55,772 bases of DNA from Elusimicrobiota bacterium (GTDB lineage Bacteria; Elusimicrobiota; Elusimicrobia; FEN-1173). Every line of letters starts with the position of its first letter. Position 1 is the stretch's first letter. Where the stretch lies: assembly GCA_022703335.1 (NCBI GenBank), contig JAKLDV010000002.1, positions 1-55,772 on the forward strand, read 5' to 3'. The position numbers were made by a program, and so were the translations under genes. Shown here piece after piece: positions 1-55,772 of this stretch. Below the pieces are notes generated by a model that was given only the letters and a program-made list of their open reading frames with translations, was not told where the DNA came from and made no database searches.

Positions 1-140
1 GAGTTTTTTAACTCATCAGCAAGTTTTGGGCATCTCATCCAGCCAGAAGCGGTAATCCTTACTTTTGACGGTATAAAATAAGGGTCATTCCAGTAGCACT
101 TTACCCACAACAGTTCGTCATCCCATCTAATCTCAGGCAT
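1..140 (-). CDS. Hypothetical protein, N-terminal fragment running off the left edge of the window (MPEIRWDDELLWVKCYWNDPYF...)
   Basis: ATG at 140-138 on the minus strand with an open frame to position 1. Lies in the low-G+C element. No recognisable motif. Confidence 0.3.
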   Translation of the reverse strand, partial: MPEIRWDDELLWVKCYWNDPYFIPSKVRITASGWMRCPKLADELKN

Positions 141-301
141 TACTTGCACTCCCAGCAAAATGTCCATTAGAGTCGGCAGTTATTTGGGTCCAATGGATAC
201 CAGACACGCCCAGCCTGCCATAAACTATGACCAGATTAACAAATCGTGGAGTGGTTTGTTAATAAAAACTGACGATTCGTCGTCGAAAAGAGAGGGAATA
301 T

Positions 302-1069
302 ATGAACACGACAAAGATTGAATGGGCGGAGAAGTCGGTCAACATATTGACCGGTTGCACGCCCATCAGTACAGGGTGCCGCAGATGTTATGCGGCTGGG
401 TTCGGCAGGCGATTAAAGGCGGAGTATCTGAAGAGAGCGCCAATAGTCGATACGCCGCAGAATAGGGCCAATCCGTTTGCCTTAAGGTATTGGCCTGAGA
501 AGTTCGCAGAGATAGCGGCCCGAAAGAAGCCAGCTCGTATATTCATGGATTCAATGAGCGATTGGTTCCATCAGGATGTTCCTGGAGATATCCTTCGAAA
601 CTTGTTCACATTCATGGTGCGAGTAAGCCGTCACACTTACATGATCCTGACCAAAAGACCAGACCGAATGTATGGTTATGTTCTAGCTAACAGGGGTCTG
701 TTCCCTGATGGTGTTGTCCCTGGGCATATATGGTTGGGGACTACTGTTGAACATCAGTCAGTTATTGGACGGGTGGATGTTCTTCGCGAAATCCCCGCCA
801 AGGTGCAGTTCGTTTCCTGTGAGCCGCTTCTGGGGCCGCTTGAACTCGACATGAGGGGCTTGTCATGGATTATTGTCGGAGGAGAGAGAGCGCTTGGAGC
901 GCGTCCCATGGACATCAACTGGGCTCGTAGCCTTCGGGATCAGGCAGTCAGAGAAGGGATTCCCTTCTTCTTCAAAAAACATAGCGGCTGTGGGGAGAAA
1001 GAAGGTCAAGACCAGTTGGATGGTTGTCAATGGCATCAGTTCCCGACGGTAAACGGGAGGGTCATATGA
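302..1069 (+). CDS. Phage Gp37/Gp68 family protein (DUF5131, three-Cys motif)
   Basis: N-terminus 'KIEWAEKSVNILTGCTPISTGCRRCYA', then 'IFMDSMSDWFHQDVP', 'LTKRPDRM', 'VSCEPLLGPL', 'IIVGGE...GARPM' and 'IPFFFKK'. These are the typical DUF5131 blocks. Confidence 0.85.
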   Translation: MNTTKIEWAEKSVNILTGCTPISTGCRRCYAAGFGRRLKAEYLKRAPIVDTPQNRANPFALRYWPEKFAEIAARKKPARIFMDSMSDWFHQDVPGDILRNLFTFMVRVSRHTYMILTKRPDRMYGYVLANRGLFPDGVVPGHIWLGTTVEHQSVIGRVDVLREIPAKVQFVSCEPLLGPLELDMRGLSWIIVGGERALGARPMDINWARSLRDQAVREGIPFFFKKHSGCGEKEGQDQLDGCQWHQFPTVNGRVI

Positions 1070-1356
1070 GTTCCCATCGCAAGGAGAAACGTCAATGTGC
1101 TTGGCAACTGTGTCACAGGGAGTTTAAGGCGCGTGCGTCTGACATTCGGCGGGGAAAGGGGCGATATTGCTCATGGTCATGTCGCAGTAAGGCAAGATGG
1201 GCAACGAGATTACTCGCGCCCGGAAACTCACACCCAAAAGTTGCGAAAGAATACCACAGGGGTGAGGGGCTTAGGCTTGCCAAGCTGTTACTCGCGCCCC
1301 TTGGCGATCGCAAGAAAAAGTCGTTCAGAACCGGAGGACACTGCCATGGACACTGA
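1066..1356 (+). CDS. Small basic zinc-ribbon-like protein (hypothetical)
   Basis: ATG at 1066 overlaps the upstream stop (ATGA). Cys pairs 'CAWQLC' and 'CSWSC' flank 'RRGKGRYCSWSCRS'. The 3' end overlaps the prim-pol start by 11 nt. Confidence 0.45.
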   Translation: MSSHRKEKRQCAWQLCHREFKARASDIRRGKGRYCSWSCRSKARWATRLLAPGNSHPKVAKEYHRGEGLRLAKLLLAPLGDRKKKSFRTGGHCHGH

Positions 1357-2215
1357 AATCAAGAAATGGGTTGAGCAGTATCACAGGCAACTTGGCTGGA
1401 ATCTTCACCCGGCCATCGGGAAGAAACCTGTCGGTCGCTGGAAGCGGAGTCAACTCGAAAGGCCGCAGTGGGGTGAAGTATCCCAGATGTTCGACCGTGT
1501 GCCGGGGGCGAACATTGCACTCGTGCTGGGGCCGACATCAGGCGGACTCATGGCCATTGACCCCGATAGGCCACAAGCGGAGGAGTATCTTCAGGCACGA
1601 GGGTTGCCTCCAACGGTGTCGTTTCGGTCCACGCGGGGCATCAAACGGCTCTACCGACTTCGCCCAGAGCATTATGATCTGGCCCATACGAGGACGCCTA
1701 TCAGCAAACTGGAGTTCCGTTGGAACGTGGTGGTGATCATTCCGCCCTCAATACGTCCCGAGGACAAGACGCTCTACGAATGGCTCCCCGGTATGAGCCC
1801 ATTCGAGATGGAGATTGCCTTCGCCCCTGAGTGGGTGGTGGAAATCATGACCACAGGGCCGAGGCCACCCGGTCCCGCGCACAGAGAAAGGCCGCACACA
1901 CTAGTGGTGCATACCGGAGTCGGCAACAGGACGATCCAAACATTGCTCAAAGGCGTTGTCGACGGTGAAAGACATGCTGCGGCGACGAGGATTGCGGGCT
2001 ACTTTGCACGGAAGGATGTCCACGCGGAGATCATCTGGGAAATCCTCTGTCTGTGGGACAGGGAAAACCGTCCGCCAATGTTCGACAACCTCGAACGCAT
2101 CAAAGAGGTCAGGTCCATTGTGGACTACATGACGCACCTTGAGGCCATGAAACGGCAACAATACCTGCGGCATCGGGCTACTGATGAGGAGGGGTATAAG
2201 GGGGTTCCAACATAA
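1346..2215 (+). CDS. Bifunctional DNA primase/polymerase (prim-pol N-terminal domain plus PriCT-like C-terminal domain)
   Basis: 'GWNLHPAIGKKPVGRWKRSQ' and 'ANIALVLGPTSGGLMAIDPD' match prim-pol N-terminal motifs. The C-terminal 'GERHAAATRIAGYFARKDV...IIWEILCLWDREN' is PriCT-like. Start chosen at the in-frame ATG 1346 (MDTEIKKW) rather than the track start at 1097. Confidence 0.8.
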   Translation: MDTEIKKWVEQYHRQLGWNLHPAIGKKPVGRWKRSQLERPQWGEVSQMFDRVPGANIALVLGPTSGGLMAIDPDRPQAEEYLQARGLPPTVSFRSTRGIKRLYRLRPEHYDLAHTRTPISKLEFRWNVVVIIPPSIRPEDKTLYEWLPGMSPFEMEIAFAPEWVVEIMTTGPRPPGPAHRERPHTLVVHTGVGNRTIQTLLKGVVDGERHAAATRIAGYFARKDVHAEIIWEILCLWDRENRPPMFDNLERIKEVRSIVDYMTHLEAMKRQQYLRHRATDEEGYKGVPT

Positions 2216-2305
2216 CGACAACTGCATTATCCCCTTACGGGGGATGAAAGACACACTAAACAACACACGATAACTACACACTAAACGGCGTACAGATAGA
2301 CAAGA

Positions 2306-2322
2306 AGACTAATCATTAGTCT
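2306..2322. promoter_or_regulatory. Perfect 8+1+8 palindrome AGACTAAT-C-ATTAGTCT, a putative operator upstream of the 2352 gene
   Basis: Read directly from the sequence. Sits 30 nt upstream of the RBS (AAGGAGAAAG) and ATG of the PC4-like gene. Confidence 0.4.
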
Positions 2323-2351
2323 ATAGATACTACAAGGAAAAGGAGAAAGTC

Positions 2352-2618
2352 ATGGCGTTTGACATTACTGATGTGCTGGGAGAAATCCCAAAGAACTCAA
2401 AGGAAAAGATCGTGTTCCGTCGAATCGAGAGGGAAGGCGTACGATTCATGGATATACGAGTCTTCTGGCTCACTGAAACAGGTGAATGGAAGTGGTCAAA
2501 GAAAGGCGTGGATATCCCTTGGGCGGCGTATTGGGACATGATGAGGATTCTTCATCGTGGACTCAGGCCCGAGGACTTGCCGCCTGTAAAGGAGACACAG
2601 CCCGATGATCCGTTTTAG
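2352..2618 (+). CDS. PC4/p15-like ssDNA-binding protein (phage-type)
   Basis: 'IVFRRIEREGVRFMDIRVFWLTETGEWKWSKKGVDIPWAAYWDMM' follows the PC4 pattern (xIDIRxyW..xGexkPxkKGIsL...w). Strong RBS upstream. Confidence 0.55.
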   Translation: MAFDITDVLGEIPKNSKEKIVFRRIEREGVRFMDIRVFWLTETGEWKWSKKGVDIPWAAYWDMMRILHRGLRPEDLPPVKETQPDDPF

Positions 2619-2793
2619 ACGGAAGAGTCGAGCGATGAAGGCGGTCTGGGCACGGATGAGTCCCGCTGAACAGGCGGCCAGGAAAGCCAAGATGGCTGAG
2701 GCGCGTAGGCAAGCCAAGTTTCAAAGGGGATCGGCATTGCAAATCTGCGTTTCTAGCCCGGGTGGTGTACCCCAAAGCGCCCGTGCCCCCTAA
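2605..2793 (+). CDS. Small basic hypothetical protein
   Basis: ORF of 62 aa overlapping the upstream gene by 14 nt. Lys/Arg/Ala-rich with no motif. Confidence 0.3.
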   Translation: MIRFRRKSRAMKAVWARMSPAEQAARKAKMAEARRQAKFQRGSALQICVSSPGGVPQSARAP

Positions 2794-2829
2794 CCTCGCG
2801 GGATCGCATTATTACAAGAGCAAACTAGT

Positions 2830-2990
2830 AAGGCATGGTTCGGTAATGCGTGGTGTGGCAGGTTGAGGTATGGCGCGGTAAAGCATGGAGAGGCAAGGCA
2901 CAGTCTAGGCGAAGTATGGCGCGGTGTGGCAAGGCGTAGCATGGCAACGGCAGCAGCAAGGCACGGCGAGGTATGGCGTGGCACCATCAC
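2830..2990. repeat. Iteron-like degenerate direct repeats (GTATGGCG[C/T]GG x3, GCATGG x3, GCAAGGC x3)
   Basis: GTATGGCGCGGT starts at 2868 and 2914, and GTATGGCGTGGC at 2971, giving spacings of 46 and 57 nt. These are interleaved with AAGCATGG/AGGCATGG/TAGCATGG and GGCAAGGCA/GGCAAGGCG/GCAAGGCA. Confidence 0.5.
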
Positions 2991-3127
2991 GGCCAATACC
3001 AGAGTAGCAAACGTTAATCCGATTCCCCTGGTTGGACACAAGGCCGAGGTGGAAGAAAGAGCAACTCATCTTCCGATGAGGTTTGTGATCAACTGGGGAT
3101 CGGGTTAATGAAGTAAAGGGGATTAAG

Positions 3128-3388
3128 ATGGACAATCAAAATGGATCGGGATATCATACTTCTGAGGAGATGCCGATGGCATCTTTGCAGAAACGGTTGT
3201 TGTCTGTGAAGGAAGCCGCAAAATATCTCAGTATACAGCCGAATACCCTATATCACTGGATTTGCCGTCGAGAAATCCCATTCGTGAAGGTTGGGAAGAA
3301 AGTGGTGCGGCTTGATATCCGACAGCTTGACCGTTGGATAAACAAGCAGACCGTCAAAACTATTAAGGGGGTACAAACCAATGTATAA
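3128..3388 (+). CDS. xis: Excisionase / AlpA-MerR-type helix-turn-helix DNA-binding protein
   Basis: 'LLSVKEAAKYLSIQPNTLYHWICRREIPFVKVGKKVVRLDIRQLDRWI' is the classic excisionase-family HTH. Overlaps the integrase start by 8 nt. The true start may be an internal Met. Confidence 0.75.
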   Translation: MDNQNGSGYHTSEEMPMASLQKRLLSVKEAAKYLSIQPNTLYHWICRREIPFVKVGKKVVRLDIRQLDRWINKQTVKTIKGVQTNV

Positions 3389-4574
3389 GAGAAATGGCAT
3401 TTGGTGGTTCACCTGCATTGAGAGAGGGAAGCGGTATTACCGTAGTACAGGGCAGCGATCTCGACGACTTGCCGACCAGTTTGAGAAGGCTTTCTATGAA
3501 AAGAAAGGATTGTCCCGGACAAAGTTGTCACAAGGTAACCAGGAAGTCGAGACAATACCTTCAAAAGCAAAGGTGACTGTTTCGGAAGTGTTGCAACGTT
3601 ATTGGACGCTTCATCTCGACGGAAATAAGAAACCGTCTGCTGAAAGAGCTAAGTTCGCTTTCGAAAGAATGGTCAAATATTTTGGGCCTCGGACAAGTAT
3701 CAGCGATATTCGTTTTCGTATCGACGAATATAAGGCTGATCGTCGGCAGACGGTGAAGCCGTCATCTGTTAAGCGGGAACTGTCTTTCCTTAAGGCGGCC
3801 TGCGTCAAGGCGAAAGAGTGGGGAATTCTCGACAAGAATCCCCTAGATGGCTATAAGCTCGACAAAGTTAACGATTCACGGCTACGCTATCTTGAAGATG
3901 AAGAGTTTCACTGTCTACTAGAATCGGCGGATGAGAACCTTGTTCCGATATTATTGATGGCGCGTCATCAGGGAATGCGTCAAGGTGAGATTCGACATCT
4001 TAAGTGGGAAGATGTCGACATGAGACGAGGAATCATCCACATCCCGATATCGAAATCTGGTGAACGACGAGATATCCCGATGACTGAAGTGATTGGCAGG
4101 ATGCTCATGCGCATTCCCGTCAAAGAGAGAGAAGGCCTTGTCTTCAAGTATGATGGCAAAGAAATAAAACGTCAGGGATGGCTGATGCATTCGTTCAGGC
4201 GAGCTGTCAGGAAGGCTGGCATCAAAGACTTCCGGTTCCATGATCTACGCCACACGTTTGCCTCACATGCCGTGATGAACGGTGGAGGGCTTGCCGCTGT
4301 TGGAGCTCTTCTTGGTCATAAGTCAATGAAGATGACCCAACGTTACGCTCATCTCGCGCCGAGATATCTCCGGGCAACGATCAGTCGGGCTGTCCCCAAA
4401 ATATTCCGAGTGCCGACAAAGCTCCGCGACAATTCTGCGACATCGACCTCTCAGATACCCTCTGTATTGGAGGCCTATAAAACAAGAAACGCCTCTAAAA
4501 ATAGAGGCGTTTCAAAGTGGTGTCCCCAAGGGGATTTGAACCCCTGCTACGGCCTTGAAAGGGCCGTGACCTAA
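3381..4574 (+). CDS. int: Tyrosine-type site-specific recombinase/integrase
   Basis: C-terminal catalytic region 'ARHQGMRQGEIRHLKWEDV', 'HDLRHTFASHAV' and 'LLGHKSMKMTQRYAHL' supplies the R..HxxR..Y residues. The last 57 nt overlap tRNA-Glu on the opposite strand. Confidence 0.9.
   Translation: MYKRNGIWWFTCIERGKRYYRSTGQRSRRLADQFEKAFYEKKGLSRTKLSQGNQEVETIPSKAKVTVSEVLQRYWTLHLDGNKKPSAERAKFAFERMVKYFGPRTSISDIRFRIDEYKADRRQTVKPSSVKRELSFLKAACVKAKEWGILDKNPLDGYKLDKVNDSRLRYLEDEEFHCLLESADENLVPILLMARHQGMRQGEIRHLKWEDVDMRRGIIHIPISKSGERRDIPMTEVIGRMLMRIPVKEREGLVFKYDGKEIKRQGWLMHSFRRAVRKAGIKDFRFHDLRHTFASHAVMNGGGLAAVGALLGHKSMKMTQRYAHLAPRYLRATISRAVPKIFRVPTKLRDNSATSTSQIPSVLEAYKTRNASKNRGVSKWCPQGDLNPCYGLERAVT
4486..4513 (-). 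terminator. Rho-independent terminator immediately downstream of tRNA-Glu
   Basis: 11-bp perfect stem GAAACGCCTCT / AGAGGCGTTTC with a 6-nt loop. On the minus strand it is followed by UUGUUUUAU. Lies inside the integrase ORF. Confidence 0.5.
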
Positions 4575-4592
4575 CCGCTAGTCGATGGGGAC
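4518..4592 (-). tRNA. tRNA-Glu (anticodon UUC), CCA encoded
   Basis: Hand-folded cloverleaf: acceptor GTCCCCA/TGGGGAC, anticodon stem CGGCC/GGCCG with loop CTTTCAA, T-arm AGGGG-TTCAAAT-CCCCT, discriminator A, then CCA. Confidence 0.9.
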
Positions 4593-4767
4593 TCTGTCGC
4601 ACCCCTCGTCGGGGACTCGGGGCCGGAAGGCCGATGCCGCCGGCAAAATAGCCGGAGAGGTGTTCATCGGTGCTCCCGAAGGGAAACCCAGGTTTCCCAT
4701 TCATCCGCGCTCGTCTTTCGCACCGAATGTGCGACGACTCGCTGAACCTTTCCCGGGAGGAATTTAT

Positions 4768-4855
4768 AAATAGTTGGGTCCGGAGCCCCACTCCCCCGTG
4801 GGGCTGCCACGGCGTGGCACCCCCAATCCGTTGTTTCAAATAGTTGGGTCCGGAG
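4768..4855. repeat. 18-bp perfect direct repeat AAATAGTTGGGTCCGGAG (4768-4785 and 4838-4855). The second copy spans the 3' junction of tRNA-Lys.
   Basis: Read directly. The repeats flank a 52-bp G+C-rich spacer containing the hairpin GCCCCAC-GGGGGA-GTGGGGC (written minus-sense). Confidence 0.6.
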
Positions 4856-4916
4856 GGATTTGAACCCTCGGCCCCTCGCTTAAAAGGCGAATGCTCTACC
4901 CCTGAGCTACGGACCC
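4845..4916 (-). tRNA. tRNA-Lys (anticodon UUU), CCA not encoded
   Basis: Hand-folded: GGGTCCG TA GCTC AGGGGTA GAGC A TTCGC CTTTTAA GCGAG GGGCC GAGGG TTCAAAT CCCTC CGGACCC A. Confidence 0.9.
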
Positions 4917-5114
4917 GTAATTTCTTTTTGTGACTTGGACCGTCCCTTTCCCGTTGGTGGTTGGGACGGACCCGGCATGTTGTTTTGTTGCCGGGGATCG
5001 TTTATGACAAGGACGATCCCAAAATCAAAGAACAAATCGGTTCGGAAGCGGGATTTGAACGCGTCGGCCTCCCCGGCCTTCGTGGAGAGGAGGCCCGCTT
5101 CGCTCCATGAACGG

Positions 5115-5190
5115 TGGGCCCGGCGCGCCGTCGATCCACCGCGGTCCCCTCGCTTAAAAGGCGAAGGCTCTCCCCCTGAACGAGGGGCCC
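5115..5190 (-). pseudogene. tRNA-Lys(UUU)-like sequence with intact acceptor, D and anticodon arms but a non-canonical T-arm. Probably a tRNA pseudogene or tRNA-like relic.
   Basis: The plus-strand 20-mer CCCCTCGCTTAAAAGGCGAA is identical to the tRNA-Lys anticodon arm. Acceptor GGGCCC pairs with GGGCCC 70 nt away. The T-arm region gives only a 4-bp CGCG stem with a 12-nt loop. Confidence 0.4.
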
Positions 5191-5357
5191 GCAAAACGAC
5201 AGAACGAATACAGAATTTCAAAAAACGGAAATGCATTATAGCAGTTTTCTTTAAAGAAACATGCGCCGGTCTTGCGCGGAAAGACTGCGGTGCGCCCCTC
5301 GGAGAAAGCGTGCCGGAGGGGAAAAATTTTGCTACGATAACCCCCTTGTTTCGCGGT

Positions 5358-5927
5358 ATGAAAAACGACGCCCGTTCATCGGAAAATCCCCTCCGCCGAC
5401 GATTCGGCCTTGTGACGGTGGAGGTGCGGGAGGCGGACATTTCCCGTCTGGCGGTGGAGGCGGTGGTGAACGCCGCCAACAACGTTTTTTGGATGGGCGG
5501 CGGCGTGGCGGGCGCGTTGAAACGCGCCGGCGGCGCGCGTATTGAAAAAGAGGCCATGGCCCTGGGGCCCCGGCCGGTGGGCGAGGTGGTGGTGACCGGC
5601 GCCGGGACTCTTCCGGCCAAACACGTGATCCACGCCGCGGTGATGGGTCAGGATTTGCGCACCGACGCCTCGAGTATCGCCATGGCCACCCGCAACACCC
5701 TTCTCGCCGCGGAGAAACTGGGGGCGGTTTCGCTGGCGTTGCCCGCCTTCGGCACCGGGGTGGGGGGATTTCCGCTGGAGGAATGCGCGCGGGTCATGCT
5801 GGGGGCGGTGAGCGAGTTCGCGCCCGGCGCCCGGTCCGTAAGAACGATTGTTTTCGCGCTGTTCGGGCCGGAGGCCCGGGAGAGTTTCGAGAAAATTTTG
5901 GAGTCGTTGCCCGGCGACCCGGCCTGA
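5358..5927 (+). CDS. Macro-domain protein (ADP-ribose binding / O-acetyl-ADP-ribose deacetylase family)
   Basis: 'AVVNAANNVFWMGGGVAGALKRAGG', 'VVVTGAGTLPAKHVIHAAV' and 'LALPAFGTGVGGFP' are macro-domain signatures. Start set at ATG 5358, because the track ORF from 4935 runs across the tRNA relics. Confidence 0.8.
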   Translation: MKNDARSSENPLRRRFGLVTVEVREADISRLAVEAVVNAANNVFWMGGGVAGALKRAGGARIEKEAMALGPRPVGEVVVTGAGTLPAKHVIHAAVMGQDLRTDASSIAMATRNTLLAAEKLGAVSLALPAFGTGVGGFPLEECARVMLGAVSEFAPGARSVRTIVFALFGPEARESFEKILESLPGDPA

Positions 5928-5965
5928 ATGAGGATTTTTCGACGACATAAAGGAGACTTCTTCCC

Positions 5966-6847
5966 ATGGAAAAGACCAACAAGCTAAAGCTCGGCATGCC
6001 CAAAGGCAGCCTGCAGGAATCCACCATCGACCTCTTTAAGCGGGCCGGCATCCGCATCCACGCCGGCGATCGCTCCTATTTCCCGTCCAGCGACGACGGC
6101 GAGCTGGAGATCATGCTGGTCCGGTCGCAGGAGATGGCCACCTACGTGGAACAGGGTCTTTTTGACGCGGGCCTCACCGGGAGGGACTGGATCGTGGAAT
6201 CCGGCGCGTGGGTGAAGGAGGTCTGCGAGCTGACCTACGCCAAGTCGGGGTTCCGCCCGGTGCGCTGGGTTCTCTGCGTGCCCGAGGCGTCTCCCATCCG
6301 TTCCGTGAAGGAGCTGAAGGGCAAGCGCATCGCCACCGAAGTGGTGAACGTGGTGAAGAAATATCTGAAACGGAAGAAAGTCCGGGCGCAGGTGGAGTTC
6401 TCCTGGGGGGCCACCGAGGCCAAGGCCGGCATCCTGGTGGACGCCATCGCGGAACTCACCGAGACCGGTTCCAGCCTGCGGGCCAACAAGTTGCGCATCA
6501 TCGACGAGATCATGTCCTCCACCACGCGGTTCATCGCCAACCAGAAGGCCTGGCGGAACCCGTGGAAACGTCAGAAGATCGAGAACCTCGCCATCCTGCT
6601 GAAGGGCGCCTTGGCGGCCGAGGGCATGGTGGGGTTGAAGATGAACCTGAAAGAGGAGGACCTCGGCAAGATCGTGGAGCTCCTTCCGGCGTTGAAGAAC
6701 CCCACCATCTCGCGCCTGACGCTGCCCGGCTGGATCGCCATCGAGGTGATCATGGCCGAGAAGGACGTGAAACAGCGGCTCCCCGCGCTCAAGCGCGCCG
6801 GCGCCGAAGGCATCATCGAATATCCCCTGAACAAAGTCATCTATTGA
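5966..6847 (+). CDS. hisG: ATP phosphoribosyltransferase (long form)
   Basis: 'LKLGMPKGSLQESTIDLFKRAG', 'RSQEMATYVEQGLFDAGLTGRDW' and 'VDAIAELTETGSSLRAN', plus a C-terminal regulatory domain. Confidence 0.9.
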   Translation: MEKTNKLKLGMPKGSLQESTIDLFKRAGIRIHAGDRSYFPSSDDGELEIMLVRSQEMATYVEQGLFDAGLTGRDWIVESGAWVKEVCELTYAKSGFRPVRWVLCVPEASPIRSVKELKGKRIATEVVNVVKKYLKRKKVRAQVEFSWGATEAKAGILVDAIAELTETGSSLRANKLRIIDEIMSSTTRFIANQKAWRNPWKRQKIENLAILLKGALAAEGMVGLKMNLKEEDLGKIVELLPALKNPTISRLTLPGWIAIEVIMAEKDVKQRLPALKRAGAEGIIEYPLNKVIY

Positions 6848-6869
6848 CCTTCTCCGAACGGAATCTCGC

Positions 6870-8357
6870 CTGAAAACGCGCGTTCGTTTCGCCCCGTCGC
6901 CGACGGGGTTTCTCCACATCGGCGGCGCCCGCACAGCGCTTTACAACTGGCTCTTCGCCCGGAACACGGGAGGAACCTTCATTCTCCGCATCGAGGACAC
7001 CGACGAGACGCGCTCCACGCAGGAATCGGTGGACGCGATCTTCAAGGGAATGCGCTGGCTGGGGCTGGACTGGGACGAAGGTCCGCTGTCGGCTTCCGAC
7101 CCGAACGCGCATTCGGGAGACCACGGCCCGTATTTCCAGATGCAGCGGCTGGACGGTTACCGGGCGGCCGCCGACCGGCTCATCGCCGAAGGCAAGGCCT
7201 ACCCGTGTTACTGCACCGCCGAAGAGGTGGACGCCATGCGGGAGAAGGCGCTCAAGGAAAAGAGGAACCCGCGGTACGACGGCACCTGCCGGCGGCTCAC
7301 GGAGGCGCAGCGCCGGGAACGCGCGGCCCAGGGGCGCACGGCGAGCGTGCGGTTCAGCGCGCCGCCGGAGGGTTCCGTGGAGTTCGACGACCTCATCCGC
7401 GGCCCCATGAAGTTCGACAACGAGCAGATCGAGGATTTCATCCTTCTGAAGACCTCCGGCGTGCCCACCTATAATTTCGCCTGCGTGGTGGACGACCACG
7501 CCATGGAGATCACCCACGTGATCCGCGGGGACGACCATCTTTCCAACACGCCGCGTCAGGTGCTGGCGTACCGGGCCCTCGGCTGGACGCCCCCCGTGTT
7601 CGCGCACCTGTCGATGATCCTCGGGGCCGATGGCAGCCGCCTTTCCAAACGGCACGGCGCCACCAGCGTGGAGGAATACCGGCAGGCGGGGTATCTGCCC
7701 GAAGCCGTTTTGAACTACCTCGCCCTGCTGGGCTGGGCCACCTCCGACAGCCAGGATATTTTCGGCAAGGAGGAACTCGTCGCCAAGTTCGACGTGGGGC
7801 GGTGCAGCAAAAGCCCGGCCGTCTTCGATCCCAACAAACTCATTTGGATGAACGGCGAATACCTGCGGAAGATGCCGGCCAAAGAGCTGGCCGTCCGGGC
7901 CCGGCCGTTCGTGGCGTCGGCGGGGCTGCTGGACGACGCCGGCCTGGCGGCGCGCGCCGCGGAACTCGAGGTCGCGGTGGCCATGGAACAGGAGAAGGTG
8001 AAACTCCTCACCGACGTGCCCAAACGCATCGACATTTTTTTCAAGGACGTGGCCTACGACCCGGAGGCCGTGGAGAAGGTGCTGAAGAAACCGGACGCGG
8101 CCGCTGTGCTGGAGGACGCGATAAAAACGTTCCAGGCGTTGGAGCCGTTCACCGCCGCCTCCACCGAGGAGGCGTGCAAAGCGCTGGCGGCGCGGCGGGG
8201 CGTGAAGAACGGGGCGGTGTTCCACCCCGTGCGGGTGGCGGTGTCCGGCCGCACGCAGGGGCCCAGCCTCTTCCACATGCTGGAACTTTTGGGAAAACAA
8301 AAAAGTCTGGAGAGGATCCAGAAAACGCTGCAGACTTTTTTCAAGAACGCGGGCTGA
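6870..8357 (+). CDS. gltX: Glutamate--tRNA ligase. The start codon is uncertain (CTG 6870 or ATT 6843).
   Basis: The HIGH region '[22 protein letters not shown]' is encoded at about 6885-6950, upstream of the first ATG/GTG/TTG (7029) in this frame. 'FILRIEDTD' and KMSKS-type 'LSKRHG' are present. The frame opens after the TGA at 6828. Confidence 0.85.
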
Positions 8358-8359
8358 CC

Positions 8360-10090
<1,731 letters not shown>

Positions 10091-10127
10091 GCGATCCACC
10101 GTCTTCCCGGATTTTTTTAAAAAACCC

Positions 10128-10157
10128 TTGACAAAATTCGGTTCCGCATCATACTAT
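10128..10157 (+). promoter_or_regulatory. Putative sigma-70 promoter (TTGACA, 18 nt, TACTAT)
   Basis: Consensus -35 TTGACA at 10128-10133 and TACTAT at 10152-10157, in the AT-richer gap after glnS. Confidence 0.3.
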
Positions 10158-10166
10158 TATGCTATC

Positions 10167-10805
10167 GTGATTCAAGGTAGAAAGAACCCCGTAACGCCGA
10201 GACCGTTTTCAGGGCCGCTCGGCGTTTTTTTATGCCTGAGCCTTCTTCTCGGCCCTCAGGTCTCCTTTTCCGGCACCCTCAGCCCCATCAGCCGCACCGT
10301 CATCGGCCTGCATCTCGGCATGAGCGAGACGGCCTTCCTTAAATATCATCGGGCCGAACTGGTGTCCCAGGACCCCGAGTTCCGCCAAAAGGTTTACACC
10401 CTCCGCTACATCACCGACACGGACGTGCGCCAGGTGACCGTCAATTTTTACAACAAGAAACTCCTCAAGCTGGACCTGGAATTTACCGATTCCTTCGTCC
10501 GGACGGTGGAATGGTTCGAACTGGTGAAGCGGTTCAACGCCAAATACGGCGTGAGCCGCATCACCCAGATGGAAACCCCGCCGCACATCACCGACCTGTT
10601 GGAATGGGACGACAGCCGCACGCATCTGGTGTTGCGCCATGTGTGGCAGCCGGACGCCTCCGCCGGCGAACTCCGCTCCGTGTATCGACTCAGTTACGTG
10701 GACGCCGACTATTACGTGGAGACGCTCGGCGTGCGGGCCCCCATGGCCCGCCTGCCTCAAGAGGGTTCGTTCTCCTCGGATTCCTCCTACTACACCCGCG
10801 ACTAA
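10167..10805 (+). CDS. Hypothetical secreted protein (N-terminal hydrophobic signal-like segment). Start uncertain.
   Basis: Open frame 10128-10805. GTG 10167 lies just downstream of the putative -10 box. 'GVFLCLSLLLGPQVSFSG' resembles a signal peptide. No family recognised. Confidence 0.5.
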   Translation: MIQGRKNPVTPRPFSGPLGVFLCLSLLLGPQVSFSGTLSPISRTVIGLHLGMSETAFLKYHRAELVSQDPEFRQKVYTLRYITDTDVRQVTVNFYNKKLLKLDLEFTDSFVRTVEWFELVKRFNAKYGVSRITQMETPPHITDLLEWDDSRTHLVLRHVWQPDASAGELRSVYRLSYVDADYYVETLGVRAPMARLPQEGSFSSDSSYYTRD

Positions 10806-10830
10806 TTTCAACCACTGAAGGGAAACGGAA

Positions 10831-10861
10831 CCCCGGGGCTCGGCGCCCGGGGATATTTTTT
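10831..10861 (+). terminator. Rho-independent terminator
   Basis: CCCCGGG-GCTCGGCG-CCCGGGG hairpin followed by ATATTTTTT. Confidence 0.6.
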
Positions 10862-10993
10862 ATGCCGGACATTTGCCGCCGGAACCGGTTGGGCGAAAAA
10901 GGGGGGGGCGTGGGCCGGAGGGGCGAGGATTGCCCCCCGGAGAAAAAAACTGGTAAAATCGCCGGGACGGACATTCTCAGAGGAGTGAACGAT

Positions 10994-11299
10994 ATGGTGA
11001 CGGCCGTTGTCTTGATCAATGTGGAGCGGGCGCAGGTGAACGAGGTGGCCGAAGCTTTGCTGGAGCTGAAAGGCATTTCCGAGGTCTATTCGGTGGGCGG
11101 CCGTTACGATTTGGTGGCCGTGATCCGCGCGTCAGACAATGAGCAACTGGCCGCGCTGGTGACCCGGGAGATGCTGAAGTTGAAGGGGATATCGAAGACG
11201 GAAACGCTGATCGCCTTTCGGGCCTATTCCCGTCACGATTTGGAATCGATGTTTTCCGTTGGGATGGAGGAAGTCCCTCCCTCAAAAAAACGCGCCTGA
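10994..11299 (+). CDS. Stand-alone Lrp/AsnC ligand-binding (RAM) domain protein
   Basis: 'VTAVVLINVERAQVNEVAEALLELKGISEVYSVGGRYDLVAVIRASDNEQLAALV' is the AsnC_trans_reg fold with no HTH. RBS AGAGGAG precedes ATG 10994. Confidence 0.75.
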   Translation: MVTAVVLINVERAQVNEVAEALLELKGISEVYSVGGRYDLVAVIRASDNEQLAALVTREMLKLKGISKTETLIAFRAYSRHDLESMFSVGMEEVPPSKKRA

Positions 11300-11593
11300 G
11301 GGGGTCTGGGGAGGCGAATCCGAAGGGCCGGCGGTGCCGTTTGCCGGGCAGGTTTTGCCGGGAAATGGGCGGAGCGCGATAACGCGCAAACCGTGACGGA
11401 AACGCGTGTTGTCCCCGATATATCGGATAAGAGTTTCTGAAACGATTTCCTCCTGTTTGGGAGGGTCAGCGTTGGCGTCAAGGGAGGGCGGAGCCCTTCC
11501 TGACGGGCGAATCGTGGAGCTCGGCGAAGCGATGTCTGCGGAGCCAGAAGCACGGTGAGCCGTGAGACGGCGCGGCATGGGAGCCGCCGATAT

Positions 11594-11664
11594 TGCCCCG
11601 TAGTGTAACGGTAGCACGAGTGGCTCTGAACCACTTAGTCTAGGTTCAAATCCTAGCGGGGCAG
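11594..11664 (+). tRNA. tRNA-Gln (anticodon CUG)
   Basis: Hand-folded: TGCCCCG TA GTGT AACGGTA GCAC G AGTGG CTCTGAA CCACT TAGT CTAGG TTCAAAT CCTAG CGGGGCA G. Confidence 0.9.
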
Positions 11665-11799
11665 AATTTCCGAACCCCTCCTTAAATCTCTCCGGTTCGT
11701 GATGGAATCGAGGGATTGCGGCGGATGGGCGGCGAATACGTCCCGAAGGAAGCGGGACTTCGTTCCCCCGAGGAGGGGCCGCCCTCCTGACGGGTCAAA

Positions 11800-11835
11800 A
11801 CAGAAGGGTTCCTTCGGGCCCCTTCTGTTTTTTTC
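11800..11835 (+). terminator. Rho-independent terminator about 135 nt downstream of tRNA-Gln
   Basis: ACAGAAGGG...CCCTTCTGT stem followed by a T7 run. Confidence 0.6.
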
Positions 11836-11926
11836 GAAGAAATGGAGTTCGATAACGGATCTGACGAAGTGGGGGAGTGAAGGGATGGCGAGGGCGTTCT
11901 ATCGAAAACCAAGCGATGTTAAAGTG

Positions 11927-11957
11927 AAAGGCTCCCCCGGGGGGAGCCTTTTGATTT
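11927..11957 (+). terminator. Second rho-independent terminator
   Basis: AAAGGCTCCCC-CGG-GGGGAGCCTTT hairpin followed by TTGATTT. Confidence 0.5.
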
Positions 11958-12069
11958 GTATGACGACGGGAGCGTTCCCGCGGAGAGCCGGAACAGAGGG
12001 AAACCGCTTTTCTTCCTCCTCGGACGCGGGACGTCCCGGGGCCATGGGCCGATGCCCTGGATTCCGTAA

Positions 12070-14301
12070 ATGACGGGGACCCTTTCCAAAGTCGGAGCCG
12101 GAAAAACCGTGACGCGGATTCAACCGGACGATCTCTATCGGACGCTGGCCGAGGCGACGCTCGATAAAGTTTACATCGTCGACCGGAACGGCGTCGTCCT
12201 TCACGCCAACACGTCGGCGGCCCAATGTTTTTCAACCAAGCCGGCGGAACTTGTCGGCAAAAGCCTCTCCGTGTTGTGCCCACCCGAGAAGTCGGAGAAA
12301 TATCTCAAGTCCATCCGCGAGGTTTTCGAAACCGGCCGGCCGCTGGCAATCGGCCTGTCCGACGCGTTGCACGGGAACGAAGTCGGCGAGCAGTCCTTCT
12401 TGTCGCCCGTTAAAAATAAAAAGGGGCGAATCGCGGCCGTCCTCGTGACGTCGTCGGGCGATGGCCGGGACGCGCGGGCGGCGGAGGCGTTGCGGGAGAG
12501 CGGGATGCTCTATCAGGACCTCGCGAACAACCCGAGCGCGGGCGTTTACCGGATCCGCGTCCGACACCTTTCTCCGTGGAGCGCGCCCGAGGCGCCCCCT
12601 TATGTCTATGAATTCGTCAACGATCGATACTGCGAATTGACCGGGATCCCCGCCGAGAAACACTATTCGGATCCGACGGTCACTTTGCGCCAGATACATC
12701 CGGACGAGTATGAAAATTGGGCCGCCCTGAACGAACGCGCCAATCGGACCGGGGAGCCTTTTTTCTGGGAAGGCCGCGTGGTGGTGAAGGGCCAGCTGCG
12801 ATGGTTCCATTATGAATCGCGTTCCAGGAGCCTGCCGAACGGCGACCTGCTTTGGACGGGCATCCTTTTGGATATCACCGAACGGAAACAGTTGGAATCG
12901 GCGGTTGAGTTGATCGCAAAAAAATACTCGACCGTGTTCGACAACGTTTCCGACGGGATGTGGATCATCGACCTTCGGGGAAGGATCGTCGAGGTGAACG
13001 ATTCCTACTGCCGGATGTCCGGCTATCGGCGGAGCGAGTTGATCGGCATGCATATCAAGAAGCTGGAGGGACTCGAGTCCGCCGCGGCCATCGCCGCCCA
13101 TATGAAGAAGATAATCGAATGCGGGCAGGACCGTTTTGAGACCCGGCATCGACGGAAAGACGGTTCGCACATCGCCCTGGAGGTGGTGACGCTGTCCATG
13201 GCCCTGGAGGGGGGGCGGATCGCCATGCTGGCGCGGGACATCACCAAACGCAAGCGCGCCGAGGAGGAACTGCGCAATTCCGAACAGCGCTACAGGGGCA
13301 CGCTCAATTTGCTGGGGGACATGATACACGTGGTCGATGCCGGTTTGAACGTCGTTCTTGCGAACCAGGTGCTGCGCCAACTGAACCGGCGGCTGGGGCT
13401 TCGGGAGGACTTCATCGGGGAAAATTTATTCAAGGTCTATCCGTTCTTGACGGCCAAGGTGCGGCGCGAATACGAAAAAGTCATCGCCACGGGGGAGCCG
13501 CTTGTGACCGAGGAGCTGAACCGCATCGCCGGGGCCGAGTTTTCGACGGAGACGCGCAAGATCCCCATCTTCGAGGGGGGGCGGGTCAAGCAGGTCCTGA
13601 CCGTGATGCGGGACGTCAGTGAACGCCTGCGGGCGCAGAAAAACCAGGAGCGCCTGCAAGGGGAGATATTGAGCGCGCTGACGCGTCAACAGATCATGAT
13701 CGGACAGACGCTCCACGACAGTCTCGGCCAGCTCCTGACCGGCATCTCCTACATGGTCAAAGGGCTGGAACACGACCTTAAAAGGGGGAAACCGCCCGCC
13801 GCCAAAGAAACGGCGCGCATCCTGGAATGCATAAACAACGGCATCTCGCAGACCAAGAGTCTTTCCCATATGCTTTATCCGGCGGAACTCGAAGAGGAAG
13901 GGTTGGTGCCGACCCTGAAGAACCTCGCCGGGCAGACCGCGGTCATCTATAACGTGGCATGTTCGTTGAAGGTCAACGGGAAGGTTTCCCGGAAAAACGA
14001 CATCGTTTCCATGCATCTTTACCGTATCGTGCAGGAGTCCATCCATAACGCGATAAGGCATGGCCGGGCCAGCCGCATAAAGATTTTATTGACGTCGCGT
14101 TCTTCGGAAGTCGAGGTGCGCGTCGCCGACAACGGAAAGGGCTTCGATCCACAAAAAACGGAGGGAGGGCTCGGACTGAAGATCCTCCAGTATCGGGCCA
14201 AGGAGATCGGCGGGAACCTGGCCATCCGGAAGAATGTGCCCCAGGGAACGGTCGTCGTTTGCCGGTTTTTCAGCCACGGCGGAAAACGGGGGACGAAATG
14301 A
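12070..14301 (+). CDS. Multi-PAS sensor histidine kinase (HisKA_3 / NarL-partner type)
   Basis: Repeated PAS/PAC-like blocks ending '...DITERKQ', 'DITKRKRAEEEL' and 'RDVSERLRAQ'. H-box 'LHDSLGQLLTGISY'. ATPase boxes 'QESIHNAIRHG', 'DNGKGF' and 'GGLGLKILQYRA'. Confidence 0.85.
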   Translation: MTGTLSKVGAGKTVTRIQPDDLYRTLAEATLDKVYIVDRNGVVLHANTSAAQCFSTKPAELVGKSLSVLCPPEKSEKYLKSIREVFETGRPLAIGLSDALHGNEVGEQSFLSPVKNKKGRIAAVLVTSSGDGRDARAAEALRESGMLYQDLANNPSAGVYRIRVRHLSPWSAPEAPPYVYEFVNDRYCELTGIPAEKHYSDPTVTLRQIHPDEYENWAALNERANRTGEPFFWEGRVVVKGQLRWFHYESRSRSLPNGDLLWTGILLDITERKQLESAVELIAKKYSTVFDNVSDGMWIIDLRGRIVEVNDSYCRMSGYRRSELIGMHIKKLEGLESAAAIAAHMKKIIECGQDRFETRHRRKDGSHIALEVVTLSMALEGGRIAMLARDITKRKRAEEELRNSEQRYRGTLNLLGDMIHVVDAGLNVVLANQVLRQLNRRLGLREDFIGENLFKVYPFLTAKVRREYEKVIATGEPLVTEELNRIAGAEFSTETRKIPIFEGGRVKQVLTVMRDVSERLRAQKNQERLQGEILSALTRQQIMIGQTLHDSLGQLLTGISYMVKGLEHDLKRGKPPAAKETARILECINNGISQTKSLSHMLYPAELEEEGLVPTLKNLAGQTAVIYNVACSLKVNGKVSRKNDIVSMHLYRIVQESIHNAIRHGRASRIKILLTSRSSEVEVRVADNGKGFDPQKTEGGLGLKILQYRAKEIGGNLAIRKNVPQGTVVVCRFFSHGGKRGTK

Positions 14302-14999
14302 GTCTGTCTGGAGACGACGGCGGGTCGGGGCGGGGGGGTCGTTCCCCGGATCGCCGGGCGGGATTTCAGAGGGATCGCCGGTCCGGACGCCGCTTTTCCT
14401 CCGCGGTCGTTTGCGGAGCCGTCTTCGCGCTGGGTTCGGGAATGACGAATCTTGCCGGCGAAAAATCCTCGGATCGCCCCGCCCCGTACGGACAGAGCGT
14501 CGCCTACGCCGGTTTATCGAAGACTCATCCGAGGCTCACGTTCAATGATTTCTCGCTGCAATACGTCGGCCTCCGCGAAGTTCCGGGGCCCAACAACGCC
14601 CCATGGAAGATGACGGTGTATCGGTTCCATGTCCAAGCCCGGGAGGCTCAACAGGAGATTTTGTGGTCTTCCGGATCGGGGCTGATCGCCCCGAGCTCGT
14701 TCGTGGTCGGTCACGTGAGGTATCTATTGGAGTTGAAACACTCGGAAAAGCAGGGGAAACTGCCGGACGGGTTCCTGGTCGTCTCGCCGGCCGGGGAAGC
14801 GATTTCGAAGGAGGAGGCGGTGGAAATCGCCCGAAAAGACGCGGGCCAAGCCGTTGGGAGCTTGGCCCGGTATGAAATTCTGGCACATCCGCGGCCGAAC
14901 GGATGGCACGTGGATTTCGTCCACAAAAAGAAAAAGACGTACGACGGCCCCGGCTATGTCATCGGTTACGACGGGCGGATCGTTTCAAAAAAGCCGTAA
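14298..14999 (+). CDS. Hypothetical exported protein, translationally coupled to the kinase
   Basis: ATG 14298 overlaps the kinase stop (ATGA). Gly/Arg-rich N-terminus, then a hydrophobic segment 'AVVCGAVFALGSG'. No family recognised. Confidence 0.5.
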   Translation: MSLSGDDGGSGRGGRSPDRRAGFQRDRRSGRRFSSAVVCGAVFALGSGMTNLAGEKSSDRPAPYGQSVAYAGLSKTHPRLTFNDFSLQYVGLREVPGPNNAPWKMTVYRFHVQAREAQQEILWSSGSGLIAPSSFVVGHVRYLLELKHSEKQGKLPDGFLVVSPAGEAISKEEAVEIARKDAGQAVGSLARYEILAHPRPNGWHVDFVHKKKKTYDGPGYVIGYDGRIVSKKP

Positions 15000-15029
15000 C
15001 GGCAATCTCCCGCTTGCGCCTCGTCGGGG

Positions 15030-15956
15030 TCATCGGGCGGCGACGGCCCGCGACTCCCGTTCCGCTTTGTAGGCGGCGGCAAAAACGGAGGCGAATTGTT
15101 CGATGTCCGTCGGCGTGTTCGTGAGGGCGGACCGGGGTTGGGTGGCGACGACGAGCCCCTCGTTGAATCCCCGGGCCATTTCGATGAACGTTCGGACCGC
15201 GTCGGGCGACATCCCCATGTGGAGGAAGGCCTTTTCCACGTCGGAATAGGAAAATTGGACGTAGGGGAGGTCCGGTTTCCCGATGGCGGCGCCGAAGACG
15301 CGGGCGACCTCGCCCATGGAGACGTCCCGGGGGCCCAGGAGCTCGCGGACCTGCTTGCCCGTAAATTCCAATTTATCCAGCAAGTCCACGGCCACGGCGG
15401 CGATGTCCCGCGTGGCGATGTGGGGGAACGCCAGGTCTTTTTTCATCGCCGAGCCGAGGACGTTCATCTGGAGGAGGGCGGGGATGTTTCCGAGGAGGTT
15501 CTCCATGAAGAACGCCGGCCGAAGATGGACGATGTGGACGTCGCTTAATCTGTTGAGCCGCTGTTCCTGGTCGTAGAGCCCCGCGATGGGGCCGGTCTTG
15601 TCCGGCAGATGGGCGCCGATGCTGCTGAGGTTGACCACATGCTTGATCCCGGACGCCCGGATGCCGTCCGCGAGGGCTTGCCCGATCCGGTTCTGAAAGT
15701 CACGAAAGTTCGGCGCGGTGTAATTGGGGGGGATCATCACGAAAGCGGCGGTGGCGCCGTCGAATCCTTTCTTCACGGCCGCGCCGTCTTGCAGGTCGAT
15801 CTCAAGGGTTTCGGCTCCCCGCGCGGCCAACTCTTCCAATTTGGACGCCGTCCGCGCCCAGGCCCGGACTTTTTTCCCTTTTGCCAACAGGCCCAAAACG
15901 ATTTCCTTCCCAATGTGCCCGGTGGCCCCCACCACGACATACAATGAATTGGACAT
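15030..15956 (-). CDS. NmrA-family / NAD(P)H-binding SDR-like oxidoreductase
   Basis: 'VVVGATGHIGKEIVLGLLAKGKKVRAWAR' Rossmann motif with the overall NmrA layout. Confidence 0.8.
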   Translation of the reverse strand: MSNSLYVVVGATGHIGKEIVLGLLAKGKKVRAWARTASKLEELAARGAETLEIDLQDGAAVKKGFDGATAAFVMIPPNYTAPNFRDFQNRIGQALADGIRASGIKHVVNLSSIGAHLPDKTGPIAGLYDQEQRLNRLSDVHIVHLRPAFFMENLLGNIPALLQMNVLGSAMKKDLAFPHIATRDIAAVAVDLLDKLEFTGKQVRELLGPRDVSMGEVARVFGAAIGKPDLPYVQFSYSDVEKAFLHMGMSPDAVRTFIEMARGFNEGLVVATQPRSALTNTPTDIEQFASVFAAAYKAERESRAVAAR

Positions 15957-16152
15957 GACAGACCTCCTCTAAGCTCTTCGGAGTGAATACAACAAACCGA
16001 GGTCCGATAAAGTTCCCGAGGAGAGGCGTGGGGACGGAGAGACGAGGGCGTTTTCCGGAAATAACCGAAAGACGCGGGGGCGGAGGACGCCCCGATTCAA
16101 ATGGGGCGCGGGAGGGCCGGGTTCGACGGCGAGCGTGACGGGCGGGCGGTTT

Positions 16153-17451
<1,299 letters not shown>

Positions 17452-17584
17452 GGGACCTCCGGACGGGGGGCGGCGTCGATGACCGCGCCCCGAATTGGGA
17501 TTTGAGCACGGCCCCATATCTTAACGCAAAGGGGGGTGGATGTCCACCGTCCTGGCGGGACCGGAGGGCGGGGAGGAGGGGATT

Positions 17585-17947
17585 TTAGAGTCGGTGGCGT
17601 CTCAGGTCTTTTTCGGAGAAGCCGAAGTAATGGCCGATTTCGTGGATGACCGTTCGGGCGATCTGTTCTTCCATTTCCCGCCGCCGGCGGAAGGCTTTTT
17701 CAAAACTCTCCCGATAGAGCTCGATGCGCGTGGGCTCCTGTTCGACGTTGAAAACGGACCGTTGGTTATAGGGGACGCCCAAAAAGACGCCGAACACCCA
17801 ATCCCCCCGATACCGGTCCTGAAGCACGCCGGGCGTTTTTCCCCGGGCGATCAGCCGGATGCCTTCGTTTTTAAGGATTTTCCGGAACCGCGCCGGCATT
17901 TTTTTGACGGTGGCTTCGATGATATCCTCGAACTCGGACATTTCCAT
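17585..17947 (-). CDS. Small zincin metallopeptidase-family protein (DUF1025 / Zincin_1-like)
   Basis: 'IARTVIHEIGHYFGFSE' HExxH motif in a 120-aa protein. Confidence 0.8.
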   Translation of the reverse strand: MEMSEFEDIIEATVKKMPARFRKILKNEGIRLIARGKTPGVLQDRYRGDWVFGVFLGVPYNQRSVFNVEQEPTRIELYRESFEKAFRRRREMEEQIARTVIHEIGHYFGFSEKDLRRHRL

Positions 17948-18000
17948 AGGAGGAGATTATAGGAAATGTGAGGGGGGGAGTCCGCCGGCGTTTCGGCCGG

Positions 18001-19023
18001 TCAGTTCGCCGACCAGAGCGATGGGGGCCGCTCGGCGTTCCGGGTCCGGGGGGCGGTTTTTCCGATACGCCAGGCCAGCGTCATCCGTTGCGTGGTCCCC
18101 AGGTTTCCCAGGGGGACGAAAGCATAATCGATGTCGACGTTGCGCAGGCGAAACCCCACGCCGGTGGTGACTCCCAGGAAAATGTCCCGCAGTCCCGAAT
18201 CGAATCCCATCCGCAGGATCATGTTGGGAAACGGCCGGAACCCCATCCCGCCCTTGACGGCCAGCGCCCCTCCGGAGAGCTTCCGTCCCTCGGCGGCCCA
18301 TTGGAACTGACGGTTGAAGAAAGCGCCCTGCATCCCCAGGCGGAGGGCTCGCGGCAGTTTTTCCTGATCCTGCCGGAACGCGACGTCGTTCCCGGTGTTC
18401 TGCAGGGCGGCGGCGACGCGCACGTATTTCAGGGGCGTGTCGTAGGCGACGCCGAAGTCCCAGGCGAGGGCGCTGTGGCCGGTCCCCGTATTGCCGCCGG
18501 CCCGGCCCGTCTCCTCGAATCGCTGGGATATCGTTTTCACGGCTCCCCCCAGGTGCAGGGCGGGGGAAAGGGCGTGGGCCAGTCCCAGGCCGACGTTGCG
18601 CGCCGTGTAGCGGACGCGTCCGTTCGCGTTCCCGTAAATGTCGGTGGCTTGGATGGGGGCGGTTTGCCACTGGCTGAGAAATATTCCCAATCCCCACGGG
18701 CCGTCCGCCGGCGTTCCCCAGACGGAGGAAACGGCATAGTGCTGCGCCTGTAGGCCCAGAGGCCATTCCGCGACGCCTCCCGCGAGGGTCAATGGAGATT
18801 TGGCGTCGCTGAGGAGAGCCGGGTTGTTGTAGAGCGAAAACGGCGATTCCGCATCGGCCACGCCGCTGTTCCCCAGGGCCGCCGAGCGGGAGTCCGGGGG
18901 GGTCAATAAAAAATCGGCGGCGGTTGTGCCGGCCCCCGCTCCGGCCGAGACCGTGCCGGTGGGATACATTTCCGCCACCAGGAGCAAGCGCATCACGAGG
19001 GAACGTCCTTGCCTTCCGCTCAT
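18001..19023 (-). CDS. PorV/PorQ-family outer-membrane beta-barrel protein
   Basis: N-terminal 'AADFLLTPPDSRSAALGNSGVADAESPFSLYNNPALL' resembles the PorV signature. Alternating beta-strand pattern and a C-terminal aromatic residue. ATGA overlap with the upstream S8 peptidase. Confidence 0.6.
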   Translation of the reverse strand: MSGRQGRSLVMRLLLVAEMYPTGTVSAGAGAGTTAADFLLTPPDSRSAALGNSGVADAESPFSLYNNPALLSDAKSPLTLAGGVAEWPLGLQAQHYAVSSVWGTPADGPWGLGIFLSQWQTAPIQATDIYGNANGRVRYTARNVGLGLAHALSPALHLGGAVKTISQRFEETGRAGGNTGTGHSALAWDFGVAYDTPLKYVRVAAALQNTGNDVAFRQDQEKLPRALRLGMQGAFFNRQFQWAAEGRKLSGGALAVKGGMGFRPFPNMILRMGFDSGLRDIFLGVTTGVGFRLRNVDIDYAFVPLGNLGTTQRMTLAWRIGKTAPRTRNAERPPSLWSAN

Positions 19024-20936
19024 CGGATGACCACCAACTGGCCTTTTTTGCGCGTCCAGCCGGAGCGGATGTCGTAATGGCTGGCCACATAATAGTAGAC
19101 GCCGCTGGCCACGGGTTCCCCATCGCCGTTGCGCCCGTCCCAGACGTATTCGTTGACAGGCAGACTCCCGCTCTCCCGAACCAACGCGCCGGAAAGCGTG
19201 TAGATCTGCACGCGGCTGTCGACGGGCAATCCCGCGAAGGTCACCGCCTCGTGTCTTTCATACGGTTTGAAAGGGTTGGGATACACCAACAGCACGCCGA
19301 GGGTCTTCGGGGCGTCGTTGAGGACGAATTTCAAGTCTTTGACCTTTCCCGGCTCCATCCGCACGGGTAGTCTGGCCGGCGAGTCGAGCCCCACCGCCGC
19401 CTCCACCGTGTAATCTCCTTCCGGCAGGGCCGTGCAGAAGACGCCGGTCTTCGGACTCACATGGACGACGCGGAGGTTTGAGCCCAGGGTGTTGTGGATA
19501 CGCACGACGGCGGGGACGGGACCATGCGGTCCGTTGGTGGCGACCCGGAGGAGGGGAATCCCACGGAGGCGGGAGAGGGCGGCCAGGACGTCCAGGCGGC
19601 CCGACCCGGCCCGTTCGTCCGGTCCCGGCCGTTCGATGTCCACCGAGGTTTGCATCAAAAGATCTTTCACCTGAGAGGCCGTCATGGAGGGGTTCGCCTC
19701 CCAGAGGAGGGCGGCGGCCCCGGCCACATGCGGTGTCGCCATGGACGTGCCGCTGTAGGAGGCGAAGGTCCCTCCCGGCATGGTGGAACGGATGCCGCTG
19801 CCGGGGGCGCTGATTTCCGGTTTCAACAGGGGCTGGCCCGCCCCCATTTTTTCCTCGCCGCCTGAAAAATACGCCACCGTGTCTTCTTCGGTGGTGGCGC
19901 CGACCGCCAGGACGCCTCGGACGTTGCCCGGGGAGGTCGTTTGGCCGGGGCCGCCGTTGCCGATGGCAAAAACAGGAAGCACCCCCACTTCCAGCAGGCG
20001 GTCCACAACGGCATCGAAGACGGCGTAATGCCCGTTGGCGCCGAGGGACATGTTGAGGAGGCGCGCGCCGTCGTCCGTCGAGAGATTGCCGTCGGGGTCG
20101 AGGGCCCACTGCATGCCGGCGATGACTTGAAGAAAAGTCCCGCCGTCGCTGTTCAAGACGAGCGCGCTCAGAAGTTTGGCGTCAGGCGCCACCCCCAGCG
20201 GTTCGCCGCCGGCGGTGTTGCCCACCAATATGCCCGCCGTGTGAGTCCCGTGGAACCCGGCGGCGTGCGGTTGAGAACCCGGCACCGGCCGGCCGTCGGC
20301 ATCGAACTCGGCCCATGCCGCGAGTTTTCCCTGCAGCGCCGGATGGGAGGCGTCCAGCCCGGTGTCCAGGTGGCCGATGCGCACGCCGGCCCCGGTGACA
20401 CCGAACATCTCCCGGGCCATCTTGGCCCCGGACTTTTCCAGTCCCCAATTGCCTTCCACGTTTTCCGTCCGATGGTTTTGGGGGAGGATGTCCGGCAGGC
20501 GCAATTGAAAATTTTCATGGAGAGATTCCACGCGCGGGTCGGCGGCCAATCGCCGCGTTTCCTCCGGCGTGGCCTCAACGGCGTAGCCGTTCAGGAGCCA
20601 CAAGTCCACGGGGCCCCGCGGTTCGGGGGAGACGGGAAGCGCGGAAGGGGCGGGGCGCGTTCCGTCGGCTTCGGCCCGGAGGACCGCCGCGGGAGAGGCG
20701 GAGACGCGGGGATCGGCTTTCCGGAAAGAATTGTCTCTTTTATAGATGACGATGATGGGTTTCTTGGATGGATCGTTCGAGTGAATGAATTGGGAGACCT
20801 GTGGCGACAACATCGCCGCGAAGGAAACGAGCGGGAAAAAATAAAACAGCGCTGCCAGCTTTAAGATGCGGAACGCCGCCCGTCCGGGGAGGGGAAGCTT
20901 CCAGGAAAAAAGACCGAAGAAAAACGAATTTTTCAT
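19020..20936 (-). CDS. S8 (subtilisin) serine peptidase with a C-terminal T9SS-type/FlgD-Ig-like sorting domain
   Basis: Catalytic triad blocks 'IGHLDTGLD', 'HGTHTAGI' and 'GTSMATPHVAGAAALL'. C-terminal 'VQIYTLSGALV...WDGRNGDGEPVASGVYYYV' is typical of por-secretion-tail/FlgD-like domains. Confidence 0.9.
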   Translation of the reverse strand: MKNSFFFGLFSWKLPLPGRAAFRILKLAALFYFFPLVSFAAMLSPQVSQFIHSNDPSKKPIIVIYKRDNSFRKADPRVSASPAAVLRAEADGTRPAPSALPVSPEPRGPVDLWLLNGYAVEATPEETRRLAADPRVESLHENFQLRLPDILPQNHRTENVEGNWGLEKSGAKMAREMFGVTGAGVRIGHLDTGLDASHPALQGKLAAWAEFDADGRPVPGSQPHAAGFHGTHTAGILVGNTAGGEPLGVAPDAKLLSALVLNSDGGTFLQVIAGMQWALDPDGNLSTDDGARLLNMSLGANGHYAVFDAVVDRLLEVGVLPVFAIGNGGPGQTTSPGNVRGVLAVGATTEEDTVAYFSGGEEKMGAGQPLLKPEISAPGSGIRSTMPGGTFASYSGTSMATPHVAGAAALLWEANPSMTASQVKDLLMQTSVDIERPGPDERAGSGRLDVLAALSRLRGIPLLRVATNGPHGPVPAVVRIHNTLGSNLRVVHVSPKTGVFCTALPEGDYTVEAAVGLDSPARLPVRMEPGKVKDLKFVLNDAPKTLGVLLVYPNPFKPYERHEAVTFAGLPVDSRVQIYTLSGALVRESGSLPVNEYVWDGRNGDGEPVASGVYYYVASHYDIRSGWTRKKGQLVVIR

Positions 20937-21153
20937 AATGACACCAGTTCTCCAATCTCGTTTCCAACAGAAGGGGAAGGGTAAAGTTCCGAAAGCGACT
21001 TAAAAAAACGGGAGGAGGCTCCGATCGGATTTGGAAGACACCGCTTCCGTCAGCAAGGACGATTCAACCGTTTGACGGAGGAGATGGGGGGCGGGTTCTC
21101 TGGAAACAAACCGGAAGGGGGCGTTGTTGGAGTTAGAGAAGAAGGAGGGGCAT

Positions 21154-21687
21154 ATGGCAAAAATCGTTTACTACGTCGCCTCCAGTCTGGACGGTTTCAT
21201 CGCCCGGCCGAACGGCGACATTTCCTGGCTCCGGCCCTTTGAGGGAACGGGAGAGGATTACGGGTACCGGGAATTTTATGATTCGGTGGAGAGACTGGTC
21301 CTTGGCGCACGCACCTACGAACAGATCCCGAGTTTGGGCGCTTGGCCGTATTCCGGAAAGCCGGTCCACGTGGTGACGAGCCGTCCGCTGCCAAGGTTCG
21401 ATCCGCGGGTCGTTTTCCAATCCGGGGATTTCCAGAAATGGGTCCCGCCTCTTCGGCGGGTGTCGGAGAAGAACATTTGGCTGGTGGGCGGCGGCGCGTT
21501 GGCCGGGGCTTTCCTGCAGGAGGACTTTTTGGACGAACTGATTGTGAGCGTGGTCCCGGTCCTGTTGGGCGAGGGGATCCGTCTTTTCGGATCCCTGAAG
21601 ACGGCCGTCTCCTTGCGGTTGATGCGGACGCAGGAGTTTGAAAACGGCGTGATGCAGATGCGCTATCGGGTGCGGGGCAAGGACTGA
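21154..21687 (+). CDS. Dihydrofolate reductase-family protein (RibD C-terminal domain)
   Basis: 'MAKIVYYVASSLDGFIARPNGDISWL', 'LVLGARTYE' and 'IWLVGGGALAGAFL'. RBS GAAGGAGG. Confidence 0.8.
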   Translation: MAKIVYYVASSLDGFIARPNGDISWLRPFEGTGEDYGYREFYDSVERLVLGARTYEQIPSLGAWPYSGKPVHVVTSRPLPRFDPRVVFQSGDFQKWVPPLRRVSEKNIWLVGGGALAGAFLQEDFLDELIVSVVPVLLGEGIRLFGSLKTAVSLRLMRTQEFENGVMQMRYRVRGKD

Positions 21688-21777
21688 GACGGCGGGGCCG
21701 CGCTCGGCGGATTGAAACGCCCACTGGAAAATGTAGAATACACCGGTGATGAGAATGAGAAGAGGACGGGAAGAGGC

Positions 21778-23307
21778 ATGAAACACCTGCGCGCCAAGAA
21801 ACCGCTCAGCCTGTTGATGGAAGAGATGAAGGGCGAGAACCGCCTGCGCCGCGTCCTGGGGCCGGTCCAGTTGACCAGTTTGGGGATCGGCTGCATCATC
21901 GGTACGGGGATCTTCGTGTTGACGGGGATTGCGGCGCACGACAAGGCCGGCCCGGCGCTGATCGTTTCGTTCCTGGTGGCGGGGTTGGCCTGTATTTTTT
22001 CCGCTTTGTGTTACGCCGAATTCGCCTCCTTGGCTCCCGTGGCCGGGTCCGCCTATACCTACGCCTATGCCACGCTGGGGGAACTTTTCGCCTGGATCAT
22101 CGGTTGGGACCTGGTGCTTGAATACACGGTGGCCTCGGCCACGGTGGCGCACGGATGGTCGCACTATTTCCAGAACTTCATCGGGATATTCCGCCTAAAG
22201 ATTCCCGAGGCCCTTTCCCGGGCGCCGTTCGATTTCAGTCCGGAGCTGGGCCGGCTGGTCTCCACGGGCACGGTGATGGACGTGCCGGCCATCGTCATCA
22301 CCGCGGCCATCACCATCATTTTGGTCATCGGCATCAAGGAGAGCGCCTCTTTCAACACGGCCATGGTCGTGGTCAAGGTGGCGGTGGTGTTGTTCGTGAT
22401 CGTGGTGGGGGCGTTCTACGTCAATCCCGACAACTGGTCCCCGTTCGCCCCGTTCGGGTTCAGCGGCATCAGTTTTTTCGGCAAGACATTGATCGGTCCG
22501 GCGGGGCTGGGGGGGGAACCGTTGGGGATGATGGCGGGGGCGGGCATGATCTTTTTCGCCTACATCGGGTTCGATTCGGTTTCGACGCATGCGGAAGAGG
22601 CGCGCAATCCGCAGCGCGACGTGCCCATCGGCATCATCGCGTCGCTGGTGATCTGCACGATCCTTTACATCGCGGTGTCCGCGATCCTCACGGGGATGGT
22701 TCCGTACGACCAGATCAACATCGACGCGCCGGTGGCGGAGGCGTTCCGCGCCGTGGGGCTTCCGTGGGCGCAGTTCATCATTTCGCTGGGCGCCATGGCC
22801 GGCATCACCTCCGTTTTGCTGGTGCTGATGCTGAGCCAGCCGCGCGTCTTCCTGGCCATGGCGCGGGACGGCATGGTGCCGTCGGGCGTGTTCGGCGCGG
22901 TGCATCCGCGGTACCGCACGCCGTGGAAATCCACCATCCTGACCGGCGGCGTGGTGGCGCTGCTGGCGGCGTTCATCCCGCTGCGGGTCCTCGCCGAACT
23001 CGTCAACATCGGAACGCTCCTGGCTTTCCTCATCGTCTGCGCGGCGGTGCTGATCATGCGGAAGACGGATCCGGATGCGCCGCGGCCGTTCCGCTGCCCG
23101 TGGGTCCCGTGGGTCCCTTTTGCGGGCATCGCCACCTGTCTGTTGCTCATGTTTTCCCTTCCGACGGAAAACTGGTTGCGCCTGTTGGTTTGGCTTTTGA
23201 TCGGCTTCGTGATTTACGTCAGCTACGGCCGTCACCGAAGCATCCTGGCGCAACATCGCGCCCGGGCGGCCGCCCTCCCTCCACAAAAGACACCCCCGCT
23301 GAAATAA
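21778..23307 (+). CDS. APC-superfamily amino-acid permease (cationic amino-acid transporter-like)
   Basis: 'LTSLGIGCIIGTGIFVLTG', 'FSALCYAEFAS..PVAGSAYTY' and 12 or more hydrophobic segments. Confidence 0.85.
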   Translation: MKHLRAKKPLSLLMEEMKGENRLRRVLGPVQLTSLGIGCIIGTGIFVLTGIAAHDKAGPALIVSFLVAGLACIFSALCYAEFASLAPVAGSAYTYAYATLGELFAWIIGWDLVLEYTVASATVAHGWSHYFQNFIGIFRLKIPEALSRAPFDFSPELGRLVSTGTVMDVPAIVITAAITIILVIGIKESASFNTAMVVVKVAVVLFVIVVGAFYVNPDNWSPFAPFGFSGISFFGKTLIGPAGLGGEPLGMMAGAGMIFFAYIGFDSVSTHAEEARNPQRDVPIGIIASLVICTILYIAVSAILTGMVPYDQINIDAPVAEAFRAVGLPWAQFIISLGAMAGITSVLLVLMLSQPRVFLAMARDGMVPSGVFGAVHPRYRTPWKSTILTGGVVALLAAFIPLRVLAELVNIGTLLAFLIVCAAVLIMRKTDPDAPRPFRCPWVPWVPFAGIATCLLLMFSLPTENWLRLLVWLLIGFVIYVSYGRHRSILAQHRARAAALPPQKTPPLK

Positions 23308-23359
23308 CCGGACCGAGCGCCGCTCGGGGCACCGGCCGGACGTTTTTGTCCGGTCGGAC

Positions 23360-24463
23360 TTATTTTTTATACGGCTTGCGCAGGAAATGCGTGGGACAGT
23401 GGTAGCCGTCCGGGTTTTTGGAGAGGTATTTTTGGTGGTATTCCTCGGCCCGGTGAAACGCCTTGAACGGCGCAATCTGGGTCGCCACCGGATCCTTCCA
23501 GCGGCCCGAATCGGCCACCATCTTTTTGACCTCCTCCGCGGTCCGTTTCTGTTCCGGCGTGTGATAGAAGATCGCGGAGCGGTACTGGGAACCGATGTCC
23601 GGTCCCTGGCGGTCCGGGGTGGTGGGATCGTGCAGACGGAAGAAATAGGAAAGGATCTCCGCATACGTGATTTTGGTGGGATCGAACACCACCTGGACCG
23701 TTTCGGCGTGGCCGGTGTTCCCGGCGGACACGCTTTCGTAGCTGGGACGGTCCCTGTCGCCCCCGGCGTAGCCCACCTCGGTGGACGCCACGCCGGGGAT
23801 TTTGGCGAAAATGTCCTCGACGCCCCAAAAGCATCCGCCGGCCAGAGTGGCGGTTTCAAGTCTGGACGTCGGCGCCGGTTTCTCCGGTTTCCCGGATTTG
23901 GCGAAGAGGGAGCGATATTCCCCGTACCCCGTTTTTTCGAGATCGGCCGTCGGGATGAAACGGAGCGAGGCGGAATTGATGCAATAGCGCCGGCCGGTGG
24001 GTCCTGGCCCGTCGGGGAAAAGGTGTCCCAGATGGGAATCGCCGTGTTTCGAACGCACCTCGCGGCGCACCATGCCGTGGGAAAGGTCCGCCTGTTCCGT
24101 TATGTTTTCATCGGCCAAGGGTTTGGTGAAGCTCGGCCAGCCGGTGCCGGAGTCGAATTTGTCCAGGGAACTGAACAGGGGTTCGCCGCTGACCGCGTCC
24201 ACGTAAATGCCCGCTTCCTTGAAGTCCCAGTAGGCATTTTGAAAGGGGGGTTCGGTGAGGCTGCATTGAGTCACGTCGTATTGGAGGGGCGTGAGCCTTT
24301 TCTTCAGTGTTTCCGGAGATGGTTTCGTGTATTTTTCCATGGAGTCCCTCCTGGGGGGATGGTTGGGTTCCTGAGCCTGGGCGAAGAAAAAGAAGGAAGA
24401 CAGGAGCGTCGGCGTGACGGCGAATGAAAGGAGGACGGTTTTTAGGCGGGCGGAGGTTCGCAC
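23360..24463 (-). CDS. msrAB: Bifunctional methionine sulfoxide reductase, MsrB domain then MsrA domain, probably exported
   Basis: MsrB blocks '[26 protein letters not shown]' and '[10 protein letters not shown]...RYCINS'. MsrA block 'GGCFWGVE'. GTG 24463 gives the signal-like '[29 protein letters not shown]'. ATG 24340 is the alternative cytoplasmic start. Confidence 0.8.
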
Positions 24464-24464
24464 G

Positions 24465-26522
24465 TCATTTCTCCTGAAGGCGGGCGAGCAGCGCCTGGAC
24501 CGTCGTGATGGGTGCGGAACAGGCCGCGTTCTGACAGACATAGGCCGTGGGTTTTCCGTCCACCGGCCGTTTGTCTTTCAAGAGGGGGAAAAGTTTTTCC
24601 TCCGCTTCCTCCCCCGCATGGGCGAAGGAGAGGGCTTTGTTCGGGAAATAAGCCGCCTCCAGCGGTTCCAGAAACGGATGCCGGTCGGCTTCGCGCGGTT
24701 CGCCCGCCAGCACGATGGAGAGCGGGGGTTCCAGATGGAAATCCAGGGCGGCCAGGAGGGAGGGGTCTCCGATCCCGGCGCGGCCCGAGTCTCCGGAAAA
24801 AAGGCGCAGGGTCTTGTGGGCCATTTCCCGAAGTTCCGGATCCAACGTCAATTCATGCAGGCGCAGCAGGTTCATGGCGGCCACGGCGTTGGGGGACGGA
24901 AGCACGCCGTCTCCGGCCGTTTTCAGCCGGTCCGGCGCGCCGTTCTCATCCTCACCGACAAAGAAAAAACCGCCCTGGGTTTTGTCCCAGAAAAGTTTCA
25001 ACATCACGTTGTTAAGCACCAGCGCTTCCTTGGCCCAGCGCGTCTGGCCCGTGGCCTCGTACAGGTCCAAGAGGCCCGCCGCCAAAAAGGCGTAGTCTTC
25101 CAGCGGCGCTTTCCACTTCGCCTGGCCGCCGCGCCAGGCGCGGAAGAGGCGGCCTTCGTGGAACATGTTGTTGAGAAGGAAATACGCCGCCCGGGTGGCG
25201 GCAGTTTCGTAGGAGCGCTCTTGGAGGATTCTGCCGGCCCGGGCGAGCGTGCCGATCATGAGACCGTTCCAGGCGGTGATGATTTTATCGTCCTTGTCCG
25301 GTTTGACGCGTTTTTCCCGGATCTCCAGAAGTTTCCGGCAGAAAGAACGGCGCCTCTCCGGCCAGAGGAGCGGATCGATCCGGTGCCGGGCGCAGAAGGC
25401 ATTGTCGGTTTCCGTGATCCGGAGGACGTTCTGCCCGGCTTCAAAGTTGCCTCCGGCCCGGACGTTGAAATAGTCGCCGGCGAGCGGCCCGTCTTCCGGA
25501 CCCAGAACGTCGTGTATCTCTCGGAGCGTCCAGAGGTAATAGGATCCTTCCCGGCCTTCGCTGTCGGCGTCCTGGCTGGAGTGGAACCCGCCGGCGGGAT
25601 CGGACATTTCCCGGAGGACGTACTCCAGGGTTTCGCGCACCACCCGGGCGTGGCGGGGATGAGGGGCGGCCTGGTAGGCGTCCAGATAGGCGCGCGGGAG
25701 GAGGGCGTTGTCGTAAAGCATTTTTTCGAAATGCGGCGCGCTCCAGTCGCTGTGCACGCTGTAGCGGTGAAATCCGCCGGCCAAGTGGTCATAGATGCCG
25801 CCGGCGGCCATTTTGTCCAGGGTCAGTTGTACGTGGGACAGGGCGTCCCGATCACCCGATTTTCGCCAATAGCGCATAAGGAATTGGAGGTCCGAGGACC
25901 GGGGGAATTTCGGGGCGTCCCCGAACCCGCCGTGGAGGGGATCCTTCTGGAGGAGAAGTTCCCGCCCGGCCCGTTCGATCCCATGGGAGGAGAGGGGCCG
26001 CCCGGGCGCCGCCGGCCGGAAATTCTTTTTCAGTTGGGCGACGATCGCTGCGGCGCCGGTCCGGATCCGGGGACGTTCGTCCCGATAGGCCCGGGCGATT
26101 CCTTCCAGAAGCTCTTTCAGCCCGGCCTGGCCCGCCCGGTTTTCGGGCGGGAAATAGGTGCCGCCGAAAAAGGGCTCGCCGTCCGGCGTGAGGAACACCG
26201 TCATGGGCCAGCCGCCCCGGCCCGCGAAAAGCTGGACGGAGGCCATATAAAATTCGTCAACATCCGGACGTTCTTCCCGGTCCACCTTGATGCAGACGAA
26301 GTGTTCGTTCAAGACGGCGGCGATGGATCCGTTTTGAAAAGATTCGCGTTCCATCACGTGGCACCAGTGGCAGGCGGAATAGCCGACGGAGAGGAAGACG
26401 GGCTTGTCCTCTCTTTTGGCGCGGGCGAAAGCCTCCGGCCCCCACGGATACCAATCCACGGGGTTATCGGCATGGTGGATCAGGTAGGGGCTGATTTCCG
26501 CGGCAAGGCGGTTTGCGGCCAT
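24465..26522 (-). CDS. Thioredoxin-domain protein, DUF255/YyaL family (thioredoxin domain plus (alpha/alpha)6 barrel)
   Basis: '[43 protein letters not shown]' is the family signature. About 685 aa. Confidence 0.85.
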
Positions 26523-26654
26523 CGTTTCCTCCCATCGCCGGGGATCCGTCCGTTCCTGAAACGGCGGAGGGGCCCGGGGCGTCCTTTTTAATAAAACAGG
26601 GAGGGGACGGGGGAGTTCCCAAGAAACGACGTTGTTTTTAGAGGGAGGAGGGAA

Positions 26655-28508
<1,854 letters not shown>

Positions 28509-28702
28509 TCAACCGTCCTTTTTGCTGTTCATGAAAATAGGGCGCCGGGGGCGGTCTCCTCAAGAGGGGACCGTCGCCGTTTTTTTCCCGAATGATGGAA
28601 GTGGGAATGGGGGAAAACCGAAGGCGCGTCGGAATCAGTGGCGGGGAAATTATACCAAATTATCGGGGGCGACCGTTCCTGGAGAAGAAGAGGCGACGGG
28701 TT

Positions 28703-31700
28703 CTATCGTCCGTCCGGCGGTCGGCGGCCGGTGGGCGGGGCCTGGGGCGGAGGGTCGTGTTCTTCCAGGAGGGGTTCGAGGGTTTCCAGGATGTTGTGCG
28801 GATGGCGGCGTTCGATGGGGATCAGGAGGCTGTAGGCGCAGGGGACGACGAACAGCGTGAGCAGGGTGGAGACGCACACGCCGCCGATGACCGCCACCGC
28901 CATGGGGACGCGGGTTTCGGCGCCCGGCCCCAGCGCCAGCGCCGGCGGCACCGCCGCGGCGATGGTGGAAAGGGACGTCATGAGGATCGGCCTCAGCCGG
29001 ATGGGACAGGCGGTGAGGAGCGCCCCGTGCACGTCTTTCCCCCGGGCGCGGACCTGGTTGGTGAAGTCCACCAGGAGGATGGAGTTCTTTTTCACGATGC
29101 CCATGAGGAGGATGAACCCGATCATGCTGTAGATGTTGAACGACAGCCCGGCCAAGCGCAGCGCCAGCAGCGCGCCGGTGGCGCTGAACGGCAAGGCCAG
29201 CAGCACCGTGAACGGGTGAAGGAAACTGTTGAATTGAGAACCCAGCACCATATAGGCCACGATGACGCCCAGCCACAGGGCGAAGAAGAGGCTCTGGAAG
29301 GATTCCTGGAACGTTTTCGCTCCGCCGCCCATGACCACGTGGTAGCCGTCGGGCAGCACCTCCTTGCCGATTTTCTCCACCTCGGCGAGGGCTTTTTCCT
29401 GGGATTTGCCCGGGGCGACGTTGGCGAACACGCCGATGGCGCGTTCCCGTTGGCGCCGCGTGATGTTCTGCAAGGTGGGCGTCTGCTCCAGGCGGACGAG
29501 TTCGGACAGGCGGATCCTCTCGCCGTGGTTGTTGCGGACATAGAGCCGGTTGATGTCCTCCGGCCGGGATCGTTCGGAGGGGACGAGGCGGACGCGGATG
29601 TCGTAGCGTTTTCCGGACTCGGTGAACTGTCCGGCGCGGACACCGCCGATCAACGCGTTGATGGTCCGTCCGATGGCGGCCACGTCCACTCCCCGTGCCG
29701 CGGCCGCCGCGCGGTTCGGATAGATCCGCAGTTCGGGTTGGCCCACTTTGTAATCGGTGTCCACGTCCAGCATCAGCCCGGACGCCTCCATCCGGTCCAT
29801 CACTTTTTTCACCGAATCGGCGAGTACGGCCCAGTCCGGACCGCGGATGGTGAACTCCACGGGGAACCCGCGTTGGGCGGTGAATCCGCGCGTGGACGGG
29901 TCCTGGATCACGGCACGGACGTCGGGGATCGCGTTCAGGGCCTTGCGGCAGAGCGTCATGAGTTCCTGCTGGGTGACGGGCTCGCCGGTCTCGGGGTTTC
30001 GAGGCCGGTCCTTGGGTTCCCTCATGGTGACGAAGATGATGCCCGAGTTGACCTCCCCGCCACCGAACCCGCCCACGGAGCCGAAATAACGCCGGACCTC
30101 GGGACGGGCGGCGAGGTAGGCCTCCGCCTTCTTGAACCGGTCGTCGGTGAATTCCAAGGACGAGCCCACCGGGGTCTGCAGACGGACGAGGAAAAGGCTT
30201 TGGTCTTGGGCCGGCACGAACTCCTTTGGGATCCCCTTATAAACGTAGAGCGAGGCCGAAAAGAAAAGAACGGACAGGAGGATGACCGTCCAGCGCCAGC
30301 GCAGGCAGATTTCCAGAACCTCCCGATACCGGCGGGCGAGCCAGAGGAACGCGGCCTCCACGCCGTGTCCGAACCAGGTGGTGCGGGGACGCACGTTGAG
30401 GAACTGCGAACAACGCATGGGGGTGAGGGTCAGGGCCTCCAGGAGCGAGAGCAGGACGGCCACCGAGATGGTGACGCCGAACTGGAAAAAGAATTTGCCG
30501 ATGATTCCTTTCATGAACGCCACCGGCGCGAAGATGGCCACCACCGCGGCGGTGGCCGCCATGGCCGCGAAAGAGATCTCCCGCGCGCCGTAGACCGCGG
30601 CGCTGACCCGCTCCTGCCCGCGTTCGCGGTGGCGTACGATGTTCTCCAGCATCATGATGGCGTCGTCCACCACCACGCCGATGGCGAGGGAGAGGCCGAG
30701 GAGCGTGAAGATGTTGAGGGTGAAGCCCAGAAAATAGAGGACGATGAAGGTGCCCAGCACCGAGGTGGGGATGGCCAGAAGGACGTTGACGGTGGAACTC
30801 CAGGAACCCAGGAACGCCCAGCAGACGAGGGAGGTGAGGAGGGCGGAAAGCACCAGGGTGAAGTTGAGTTCATGGACGGCGTCCTTGATGAACTTGGTGG
30901 AGTCGAAATTGACTTCCAACTCCAGGCCCTGGGGAAGCTGGGGCCTCAGTTCGTTCATCCGGGCGATGACACGGTCGGCTACGGCCACGGCGTTGGACCC
31001 GCGCTGTTTACGGATGCCCAACCCCACGGCGGTCTTGCCCATGGCGCGTGAAATGCGGCGCATGTCGTCGAGCCCGTCCTCCACCTCGGCCACGTCGCCC
31101 AGTTTGATCGGAACATAGACCGGCGAGCCCCCCCGTTGAGTCAGGATGAGTTTGCGGAATTCCTGGACGGAGGCGGCTTCCCCCATGGAACGGACGTTGA
31201 GTTCCTGCGGGCCGGTGTCCATGATGCCGGCGGGCACCTCCGCGTGCTGGTTGGCGACGGCGGAGAGGATGTCGTCCACCGTCATCTCTTTGGCCGACAG
31301 TTTGTCGGCGTTCACCCAGACACGGAGGTTCCGGGCCGTGAAACCTCCCATGAACACCTCGCCCACGCCGGGGATCGTCTGGAATTTTTCCCTCAGATGT
31401 TCGTCGGCGTAAAGCATGAGGTCTTTGACGGGGCGGTCTCCCGAAAGCGATATCCACACGATGGGCTGGTCTTCGGGGTTGGACTTGGTGATGACGGGCG
31501 GGTCGATGTCGCGCGGCAGGCGGCGCTGTGCCTGGGCGACTTTGGTCTGCACTTCCTGGAGGGCGGCGTCGATGTCGCGGTTCAACTCGAACTCGATGGT
31601 GAGGGAGGCGTTCCCCTGCCGGCTGGAGGAGGAGACTTCCCGGATCCCCTCCACCGACATGATCGCGTCCTCGAGCACGTCCACCACGTTGGCCTCCACG

Positions 31701-31873
31701 ACTTCCGGGGCCGCGCCTTCCCAGGTCACGCGCACGTTGAGCACGGGGAAATCCACGTCGGGCATTTGGCTCACGCCCATGCGCGAGAATCCGATGGCGC
31801 CGAAAAGCATCAGGGCGAACATCAGCATCCAGGCGAAGACGGGGTTTTTTATGGAAAGGTCGGAGAGCTTCAT
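28703..31873 (-). CDS. RND efflux transporter permease (AcrB/HAE family)
   Basis: 'SIKNPVFAWMLMFALMLFG', 1056 aa, two large periplasmic loops and 12 TM segments. Confidence 0.9.
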   Translation of the reverse strand: MKLSDLSIKNPVFAWMLMFALMLFGAIGFSRMGVSQMPDVDFPVLNVRVTWEGAAPEVVEANVVDVLEDAIMSVEGIREVSSSSRQGNASLTIEFELNRDIDAALQEVQTKVAQAQRRLPRDIDPPVITKSNPEDQPIVWISLSGDRPVKDLMLYADEHLREKFQTIPGVGEVFMGGFTARNLRVWVNADKLSAKEMTVDDILSAVANQHAEVPAGIMDTGPQELNVRSMGEAASVQEFRKLILTQRGGSPVYVPIKLGDVAEVEDGLDDMRRISRAMGKTAVGLGIRKQRGSNAVAVADRVIARMNELRPQLPQGLELEVNFDSTKFIKDAVHELNFTLVLSALLTSLVCWAFLGSWSSTVNVLLAIPTSVLGTFIVLYFLGFTLNIFTLLGLSLAIGVVVDDAIMMLENIVRHRERGQERVSAAVYGAREISFAAMAATAAVVAIFAPVAFMKGIIGKFFFQFGVTISVAVLLSLLEALTLTPMRCSQFLNVRPRTTWFGHGVEAAFLWLARRYREVLEICLRWRWTVILLSVLFFSASLYVYKGIPKEFVPAQDQSLFLVRLQTPVGSSLEFTDDRFKKAEAYLAARPEVRRYFGSVGGFGGGEVNSGIIFVTMREPKDRPRNPETGEPVTQQELMTLCRKALNAIPDVRAVIQDPSTRGFTAQRGFPVEFTIRGPDWAVLADSVKKVMDRMEASGLMLDVDTDYKVGQPELRIYPNRAAAAARGVDVAAIGRTINALIGGVRAGQFTESGKRYDIRVRLVPSERSRPEDINRLYVRNNHGERIRLSELVRLEQTPTLQNITRRQRERAIGVFANVAPGKSQEKALAEVEKIGKEVLPDGYHVVMGGGAKTFQESFQSLFFALWLGVIVAYMVLGSQFNSFLHPFTVLLALPFSATGALLALRLAGLSFNIYSMIGFILLMGIVKKNSILLVDFTNQVRARGKDVHGALLTACPIRLRPILMTSLSTIAAAVPPALALGPGAETRVPMAVAVIGGVCVSTLLTLFVVPCAYSLLIPIERRHPHNILETLEPLLEEHDPPPQAPPTGRRPPDGR

Positions 31874-33165
31874 GGCAGAGGTTCTTTCCCCGCGGCCACC
31901 GCAAGCCGGACGGCGTCGAGCTTGGCGTTCAACAGGGCCTGATCGTAGGCCAGACGGGTCTCCAGCAGGGAACTCAACGACGACAAGACCTCCAAATTAT
32001 TGACCAGTCCCAGACGGTATTCTTCCGTCTGCACGCGATAATTTTTTTCGGCGAGTTCCAGGGCCGTCGCCAGCTTTTGGATTTGGGAGAGGCTGCCGGA
32101 GAGGCTCTGATGGGCGGAACGCACCTCGCTCTCGGCCTGGCGCGTCGTTCGCGAGAACGCGAGGGCCGCCGTTCGCGCCCGCGCGCCGGCCGCTCTCCGG
32201 CCGCCCTTCAGGCTCCCGCCCGTGAAAAGAGGCAGGTCCGCCGTCAGCTGGGCGTCCCAATCGACGGGCTCGTAGGTCCCGTCCCGACGGACATAGTAAC
32301 CGCCCTGAAGGTTCAGGGTGGGCCAGGAGGCCCGCCGCGCCGCGGAGAGAAAACTTTCCGCCGCCCGGCGTTCCTCATCGGCCGCGCGGACGTCCGGCCG
32401 GGAGGAGGCGCCGGCCAGAAAATCTTCCAAGGGCGGCGGCGGGGCGGGGTCGGCCACGTCGTCGGCGATCCCGCGGATCGGTTGCCCCGTCAGGAAGTTC
32501 AGGAGTTCCAGCGCGGCGGCGCGGAGTTTCCGGGCCTCCTCGATCCGCGCATCGAGCGTGGCGATTTGGGTCTGGGCCGAAAGCACCTCGCTGCGGCGGG
32601 AGCGGCCTATTTTTTCCCGCCCCTGCAGTTCACTCAGGCGGTCCGCCGCGGCGGACTTCATCGAACCCAGCGTGAGGAGGCGGCGGTCGAAGTCCGCCAC
32701 GTTGAAGAACGCCAGCGCCACGTCCGCAAAGAGGAGCTGTTTCGCCCGGTCGAGGGCAAAGGTCTGTCCGGCGATCTGCGCCTTCACGCCTTTGAGGGCG
32801 GCCATTTCGCGGAAGCCGGAGAAGAGGAGTTGTTTCGCGTAGAATTTTTCCGTGGTTTGAGTGCGCCGGATGGAGTCGGAGGAGGTGTTTCCCTCGTCCT
32901 GGAACAACTCGATGAGGTTGAACCCGACCTGAGGAAGGACGCCGGAGCGGGCCACGAGGTATTGCGCCTCCGCCAGTCGGATCTCCTCCGCGCTCAGGGC
33001 CACGGCCTCGCTTTTTTTCAAGGCAAACCGGTAACAATCGCGAAGAGTGGGAACGGATCCCGACGGGGAGGGGTCCTCCGCGGCGGTGAGGGGGAATGGG
33101 CCGACCGCGACCGTCCACAAAAGCAGAAGGGCCGCGCCCCGTTGAGGAGGGAAAATTTTTTTCAT
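31870..33165 (-). CDS. TolC-family outer-membrane efflux protein
   Basis: Signal peptide 'MKKIFPPQRGAALLLLWTVAV' and two repeated coiled-coil/beta halves typical of OEP proteins. 4-nt overlap with the RND gene. Start set at ATG 33165. Confidence 0.8.
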   Translation of the reverse strand: MKKIFPPQRGAALLLLWTVAVGPFPLTAAEDPSPSGSVPTLRDCYRFALKKSEAVALSAEEIRLAEAQYLVARSGVLPQVGFNLIELFQDEGNTSSDSIRRTQTTEKFYAKQLLFSGFREMAALKGVKAQIAGQTFALDRAKQLLFADVALAFFNVADFDRRLLTLGSMKSAAADRLSELQGREKIGRSRRSEVLSAQTQIATLDARIEEARKLRAAALELLNFLTGQPIRGIADDVADPAPPPPLEDFLAGASSRPDVRAADEERRAAESFLSAARRASWPTLNLQGGYYVRRDGTYEPVDWDAQLTADLPLFTGGSLKGGRRAAGARARTAALAFSRTTRQAESEVRSAHQSLSGSLSQIQKLATALELAEKNYRVQTEEYRLGLVNNLEVLSSLSSLLETRLAYDQALLNAKLDAVRLAVAAGKEPLP

Positions 33166-33352
33166 CAAGACAGGTGCCCCGTTTCCTTTTCCAAGCCCGC
33201 ACGACCGTTCCCGGGGGAACGGGATAAAAGGGTCAATCGTTAAATAATAGCCGTTCCAAGATGAACAATCAAACAGGGCCGCCGGACGACAAGAGAAAGC
33301 CCGACGTGATACAATAGGCGGGACAGCAGCCATTTTTTGACCGGGAGGGTCT

Positions 33353-33892
33353 ATGTTTAAGCGCTTGGCGGTGGGGGAGTTCTATCATCTGTTGGGTTTC
33401 GGTCCGTGCGTCCTGATCACGTCCGGGGATGAGAAGAGGGGCAACGTGGCGCCGATCGCCTGGACGACCCCGGTCAACGACGACCCTGCGCTGGCGGGGA
33501 TCGTGGTGGCGGAGACGCACTACACCACGGAACTGATCCTGAGGAAAAAACAATTCGTCATCAACGTGCCGCCGCTCGAATTGTTGAAACCGCTGAAATT
33601 TTGCGGGAGCGTGTCCGGCCGGAAAGGCGACAAATTCGCCAAGACCGGGCTGCGGCTGGAGAGGGGCGTGAAAGTCCGCACGCCGCACCTGAAAGACGCC
33701 ATCGCTTTCATCGAATGCGCGCTTCTTTGGAAACGAAACTTCGGCGGGGTCTATCTCTTCGTCGGCAAAGTCCTGCACGCCGCCGCGGAAAAATCGTGTT
33801 ATAAGAACGGGGTTCTCACCGCCCGGGCCCGGACCTTCCACCACCTGGCCGGCGGCTCCTTCGCGCTCACCGGCCGGCGCGTTTCGGCGTAA
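33353..33892 (+). CDS. Flavin reductase-family protein (FMN-binding split barrel)
   Basis: 'LITSGDEKRGNVAPIAWTTPVN' and 'HYTTELI...KQFVINVP'. Confidence 0.8.
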   Translation: MFKRLAVGEFYHLLGFGPCVLITSGDEKRGNVAPIAWTTPVNDDPALAGIVVAETHYTTELILRKKQFVINVPPLELLKPLKFCGSVSGRKGDKFAKTGLRLERGVKVRTPHLKDAIAFIECALLWKRNFGGVYLFVGKVLHAAAEKSCYKNGVLTARARTFHHLAGGSFALTGRRVSA

Positions 33893-34077
33893 ATACCACT
33901 TTTTCTTCGCCGACCCCCCGCTTCATCGCCGAAGAGGACCGGTTCCGCGGGATTTTTTCTGCCGCAGCGGCAGAGCGACGCACGGGCGGATGGAAAAGAG
34001 GGCGCGGGAGTGCGCTGCATTTCGATGGAGTGTTGAGGGAAAACCCGGAGAAACGGTCCGAGGTGAACGGGAAGCGA

Positions 34078-34968
34078 TCAGCCGCTTTTTTTGTTTCGGC
34101 GCAGCGTCAGGTAAATGGACATCAGGTCCTTATCGCCGCGGCCTTCCTGTAAGGCGCTTTCCATCAGGGCGCGTACGGCCTGCGTCACCGGCAGGTCCAG
34201 CCCCCGCCCTCCGGCTTCTTTGGTCATGAACCGGACGTCTTTGAGCATGTTGGCCAGGGAGAAGGCGGGGGAAAAATCTTTTTTGAGGACCGGCTCCTTT
34301 TTTATTTGGTAATAGGCGCAGTTCAGTGCCGGGCTTTCCTTCAGCACGTCGAAAATGCGGGCGGGATCGATGCCGCAGGTATCGGCCAGCGCTGCCGCCT
34401 CCGCCAGCCCCGTCGTCATCTGCGCCACGATGAGGTTCATGCAGAGCTTAAGGGCCGAGCCGGCCCCCACGTCTCCGGCGTGCACGATGGCCTTCGCCAT
34501 TTTCATTAAAAGGGGCCGGTGCGCCTCGAGCAAACCGGCCGGTCCGCCCGCCAGCAGGATCAGTTCCGCCGCCTCCACCTGCTTCTTGCTGCCCGTGACC
34601 GGGCAATCCAAAAACCCCCACCCCTTCTTTTTCGCTGTTGCGGCAAAGTCCATGGTGGACGCGATGTCCAGGGTGCTCATCTGTATCCAGACGACGTCCG
34701 GGTTGTCGGCCGCCAGGAACCCGTCCGGCCCGTCCATCACTTGCCGGATGGCCGCCGGATCGGTCAGCATGGTGATGAGAACCCGACATCGGGAGGCTGT
34801 TTCTTTGGGATGGGCCGCGACTTTCGCGCCGACGGACTCCAACGTCTTGGCCTTGGAGGCCGTGCGGTTGAAAACCGTGACGGGGTATCCCCCGGCGAGG
34901 AGGTGTCTCGCCATGGGCAGGCCCATGATCCCCAGCCCGATGAATCCGACGGACGGCAGCGCGTTCAT
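34078..34968 (-). CDS. NAD(P)-dependent oxidoreductase, 3-hydroxyisobutyrate/6-phosphogluconate dehydrogenase family
   Basis: 'VGFIGLGIMGLPMARHLLAGGYPVTVFNRT' and 'DCPVTGS', with C-terminal helical domain motifs. Confidence 0.85.
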   Translation of the reverse strand: MNALPSVGFIGLGIMGLPMARHLLAGGYPVTVFNRTASKAKTLESVGAKVAAHPKETASRCRVLITMLTDPAAIRQVMDGPDGFLAADNPDVVWIQMSTLDIASTMDFAATAKKKGWGFLDCPVTGSKKQVEAAELILLAGGPAGLLEAHRPLLMKMAKAIVHAGDVGAGSALKLCMNLIVAQMTTGLAEAAALADTCGIDPARIFDVLKESPALNCAYYQIKKEPVLKKDFSPAFSLANMLKDVRFMTKEAGGRGLDLPVTQAVRALMESALQEGRGDKDLMSIYLTLRRNKKSG

Positions 34969-35049
34969 GCGGGTACCTTAATTGTTTAGAGAACGATTAT
35001 CAAGCCCGCCGCCGGAGGCAGAAAACGGAAACGCGCACTTCCCAGACCA

Positions 35050-37035
35050 TTAGCCCGGTAAGCGTGTCTGTTGAAGGCGAACCCGTATCGGCAGAACCAC
35101 CACTTCATAGCCTCTGAAAATGAGGCGGCGTTGAAGGGTGAAGGACGTTTGGTTGTGGAGGAAACGGTTCCAGAAATTGTCCGCCTCAAAGACCAACTGG
35201 CCCATGAAGTAGCTCTTTTTGGGCCAATGAGCCCCTTCCCGGTGGCACAGTGTTTCCAGCCCTTCCACCACGTCGGTTTCCAGAAGCATGTGGGATTCGG
35301 CATACAGGCTCATCCCGTTGGCCAACTTGACGTATTTTTCCAGATCGGCCGACACGGATTCTTTGAGTTTCTGCAGTTCTTCTGCGCCTTTAAAGCGGCT
35401 GCTGTCCACAGCGCCGACCGACAGGAAGACGAAGTTCTTGAAGTGGCCGGGGAAGAAACGGTGGATGGCCAGAAAAGAATGGATGCCGAAACCGTTGTAT
35501 CCGTTCACCATCAACAGGGCCGCTGGAAGTCGGAAGGATTTTTCGGGGATTTTGGCAGACGCTTTCTCCGGCATTCGGGGGAGGATGTCTTCGAGTCGCC
35601 GGAGCGCGCTCCTTGTTTTTTCGTAGTGTCGGTGGATGAGGAAACAGGAGACGATCACCACTCCGGTGACCGAGAGGGTTACCCACCCGCCCTCCGAGAA
35701 TTTTTCGTAAAGAGTAACGGAGAGGATGCTGAGGCACATGACGAGCCCTGTGCCATGGACGGTCAATTGGCTCTTCCATTTCGGTTCCGTGCGGCGCCGC
35801 ACGATCCAATGGCGGGCCATGCCGAGTTCTGTGAGGGAGAAGGTGATGAAGACATTGATGGAATACATCACAACCAGCGTGGTGATGTTTCCGTTCGTAT
35901 AGTACAGGGTGGCCAGCGCCGCGCCGCCCATGAGCAAAACCCCGTTTTGTGTCACCAGTCGGTCGGACAGTTGAGAGAAGCGGTGGGGTATCCAAGAATC
36001 AGAAGCCATGTTGGCCAAGACCCGCGGACCGTCAAGAAAGCCCGCTTGTGCCGCAACCAGCAGGAGGGCGGCTTCGGAGACGAGGGCGATGACGACGAAA
36101 TCATACCCGATGTTCAGCCCATGCCATTCCCACGACCCGAAAAGATTTCCCAAAAGGACCGCGTTCATCGTTTTCCCGAACACCGGCCGGGCGTCGGTGA
36201 GCAAGTAGGCGAACAGGATGCCTCCGGCGGTAAAGGCGAGGGAGGTGGCCATCAAGAACATGGTTTTTTTCCCGGTTTGAACCCGGGGTTCCCTCAGGAT
36301 GGCGACGCCGTTGGAGACGGCCTCGATGCCGGTGTAGGTCCCGCCTCCCATCGAGTAGGCGCGAAGCAGGATGAGGGCCACCGGCAGGAAACCCATTGAT
36401 GAGACGGAGGAATGGAAGTCGGCCGCCGCTCCATGAAATATTCGGGGCAATCCGCCAAAATGGGACGTCACGGCGTAAACGATCATGAAGACATGTGTCA
36501 CGATGAAGAGCAGGAAGATGGGGGCCAATACGGTGACGGATTCCTTGATCCCGCGTAAATTCAGTGCCAACAGAAGGAACAAGAGGATTATTGCGCCCGT
36601 CAGCTTGAAAGGGGCCGCCCCGGCCGGGAAAAACGACCAAAGTGCGTCGCAGCCGGAAGCGATGGAGACGGAAATGGTGAGCACGTAGTCCACCAACAAG
36701 GCACAGCCGGAAATGACCCCGACCTTCGGCCCAAGGAGTTTTGTGGCCACCAGATACCCTCCGCCGCCGCCGGGAAAATGTTGGATAAGGTTGGAGTAGG
36801 CGATGGAGATGACGAAGATGGTGATTGCCGTCATGGCCACCAGGAGGATGGCCAGGTGGGTGTGTGCGCCGAGGGCGCGATAGGCCTCCTCCGGACCGTA
36901 GGCGGAAGAGGAAAGTCCGTCCGCGCCAAGACCGACCCAGGCGAAGAACGCGATGAGGGATACCTTATGAAAGACCTCCGGGTCCTGGGGATTTTTTTCT
37001 TTCCCCAGAACCCAGCCTTTGATTCGCTGCCACAT
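35050..37035 (-). CDS. kimA: KimA-like K+/H+ symporter (APC superfamily with a C-terminal cytoplasmic domain)
   Basis: By eye, collinear with B. subtilis KimA at the N-terminus ('IKGWVLGKE...DGLSSSAYGPEE', 'GGGGYLVATKLLG..G.ISGCALLVDYVLTISVSI') and at the C-terminus ('WNRFLHNQTSFTLQRRL'). Sits directly behind a c-di-AMP riboswitch. Confidence 0.8.
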   Translation of the reverse strand: MWQRIKGWVLGKEKNPQDPEVFHKVSLIAFFAWVGLGADGLSSSAYGPEEAYRALGAHTHLAILLVAMTAITIFVISIAYSNLIQHFPGGGGGYLVATKLLGPKVGVISGCALLVDYVLTISVSIASGCDALWSFFPAGAAPFKLTGAIILLFLLLALNLRGIKESVTVLAPIFLLFIVTHVFMIVYAVTSHFGGLPRIFHGAAADFHSSVSSMGFLPVALILLRAYSMGGGTYTGIEAVSNGVAILREPRVQTGKKTMFLMATSLAFTAGGILFAYLLTDARPVFGKTMNAVLLGNLFGSWEWHGLNIGYDFVVIALVSEAALLLVAAQAGFLDGPRVLANMASDSWIPHRFSQLSDRLVTQNGVLLMGGAALATLYYTNGNITTLVVMYSINVFITFSLTELGMARHWIVRRRTEPKWKSQLTVHGTGLVMCLSILSVTLYEKFSEGGWVTLSVTGVVIVSCFLIHRHYEKTRSALRRLEDILPRMPEKASAKIPEKSFRLPAALLMVNGYNGFGIHSFLAIHRFFPGHFKNFVFLSVGAVDSSRFKGAEELQKLKESVSADLEKYVKLANGMSLYAESHMLLETDVVEGLETLCHREGAHWPKKSYFMGQLVFEADNFWNRFLHNQTSFTLQRRLIFRGYEVVVLPIRVRLQQTRLPG

Positions 37036-37073
37036 GATAAGCCTCCTGATGCTGAAGGAAGGCCCCTTGGCAT

Positions 37074-37101
37074 AAAAAAAACCAAAGAGCGGGCTCTTTG
37101 G
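37074..37101 (-). terminator. Intrinsic terminator (expression platform of the c-di-AMP riboswitch)
   Basis: CCAAAGAG-CCCG-CTCTTTGG followed by U8, 38 nt upstream of the kimA-like ATG. Confidence 0.75.
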
Positions 37102-37268
37102 CTTGTGCTCTATGCTGTGGGCTTACGAGGTGAGCTGTCAGACTCGGGCTTTTCGCCCTACCCCTTTCGGAGATTCGCCTCAGGACCGGAACAGAGGTCC
37201 GACTTCTTGGTTCCCCCGCCTCCTCGGACGCTTTTCCCAAAAGGGGGAGCGGCGAGGAATTCAGCTAT
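37102..37268 (-). ncRNA. c-di-AMP riboswitch (ydaO-yuaA class) aptamer
   Basis: The minus-sense strand contains both pseudo-symmetric halves. First half: 'GCUGAAUUCC...GGCGGGGGAACCAA'. Second half: 'GGCGAAUCUCCGAAAGGGGUAGGGCGAAAAGCCCGAGUCUGACAGCUCACCUCGUAAGC'. Both match conserved cores remembered from the B. subtilis ydaO and T. tengcongensis riboswitches. Confidence 0.8.
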
Positions 37269-37274
37269 GGCCGG

Positions 37275-37303
37275 ATGATAGCACCGGCTGGGGGGGGTGT
37301 CAA
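37275..37303 (-). promoter_or_regulatory. Sigma-70 promoter for the riboswitch-kimA transcript (TTGACA, 17 nt, TATCAT)
   Basis: Minus-sense TTGACA (37303-37298), a 17-nt spacer beginning with C8, then TATCAT (37280-37275). Confidence 0.6.
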
Positions 37304-37410
37304 TAAGGGGGAACGAATCCGGCTGTTCGAGACGTCCCGTTTGGCGTAAAATAGGAAAGTCGAACTCAGAAAAAACCTCCGGAGGATTCTGCCGCAAGGG
37401 AGACCGATCC

Positions 37411-38700
37411 ATGACCAAATTCGTCGCCGATCTCCACATCCATTCGCCGTATTCCCGGGCCTGCAGCAAGGACCTCCGGCCGGAATCTCTATACCGGTGG
37501 TGTCAACTGAAAGGGGTCGCCGTCCTGGGGAGCGGCGATTTCACCCATCCCGCCTGGTTCGCCGAACTGCGCGATAAACTGCGGCCGGCGGAGGAGGGGC
37601 TGTTCGAGTTGAAGCCGGAACTGGCGGAAAAGGTCAACGGGGAAATTCCGCCGACCTGTCGCGCGCCCGTCCGGTTTTTATTGGAAGTGGAAATAAGCTG
37701 TATCTACAAAAAGGCCGGCCGCGTAAGGAAAGTCCATCACCTGATCTACGCTCCTTCGTTCGAAGTCGCCGGGCGGCTCAGGGAAAGCCTGGAAAAAATC
37801 GGGAATCTGCGCTCCGACGGCCGACCCATCCTGGGGTTGGATTCCAAAGACCTTTTGAAGCGGGTGCGGGACGTTTCCGACCGCGCCTACCTCATCCCCG
37901 CCCACGCGTGGACGCCGCACTTCGCGGTTTTCGGGTCGGAGTCCGGGTTCGATTCGCTGGAAGAGTGTTTCGACGAATTGGCACCGGAGATCTTCGCCCT
38001 GGAGACCGGGCTTTCTTCCGACCCGCCGATGAACCGGCGCGTTTCCGGATTGGATCGGCTCAGCCTGATCTCCAATTCCGACGCCCATTCTCCGGAAAAG
38101 ATCGCCCGGGAGGCGAATTTCTTCGATGCTCCGTTCTCCTACGAAGGCATTTTCGATGCGCTTCGGCGTCGCCCGGGGGGCCGGCTCACCGCCACCTTCG
38201 AATTTTTTCCCGAGGAAGGCAAATACCACTTGGACGGCCATCGCAAATGCCAAACCCGGCTGACGCCGAAAGAGACGCAAGAAAAGGGAGGACTTTGTCC
38301 CGTCTGCGCCAAGCCCGTCATCGTCGGCGTATTGAGCCGCGTGGAGAAGCTGGCCGACCGGGAGGCGGGGAAAAAACCGTCGTCGGCCTCGGCCTATGAG
38401 AGCCTCGTTCCGCTAAAGGAGCTCCTGTCCGAAACCCTCGACGTCGGTCCGGGCAGCCGGAAAGTGGATGCCGCTTATCACCGGCTGTTGTCCCTCTTCG
38501 GAAACGAGTTGTTTGTTTTGCGGGAACTGCCGCCGGGTCGGCTGGAGGCGGAGGGTTTTTCTCTTTTGGCATTGGTCCTCACGCGGATGCGTGAGGGAAA
38601 AGCGGACATTCGGCCGGGGTATGACGGCGAATACGGCGTCGTTTCCTTTCTTCGCCCGGAGGATCGCTTCTCGGGGACCGAAGCCGCTCCGGTTTCTTGA
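37411..38700 (+). CDS. Endonuclease Q-family protein (PHP domain plus zinc finger)
   Basis: 'FVADLHIHSPYSRACS', 'AHAWTPHF', 'SNSDAHSP', 'CPVCAKPV' and C-terminal 'GYDGEYGVV' follow the EndoQ/TIGR00375 layout. Confidence 0.7.
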   Translation: MTKFVADLHIHSPYSRACSKDLRPESLYRWCQLKGVAVLGSGDFTHPAWFAELRDKLRPAEEGLFELKPELAEKVNGEIPPTCRAPVRFLLEVEISCIYKKAGRVRKVHHLIYAPSFEVAGRLRESLEKIGNLRSDGRPILGLDSKDLLKRVRDVSDRAYLIPAHAWTPHFAVFGSESGFDSLEECFDELAPEIFALETGLSSDPPMNRRVSGLDRLSLISNSDAHSPEKIAREANFFDAPFSYEGIFDALRRRPGGRLTATFEFFPEEGKYHLDGHRKCQTRLTPKETQEKGGLCPVCAKPVIVGVLSRVEKLADREAGKKPSSASAYESLVPLKELLSETLDVGPGSRKVDAAYHRLLSLFGNELFVLRELPPGRLEAEGFSLLALVLTRMREGKADIRPGYDGEYGVVSFLRPEDRFSGTEAAPVS

Positions 38701-38910
38701 AGAAGTTTTCGGTCGTGGGACCCGCCTGGGAAAGGGCGTGCCGGGGGGCGGCCGGGCTCCGGGCGCGACGGGCTTTGTTCTTGTTGGCGGGGGCCTCTCG
38801 GCGGGTTTTGTGGACAGCCCCCGACGAGCTTTTAAAAATTTGCGATAATGTCGTCGGCTTGGAATAACTTGTCTTCAAGGAAGCTTCCCAGGAAAATGAT
38901 CGGATAGAGA

Positions 38911-40608
38911 ATGAAATCATTGGCTGCCCCCGCGTTTCATGCGATCACCGCCGCCGTCGGCGGCGCCTTTAGATATCTCAATCTCTTCGCGTTGAGGACG
39001 TCACGGGGTCATAAGGCCGCTCTTTTTGGCGCCCTGGTCTTGTTCCTCCTTTTTGCGTTGTGGGACTTGAAAAGCCCGGGCATCGGCCGTGACGAGGCCT
39101 CCATGGGCTACGCCGCCGCCGGCATCGATTTTCTGCACGCTTTAAAAAACCTCTCCTTTGAACGGCTTCCGTTGCAGTTCGACGGCCACCACGGCACTTG
39201 GATCGCCTACTCCGTCTACCCGTTTCTGAAAATCATATCCGATCCGGTCGTCGCCATGCGTCTGGCCATGGTCCTTTACAGTGTATTGACCTTGCTGTGT
39301 CTCTATCGGTTGGTGTTCGACCTTTATGGGGAGGGGGCCGCCCTGCTTTCTTTGTCGTTCCTCGCGTTTCATCCGGCCTTTTTGCTTATAACGCGGATGG
39401 GTGTCCGGGACGGGAACCTGCTTCTCCTCTTTTCCGTCCTTGCTGTCAGCTTTTTGATCCGTTGGTGGAAAGGCGGTCGAACAAAAGATTTTTTTCTCAT
39501 GTGTTTTACCCTGGGGCTTGGCCTGGGGACGCTGAGCTGGTTCATCTATTGGATGGCCGGGCTGTCGGCCACGCTCCTCTGTTTCGGGCGGGGTTTTTTC
39601 CGGAGGCTGATGGCAGCCTGGAAGAGCCATGTCCTCGGGGGCGGCGTCTGTTTTCTTTTGGGAGTGGGGCCCCTGTTCCTCGCCATGCTTTTTTCCGATC
39701 CCCCGTTTTTCCAGCCGATCGAATACCTGATTGTTTTGTGGTCGGGGCATTCCCAGGGAGTGGGGCTGTCTTCTCTGCTGGTTTTTCAGCCGCAGAGGAG
39801 TTTCGCCATTTTCCGCGCGGTTCTGGAGGGAGGGTATACCTTCCTGAGTTATTACTGGGACCTTTCGGTCGGCAATTTGAGGGGGTATTACACCTTGTTC
39901 CTCGTTTCGGCCGGATGGCTTGTGGCACGATCGGTTTTCCGGCGGCAACGCAGTTTTGAAACGGGGCTTCCCTTGGCGCTCGTCTGTCTGGTTTTTACCA
40001 CCCTGCTGTTTGCCTCGTTCGAGCCCTTGGGCGTGCATCCGGCGCATCTTCTTCCGATTCTGCCGTGGGCCGTTCTGATTTGCGCCATCGGAGTGCACGA
40101 TGTGTGCAAAGCGATCCCGAATGAGCCCGTGAAACGGTTGGTGATGGGGGTGGTTCCGGGCGTCGTGCTCGTCTCCGTTCTCTTTTTTGATGTCGAAGGA
40201 TACGTATACCTGCATAAGACGGGGGGCGGAACCGCCGACAATTCCGGGGCGGTCTATGATTTGGCCGTTTGGCTGAAAAAGAGAAATCCCCAAACGATCA
40301 TGGTGACGATTCGGGCGGTGGACAGGATAAAGTTCCTTGTCTCGCCGGCGGTGCAGCTCAAAGACATGGGGATTTATGTCGCCGCCACGGAGGAGGGTAC
40401 TTTCCAAAATCTGACAAAAATTTCAAAAAAAATCGACGTCTATGTGGCGCCCATCGGGAACCACAGCGGCAGTCCGGCGACCGATATGTTTTATTTGTTC
40501 AACAAGTGGAGGAAACAGCAAACTTCCCCCGTCATCCGCCTCAAGACCGTTTTCTATGATCGGCATGGTCGGCCGGCCTATCGTGTTTATGAACCTCAGC
40601 GATCGTAA
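38911..40608 (+). CDS. GT-C-fold (ArnT/PMT, GT39/83-like) polytopic membrane glycosyltransferase-like protein, paralog 1
   Basis: TM1 is followed by the loop 'WDLKSPGIGRDEASMG...IDF...LPLQFDGHHGTWIAYSVYPFLK'. There are 10 or more hydrophobic segments and a soluble C-terminal domain of about 170 aa ending 'HGRPAYRVYEP'. Confidence 0.65.
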   Translation: MKSLAAPAFHAITAAVGGAFRYLNLFALRTSRGHKAALFGALVLFLLFALWDLKSPGIGRDEASMGYAAAGIDFLHALKNLSFERLPLQFDGHHGTWIAYSVYPFLKIISDPVVAMRLAMVLYSVLTLLCLYRLVFDLYGEGAALLSLSFLAFHPAFLLITRMGVRDGNLLLLFSVLAVSFLIRWWKGGRTKDFFLMCFTLGLGLGTLSWFIYWMAGLSATLLCFGRGFFRRLMAAWKSHVLGGGVCFLLGVGPLFLAMLFSDPPFFQPIEYLIVLWSGHSQGVGLSSLLVFQPQRSFAIFRAVLEGGYTFLSYYWDLSVGNLRGYYTLFLVSAGWLVARSVFRRQRSFETGLPLALVCLVFTTLLFASFEPLGVHPAHLLPILPWAVLICAIGVHDVCKAIPNEPVKRLVMGVVPGVVLVSVLFFDVEGYVYLHKTGGGTADNSGAVYDLAVWLKKRNPQTIMVTIRAVDRIKFLVSPAVQLKDMGIYVAATEEGTFQNLTKISKKIDVYVAPIGNHSGSPATDMFYLFNKWRKQQTSPVIRLKTVFYDRHGRPAYRVYEPQRS

Positions 40609-40656
40609 AAGATCCGCCAAAAGAGAAAAAGCGCGCCGTTGCGGTGAGGAGCGCTC

Positions 40657-42339
40657 GTGACGCAGCAAGAGGCCCCGTCGCAGGCTCAAACATTTTTCCC
40701 GCCGCCCGACCGGGGGTGGGATCGCGCCCTTGTGTTCTTGTTGCTGGGGCTGTTCCTCGTTCTGGCCGTATGGGATTTGGAGAGCCCCGCGCTCCACCGG
40801 GATGAGGCGTTGATCGGACGTTTGGCGGCATCCATCGATTTCTCGCAGGCCCTCGAAACTTGGTCTTTTCGAACCCTGCCGCTGCAGGCCGACCAACATC
40901 ACGGCACGTGGATGGCGTATGCCGTGTATCCTTTTTTGAAGTTGTTCGGCGGCCAGCCCGTCGCGGTCCGGGTGGCGGGGGTGGTCTATGGTTTCCTCGG
41001 GTTGGCGGCCATGTTCTGTTTGACGCACCGTTTGTTCGGCCGCGCGCCGGCGCTTTTCTTTCTGCTCCTGCTGTCTCTCCATCCGTCCTTCCTGTGCACG
41101 ACGCGCCTCGGAATGATCGACGGTAATTTGATGTATCTTGTTTCCTTCGCGGCCCTGTTTTTTTTGTGGCGTTGGTGGACGGACGGGAGGTTCGGGCACT
41201 TCCTGTGGACGTGTTTTTTCCTGGGCATGGGGGTGGGGATCCTGAGCTGGTTTATATATGCGTTGGGGGCGTTGGGCGTGGCGATGTCGCTGAAGGCGCG
41301 CGGGGTCGCGGAACGGGTGGGCCGCCGGTGGCGGTGGTACCTCCTCGGCGGGGGAGTGAGTTTTTTGGCGGGGACGGGTCCCTTGTTCCTGGCGGTGCTG
41401 ACGGGGGAGATGTTGCCGGAGGCCACGCTGGATTATTTCATCGGTTTTTGGACGGCTCAGGGGGCCGGTTCTTTTTCTTCCGCTTTTTTCCTCGCGGAGA
41501 GGCTTCGGTCGTTCGTCAAGGTTTTGGGGGGAGGATACACTTATTTGAATCATTGGGGGCTTCCGTATGGTCAGGGGTTGGTTTATCCCGGTTTATTCCT
41601 CGTCGCCGTCGTCTGGATCCTTGCCACGGAGGTGGGGAATTTTAGACGACGGAGGGAAGCGGGGGTCCTGCCGGCGCTGATCGTTTTTCTTGCCGCCTAT
41701 CTGCTCCTCTCGAGTTTTGCGCCGTCGATGGCGAAGGAATTGCATCTTCTCCCGCTTCTGCCGCTGGCCGTTTTGATCACCGCCATCGGCTTGTGCGGGC
41801 TGTACGGGAAAATCACGCATCTTCCACTGAAGCGTTTGGCTTGGGGGGTGACGTGCGGCCTGGCGCTGCTTTCATCGGCCGGCGGAAATTTTTCCAATTA
41901 CGACTACCTCCGCCGGACGGGTGGCGAGTTCCGGTTTCAGTCCTGGGCTTTTTACGATCTGGCCGATTGGGTTCAGGCGCGGGGATACCGGCGCGTGGTG
42001 TCGGTCGCGCCCAGTCTGAACGTCAAATTGAAATTCATGGCTTCTTCGAAAATCGTTCCCGTGGACTTGGTTCTTACGGGACGACACACCGACCAGCAGA
42101 TTGTGAGCCGGCTCGATCGCTCGCGGGGTTGGGCGGATGCCTACATCGCCGGTTTTTGGTTCAAGGGAGAGGATCGTCTTCCGACGAAATTTCAATTGTT
42201 CAGTCGCTGGCGCAGGAAACAGGACCCGCCTCCGCGGCTGGTGGCGGTGTTCCACGAGCGCCAGGGCCGCCCGATTTATCTCGTGTATGAACCGCTTCGT
42301 CGGCCGGTAGTCAAAGACCTGAAGAAAAGAACGGAATAG
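40657..42339 (+). CDS. GT-C-fold membrane glycosyltransferase-like protein, paralog 2
   Basis: Same architecture: 'WDLESPALHRDEALIG...SIDF...LPLQADQHHGTWMAYAVYPFLK' and C-terminal 'HERQGRPIYLVYEP'. Confidence 0.65.
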   Translation: MTQQEAPSQAQTFFPPPDRGWDRALVFLLLGLFLVLAVWDLESPALHRDEALIGRLAASIDFSQALETWSFRTLPLQADQHHGTWMAYAVYPFLKLFGGQPVAVRVAGVVYGFLGLAAMFCLTHRLFGRAPALFFLLLLSLHPSFLCTTRLGMIDGNLMYLVSFAALFFLWRWWTDGRFGHFLWTCFFLGMGVGILSWFIYALGALGVAMSLKARGVAERVGRRWRWYLLGGGVSFLAGTGPLFLAVLTGEMLPEATLDYFIGFWTAQGAGSFSSAFFLAERLRSFVKVLGGGYTYLNHWGLPYGQGLVYPGLFLVAVVWILATEVGNFRRRREAGVLPALIVFLAAYLLLSSFAPSMAKELHLLPLLPLAVLITAIGLCGLYGKITHLPLKRLAWGVTCGLALLSSAGGNFSNYDYLRRTGGEFRFQSWAFYDLADWVQARGYRRVVSVAPSLNVKLKFMASSKIVPVDLVLTGRHTDQQIVSRLDRSRGWADAYIAGFWFKGEDRLPTKFQLFSRWRRKQDPPPRLVAVFHERQGRPIYLVYEPLRRPVVKDLKKRTE

Positions 42340-42341
42340 GC

Positions 42342-44018
42342 GTGCTGTTTCAGGCGAAAAAACTGGAAGAAAAGACGGACATGCCTGTCGGAGGCCGGGG
42401 CCTCTACCGTGCCATGGTGATCCTTTTCATGGGCCTCTACCTCGTCCTGGCTGTTTGGGATTTGGAGAGTCCCGGCATGGGAAGGGATGAGGCGCTGATG
42501 GGGCATTCGGCAAACTCCATTGATTTTGTCCGGGCGCTTAAAGAAAGATCGTTGCGGTTTCTTCCCCTGCAGTTCGACAACCATCACGGTCTGTGGATGG
42601 CTTACGCCATTTATCCTTTTTCGAAATTGCTGGGAGGTCACCCCATCTCGATCCGCCTGGCGGCCGTGTTCTATGGGTTTCTGGGGCTGTCGGCCATGTT
42701 TTATGTGACGTATCGGATATTTGGCCGCTTCGTGGCCTTGGTGACGCTGATTTTTTTATCTTGTCACCCGTCGTTTCTATGTGCGACCCGCATCGGCTTG
42801 CATGACCAAAATATCGTGCATTTGGCTGCTGCCGCGGCGGCTTTTTTCTTGTGGCGATGGTGGACGGAGGGAAAGACGAGCCAATTTTTTTTCTCGTGTT
42901 TTTTCCTCGGCATGGGAATGGGGATACAGACGTGGTTCATCTATTGGTTGGGGGCCCTGGCCGCGGTGGCGCTGTTGAACGCCGGAGAGGTTTGGAAGCG
43001 ACTGAAGGGGAGCTGGCGTCTTCATGTGTGGGGAGGGGCGGCAAGCTTTCTGGCCGGGACGGGGCCCCTTTTCCTTTCCTTCGTCACGGGGGCCATGCGC
43101 CCCGAGGACACCGTCGATTATTTCATTACGTTGTGGCTGACGTGCGGCTCCATTTCCCTCTCCGCCGCTTTTGTCATGCGGGAGAGGCTCGTTCTTTTTT
43201 TGAAAATGTTGGGGGGCGGATATACCTACCCCAACCATTGGGGTTTGCCTTACGACCAGGGTTGGGTTTATCCCGTCCTCTTTTCGGTGGGCGCATTATG
43301 GATCCTATGTGCGGCCGTTCGGAATCTGGCCAAAAGGCGAAGGGAAACGGTCTCGACAACGCCCCTTGTTTTCTTCGTCGCCTATTTGCTTTGCGCAAGT
43401 TTCGCGCCGGCTTGGCCGAAGGAGTGGCATCTCGGTCCGCTTTTGCCGGTGGCGCTTTTGGTCGCCGGCATCGGATTGTGCGATCTTTTCGGGAATATCC
43501 GCCGATTGCTCTGGAGGGGGGTGGCTTGGGGGGTGGTGTGTGTCTCGGTGTTCTTTTCTTCGGCCATGGGCAATTATGTCAACTATGATTACCTTCACCG
43601 GACCGGCGGGGAATTTCATATGTATTCCTGGGCCATTTACGATTTCGCTGATTGGCTCAGGACGCGCGGGCATACGTGGGTGGTGACGATGTCCCCCTAT
43701 CTTAATGTCAAATTGAGATACCTGGCATCGAGGAACATCCGCACCGTTGATCTGGGGTTTCGGATCGGTTGGACAGAGAAGGAAATTTTACGGCGGCTCG
43801 ACAGCCTGCGGTCGCGCGCGGATGTCTATGTGGCGACGTATTGGGCCGGAGACGAGGCCCCGTTTCCCACCCGGTTTCCCATGTTCAACCGTTGGCGCAT
43901 GAGACAAGACCCGCCCCTGCGGCTGGTGTCGGTGTTCCACGAGCGCCAGGGCCGTCCGATCTATCTCGTTTACGAACCGGAGAAAAGGCGGCGACCGGGC
44001 CGTCGCCCGCCAACGTGA
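42342..44018 (+). CDS. GT-C-fold membrane glycosyltransferase-like protein, paralog 3 (closest to paralog 2)
   Basis: GTG start 2 nt after the paralog 2 stop. 'WDLESPGMGRDEALMG...SIDF...LPLQFDNHHGLWMAYAIYPF' and C-terminal 'HERQGRPIYLVYEP'. Confidence 0.65.
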   Translation: MLFQAKKLEEKTDMPVGGRGLYRAMVILFMGLYLVLAVWDLESPGMGRDEALMGHSANSIDFVRALKERSLRFLPLQFDNHHGLWMAYAIYPFSKLLGGHPISIRLAAVFYGFLGLSAMFYVTYRIFGRFVALVTLIFLSCHPSFLCATRIGLHDQNIVHLAAAAAAFFLWRWWTEGKTSQFFFSCFFLGMGMGIQTWFIYWLGALAAVALLNAGEVWKRLKGSWRLHVWGGAASFLAGTGPLFLSFVTGAMRPEDTVDYFITLWLTCGSISLSAAFVMRERLVLFLKMLGGGYTYPNHWGLPYDQGWVYPVLFSVGALWILCAAVRNLAKRRRETVSTTPLVFFVAYLLCASFAPAWPKEWHLGPLLPVALLVAGIGLCDLFGNIRRLLWRGVAWGVVCVSVFFSSAMGNYVNYDYLHRTGGEFHMYSWAIYDFADWLRTRGHTWVVTMSPYLNVKLRYLASRNIRTVDLGFRIGWTEKEILRRLDSLRSRADVYVATYWAGDEAPFPTRFPMFNRWRMRQDPPLRLVSVFHERQGRPIYLVYEPEKRRRPGRRPPT

Positions 44019-44109
44019 GTCGTCGGTCGGCCGTCCCTTATTCGGGCCCGGTTGTTTTTGGGGGGGCGTGTCCCCGGAGACGTTTCGTCCGGCCCGAAAA
44101 AGCGAATTT

Positions 44110-45621
44110 ATGTCGAAAATCCTTCTGATCAATCCGGCCTATGCCGACGTCTATGGGGCTTCCAAGGCGGGCCTTGTGAGGCACATCATCCCCACCCTGG
44201 GACTCGCGACGATTGCGGCCGACGCCGTCCGTCGGGGGCACAGGGTCAAGATATTGGACATGAGTGATTCTTTTTATGATTGGACGAAAGTCCAGCGGGT
44301 CGTTCGGGAGTTCGGCCCGGACGTGGTGGGGATTTCGGCCACCACACCCCTCATGAACCAGCTTCGGGATCTGTCGGTCCTGTGCCGGGACATTTCGAAG
44401 GACATTCTTTTGGTCGGCGGCGGGGCGCATGTTTCCGCTCTCCCGGAGCGGAGCCTGGAGGAATCTTTTTTGGACGTCGTTGTGGCGGGGGAGGGGGACA
44501 TCGTTTTCGGCCGGATATGCGACGGTGACTCCTTTACGGATCGGCCGGGGCTTTGTCGGCGGCTCGAACGTGGGACGGTGGTCGGGGCCGGGGAGGGGGG
44601 GCCGCTGGAGAATTTGGATGACCTGCCCATGCCGGCGTGGCATTTGTACGATCCCGCCGCCTATCGGGCGAAGACAAGCCGGCTCATCGTCCGGTGTCCT
44701 CCCTGCCTGGAACTGGAATTTTCCAGGGGCTGCGCGTACGATTGCCATTTCTGCGCCTCAAAAAAAATTCATCCGCTCGGCCACAGAAAAAAATCATCCA
44801 AACGGTGCGCGGAAGAAGTGAAAACGGCCGAAAGGATGGGGTGGCGGGAGTTCGTCCTGGCCGACGATATTTTCACGTCGAACCGGGAATGGGCGTTGAG
44901 CGTCTGCGAAGAATTGATACGATCGGAAACGTCGGTCCGCTGGTCCTGTTTGAACGGCATCCGGGTGGATTCGGCCGACCTGCCGCTTTTCCGGACAATG
45001 CGCCGCGCCGGATGTTACCGGCTCGCCTTTGGGTTTGAGACGGGCAACGAACAGAGGCTGCGGGCGTCGGGAAAGGGCGGTCGGGCTTCCCTGGAAGCGG
45101 GCCGGCGGGCCGTCCGTTGGGCCCGCGAGGCCGGGATGGAGACGTGCGGGTATTTTCTTATCGGACTGGACGGCGATACGAAGGAGACGGTGGAAGACAC
45201 CATCGCGTATGCGTGTTCTCTGGGACTCGACATGCTCAAGTTCGGCGTGGCCATGCCTTTCCCGGGGTCGGCTCTTTTTGACGCTTATCTGGCCCGCGGC
45301 GCGATCCGTTCTTTTGATTGGGATGCGTATAACACGTACGCCAACCTCCAGCCCTTTGAACATTCCTCGTTGAGCCGGGAAGAGATCGGTTTTCTCATGG
45401 GAAAGGCCTACCGGGAAACGGTCGGCTTGAACCCGGCTTTCTGGTTCCGCCGTTTGAGGCGCGGGCTGGGAACGGGGGATATCTTTTGGGACCCGTATTA
45501 TTTTTTAAAATTCCTATTTTCCCCGGCGCTCAACACGTCGAGGAAAGAGGCGTACTACGCCCGGCCCCGTTGGCCGCAGCCGGAACATGCGGCGGGGCGT
45601 AGGGATCGGGGAGTTCATTGA
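44110..45621 (+). CDS. B12-binding-domain radical SAM protein (class B) 1
   Basis: N-terminal Rossmann-like 'KILLINPAY...GLATIAADAVRRGHRVKILD...VVGISATTP'. Radical SAM cluster motif 'SRGCAYDCHFC' (CxxxCxxC). Confidence 0.85.
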   Translation: MSKILLINPAYADVYGASKAGLVRHIIPTLGLATIAADAVRRGHRVKILDMSDSFYDWTKVQRVVREFGPDVVGISATTPLMNQLRDLSVLCRDISKDILLVGGGAHVSALPERSLEESFLDVVVAGEGDIVFGRICDGDSFTDRPGLCRRLERGTVVGAGEGGPLENLDDLPMPAWHLYDPAAYRAKTSRLIVRCPPCLELEFSRGCAYDCHFCASKKIHPLGHRKKSSKRCAEEVKTAERMGWREFVLADDIFTSNREWALSVCEELIRSETSVRWSCLNGIRVDSADLPLFRTMRRAGCYRLAFGFETGNEQRLRASGKGGRASLEAGRRAVRWAREAGMETCGYFLIGLDGDTKETVEDTIAYACSLGLDMLKFGVAMPFPGSALFDAYLARGAIRSFDWDAYNTYANLQPFEHSSLSREEIGFLMGKAYRETVGLNPAFWFRRLRRGLGTGDIFWDPYYFLKFLFSPALNTSRKEAYYARPRWPQPEHAAGRRDRGVH

Positions 45622-47345
45622 TGGGAGAGCCGGGAACTTCGGGGTCGGACGCCGATCGGAGCGGAGAAGTCTTGTCTCCCTCGTCGTCCCACTTTTCCCG
45701 ATTTCTGCACGGAGCCGCGTTGGCGCTGTGCCTCGGCGCGTTCCTGGTTTTGGCTTTTTGGGACTTGAAAAGTCCCGGGTTGGACCGGAACGAGGCGTGG
45801 ATGGGGATGACGGCGGCGTCCATCGACTTCGTTCAGGCGATGAAGGAGGGTTCCTTCCGGTCTCTTCCCCTGCATTTCGATGAGCATCACGGGACCTGGC
45901 TCGCCTACGCCGTCTACCCGTTTTTGAAAATCATGAGGGGCTCGTCGTCGGCCTTGCGCGTTTCCATGGTGTTCTACAGTTTCCTGGCGTTGATCGGCAT
46001 CTACTATTTGGCCAGAAAATCGTACGGAAAGACAGCCGCCCTCTTCGCCCTGTTCCTCGTCGCACTCCATCCGTCCTATCTTGTCATCACCCGTTTGGGA
46101 GCCGCGGACGGCAGCCCGCTGTTCCTGCTCTCGGCGTTGATGTTCATCTTCCTTCGGCGTTGGCAACAGACGGGGCGGGGACGGGATTTTTTGTTGATCT
46201 GTTTTTTTTACGGGTTGGGCGTGGGGACGATATTCTGGTTCGTTTTTTGGGGCGGCGGTTTGGCGGTCGTCTTGCTTTTGTCCGGGCGGGAGGCCTGGAA
46301 CCGCTCCGGCCGCGGTCTGGGATGGCATATGGCCTGGGGAGGCGTGTGTTTCTTGGCGGGGATGGGCCCCTTGACGCTGGCGTGCGCCACGGGGAATCTC
46401 CCGCTCGATAAAGTCGTCGATTACTATGTGGATTTTGCGCATCGTGTCGCTCCGGCCGGGGACTACTCGCTGGCGTCCGTTTTTTTCTGGAGGGAACGGT
46501 GGCGCACCTTCTGGATGACGTTGGGCGGCGAATACACGTACATCCGCTATGGGGCCTCTCCGAACGTCAACGCATGGATTTACAACGCATTGTTTGTCGC
46601 CGCTGTGGCTTGGTCCGTCGGCCGCTATCTCGGGGATCTTAAAAAGGGGGCAAGGAGGGGCTTTGCGGTCGATCTCGTCCTGTTGACGGTCGTCTATGTC
46701 GTGTCCGCGACATTTTCGCCCACCAGCTTGCGGGCGCGGCACGTTTTTCCGGTTCTCCCGTGGGCGCTGTTCGTTTCCGCCGCCGGGTTCGCCGACCTCT
46801 GCGGGCGGCTTAAAAATATTTTGTGGCGGCGGGCGGCCTGGGCGGCGGCGGCGGGCCTGGTGATCCTTTCGGCGGCGAGATGCCATTACGCGAACTACTT
46901 CTATCTTTCCAGGACCGGCGGGGGGACGAGCCTGAACTCGGGGGCCGTCTATGAATTGGCGGAATGGGTGCGTGCGCGTGGATACGGACGCGTGATGGTG
47001 GGGCCGCCTTGGATGCGCGCCAAACTTCGTTTTTTGGCTTCGCCGACAATACGCACGTCGGTTTCTGTGTTGGCGGAGGAACCCTGGACGCCTCGGCTTG
47101 CGAAGAAGTGCGAGGAACATCGCCGGGAGACAGACGCCTACATCATCCCTTTCTGGAACGACAAAGAGGAGCGTCAGTCCAACATTTTCAAGAAGTTCAA
47201 CCGGTGGGCGCGTCGGCAGAAACCGGCCATTTCCCTGGTGAAGGTTCTGCATGAGCGGAACGGCCGGCCCGCCTATCTTGTGTATGAGCCGTTGGACTCG
47301 GCAAAGGCCCCTCTCCTCGAGAGCGCGCCGGAGGGAAAACGATGA
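45621..47345 (+). CDS. GT-C-fold membrane glycosyltransferase-like protein, paralog 4 (loop motif RNEA instead of RDEA)
   Basis: The ATG overlaps the radical SAM stop (TGATG). 'WDLKSPGLDRNEAWMG...SIDF...LPLHFDEHHGTWLAYAVYPFLK' and C-terminal 'HERNGRPAYLVYEP'. Confidence 0.65.
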   Translation: MGEPGTSGSDADRSGEVLSPSSSHFSRFLHGAALALCLGAFLVLAFWDLKSPGLDRNEAWMGMTAASIDFVQAMKEGSFRSLPLHFDEHHGTWLAYAVYPFLKIMRGSSSALRVSMVFYSFLALIGIYYLARKSYGKTAALFALFLVALHPSYLVITRLGAADGSPLFLLSALMFIFLRRWQQTGRGRDFLLICFFYGLGVGTIFWFVFWGGGLAVVLLLSGREAWNRSGRGLGWHMAWGGVCFLAGMGPLTLACATGNLPLDKVVDYYVDFAHRVAPAGDYSLASVFFWRERWRTFWMTLGGEYTYIRYGASPNVNAWIYNALFVAAVAWSVGRYLGDLKKGARRGFAVDLVLLTVVYVVSATFSPTSLRARHVFPVLPWALFVSAAGFADLCGRLKNILWRRAAWAAAAGLVILSAARCHYANYFYLSRTGGGTSLNSGAVYELAEWVRARGYGRVMVGPPWMRAKLRFLASPTIRTSVSVLAEEPWTPRLAKKCEEHRRETDAYIIPFWNDKEERQSNIFKKFNRWARRQKPAISLVKVLHERNGRPAYLVYEPLDSAKAPLLESAPEGKR

Positions 47346-47376
47346 GACGCGGCCGACGGCGGGCGTAGAGGATCCG

Positions 47377-48807
47377 GTGCCTGAAAAAAAAATCCTTTTG
47401 GTGAATCCCCCGTCTCGACGGCCCACCTTGCGCGATTTGTATTGTTCGATGACGCCGCGGGGAGGTTACAACTGGGCGCCCGTGGATCTTTTGGTCCTCA
47501 GCGCTCTTTTGAAAGAGCGGCATGATCTGGCGGTGTTGGACGCCGTGGCCGAGGGGATTTCGTTTGAGGCCGCCCTGGTCCGCGCCGCGGCGTTCCGCCC
47601 CCGGGGGATCGTTTCCCTCGTCGGTTCCGTCACGTTGGAAGACGACCTGGGCTGGCTGCAATCACTGAAACAGAAAACGTCGGCCCCGGTCCTTATCCTG
47701 GGGAACATTTCACTGGACCCGGACCACAAGGTGTTGCACGACCATCCGTGGATCGACGGCCTGATTCAAGACGGCGCCGGTCCCGAGCTGGCCGACTATT
47801 TTGACGGGGACCCGGCCGGCACGAGGGAATACCAAGGTCTTGTTTTTCGGCGGAACGGACAAATCCGGAAGAGCCCCTCTCCCGCGAGACAATCGACGGC
47901 AACGCTCGCCTATCCCCCGCCGCGGCACGACTTGTTCCCGCTGCACCGCTACCGCGTCCCATGGATGGGGGCGGGAAAGACGACGTCCATGTTGGCAAGT
48001 TACGGTTGTGTTTTCTCCTGCGGTTATTGCGTGCACAGACGGGAAAGCATCGCCCCGCGGTTGCGGCCGATCGACGACGTGTTGCGGGAACTGGATTCCC
48101 TGCGGGACCTCGGAGTGAAGAACATTTATTTCAGGGATCCGATTTTCGCCGGCACCCGGGAGAACGCCCTGGCGCTGACGTCGGCCATGGGAAAGAGGAA
48201 CTACCCGTTTTCATGGGCGGGCAGTTTGCGCATCGAAACGTCCAGCGGGGAGTTGTTGGGGGCGATGCGGGCGGCCGGATGCCGATGGGTGGCGGTCGGC
48301 ATCGAATCGGCCAATGCCGACGTGTTGGAGAAGTATCGGAAGCCCCTCCCGTTGGAGCAGATCAAAAGTTTCATCCGTCAATGCCATGCGGCCGGACTTC
48401 TGGCGGCGGGCTATTTCATCCTGGGCCTGCCCGGCGAGGACGTGCGGTCCGTTCGGGAGACCATCGATTTCGCCGTCGCGTCGGAGCTGGATTTCGCCAC
48501 GTTCACCGTCCCCGTGCCGGATTACGGCACGACTTTTCGGAAAGAAGCCGAAAATACGGAGACCGGGAACGGGGGGGAACCGTTTGACCGGGGAAATCCG
48601 CGCCGCGGCTTGAGGACGACCATTTCGGAAGAAGAGTATCGGGGCCTTTTCAAGGAGGCCTACCGTCGCATGTATTTCAGGCCGTCCTATGTGTTCCGAA
48701 TGGCGTGCCGGCTTCGGGGGGTGGGAGAGTGGCGCGGTGCGTTTGCCCACGCCGGTCGGCTTTTTTGGGATGTGTGGCGGGGAGGAGGGGAGGTTAGGAA
48801 GCGCTGA
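47377..48807 (+). CDS. B12-binding-domain radical SAM protein (class B) 2
   Basis: GTG 47377 gives 'PEKKILLVNPPS', parallel to the N-terminus of radical SAM 1. Cluster motif 'SYGCVFSCGYC'. 'VAVGIESAN' is a TIM-barrel block. Confidence 0.8.
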   Translation: MPEKKILLVNPPSRRPTLRDLYCSMTPRGGYNWAPVDLLVLSALLKERHDLAVLDAVAEGISFEAALVRAAAFRPRGIVSLVGSVTLEDDLGWLQSLKQKTSAPVLILGNISLDPDHKVLHDHPWIDGLIQDGAGPELADYFDGDPAGTREYQGLVFRRNGQIRKSPSPARQSTATLAYPPPRHDLFPLHRYRVPWMGAGKTTSMLASYGCVFSCGYCVHRRESIAPRLRPIDDVLRELDSLRDLGVKNIYFRDPIFAGTRENALALTSAMGKRNYPFSWAGSLRIETSSGELLGAMRAAGCRWVAVGIESANADVLEKYRKPLPLEQIKSFIRQCHAAGLLAAGYFILGLPGEDVRSVRETIDFAVASELDFATFTVPVPDYGTTFRKEAENTETGNGGEPFDRGNPRRGLRTTISEEEYRGLFKEAYRRMYFRPSYVFRMACRLRGVGEWRGAFAHAGRLFWDVWRGGGEVRKR

Positions 48808-49780
48808 TCAGCAGGACGATGACCGACGCCGTCCAAAGGAGCACCGCCGCCAGGATGGGACCGTCTCGAAGCAGGTCGGTCACCGGATCCTCGCCGCGGC
48901 CGCGGCGATACACCAGAGAAAGATAACGGAACAGACCGAACATCACCATCGGCACGGTAAAAACCAGAGACCGGGTCTTGTGAAGGGTCACCGTGCCCGG
49001 CGCCACGGTGTACAGGGTATAGGCCAGCGCGGTCCCGACGGCGACGACCCCGATCGCCTTGTCCAGGTGATCGACGGTGTAATGGGCCAGCGGTTTTCGA
49101 GCGGAGGCCGGCTGAAAAGCCAGTTCGGCCCGCCGTTTGGCCAGCGCAAGGAAGAGCGTGAGCAATAGGCCGCAGAGGAGGAGCCAAGGGGAGGGGGCGA
49201 TGCCCACCCCCATCGTGCCGGCGGCCAGCCGCAACATGAATCCCGCGACGACGAGGAGCACATCCAAGACGACGATGTGCTTGAGCCCGAGGGAATAAGC
49301 CACGTTTAAGACGGCGTACGCCGAGACGATGACAAGGATTTTGGGCCCGGCCGCGGCCGCCAACGCCAACCCGCCGAGCAGACAGAGGGCCGCGATGCCC
49401 GCCGCCGCTTTGGGCGACAGGGTCCCTGCCGGCAAGGGGCGGCGATGTTTTTTCGGATGCGTCCGATCCACCGCCACATCCAGCAGGTCGTTCAGCGCAT
49501 AAACGAAACTGGCCATAAGACAGAACGCCGCAAAGGATTCCGCCACCCGGAGCACCAGGGGGATGTCCCGCCAGGAGTGCGCGAAGATCAGGCCGGCGAA
49601 AACAAAACTGTTTTTGAGCCAGTGAGAGGGCCGAAGGAGGACGAGCCAGGGCGGGAGACGGGACAGGAGAGGCGCGGCGGGTTGTTCCACGGGGTGCTCG
49701 GGGATGGCGGGCGTATTCACCGCGGGTTCCCCCATGGGATTTTTTGGATTGGGATACAGACGTGTTTTTTCCGGCGGCAT
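48794..49780 (-). CDS. UbiA-family polyprenyl-phosphate phosphoribosyltransferase (decaprenyl-phosphate 5-phosphoribosyltransferase-like)
   Basis: 'LRPSHWLKNSFVFAGLIF' and 'YALNDLLDVAVDRTHPKKHRRPLPAG' (NDxxDxxxD plus the basic patch), with 8-9 TM segments. This is the Rv3806c-type layout. Confidence 0.75.
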   Translation of the reverse strand: MPPEKTRLYPNPKNPMGEPAVNTPAIPEHPVEQPAAPLLSRLPPWLVLLRPSHWLKNSFVFAGLIFAHSWRDIPLVLRVAESFAAFCLMASFVYALNDLLDVAVDRTHPKKHRRPLPAGTLSPKAAAGIAALCLLGGLALAAAAGPKILVIVSAYAVLNVAYSLGLKHIVVLDVLLVVAGFMLRLAAGTMGVGIAPSPWLLLCGLLLTLFLALAKRRAELAFQPASARKPLAHYTVDHLDKAIGVVAVGTALAYTLYTVAPGTVTLHKTRSLVFTVPMVMFGLFRYLSLVYRRGRGEDPVTDLLRDGPILAAVLLWTASVIVLLISAS

Positions 49781-49906
49781 GGTGGCGATTTTATAGCAAA
49801 TTATGACGGGTTTCCGGAACGCCGGCCGAGGGCGCTCCGAGGGCGGATTCCATGCGGCCGGCCGCGGTCTTTCCGTCCGCTTCTTTCATCGGCGCCTTGA
49901 TCTTAT

Positions 49907-50365
49907 CTATCCCTGACGCGGGACACTCGCGCGCTCCAAGGCCTTCGGAAGCTTCATGACGAATCTTTTGATCTCGTCGCGCACTCGCCGATAGTGAGAG
50001 AGGGCCTCTTCCGGCGACCGGGCGTTCGCCGCCAGCCGGGGAGGGTCGTTAAATCCAACGTGAAGCACTCGGGTTTTCCCGGGGAAAAGGGGACAGTGTT
50101 CCTGGGCGTGCCCGCAGACCGTCACCACGTAATCGAACGCGATCCCTTCCAGGTCCCGCACGTTCTTGGGCCGCTGTCCGGCGATATCCACCCCGGCTTC
50201 CGTCATGACCTCCACCGCCCGGGGATCCATCCCGTGAATTTCAATGCCGGCGGAATACGGTTCGATCTCGGCGCCCTTTAAATGGCGCGCCCACCCTTCC
50301 GCCATCTGGCTCCGGCAGGAATTGCCCGTGCAGAGGAAAAGGATCTTGGTTTTCGACGGGTTCAT
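49907..50365 (-). CDS. arsC: Arsenate reductase, LMW-PTPase/thioredoxin-coupled type
   Basis: 'KILFLCTGNSCRSQMAEGW' P-loop with downstream Cys ('VTVCGHAQEHCP'). ATGA overlap with the upstream gene. Confidence 0.85.
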   Translation of the reverse strand: MNPSKTKILFLCTGNSCRSQMAEGWARHLKGAEIEPYSAGIEIHGMDPRAVEVMTEAGVDIAGQRPKNVRDLEGIAFDYVVTVCGHAQEHCPLFPGKTRVLHVGFNDPPRLAANARSPEEALSHYRRVRDEIKRFVMKLPKALERASVPRQG

Positions 50366-51054
50366 GGACCGTTTCGGATGGTCGTGATGGCCATATAAGC
50401 GCCGGCCAGGATGAAGATTCCCGCGGTGGCCCATCGCGCCCAACGCTCGATGCCGCTGAGTCGGTTGTAGGCCTTTCCCAGCGCCCCGCCGCCAAAGGCC
50501 AGGGCCACCGCCACGACGACGGCCGGGATGGCCGTTCCCGCGCCATAAACGGTCGGAAGAAGTGCGATGGAGTTATGCTTCACAGCCAAGGGAATCAAAC
50601 TCCCGAAAAAAAGAGCCGCCGACACGGGGCATAATGACAACGCGAACAAAAAGCCCATGGGGGCCGCGCCCCACAGGCCGCCGCGGTCGACACACCGTTG
50701 AACAAGAGCGCTGAATCGGCCGCCGCCCGAGAAAGAAAAGCGTTCCGCAAAGACCAAAAAAAGACCGGTCAGAACGAGAAGCGGCCCCAGAAGTTGGCCC
50801 ATGCGTCTTTGCAGGAAGAACGAAACGCCTGGGATGGAGAGAAGGCCAAAAACCACGACCGCGCAGAGCATCAGATAGGCGAGCGCGCGTCCGATGGTAT
50901 AAAGAAGCCCGGCCCACAGGACATGGCGGGGGTGCCCCACGAGCCTTCCTATATAGGCCACCGCCGTTACGTTGGCGGCCAGGGGGCAGGGGCTCAACGA
51001 AGTCAGGATCCCCAGCCACAGGGCCGTCGCCCAACTTACAGGGAAAGCATCCAT
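50362..51054 (-). CDS. CcdA/DsbD-family transmembrane thiol-disulfide electron transporter
   Basis: 'LGILTSLSPCPL' in TM1 and a second 'FALSLCPV' motif. About 6 TM segments in 230 aa. Confidence 0.7.
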   Translation of the reverse strand: MDAFPVSWATALWLGILTSLSPCPLAANVTAVAYIGRLVGHPRHVLWAGLLYTIGRALAYLMLCAVVVFGLLSIPGVSFFLQRRMGQLLGPLLVLTGLFLVFAERFSFSGGGRFSALVQRCVDRGGLWGAAPMGFLFALSLCPVSAALFFGSLIPLAVKHNSIALLPTVYGAGTAIPAVVVAVALAFGGGALGKAYNRLSGIERWARWATAGIFILAGAYMAITTIRNGP

Positions 51055-51566
51055 CAACTTCTTTTCAGATAGGAACGCACTTCGTCCTCCACATACCGCC
51101 GGTAGGCGTCTTCGTTCCGCACCTTCTCCCAGATCTTGTCCAGGTTTTTCCAGGTGATTTCTTCCCCGTCGCTGGTTTCGGAGAGCACGACGGATTTCGT
51201 GTAAAGAGCGTAGTCCTTGATGAAATGCGCGTTCCCGGGGTCGTCCACGTTCACCACGCGGTATTCCACCCGCCCCTGTTTGACTTCTTCCTCGAATCGC
51301 GTGTCCATGAGTTCTTTCGTCAGGGTTTCGAATTTGCGACAGGTCATGCACCGGGCGTTCCCGTGGAAATAATAAACGATCAGTTTCCGCGGTTCAGTCT
51401 TTGCCGGGCTGTTTTTCGTTGAGGGTTTCGGGGATTTCCGTGACACCGGACTCGCCCCTGAAACGGGGGAGGCCGCCACTCCCAGAACGAGAGAAACCCA
51501 AAGGAGCCCCCGGAGTGATTTTATGGGCAACATGAGGAACCTCCCGCGCGGCCGCCGGGGCGGCAC
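51054..51566 (-). CDS. Exported thioredoxin-fold CxxC protein (start 51566 or 51533)
   Basis: Signal/anchor 'LRGLLWVSLVLGVAASPVSG', then 'LIVYYFHGNARCMTCRKFE' (CxxC after a beta-strand). Family not named with confidence. Confidence 0.55.
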   Translation of the reverse strand: MPPRRPRGRFLMLPIKSLRGLLWVSLVLGVAASPVSGASPVSRKSPKPSTKNSPAKTEPRKLIVYYFHGNARCMTCRKFETLTKELMDTRFEEEVKQGRVEYRVVNVDDPGNAHFIKDYALYTKSVVLSETSDGEEITWKNLDKIWEKVRNEDAYRRYVEDEVRSYLKRS

Positions 51567-51937
51567 TTGAGAAAAGATTTCGCTTTTTCGGCGACCCGCT
51601 TCACGCGCTCCGGCGTCGCCGGGGATTTCCCTTTTTCAAGCCCCGCGTCGGTCACGCGCATGTGCTGGAACCGCGTCACGCCGGCCTGCTCCATCGTGTT
51701 CTTGGCGCAGTCCAACGGACAACCGTCGATGAGCAAAACGGCGTCCGCGCCTTTCGCCGAAGCCAGAAAACCGCTCAGCCGTCCTCCAATGCCCGCCAAG
51801 CAGGACATTTTCCCGATCCCTTCGCGGGACAAGACCCGGGCGGCCCTGTCGGCGATCTCTCCGGTGTCCGCCGCCCCGGAACAGGGGTAGATCAGCACCG
51901 TGCCCCCGCCGCACCCACAAGAAGATTTTTCTGCCAT
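51521..51937 (-). CDS. DGC-domain putative zinc-binding protein
   Basis: 'CGCGGGTVLIYPCSGAADTGEIADRAAR' and 'VLLIDGCPLDCA' (the DGC motif). Confidence 0.7.
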   Translation of the reverse strand: MAEKSSCGCGGGTVLIYPCSGAADTGEIADRAARVLSREGIGKMSCLAGIGGRLSGFLASAKGADAVLLIDGCPLDCAKNTMEQAGVTRFQHMRVTDAGLEKGKSPATPERVKRVAEKAKSFLKCRPGGRAGGSSCCP

Positions 51938-51946
51938 GAGCGTCTC

Positions 51947-52180
51947 CTATCTCAACAGGTTTTTTATTTCATCAAGGGACGGCAGGCGCCCCGCCGTTTT
52001 GACCGTCCCATCGACCGCCAGCGCGGGCGTCGTCATCACGCCGAAATTCAGGATCTCGTTGATGTCGGTCACTTTTTCCAGGGAATATTCAATGCCCAAT
52101 TCCTTGGCGGCCGCCTCGGAAAGCTCCGTCAGCTTCTTGCATTTGGGACAACCCGTTCCCAGGATTTGGATTTTTTTCAT
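51947..52180 (-). CDS. Small thioredoxin-family protein (redox-active disulfide protein 2 type)
   Basis: 'MKKIQILGTGCPKCKKL...TPALAVDG', 77 aa. Start at ATG 52180 within the longer track ORF. Confidence 0.85.
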   Translation of the reverse strand: MKKIQILGTGCPKCKKLTELSEAAAKELGIEYSLEKVTDINEILNFGVMTTPALAVDGTVKTAGRLPSLDEIKNLLR

Positions 52181-52194
52181 GGGTCCTCCGTCGC

Positions 52195-53175
52195 TCACAG
52201 GATCGCGTTGAACAAAAAGCCCATCGCCATGATGCCGATGATCGTTATGCCGAAAAAGAGCCCCAAGAGCGGCCACCGCATCACTTTCTTGAGAATCAGC
52301 GCTTCCGGGATGGAAATCGTGACGATGGAGGTCATGAAAGTGAGCGCGGTCCCGAGGGGCACGCCTTTGCCCACCAGGGCCTCCATGACCGGAAGAACGC
52401 TGACCGAATTGGCGTAGAAGGGCGCGCCGAGAAGGGTCACCAGGGGGATGCTCCACCACGTTTTCGCCGAGAAATATCGTTCAACGAAGCCCCGGGGTAC
52501 AAAACCGTGGATGAAAGCCCCGATGCCGACCCCCAGCACCATGTAAGGGAAAATCTGTTTGGTGATGGCCATCCCCTCCCGCCAAAAGAGGGAAGCCGTC
52601 CGTCTTAAAGACAAGGGGCCGCCGCCGTGTTCCCGTTCGACCTCTTCCCGGGACTTGATCTTCAACAGGTCCGGCAACACGTAATGTCCAACGTCGAGCT
52701 TCTGGATCAGCAGGCCGCCCGCCACCGCCACGGCGATGCCGAACAGGTTGTAGAACAGGGTGACCCTGAGGCCGAACAGGGCGGGAAAAAGGTAGAGCGA
52801 CGATTCGTTGATGAGGGGCGAACTGATCAGGAAAGAGAACGTCACTCCCAAGGGGATCCCCGCCCCCAGAAATCCGATGAAAAGGGGAATGGACGAGCAG
52901 GAACAGAACGGCGTCACCACGCCCAGAAGCGCCGCGAACAGGTAATCCAAGCCATACCAGCGCCTTTTGGCGAGGATGTTCCGCGTCTTTTCCAGGGGAA
53001 AGTAATACCGGACGATCGCCATGACGTCGTTGATGACGACGAGCAGAAGGCCGATCTTAATCGTGTCATAGATGAAAAAATGCGTCGTCTTCGCCGCGTA
53101 GGAAGAAGGCGCAAAATGAAGCCACTGGTGGGTGGCGATATCCGCGAACAGCTCGATGGGTTTGAATGGATCCAT
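52195..53175 (-). CDS. Permease of the ArsP/DUF318 family (candidate organoarsenical efflux permease)
   Basis: 'GVVTPFCSCSSIPLFIGFLGAGIPLG' with vicinal Cys in a TM helix. Polytopic, 326 aa. Shows the typical pairing with the small thioredoxin gene. Confidence 0.7.
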   Translation of the reverse strand: MDPFKPIELFADIATHQWLHFAPSSYAAKTTHFFIYDTIKIGLLLVVINDVMAIVRYYFPLEKTRNILAKRRWYGLDYLFAALLGVVTPFCSCSSIPLFIGFLGAGIPLGVTFSFLISSPLINESSLYLFPALFGLRVTLFYNLFGIAVAVAGGLLIQKLDVGHYVLPDLLKIKSREEVEREHGGGPLSLRRTASLFWREGMAITKQIFPYMVLGVGIGAFIHGFVPRGFVERYFSAKTWWSIPLVTLLGAPFYANSVSVLPVMEALVGKGVPLGTALTFMTSIVTISIPEALILKKVMRWPLLGLFFGITIIGIMAMGFLFNAIL

Positions 53176-53191
53176 GGACGGTCCGGCGCCC

Positions 53192-54007
53192 TTATTTTTT
53201 GGCCGTCAGGTTGAGGCTGGTCACGAAATCGCTCGGTTTTGTCCCCGGCGGTAGTTTGTCGGCGATATCCCGGTAGAGAGGGTCCGACCATTCGCTCATC
53301 TTGTCGATGTAATCCGATTTGGTTTCGAGAACGACGTTTTTGAGGCCGGCGGCCTGGACCATCGCCTTCGTCTCATCGAGGAGGACCGCGCCGGCGATGC
53401 ATCCCACAAGGGCCTGCACGGAGGAACGGACGCTTTCGGGCAGCGGGCGCCGGAGGGCCAGGTCGGAGACGGCGACCCGTCCGCCCGGCTTGAGCACGCG
53501 CGCCACTTCCCGCCACACGCGGGCTTTGTCCGTGGAGAGGTTGATGACGCAGTTGGAGATCACCACGTCCACGCTGGAATCCTCCACGGGCAGATGCTCG
53601 ATCTCGCCCAAGCGGAACTCGGCGTTGGAGAGCCCGGTCGATCGGCCGAAAGAAACCGCGTTCCGGCGCGCTTTGGCGACCATCTCCGGCGTCATGTCGA
53701 CGCCGATCACGCGCCCCGTCGGCCCCACCTTCCGCGCCGCGATGAACACGTCGAACCCGCCGCCCGCCCCCAGGTCGAGGACGACCTCGCCCGGCCGCAG
53801 GGAGGCCACCGCGGTGGGGTTTCCGCAGGAAAGGCCCATGTTCGCCCCGTCGGGGAGGCCGGCCCGTTCGCCGTCGTCGTAACCCACGGCCTCCGCGACG
53901 TCGTCGGCGGAAGGCCCGCCGCAACAGGACGACGTCCCGCAACAGGAACCGCCCTGTCGGGCGATCTTGCCGTAGGCTTCCCGCACCTTCGTCCGTGTTT
54001 CATCCAT
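53192..54007 (-). CDS. arsM: Arsenite S-adenosylmethionine methyltransferase
   Basis: N-terminal Cys cluster '[13 protein letters not shown]', SAM motif '[13 protein letters not shown]', and a third conserved Cys region 'VISNCVINL'. Confidence 0.85.
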
Positions 54008-55079
54008 GACGGTTCTGCCCCTCGATCGATGTGTGGAAATACTTTTTCTGGAAATAGAGGGAGACGTTCACCAGCCCGATGAGGGCGGGCACCTCCACCA
54101 GGGGGCCGATCACCGCCGCGAAAGCCGCCCCGGAGTTGATGCCGAACACCGCCACCGCCACCGCGATGGCCAGCTCGAAATTGTTGCTGGCCGCCGTGAA
54201 GGACAGCGTGGCCGATTTCCGGTAGTCCGCCCCGACTTTTTTGCCCATCCAGAAGCTCACCAGGAACATCACCACGAAATAGATGAGCAGGGGGATCGCG
54301 ATCCGGACAACGTCCAACGGGATGCGGACGATCATTTCACCTTTCAGGCTGAACATGACGACGATCGTGAAAAGGAGGGCGGTCAGCGTGATCGGGCTGA
54401 TTTTGGGGATGAACGTCTTCTCATACCATTCCTTCCCCCCGATCTTGAGCCCGACGATCCGGGTCGCAACGCCCGCGATGAAGGGAATCCCCAGGTAAAT
54501 AAAGACGCTTTCGGCGATCTGCCCCATGCTCACCTGCACCATGCTGCCTTTCAGCCCGAACAGGGGCGGCAACACCGTGATGAAGACATAGGCGTAGGCG
54601 CTGTAAAAAAGGACCTGGAACACGCTGTTGAAAGCCACCAGCCCGGCGGCATATTCCGTGTCCCCCTTGGCCAACTCGTTCCATACGATGACCATGGCGA
54701 TGCACCGCGCCAAACCGATCATGATGAGGCCCACCATGTATTCCGGGTAGTTTCGAAGAAACACAATCGCCAAAACGAACATCAACACCGGGCCGACGAC
54801 CCAGTTTTGCACCAGGGAGAGGCCCAGCACTTTCCAATTGCGGAACACGTCGCCCATTTCCTCGTATTTCACCTTGGCCAGGGGCGGGTACATCATCAGG
54901 ATGAGCCCCGCCGCGATGGGGATGTTGGTCGTGCCGATCTGGAACAGATTGATGAACCGTTCGATGCCGGACACGAAATAGCCCAGGAAGACGCCCGCGC
55001 CCATGCCCAGGAATATCCACAGGGTCAGGTATCGGTCCAGAAAGGAAAGTTTCTTCACAACGCTTTCAGAAGGATTCAC
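54000..55079 (-). CDS. acr3: ACR3-family arsenite efflux transporter
   Basis: '[22 protein letters not shown]', 'RCIAMV' and 10 TM segments. GTG 55079 is preceded by GGAGG. The upstream part of the track ORF overlaps arsR. Confidence 0.85.
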
Positions 55080-55100
55080 GGAGGCCTCCGAGGATATATT

Positions 55101-55118
55101 TATGCGCTGTATCGCATA
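55101..55118. promoter_or_regulatory. Inverted repeat TATGCG-N6-CGCATA between arsR and acr3 (candidate ArsR operator)
   Basis: Read directly. Contains TATCGCATAT, which recurs at 55506-55515. Confidence 0.4.
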
Positions 55119-55134
55119 TAGAAGGACAAAAAAA

Positions 55135-55506
55135 TCAGGCGCGGCTTCGCGCGCTTTCGCCGGGTTTGCGGCCCGCCGCCCCGCGCAGGCGGCGGAGGTC
55201 TTTTTGAACGAGGGGGGATTCCTCCCATGCCCGGCCCAGGACCGCCAGGGCCCGGCGCCAGTGGTCCGACAACGAGGAGTTGATCTCATAGTGCGCCCAG
55301 GTGCCTTCCCGCCAGTCGTTCACCAGGCCGGCGCGTTTCATCACCGTGAGGTGGCGCGAAATTTTATATTGCGGTTGTTCCAGCGTCCGCACGATCTCGC
55401 AGACACAGAGCTCCCGCTCCAGAAGGAGGCGGAGGATCCGGAGCCGGAGAGGGTCGGCCATCGCGGAGAGGCGGGCGGCCGCCCCGTCCTTTCTTATATG
55501 CACCAT
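55135..55506 (-). CDS. arsR: ArsR/SmtB-family metalloregulator
   Basis: '[50 protein letters not shown]' is a winged HTH carrying the 'ELCVCE' metal-site motif. Confidence 0.9.
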
Positions 55507-55515
55507 ATCGCATAT
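55496..55515. promoter_or_regulatory. Inverted repeat ATATGC-N8-GCATAT overlapping the arsR start codon (candidate ArsR operator)
   Basis: Read directly. Shares the 10-mer TATCGCATAT with the 55101-55118 site. Confidence 0.4.
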
Positions 55516-55642
55516 TATAGCACGCGCGATCCGGCGATGTCAATTTTTTGAGCGACGAGTGGTCTGCCCGCGGGCATCTTAGGTAAAATATGTCGGACGG
55601 GCGCGTTTCCGGCCCCACAGTTCAGACAGGAAGGAGTCGGCC

Positions 55643-55772
55643 ATGAATTTGAACACGAAGAATAAGGAAAAACCGGGGATGTGGAAAGGGATCCTTGTCT
55701 TTCTGGTTTTGGCGGTCGCCGTGTTGTGGGTGTTCCGGGCGGACAGCCGGGATTTCACCTCCTTCTTTTCTT
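55643..55772 (+). CDS. Hypothetical membrane-anchored protein, N-terminal fragment running off the right edge
   Basis: RBS AAGGAG 7 nt upstream of ATG 55643. 'MNLNTKNKEKPGMWKGILVFLVLAVAVLWVF' is a TM helix. Frame is open to the window end. Confidence 0.4.
   Translation, partial: MNLNTKNKEKPGMWKGILVFLVLAVAVLWVFRADSRDFTSFFS

Follow-up and report, generated by a model that had tools for sequence, protein, structure and literature searches.

A tandem array of GT-C-like genes with embedded radical SAM genes beside a polyprenyl-phosphate phosphoribosyltransferase gene in an Elusimicrobiota bacterium

Described systems and layout of the locus

Enzymes of the GT-C fold use polyprenyl-phosphate-linked sugar donors at the outer face of the membrane. 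ArnT/Gtr-type systems combine an ArnC or GtrB GT2 enzyme, a flippase and a GT-C, and in the Arn pathway the cytoplasmic enzyme ArnD tailors the lipid-linked sugar ahead of flipping. The mycobacterial arabinan pathway relies on Rv3806c, Rv3807c, DprE1/E2 and the Emb/Aft enzymes. A polyprenyl-phosphoribose synthase feeding a GT-C is an established kind of system: the pentofuranose side-chain systems, such as those of Citrobacter youngae O1/O2, join a PPPRS, a flippase and a GT136 GT-C, and the concept of such three-component systems includes auxiliary enzymes for diversifying the lipid-linked pentose (Kelly et al. 2024, PMC11127046).

We analysed a 55,772-nt stretch of an Elusimicrobiota bacterium (contig JAKLDV010000002.1, GCA_022703335.1, forward strand), hereafter the window, to which all positions refer. 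ORF calls place six plus-strand genes at 38911-48807 (Table 1), and their coordinates reproduce the order (GT-C, GT-C, GT-C, rSAM, GT-C, rSAM) and the spacings given in an earlier note on this DNA. The intergenic gaps are 48, 2 (P2 to P3), 91 and 31 nt; the last two require the starts at ATG 44110 for rSAM1 (MSKILLINP) and GTG 47377 for rSAM2 (PEKKILLVNP), which are the homologous N-termini, the longest ORFs beginning at 44068 and 47251. rSAM1 and P4 share a TGATG stop/start overlap at 45619-45623, the P4 ORF starting at 45618 (longest) or 45621. The coordinates also bear out the 14-nt overlap (48794-48807) between the 3' ends of rSAM2 and the convergent UbiA gene. An EndoQ homologue flanks the locus upstream and an ars cluster downstream, the UbiA gene lying 126 nt downstream of the ars gene string on the same strand. 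Our search for sigma-70-like promoters returned 1 site in 12.2 kb compared to 3.3 expected by chance, so that the match upstream of P1 is not significant alone.

Table 1 Features of the locus, with positions counted along the window.
Feature	Position	Strand	Length	Evidence or remark
P1, ArnT-like GT-C glycosyltransferase with C-terminal alpha/beta domain	38911..40608	+	565 aa	PMT_2 E 6e-11
P2, GT-C paralogue	40657..42339	+	560 aa	PMT_2 E 1.1e-9
P3, GT-C paralogue	42342..44018	+	558 aa	PMT_2 E 2.5e-9
rSAM1, B12-binding-domain radical SAM	44110..45621	+	503 aa	B12-binding E 3e-18, Radical_SAM E 3e-19
P4, GT-C paralogue, RNEA	45621..47345	+	574 aa	PMT_2 E 4.9e-11
rSAM2, radical SAM, weak B12-like N-terminal domain	47377..48807	+	476 aa	Radical_SAM E 6e-17
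UbiA-family polyprenyl-phosphate phosphoribosyltransferase	48794..49780	-	328 aa	NF008977 249.9 bits
Sigma-70-like promoter match	38811..38839	+		72 nt upstream of P1; weak

Like the systems of Kelly et al. 2024 (PMC11127046), the locus sets a UbiA-type phosphoribosyltransferase (PRTase) beside GT-Cs with an extra C-terminal extracytoplasmic domain. It differs from them in having no PRP phosphatase domain, MATE/SMR flippase or NAD-/FAD-type epimerase, in carrying four PMT_2/GT39-like GT-C paralogues instead of one GT136 enzyme, in the two radical SAM enzymes embedded in the operon, and in a PRTase gene that is convergent and not kept with the module in other lineages. With the mycobacterial pathway it has in common the PRPP contacts of Rv3806c and several paralogous GT-Cs, suggesting stepwise extracytoplasmic assembly. 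On the other hand, neither DprE1/E2 nor a PAP2 phosphatase occurs here, and the GT-Cs are ArnT-like proteins of ~560 aa, as opposed to ~1,050 aa for Emb and ~620 aa for AftA. The locus resembles ArnT/Gtr-type systems in that ArnT is the best structural match and GtrB/ArnC/DPMS-like GT2 genes occur in related loci, whereas tailoring would here fall to radical SAM proteins and donor synthesis, in the window, to a PRTase, not a GT2. In agreement with the earlier note, which had stated that the window has no DprE1/DprE2-like epimerase, we found no such gene, and no flippase or phosphatase, adjacent to the locus, and no 5-phosphatase, flippase or acceptor-synthesis gene in the window.

GT-C paralogues and the UbiA-family protein

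All four GT-C proteins exceed the Pfam PMT_2 gathering score. Their pairwise identity is 37-56% over the full length, the ~120-aa C-terminal domain included (for P2, 40% with P1 and 56% with P3), and their hydropathy profiles are those of polytopic membrane proteins as far as residue 430 or so. After TM1 comes the R-[D/N]-E-A motif, which reads RDEA in P1-P3 (residues 60-63 of P1) and RNEA in P4. Identity, hydropathy and alignment thus agree with the description of four ~560-aa paralogues with a common C-terminal domain and this motif. The proposed GT-C fold is supported, besides Pfam, by the confident AlphaFold (AF2) model of P1 (pLDDT 89.7, pTM 0.91): each of its first 37 Foldseek matches (probability 1.00 throughout) is a GT-C enzyme, and STT3, ArnT, ALG, AglB, Emb and AftA are among the matches. 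The top TM-score was obtained for ArnT (0.61/0.63), while the scores to Emb were 0.4; similarity of the GT-Cs to ArnT was undetectable in the HMM search against PDB sequences.

In the GT-C family, the first external loop carries a conserved DE motif: among 150 members, position 61 is D 126 times, E 15 times (together 141) and N once, the sole N being that of P4. Because it lacks the conserved Asp, P4 may have altered catalysis or serve as a non-catalytic partner. P1-P4 form one clade, which indicates a local, lineage-specific tandem expansion. Their family has about 500 representatives, MAGs of Elusimicrobiota and Omnitrophota among them, and the nearest relatives with a named source come from one MAG of each phylum, not from actinobacteria as in the mycobacterial pathway.

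The UbiA protein passes the cut-off of 234 bits of NF008977, the NCBIfam model for decaprenyl-phosphate phosphoribosyltransferase, and its top PDB match is Rv3806c (8j8j, E 1.1e-26). Of the 12 residues with which M. tuberculosis Rv3806c contacts PRPP/Mg, ten are identical in it; Q135 is replaced by N and Y157 by F. As the earlier note had predicted, the protein thus groups with polyprenyl-phosphate phosphoribosyltransferases and not with quinone/haem prenyltransferases.

Radical SAM proteins

The CxxxCxxC motif reads CAYDCHFC in rSAM1 and CVFSCGYC in rSAM2. An N-terminal Rossmann/B12-like domain joined to this core likens both proteins to the B12-domain enzymes HpnJ, AprD4 and the GenK-type methylases. 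HpnJ and AprD4 are their best-scoring named relatives, HpnJ as the top NCBIfam match (150.6 bits for rSAM1, far under the cut-off of 577.6 bits, and 120.9 bits for rSAM2) and AprD4 as the top PDB match of both (E 1.4e-23 for rSAM2). The NCBIfam model for lipid-biosynthesis B12-radical SAM proteins, TIGR04072, also scores under its cut-off, and neither protein reaches the cut-off of any named or curated NCBIfam family. Since their scores fall 4- to 5-fold under the family cut-offs, we place rSAM1 and rSAM2 in unnamed subfamilies that are marked out by their adjacency to GT-C genes.

Both had been taken for B12-radical SAM enzymes. This assignment stands for rSAM1 on its B12-binding match (Table 1) and is no more than likely for rSAM2, because the B12-binding match of the latter (Pfam, E 0.09) is below threshold and AprD4, its nearest solved relative, is described as not binding cobalamin; cobalamin binding by rSAM2 may be absent. 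Hydropathy reveals no hydrophobic segments in either protein, and both are therefore soluble and cytoplasmic.

Neighbourhoods in other lineages and a possible pathway

The neighbourhood of GT-C and B12-type radical SAM genes is conserved among metagenomic lineages that are unrelated. Full-length rSAM2 orthologues of 31-41% identity directly adjoin a GT-C gene in L005, L012 and L077, and rSAM1 homologues lie within the GT-C clusters of L005, L006 and L079. Among the loci anchored on GT-C genes, L005 has a GT-C gene directly followed by the rSAM2 orthologue (41% identity, 336 bits), and the rSAM1 homologue there is 31% identical. The Omnitrophota loci L006/L007 show two GT-C genes and then a B12-radical SAM gene, L012 an rSAM2 orthologue with one GT-C gene directly after it and two further ones, and L014 GT-C genes with several B12-type and other radical SAM genes. 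Among the loci anchored on radical SAM genes, L077 has a PMT/PMT_2 GT-C gene directly after the radical SAM gene, and L079 has two radical SAM genes with GT-C and GT2 genes. Two loci of the GT-C family, both on short contigs, hold no radical SAM gene. The related clusters nearly always carry a small GT2 gene, and usually GDSL genes, instead of UbiA; the nearest solved relatives of the one GT2 tested are GtrB, DPMS and ArnC. Further glycan genes in these loci encode GT4, NTP-transferase, epimerase and Wzy-like proteins.

The three-way combination with the PRTase, on the other hand, is specific to this organism, since a family GT-C gene occurs within 10 kb of a UbiA relative in one lineage among 62 loci (L059/L060, where it sits in an atp operon) and rSAM1 or rSAM2 homologues in none of the 62. 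Conservation, which the earlier note had asked about for the whole set, therefore extends to the GT-C/radical SAM pairing and not to the PRTase.

Based on these results, we tentatively read the locus, at somewhat less than an even chance, as a lineage-specific, tandemly expanded form of a recurrent, uncharacterised extracytoplasmic glycosylation module, with the PRTase as donor synthase and radical SAM tailoring. The PRTase would make polyprenyl-P-ribofuranose-5-P at the cytoplasmic face; because the cluster in the window has no GT2 yet adjoins a PRTase, the latter would take the slot held by GtrB/ArnC-like GT2 enzymes in related clusters. Before export, cytoplasmic rSAM1 and rSAM2 would tailor the lipid-linked sugar, taking a place in the pathway comparable to that of DprE1/E2, ORF13 or ArnD; candidate reactions include C-methylation, deoxygenation, epimerisation and ring rearrangement. 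Once flipped, the sugar(s) would be attached stepwise to an envelope acceptor by the GT-C proteins P1-P4, with 5-phosphatase and flippase supplied from elsewhere in the genome. Pentofuranose polymerisation and radical epimerisation, both put forward in the earlier note, are hypotheses.

A somewhat unlikely but serious alternative keeps the GT-C/radical SAM operon as a real glycosylation module and takes UbiA for a chance neighbour, the donor being a polyprenyl-P-hexose or similar from a GT2 whose gene lies elsewhere in the genome. Being convergent, UbiA is not co-transcribed with the other genes; on its strand it comes after the ars genes. Of three sampled related loci, L021 and L030, the two with the next gene scanned, have a DUF362 gene directly downstream of UbiA; the third is L048. 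The GT2 genes serving related clusters and the missing three-way set, the loose co-occurrence in L059/L060 aside, point the same way. However, among the long-contig clusters examined the sole one without a GT2 adjoins a lipid-sugar donor synthase, the 14-nt overlap reflects tight packing, and the pairing of PRTase and GT-C is functionally established (PMC11127046). We infer that the UbiA protein belongs to the system.

That the radical SAM enzymes modify an acceptor membrane lipid, like HpnJ, HpnR, ladderane-type enzymes or calditol synthase, and that the GT-Cs glycosylate or process this lipid, is improbable: the HpnJ and TIGR04072 matches and the membrane association of every partner would fit, but all scores are far under the cut-offs, and the window and related loci contain no hopanoid, ether-lipid or polyketide genes, the related loci holding glycan genes instead. 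Slightly less probable still is PMT- or TfpW-like glycosylation of secreted or pilin-like proteins, with the radical SAM enzymes acting on protein or glycan, which agrees with the NCBI annotation of relatives as GT39 (protein O-mannosyltransferase family), with pseudopilin-like (T2SSG) genes inside clusters L012 and L014 and with P. aeruginosa TfpW arabinosylating pilin from a PRTase-derived donor (PMC11127046), but not with ArnT, a lipid A transferase, rather than Pmt giving the top TM-score, nor with an operon that has no pilin-like or small precursor gene in or beside it (intergenic gaps <=91 nt).

Returning to the module with PRTase and radical SAM tailoring, our literature search found no paper describing a GT-C and radical SAM pathway, in line with the earlier claim that no characterised pathway is known to combine the two. 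What is new is the presence of radical SAM partners; the pairing of PRTase and GT-C is already established. The module is known from uncultured bacteria, its relatives including Elusimicrobiota and Omnitrophota MAGs. Since the GT-C/radical SAM pairing recurs and no description of it was found, the array probably builds an undescribed, chemically modified cell-surface sugar structure.

The GT-C fold of the membrane paralogues

The four membrane glycosyltransferase paralogues of the locus, P1 to P4, align end to end with 37–56% identity and are polytopic by hydropathy to about residue 430. Their alignment takes in a soluble C-terminal domain of about 120 residues ending in a conserved ERxGRPxYLVYEP stretch, which agrees with the common C-terminal domain described in the earlier note. 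In Pfam, the generic model PMT_2 scores above its gathering threshold in all four paralogues and is the sole model matching, but PF02366 (PMT), the other Pfam model that had been put forward for the search, does not match. The name under which NCBI lists the relatives, "glycosyltransferase family 39 protein", is an automatic label.

A profile of P1–P4 against PDB sequences returned no solved GT-C relative, and these were found by fold comparison alone. An AF2 model of P1 built from the four paralogues was discarded (pLDDT 48), and the model used was built from 150 family members (pLDDT 89.7, pTM 0.91). Foldseek comparison of this model with the PDB gave 30 matches at E ≤ 1e-3, all of them GT-C enzymes, and the first 37 matches, all with a probability of 1.00, were likewise GT-C enzymes only. 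The matches include STT3, ArnT, ALG9/12, AglB, DPY19, EmbB, PglB, Pmt4, AftA and PimE, with ArnT (5f15) on top by TM-score over the whole length (TMq 0.61, TMt 0.63). The modelled structure of P1 and the PMT_2 matches of all four proteins thus predict a GT-C fold for the N-terminal membrane domain, as had been proposed from the sequence.

Among the 150 family members, the acidic motif of the first loop consists of D (126 members) or E (15) at position 61 and of E (120) at position 62. By analogy with other GT-C enzymes, these residues may have a catalytic or metal-binding role. The DE motif is present in P1–P3 and reads NE in P4, where RNEA replaces RDEA, the sole Asn at the position-61 equivalent in this set. 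Because Asn replaces a conserved Asp/Glu, P4 may be catalytically altered or may act as a non-catalytic partner. This Asn-bearing paralogue is directly followed by rSAM2, the second radical SAM gene of the locus.

An exhaustive HMMER profile search yielded 514 representatives of the GT-C family at E < 1e-10, most of which match over the full length including the C-terminal domain; the closest relative comes from an Elusimicrobiota MAG and another from an Omnitrophota MAG. Since P1–P4 form one clade relative to the family members, the array represents a local tandem expansion. A word-indexed protein search, run both with P1 and with the alignment of all four paralogues, returned P1 alone, probably because words common to membrane proteins crowd out other candidates. 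Two GTDB genome scans with GT-C alignments gave no matches.

Radical SAM partners and their conserved neighbourhood

The two radical SAM genes interleaved with P1–P4 encode soluble proteins, in which hydropathy analysis reveals no hydrophobic segments. rSAM1 matches both PF02310 (B12-binding, E 3e-18) and PF04055 (Radical_SAM, E 3e-19) and carries the CxxxCxxC motif CAYDCHFC, so that its predicted layout is that of class B, an N-terminal B12-binding domain followed by a CxxxCxxC radical SAM core. In rSAM2 the radical SAM core is present (CVFSCGYC), but the PF02310 match is no better than E 0.09; the description of both as B12-radical SAM enzymes therefore holds for rSAM1, with rSAM2 a candidate. 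Some rSAM2 homologues carry a precomputed PF02310 match, although cobalamin is not bound by AprD4-like proteins.

The named relatives of both proteins, HpnJ, BchE, PhpK and AprD4, all score 4- to 5-fold under the curated cut-offs, and no curated equivalog cut-off for membership in these families is reached. HpnJ is the best named-family match, with 150.6 bits for rSAM1 and 120.9 bits for rSAM2 against a cut-off of 577.6. Among solved structures, both proteins come closest to AprD4, with the methylase QCMT next. AprD4 is a sugar diol-dehydratase that does not bind cobalamin (2026 review).

With the radical SAM starts set by N-terminal homology (MSKILLINP in rSAM1, PEKKILLVNP in rSAM2), the gaps in the six-gene string are 48, 2, 91 and 31 nt plus one TGATG stop/start overlap, exactly the spacing read earlier, and the ORF coordinates confirm the 14-nt overlap of the operon end with the convergent UbiA gene. 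A promoter and terminator scan of the region gave nothing beyond chance level. A RiPP-type reading of the locus was rejected, since a precursor ORF would not fit into gaps of 91 nt or less.

Features of the locus and of its surroundings in the window
Feature	Position	Strand	Remarks
P1	38911-40608	+	GT-C paralogue
P2	40657-42339	+	GT-C paralogue
P3	42342-44018	+	GT-C paralogue
rSAM1	44110-45621	+	radical SAM
P4	45621-47345	+	GT-C paralogue
rSAM2	47377-48807	+	radical SAM
UbiA	48794-49780	-	328 aa; convergent, 3' end overlaps rSAM2 by 14 nt
EndoQ homologue	37297-38700	+	directly upstream of the operon
Arsenic resistance/methylation cluster	49907-55289	-	immediately upstream of UbiA
Low-G+C region	1-4600		probable integrated mobile element
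Subtilase and PorV-like pair	18001-20936	-
Three large ORFs	21133-26591		343, 554 and 725 aa

The 467-aa ORF upstream was rejected as a member of the system because it encodes an EndoQ homologue, a bacterial relative of archaeal Endonuclease Q (E 9e-46 to the Pyrococcus EndoQ structures). The remainder of the window is made up of housekeeping genes and of an integrase/Prim-Pol element. The latter region has a G+C content of 0.50–0.53, compared with about 0.61 elsewhere, and encodes DUF5131, a Prim-Pol primase and a tyrosine integrase; on these grounds it is probably a mobile element integrated at the window edge. Elsewhere in the window, a subtilase whose C-terminal sorting domain is of FlgD_ig/CHU_C type lies beside a weak PorV-like protein, a pair that may point to type IX secretion in the organism, and the three large ORFs listed have no Pfam match at E ≤ 0.01.

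We examined the neighbourhoods of relatives in metagenomic loci. In contexts anchored on GT-C relatives, a B12-type radical SAM gene lies within 10 kb in 4 of 6 lineages, the two negatives being contigs of 8–9 kb. At locus L005 the gene immediately after the GT-C gene encodes a full-length match to rSAM2 (41% identity), with an rSAM1 homologue (31% identity) 8 kb away, and at L012 an rSAM2 orthologue (364 bits) stands immediately 5' of a GT-C gene. Anchoring on rSAM2 homologues gave the same association: at L077 the radical SAM gene directly precedes a PMT/PMT_2 GT-C gene, and at L079 two radical SAM genes lie among GT-C genes, a GT2, a GDSL gene, a GT4 and an epimerase; two further contigs of 5 kb were too short to judge. 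Conservation of GT-C genes with B12-type radical SAM genes is seen in at least six independent metagenomic lineages, and this pairing suggests that radical chemistry takes place on lipid-linked sugars or on the acceptors of these sugars.

Recurring companions in these clusters are small GT2 proteins and GDSL/SGNH proteins, many of the latter with TPR repeats. The best solved relatives of the one GT2 protein tested are the polyprenyl-phosphate sugar synthases GtrB, DPMS and ArnC. The neighbourhood is far larger on a 189-kb metagenomic contig (L014, 13619-21734), where at least nine consecutive radical SAM genes of B12-type, SPASM-type and short forms, the ninth extending past the end of the stretch analysed, adjoin GT-C, GDSL, GT2 and pseudopilin-like genes. 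Fe-S/flavin electron-transfer proteins lie directly beside GT-C or radical SAM genes in two loci (RnfC-like in L005, 8655-9995; FrhB/FdhB-like in L079, 2214-3503) and might supply the radical SAM enzymes with reductant; the window's own cluster has no gene of this kind.

Identity and membership of the phosphoribosyltransferase

UbiA scores 249.9 bits against NF008977, the NCBIfam equivalog for decaprenyl-phosphate phosphoribosyltransferase (cut-off 234), and 50 bits or less against the best models outside this activity, those of quinone, haem and chlorophyll prenyltransferases. Its closest solved relative in the PDB is M. tuberculosis Rv3806c (E 1e-26), with DGGGP synthase at 1e-6. The PRPP/Mg contacts listed for Rv3806c are R22, K28, Y70, N73, D77, K87, R90, Q135, Y138, K143, Y157 and K208, and ordinary UbiA prenyltransferases do not conserve the phosphoribose-binding residues (PMC10994848), which makes these contacts a discriminating test. 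UbiA keeps 10 of the 12 (R22, K28, Y70, N73, D77, K87, R90, Y138, K143 and K208); in the other two positions Q135 is replaced by N and Y157 by F, and the second exchange is also a natural variant in some mycobacteria. These comparisons argue for a polyprenyl-phosphate phosphoribosyltransferase (PRTase) of Rv3806c type, nearer to the PRTases than to the prenyltransferases, in keeping with the assignment in the earlier note.

Pfam reveals no extra domain in UbiA, and no PAP2 or HAD phosphatase gene is present in the window. A low-molecular-weight phosphatase neighbouring UbiA is unlikely to be the missing 5-phosphatase, since it resembles arsenate reductases most closely and lies inside the ArsG/ArsP/ArsM/Acr3 cluster. 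That compact cluster, on the same strand as UbiA, encodes a thioredoxin-type ArsC-like protein, an ArsG permease, a DGC-domain protein, ArsP, ArsM and Acr3.

A metagenome scan with UbiA gave 62 loci with relatives of 29–51% identity, whose six-frame ORFs were searched with the GT-C family HMM, rSAM1 and rSAM2. A GT-C family member within 10 kb of the UbiA relative was found in L059 and L060 only (14182-15927 in both; full length, 434 bits to the family HMM). It is inserted there between atpG and atpD, the genes for the ATP synthase gamma and beta subunits, 3.3 kb from the PRTase gene and a second UbiA gene, and it belongs to a different operon. Homologues of rSAM1 or rSAM2 occur in none of the 62 loci. 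The expectation that repeated GT-C genes, B12-radical SAM genes and the PRTase would recur together is therefore not borne out.

In the three related loci sampled, a DUF362 gene lies directly downstream of UbiA in L021 (10911-12038) and L030 (10875-12164), and L048 has a same-sized gene in this position (10874-12154). The paired UbiA relatives in L021 and L030, from different metagenomes, are 41–44% identical to the window's UbiA, and we know of no function for the pairing.

What still favours including UbiA is that the window's cluster, which alone among the long-context examples lacks a GT2 donor synthase, is also the one pressed against a gene for a lipid-sugar donor synthase. We consider the chances that UbiA belongs to the GT-C/radical SAM system to be roughly even.

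Relation to known systems and proposed chemistry

GT-C enzymes with lipid-linked monosaccharide donors are a general extracytoplasmic route to surface-glycan diversity, as in the Arn, Gtr, mycobacterial arabinan and 2024 pentofuranose systems. To our knowledge, known systems always tailor the donor with conventional enzymes of redox, deformylase or epimerase type.

Of the systems described so far, the one nearest to this locus is the three-component pentofuranose pathway (PPPRS, flippase and GT-C; PMC11127046), with which the locus shares its PRTase and GT-C logic. It differs from that system in lacking a phosphoribose 5-phosphatase, whether as a PRP domain or a separate enzyme, in having no MATE, SMR or GtrA flippase among the window ORFs scanned with Pfam, in the sequence family of its GT-C proteins and in a PRTase/GT-C linkage that is not conserved across genomes. 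The mycobacterial arabinan pathway is also close; the structurally closest systems are of ArnT/Gtr type, whose GT2 donor synthases are present in the sister clusters. The literature searched contained no paper linking radical SAM enzymes to GT-C transferases or polyprenyl-phosphate sugars and nothing relevant on radical SAM with PMT_2 or Omnitrophota, in line with the earlier view that no characterised pathway is known to combine repeated GT-C paralogues with B12-radical SAM enzymes. What is new here is the conserved association with radical SAM enzymes, set in an otherwise familiar logic of periplasmic glycosylation.

In the proposed mechanism, a polyprenyl-P-ribose(-5-P) donor would be made on the cytoplasmic face, where the lipid-linked sugar would be tailored by the radical SAM enzymes; after export, P1–P4 would transfer it to an envelope acceptor. 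The weaknesses of this scheme are the phosphatase and flippase missing from the window, in which there is also no further glycan gene and, in accordance with the earlier reading, no DprE1/E2.

A more far-reaching reading, which we regard as rather unlikely, is that in anaerobic non-actinobacteria radical SAM enzymes replace the flavin/NAD epimerases DprE1/E2 and ORF13. Needing no oxygen, they would convert polyprenyl-P-ribofuranose, or polyprenyl-P-hexoses in the sister clusters, into new lipid-linked donors through epimerisation, deoxygenation, C-methylation or ring contraction, and the ArnT-like GT-C paralogues would polymerise or attach these outside the membrane. If true, radical-SAM chemistry would here be seen for the first time on polyprenyl-phosphate sugar carriers, and it would define an unrecognised envelope-glycan class in Elusimicrobiota- and Omnitrophota-type bacteria.

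The seven-gene locus is clonable and could give a function to a family of about 500 representative "GT39-like" proteins as well as to two radical SAM subfamilies without a name. Should the PRTase link be real, polyprenyl-phosphoribose-based glycan synthesis would extend to anaerobes without DprE1/E2, and the GT-C/radical SAM pairing could reveal envelope structures in uncultured phyla.
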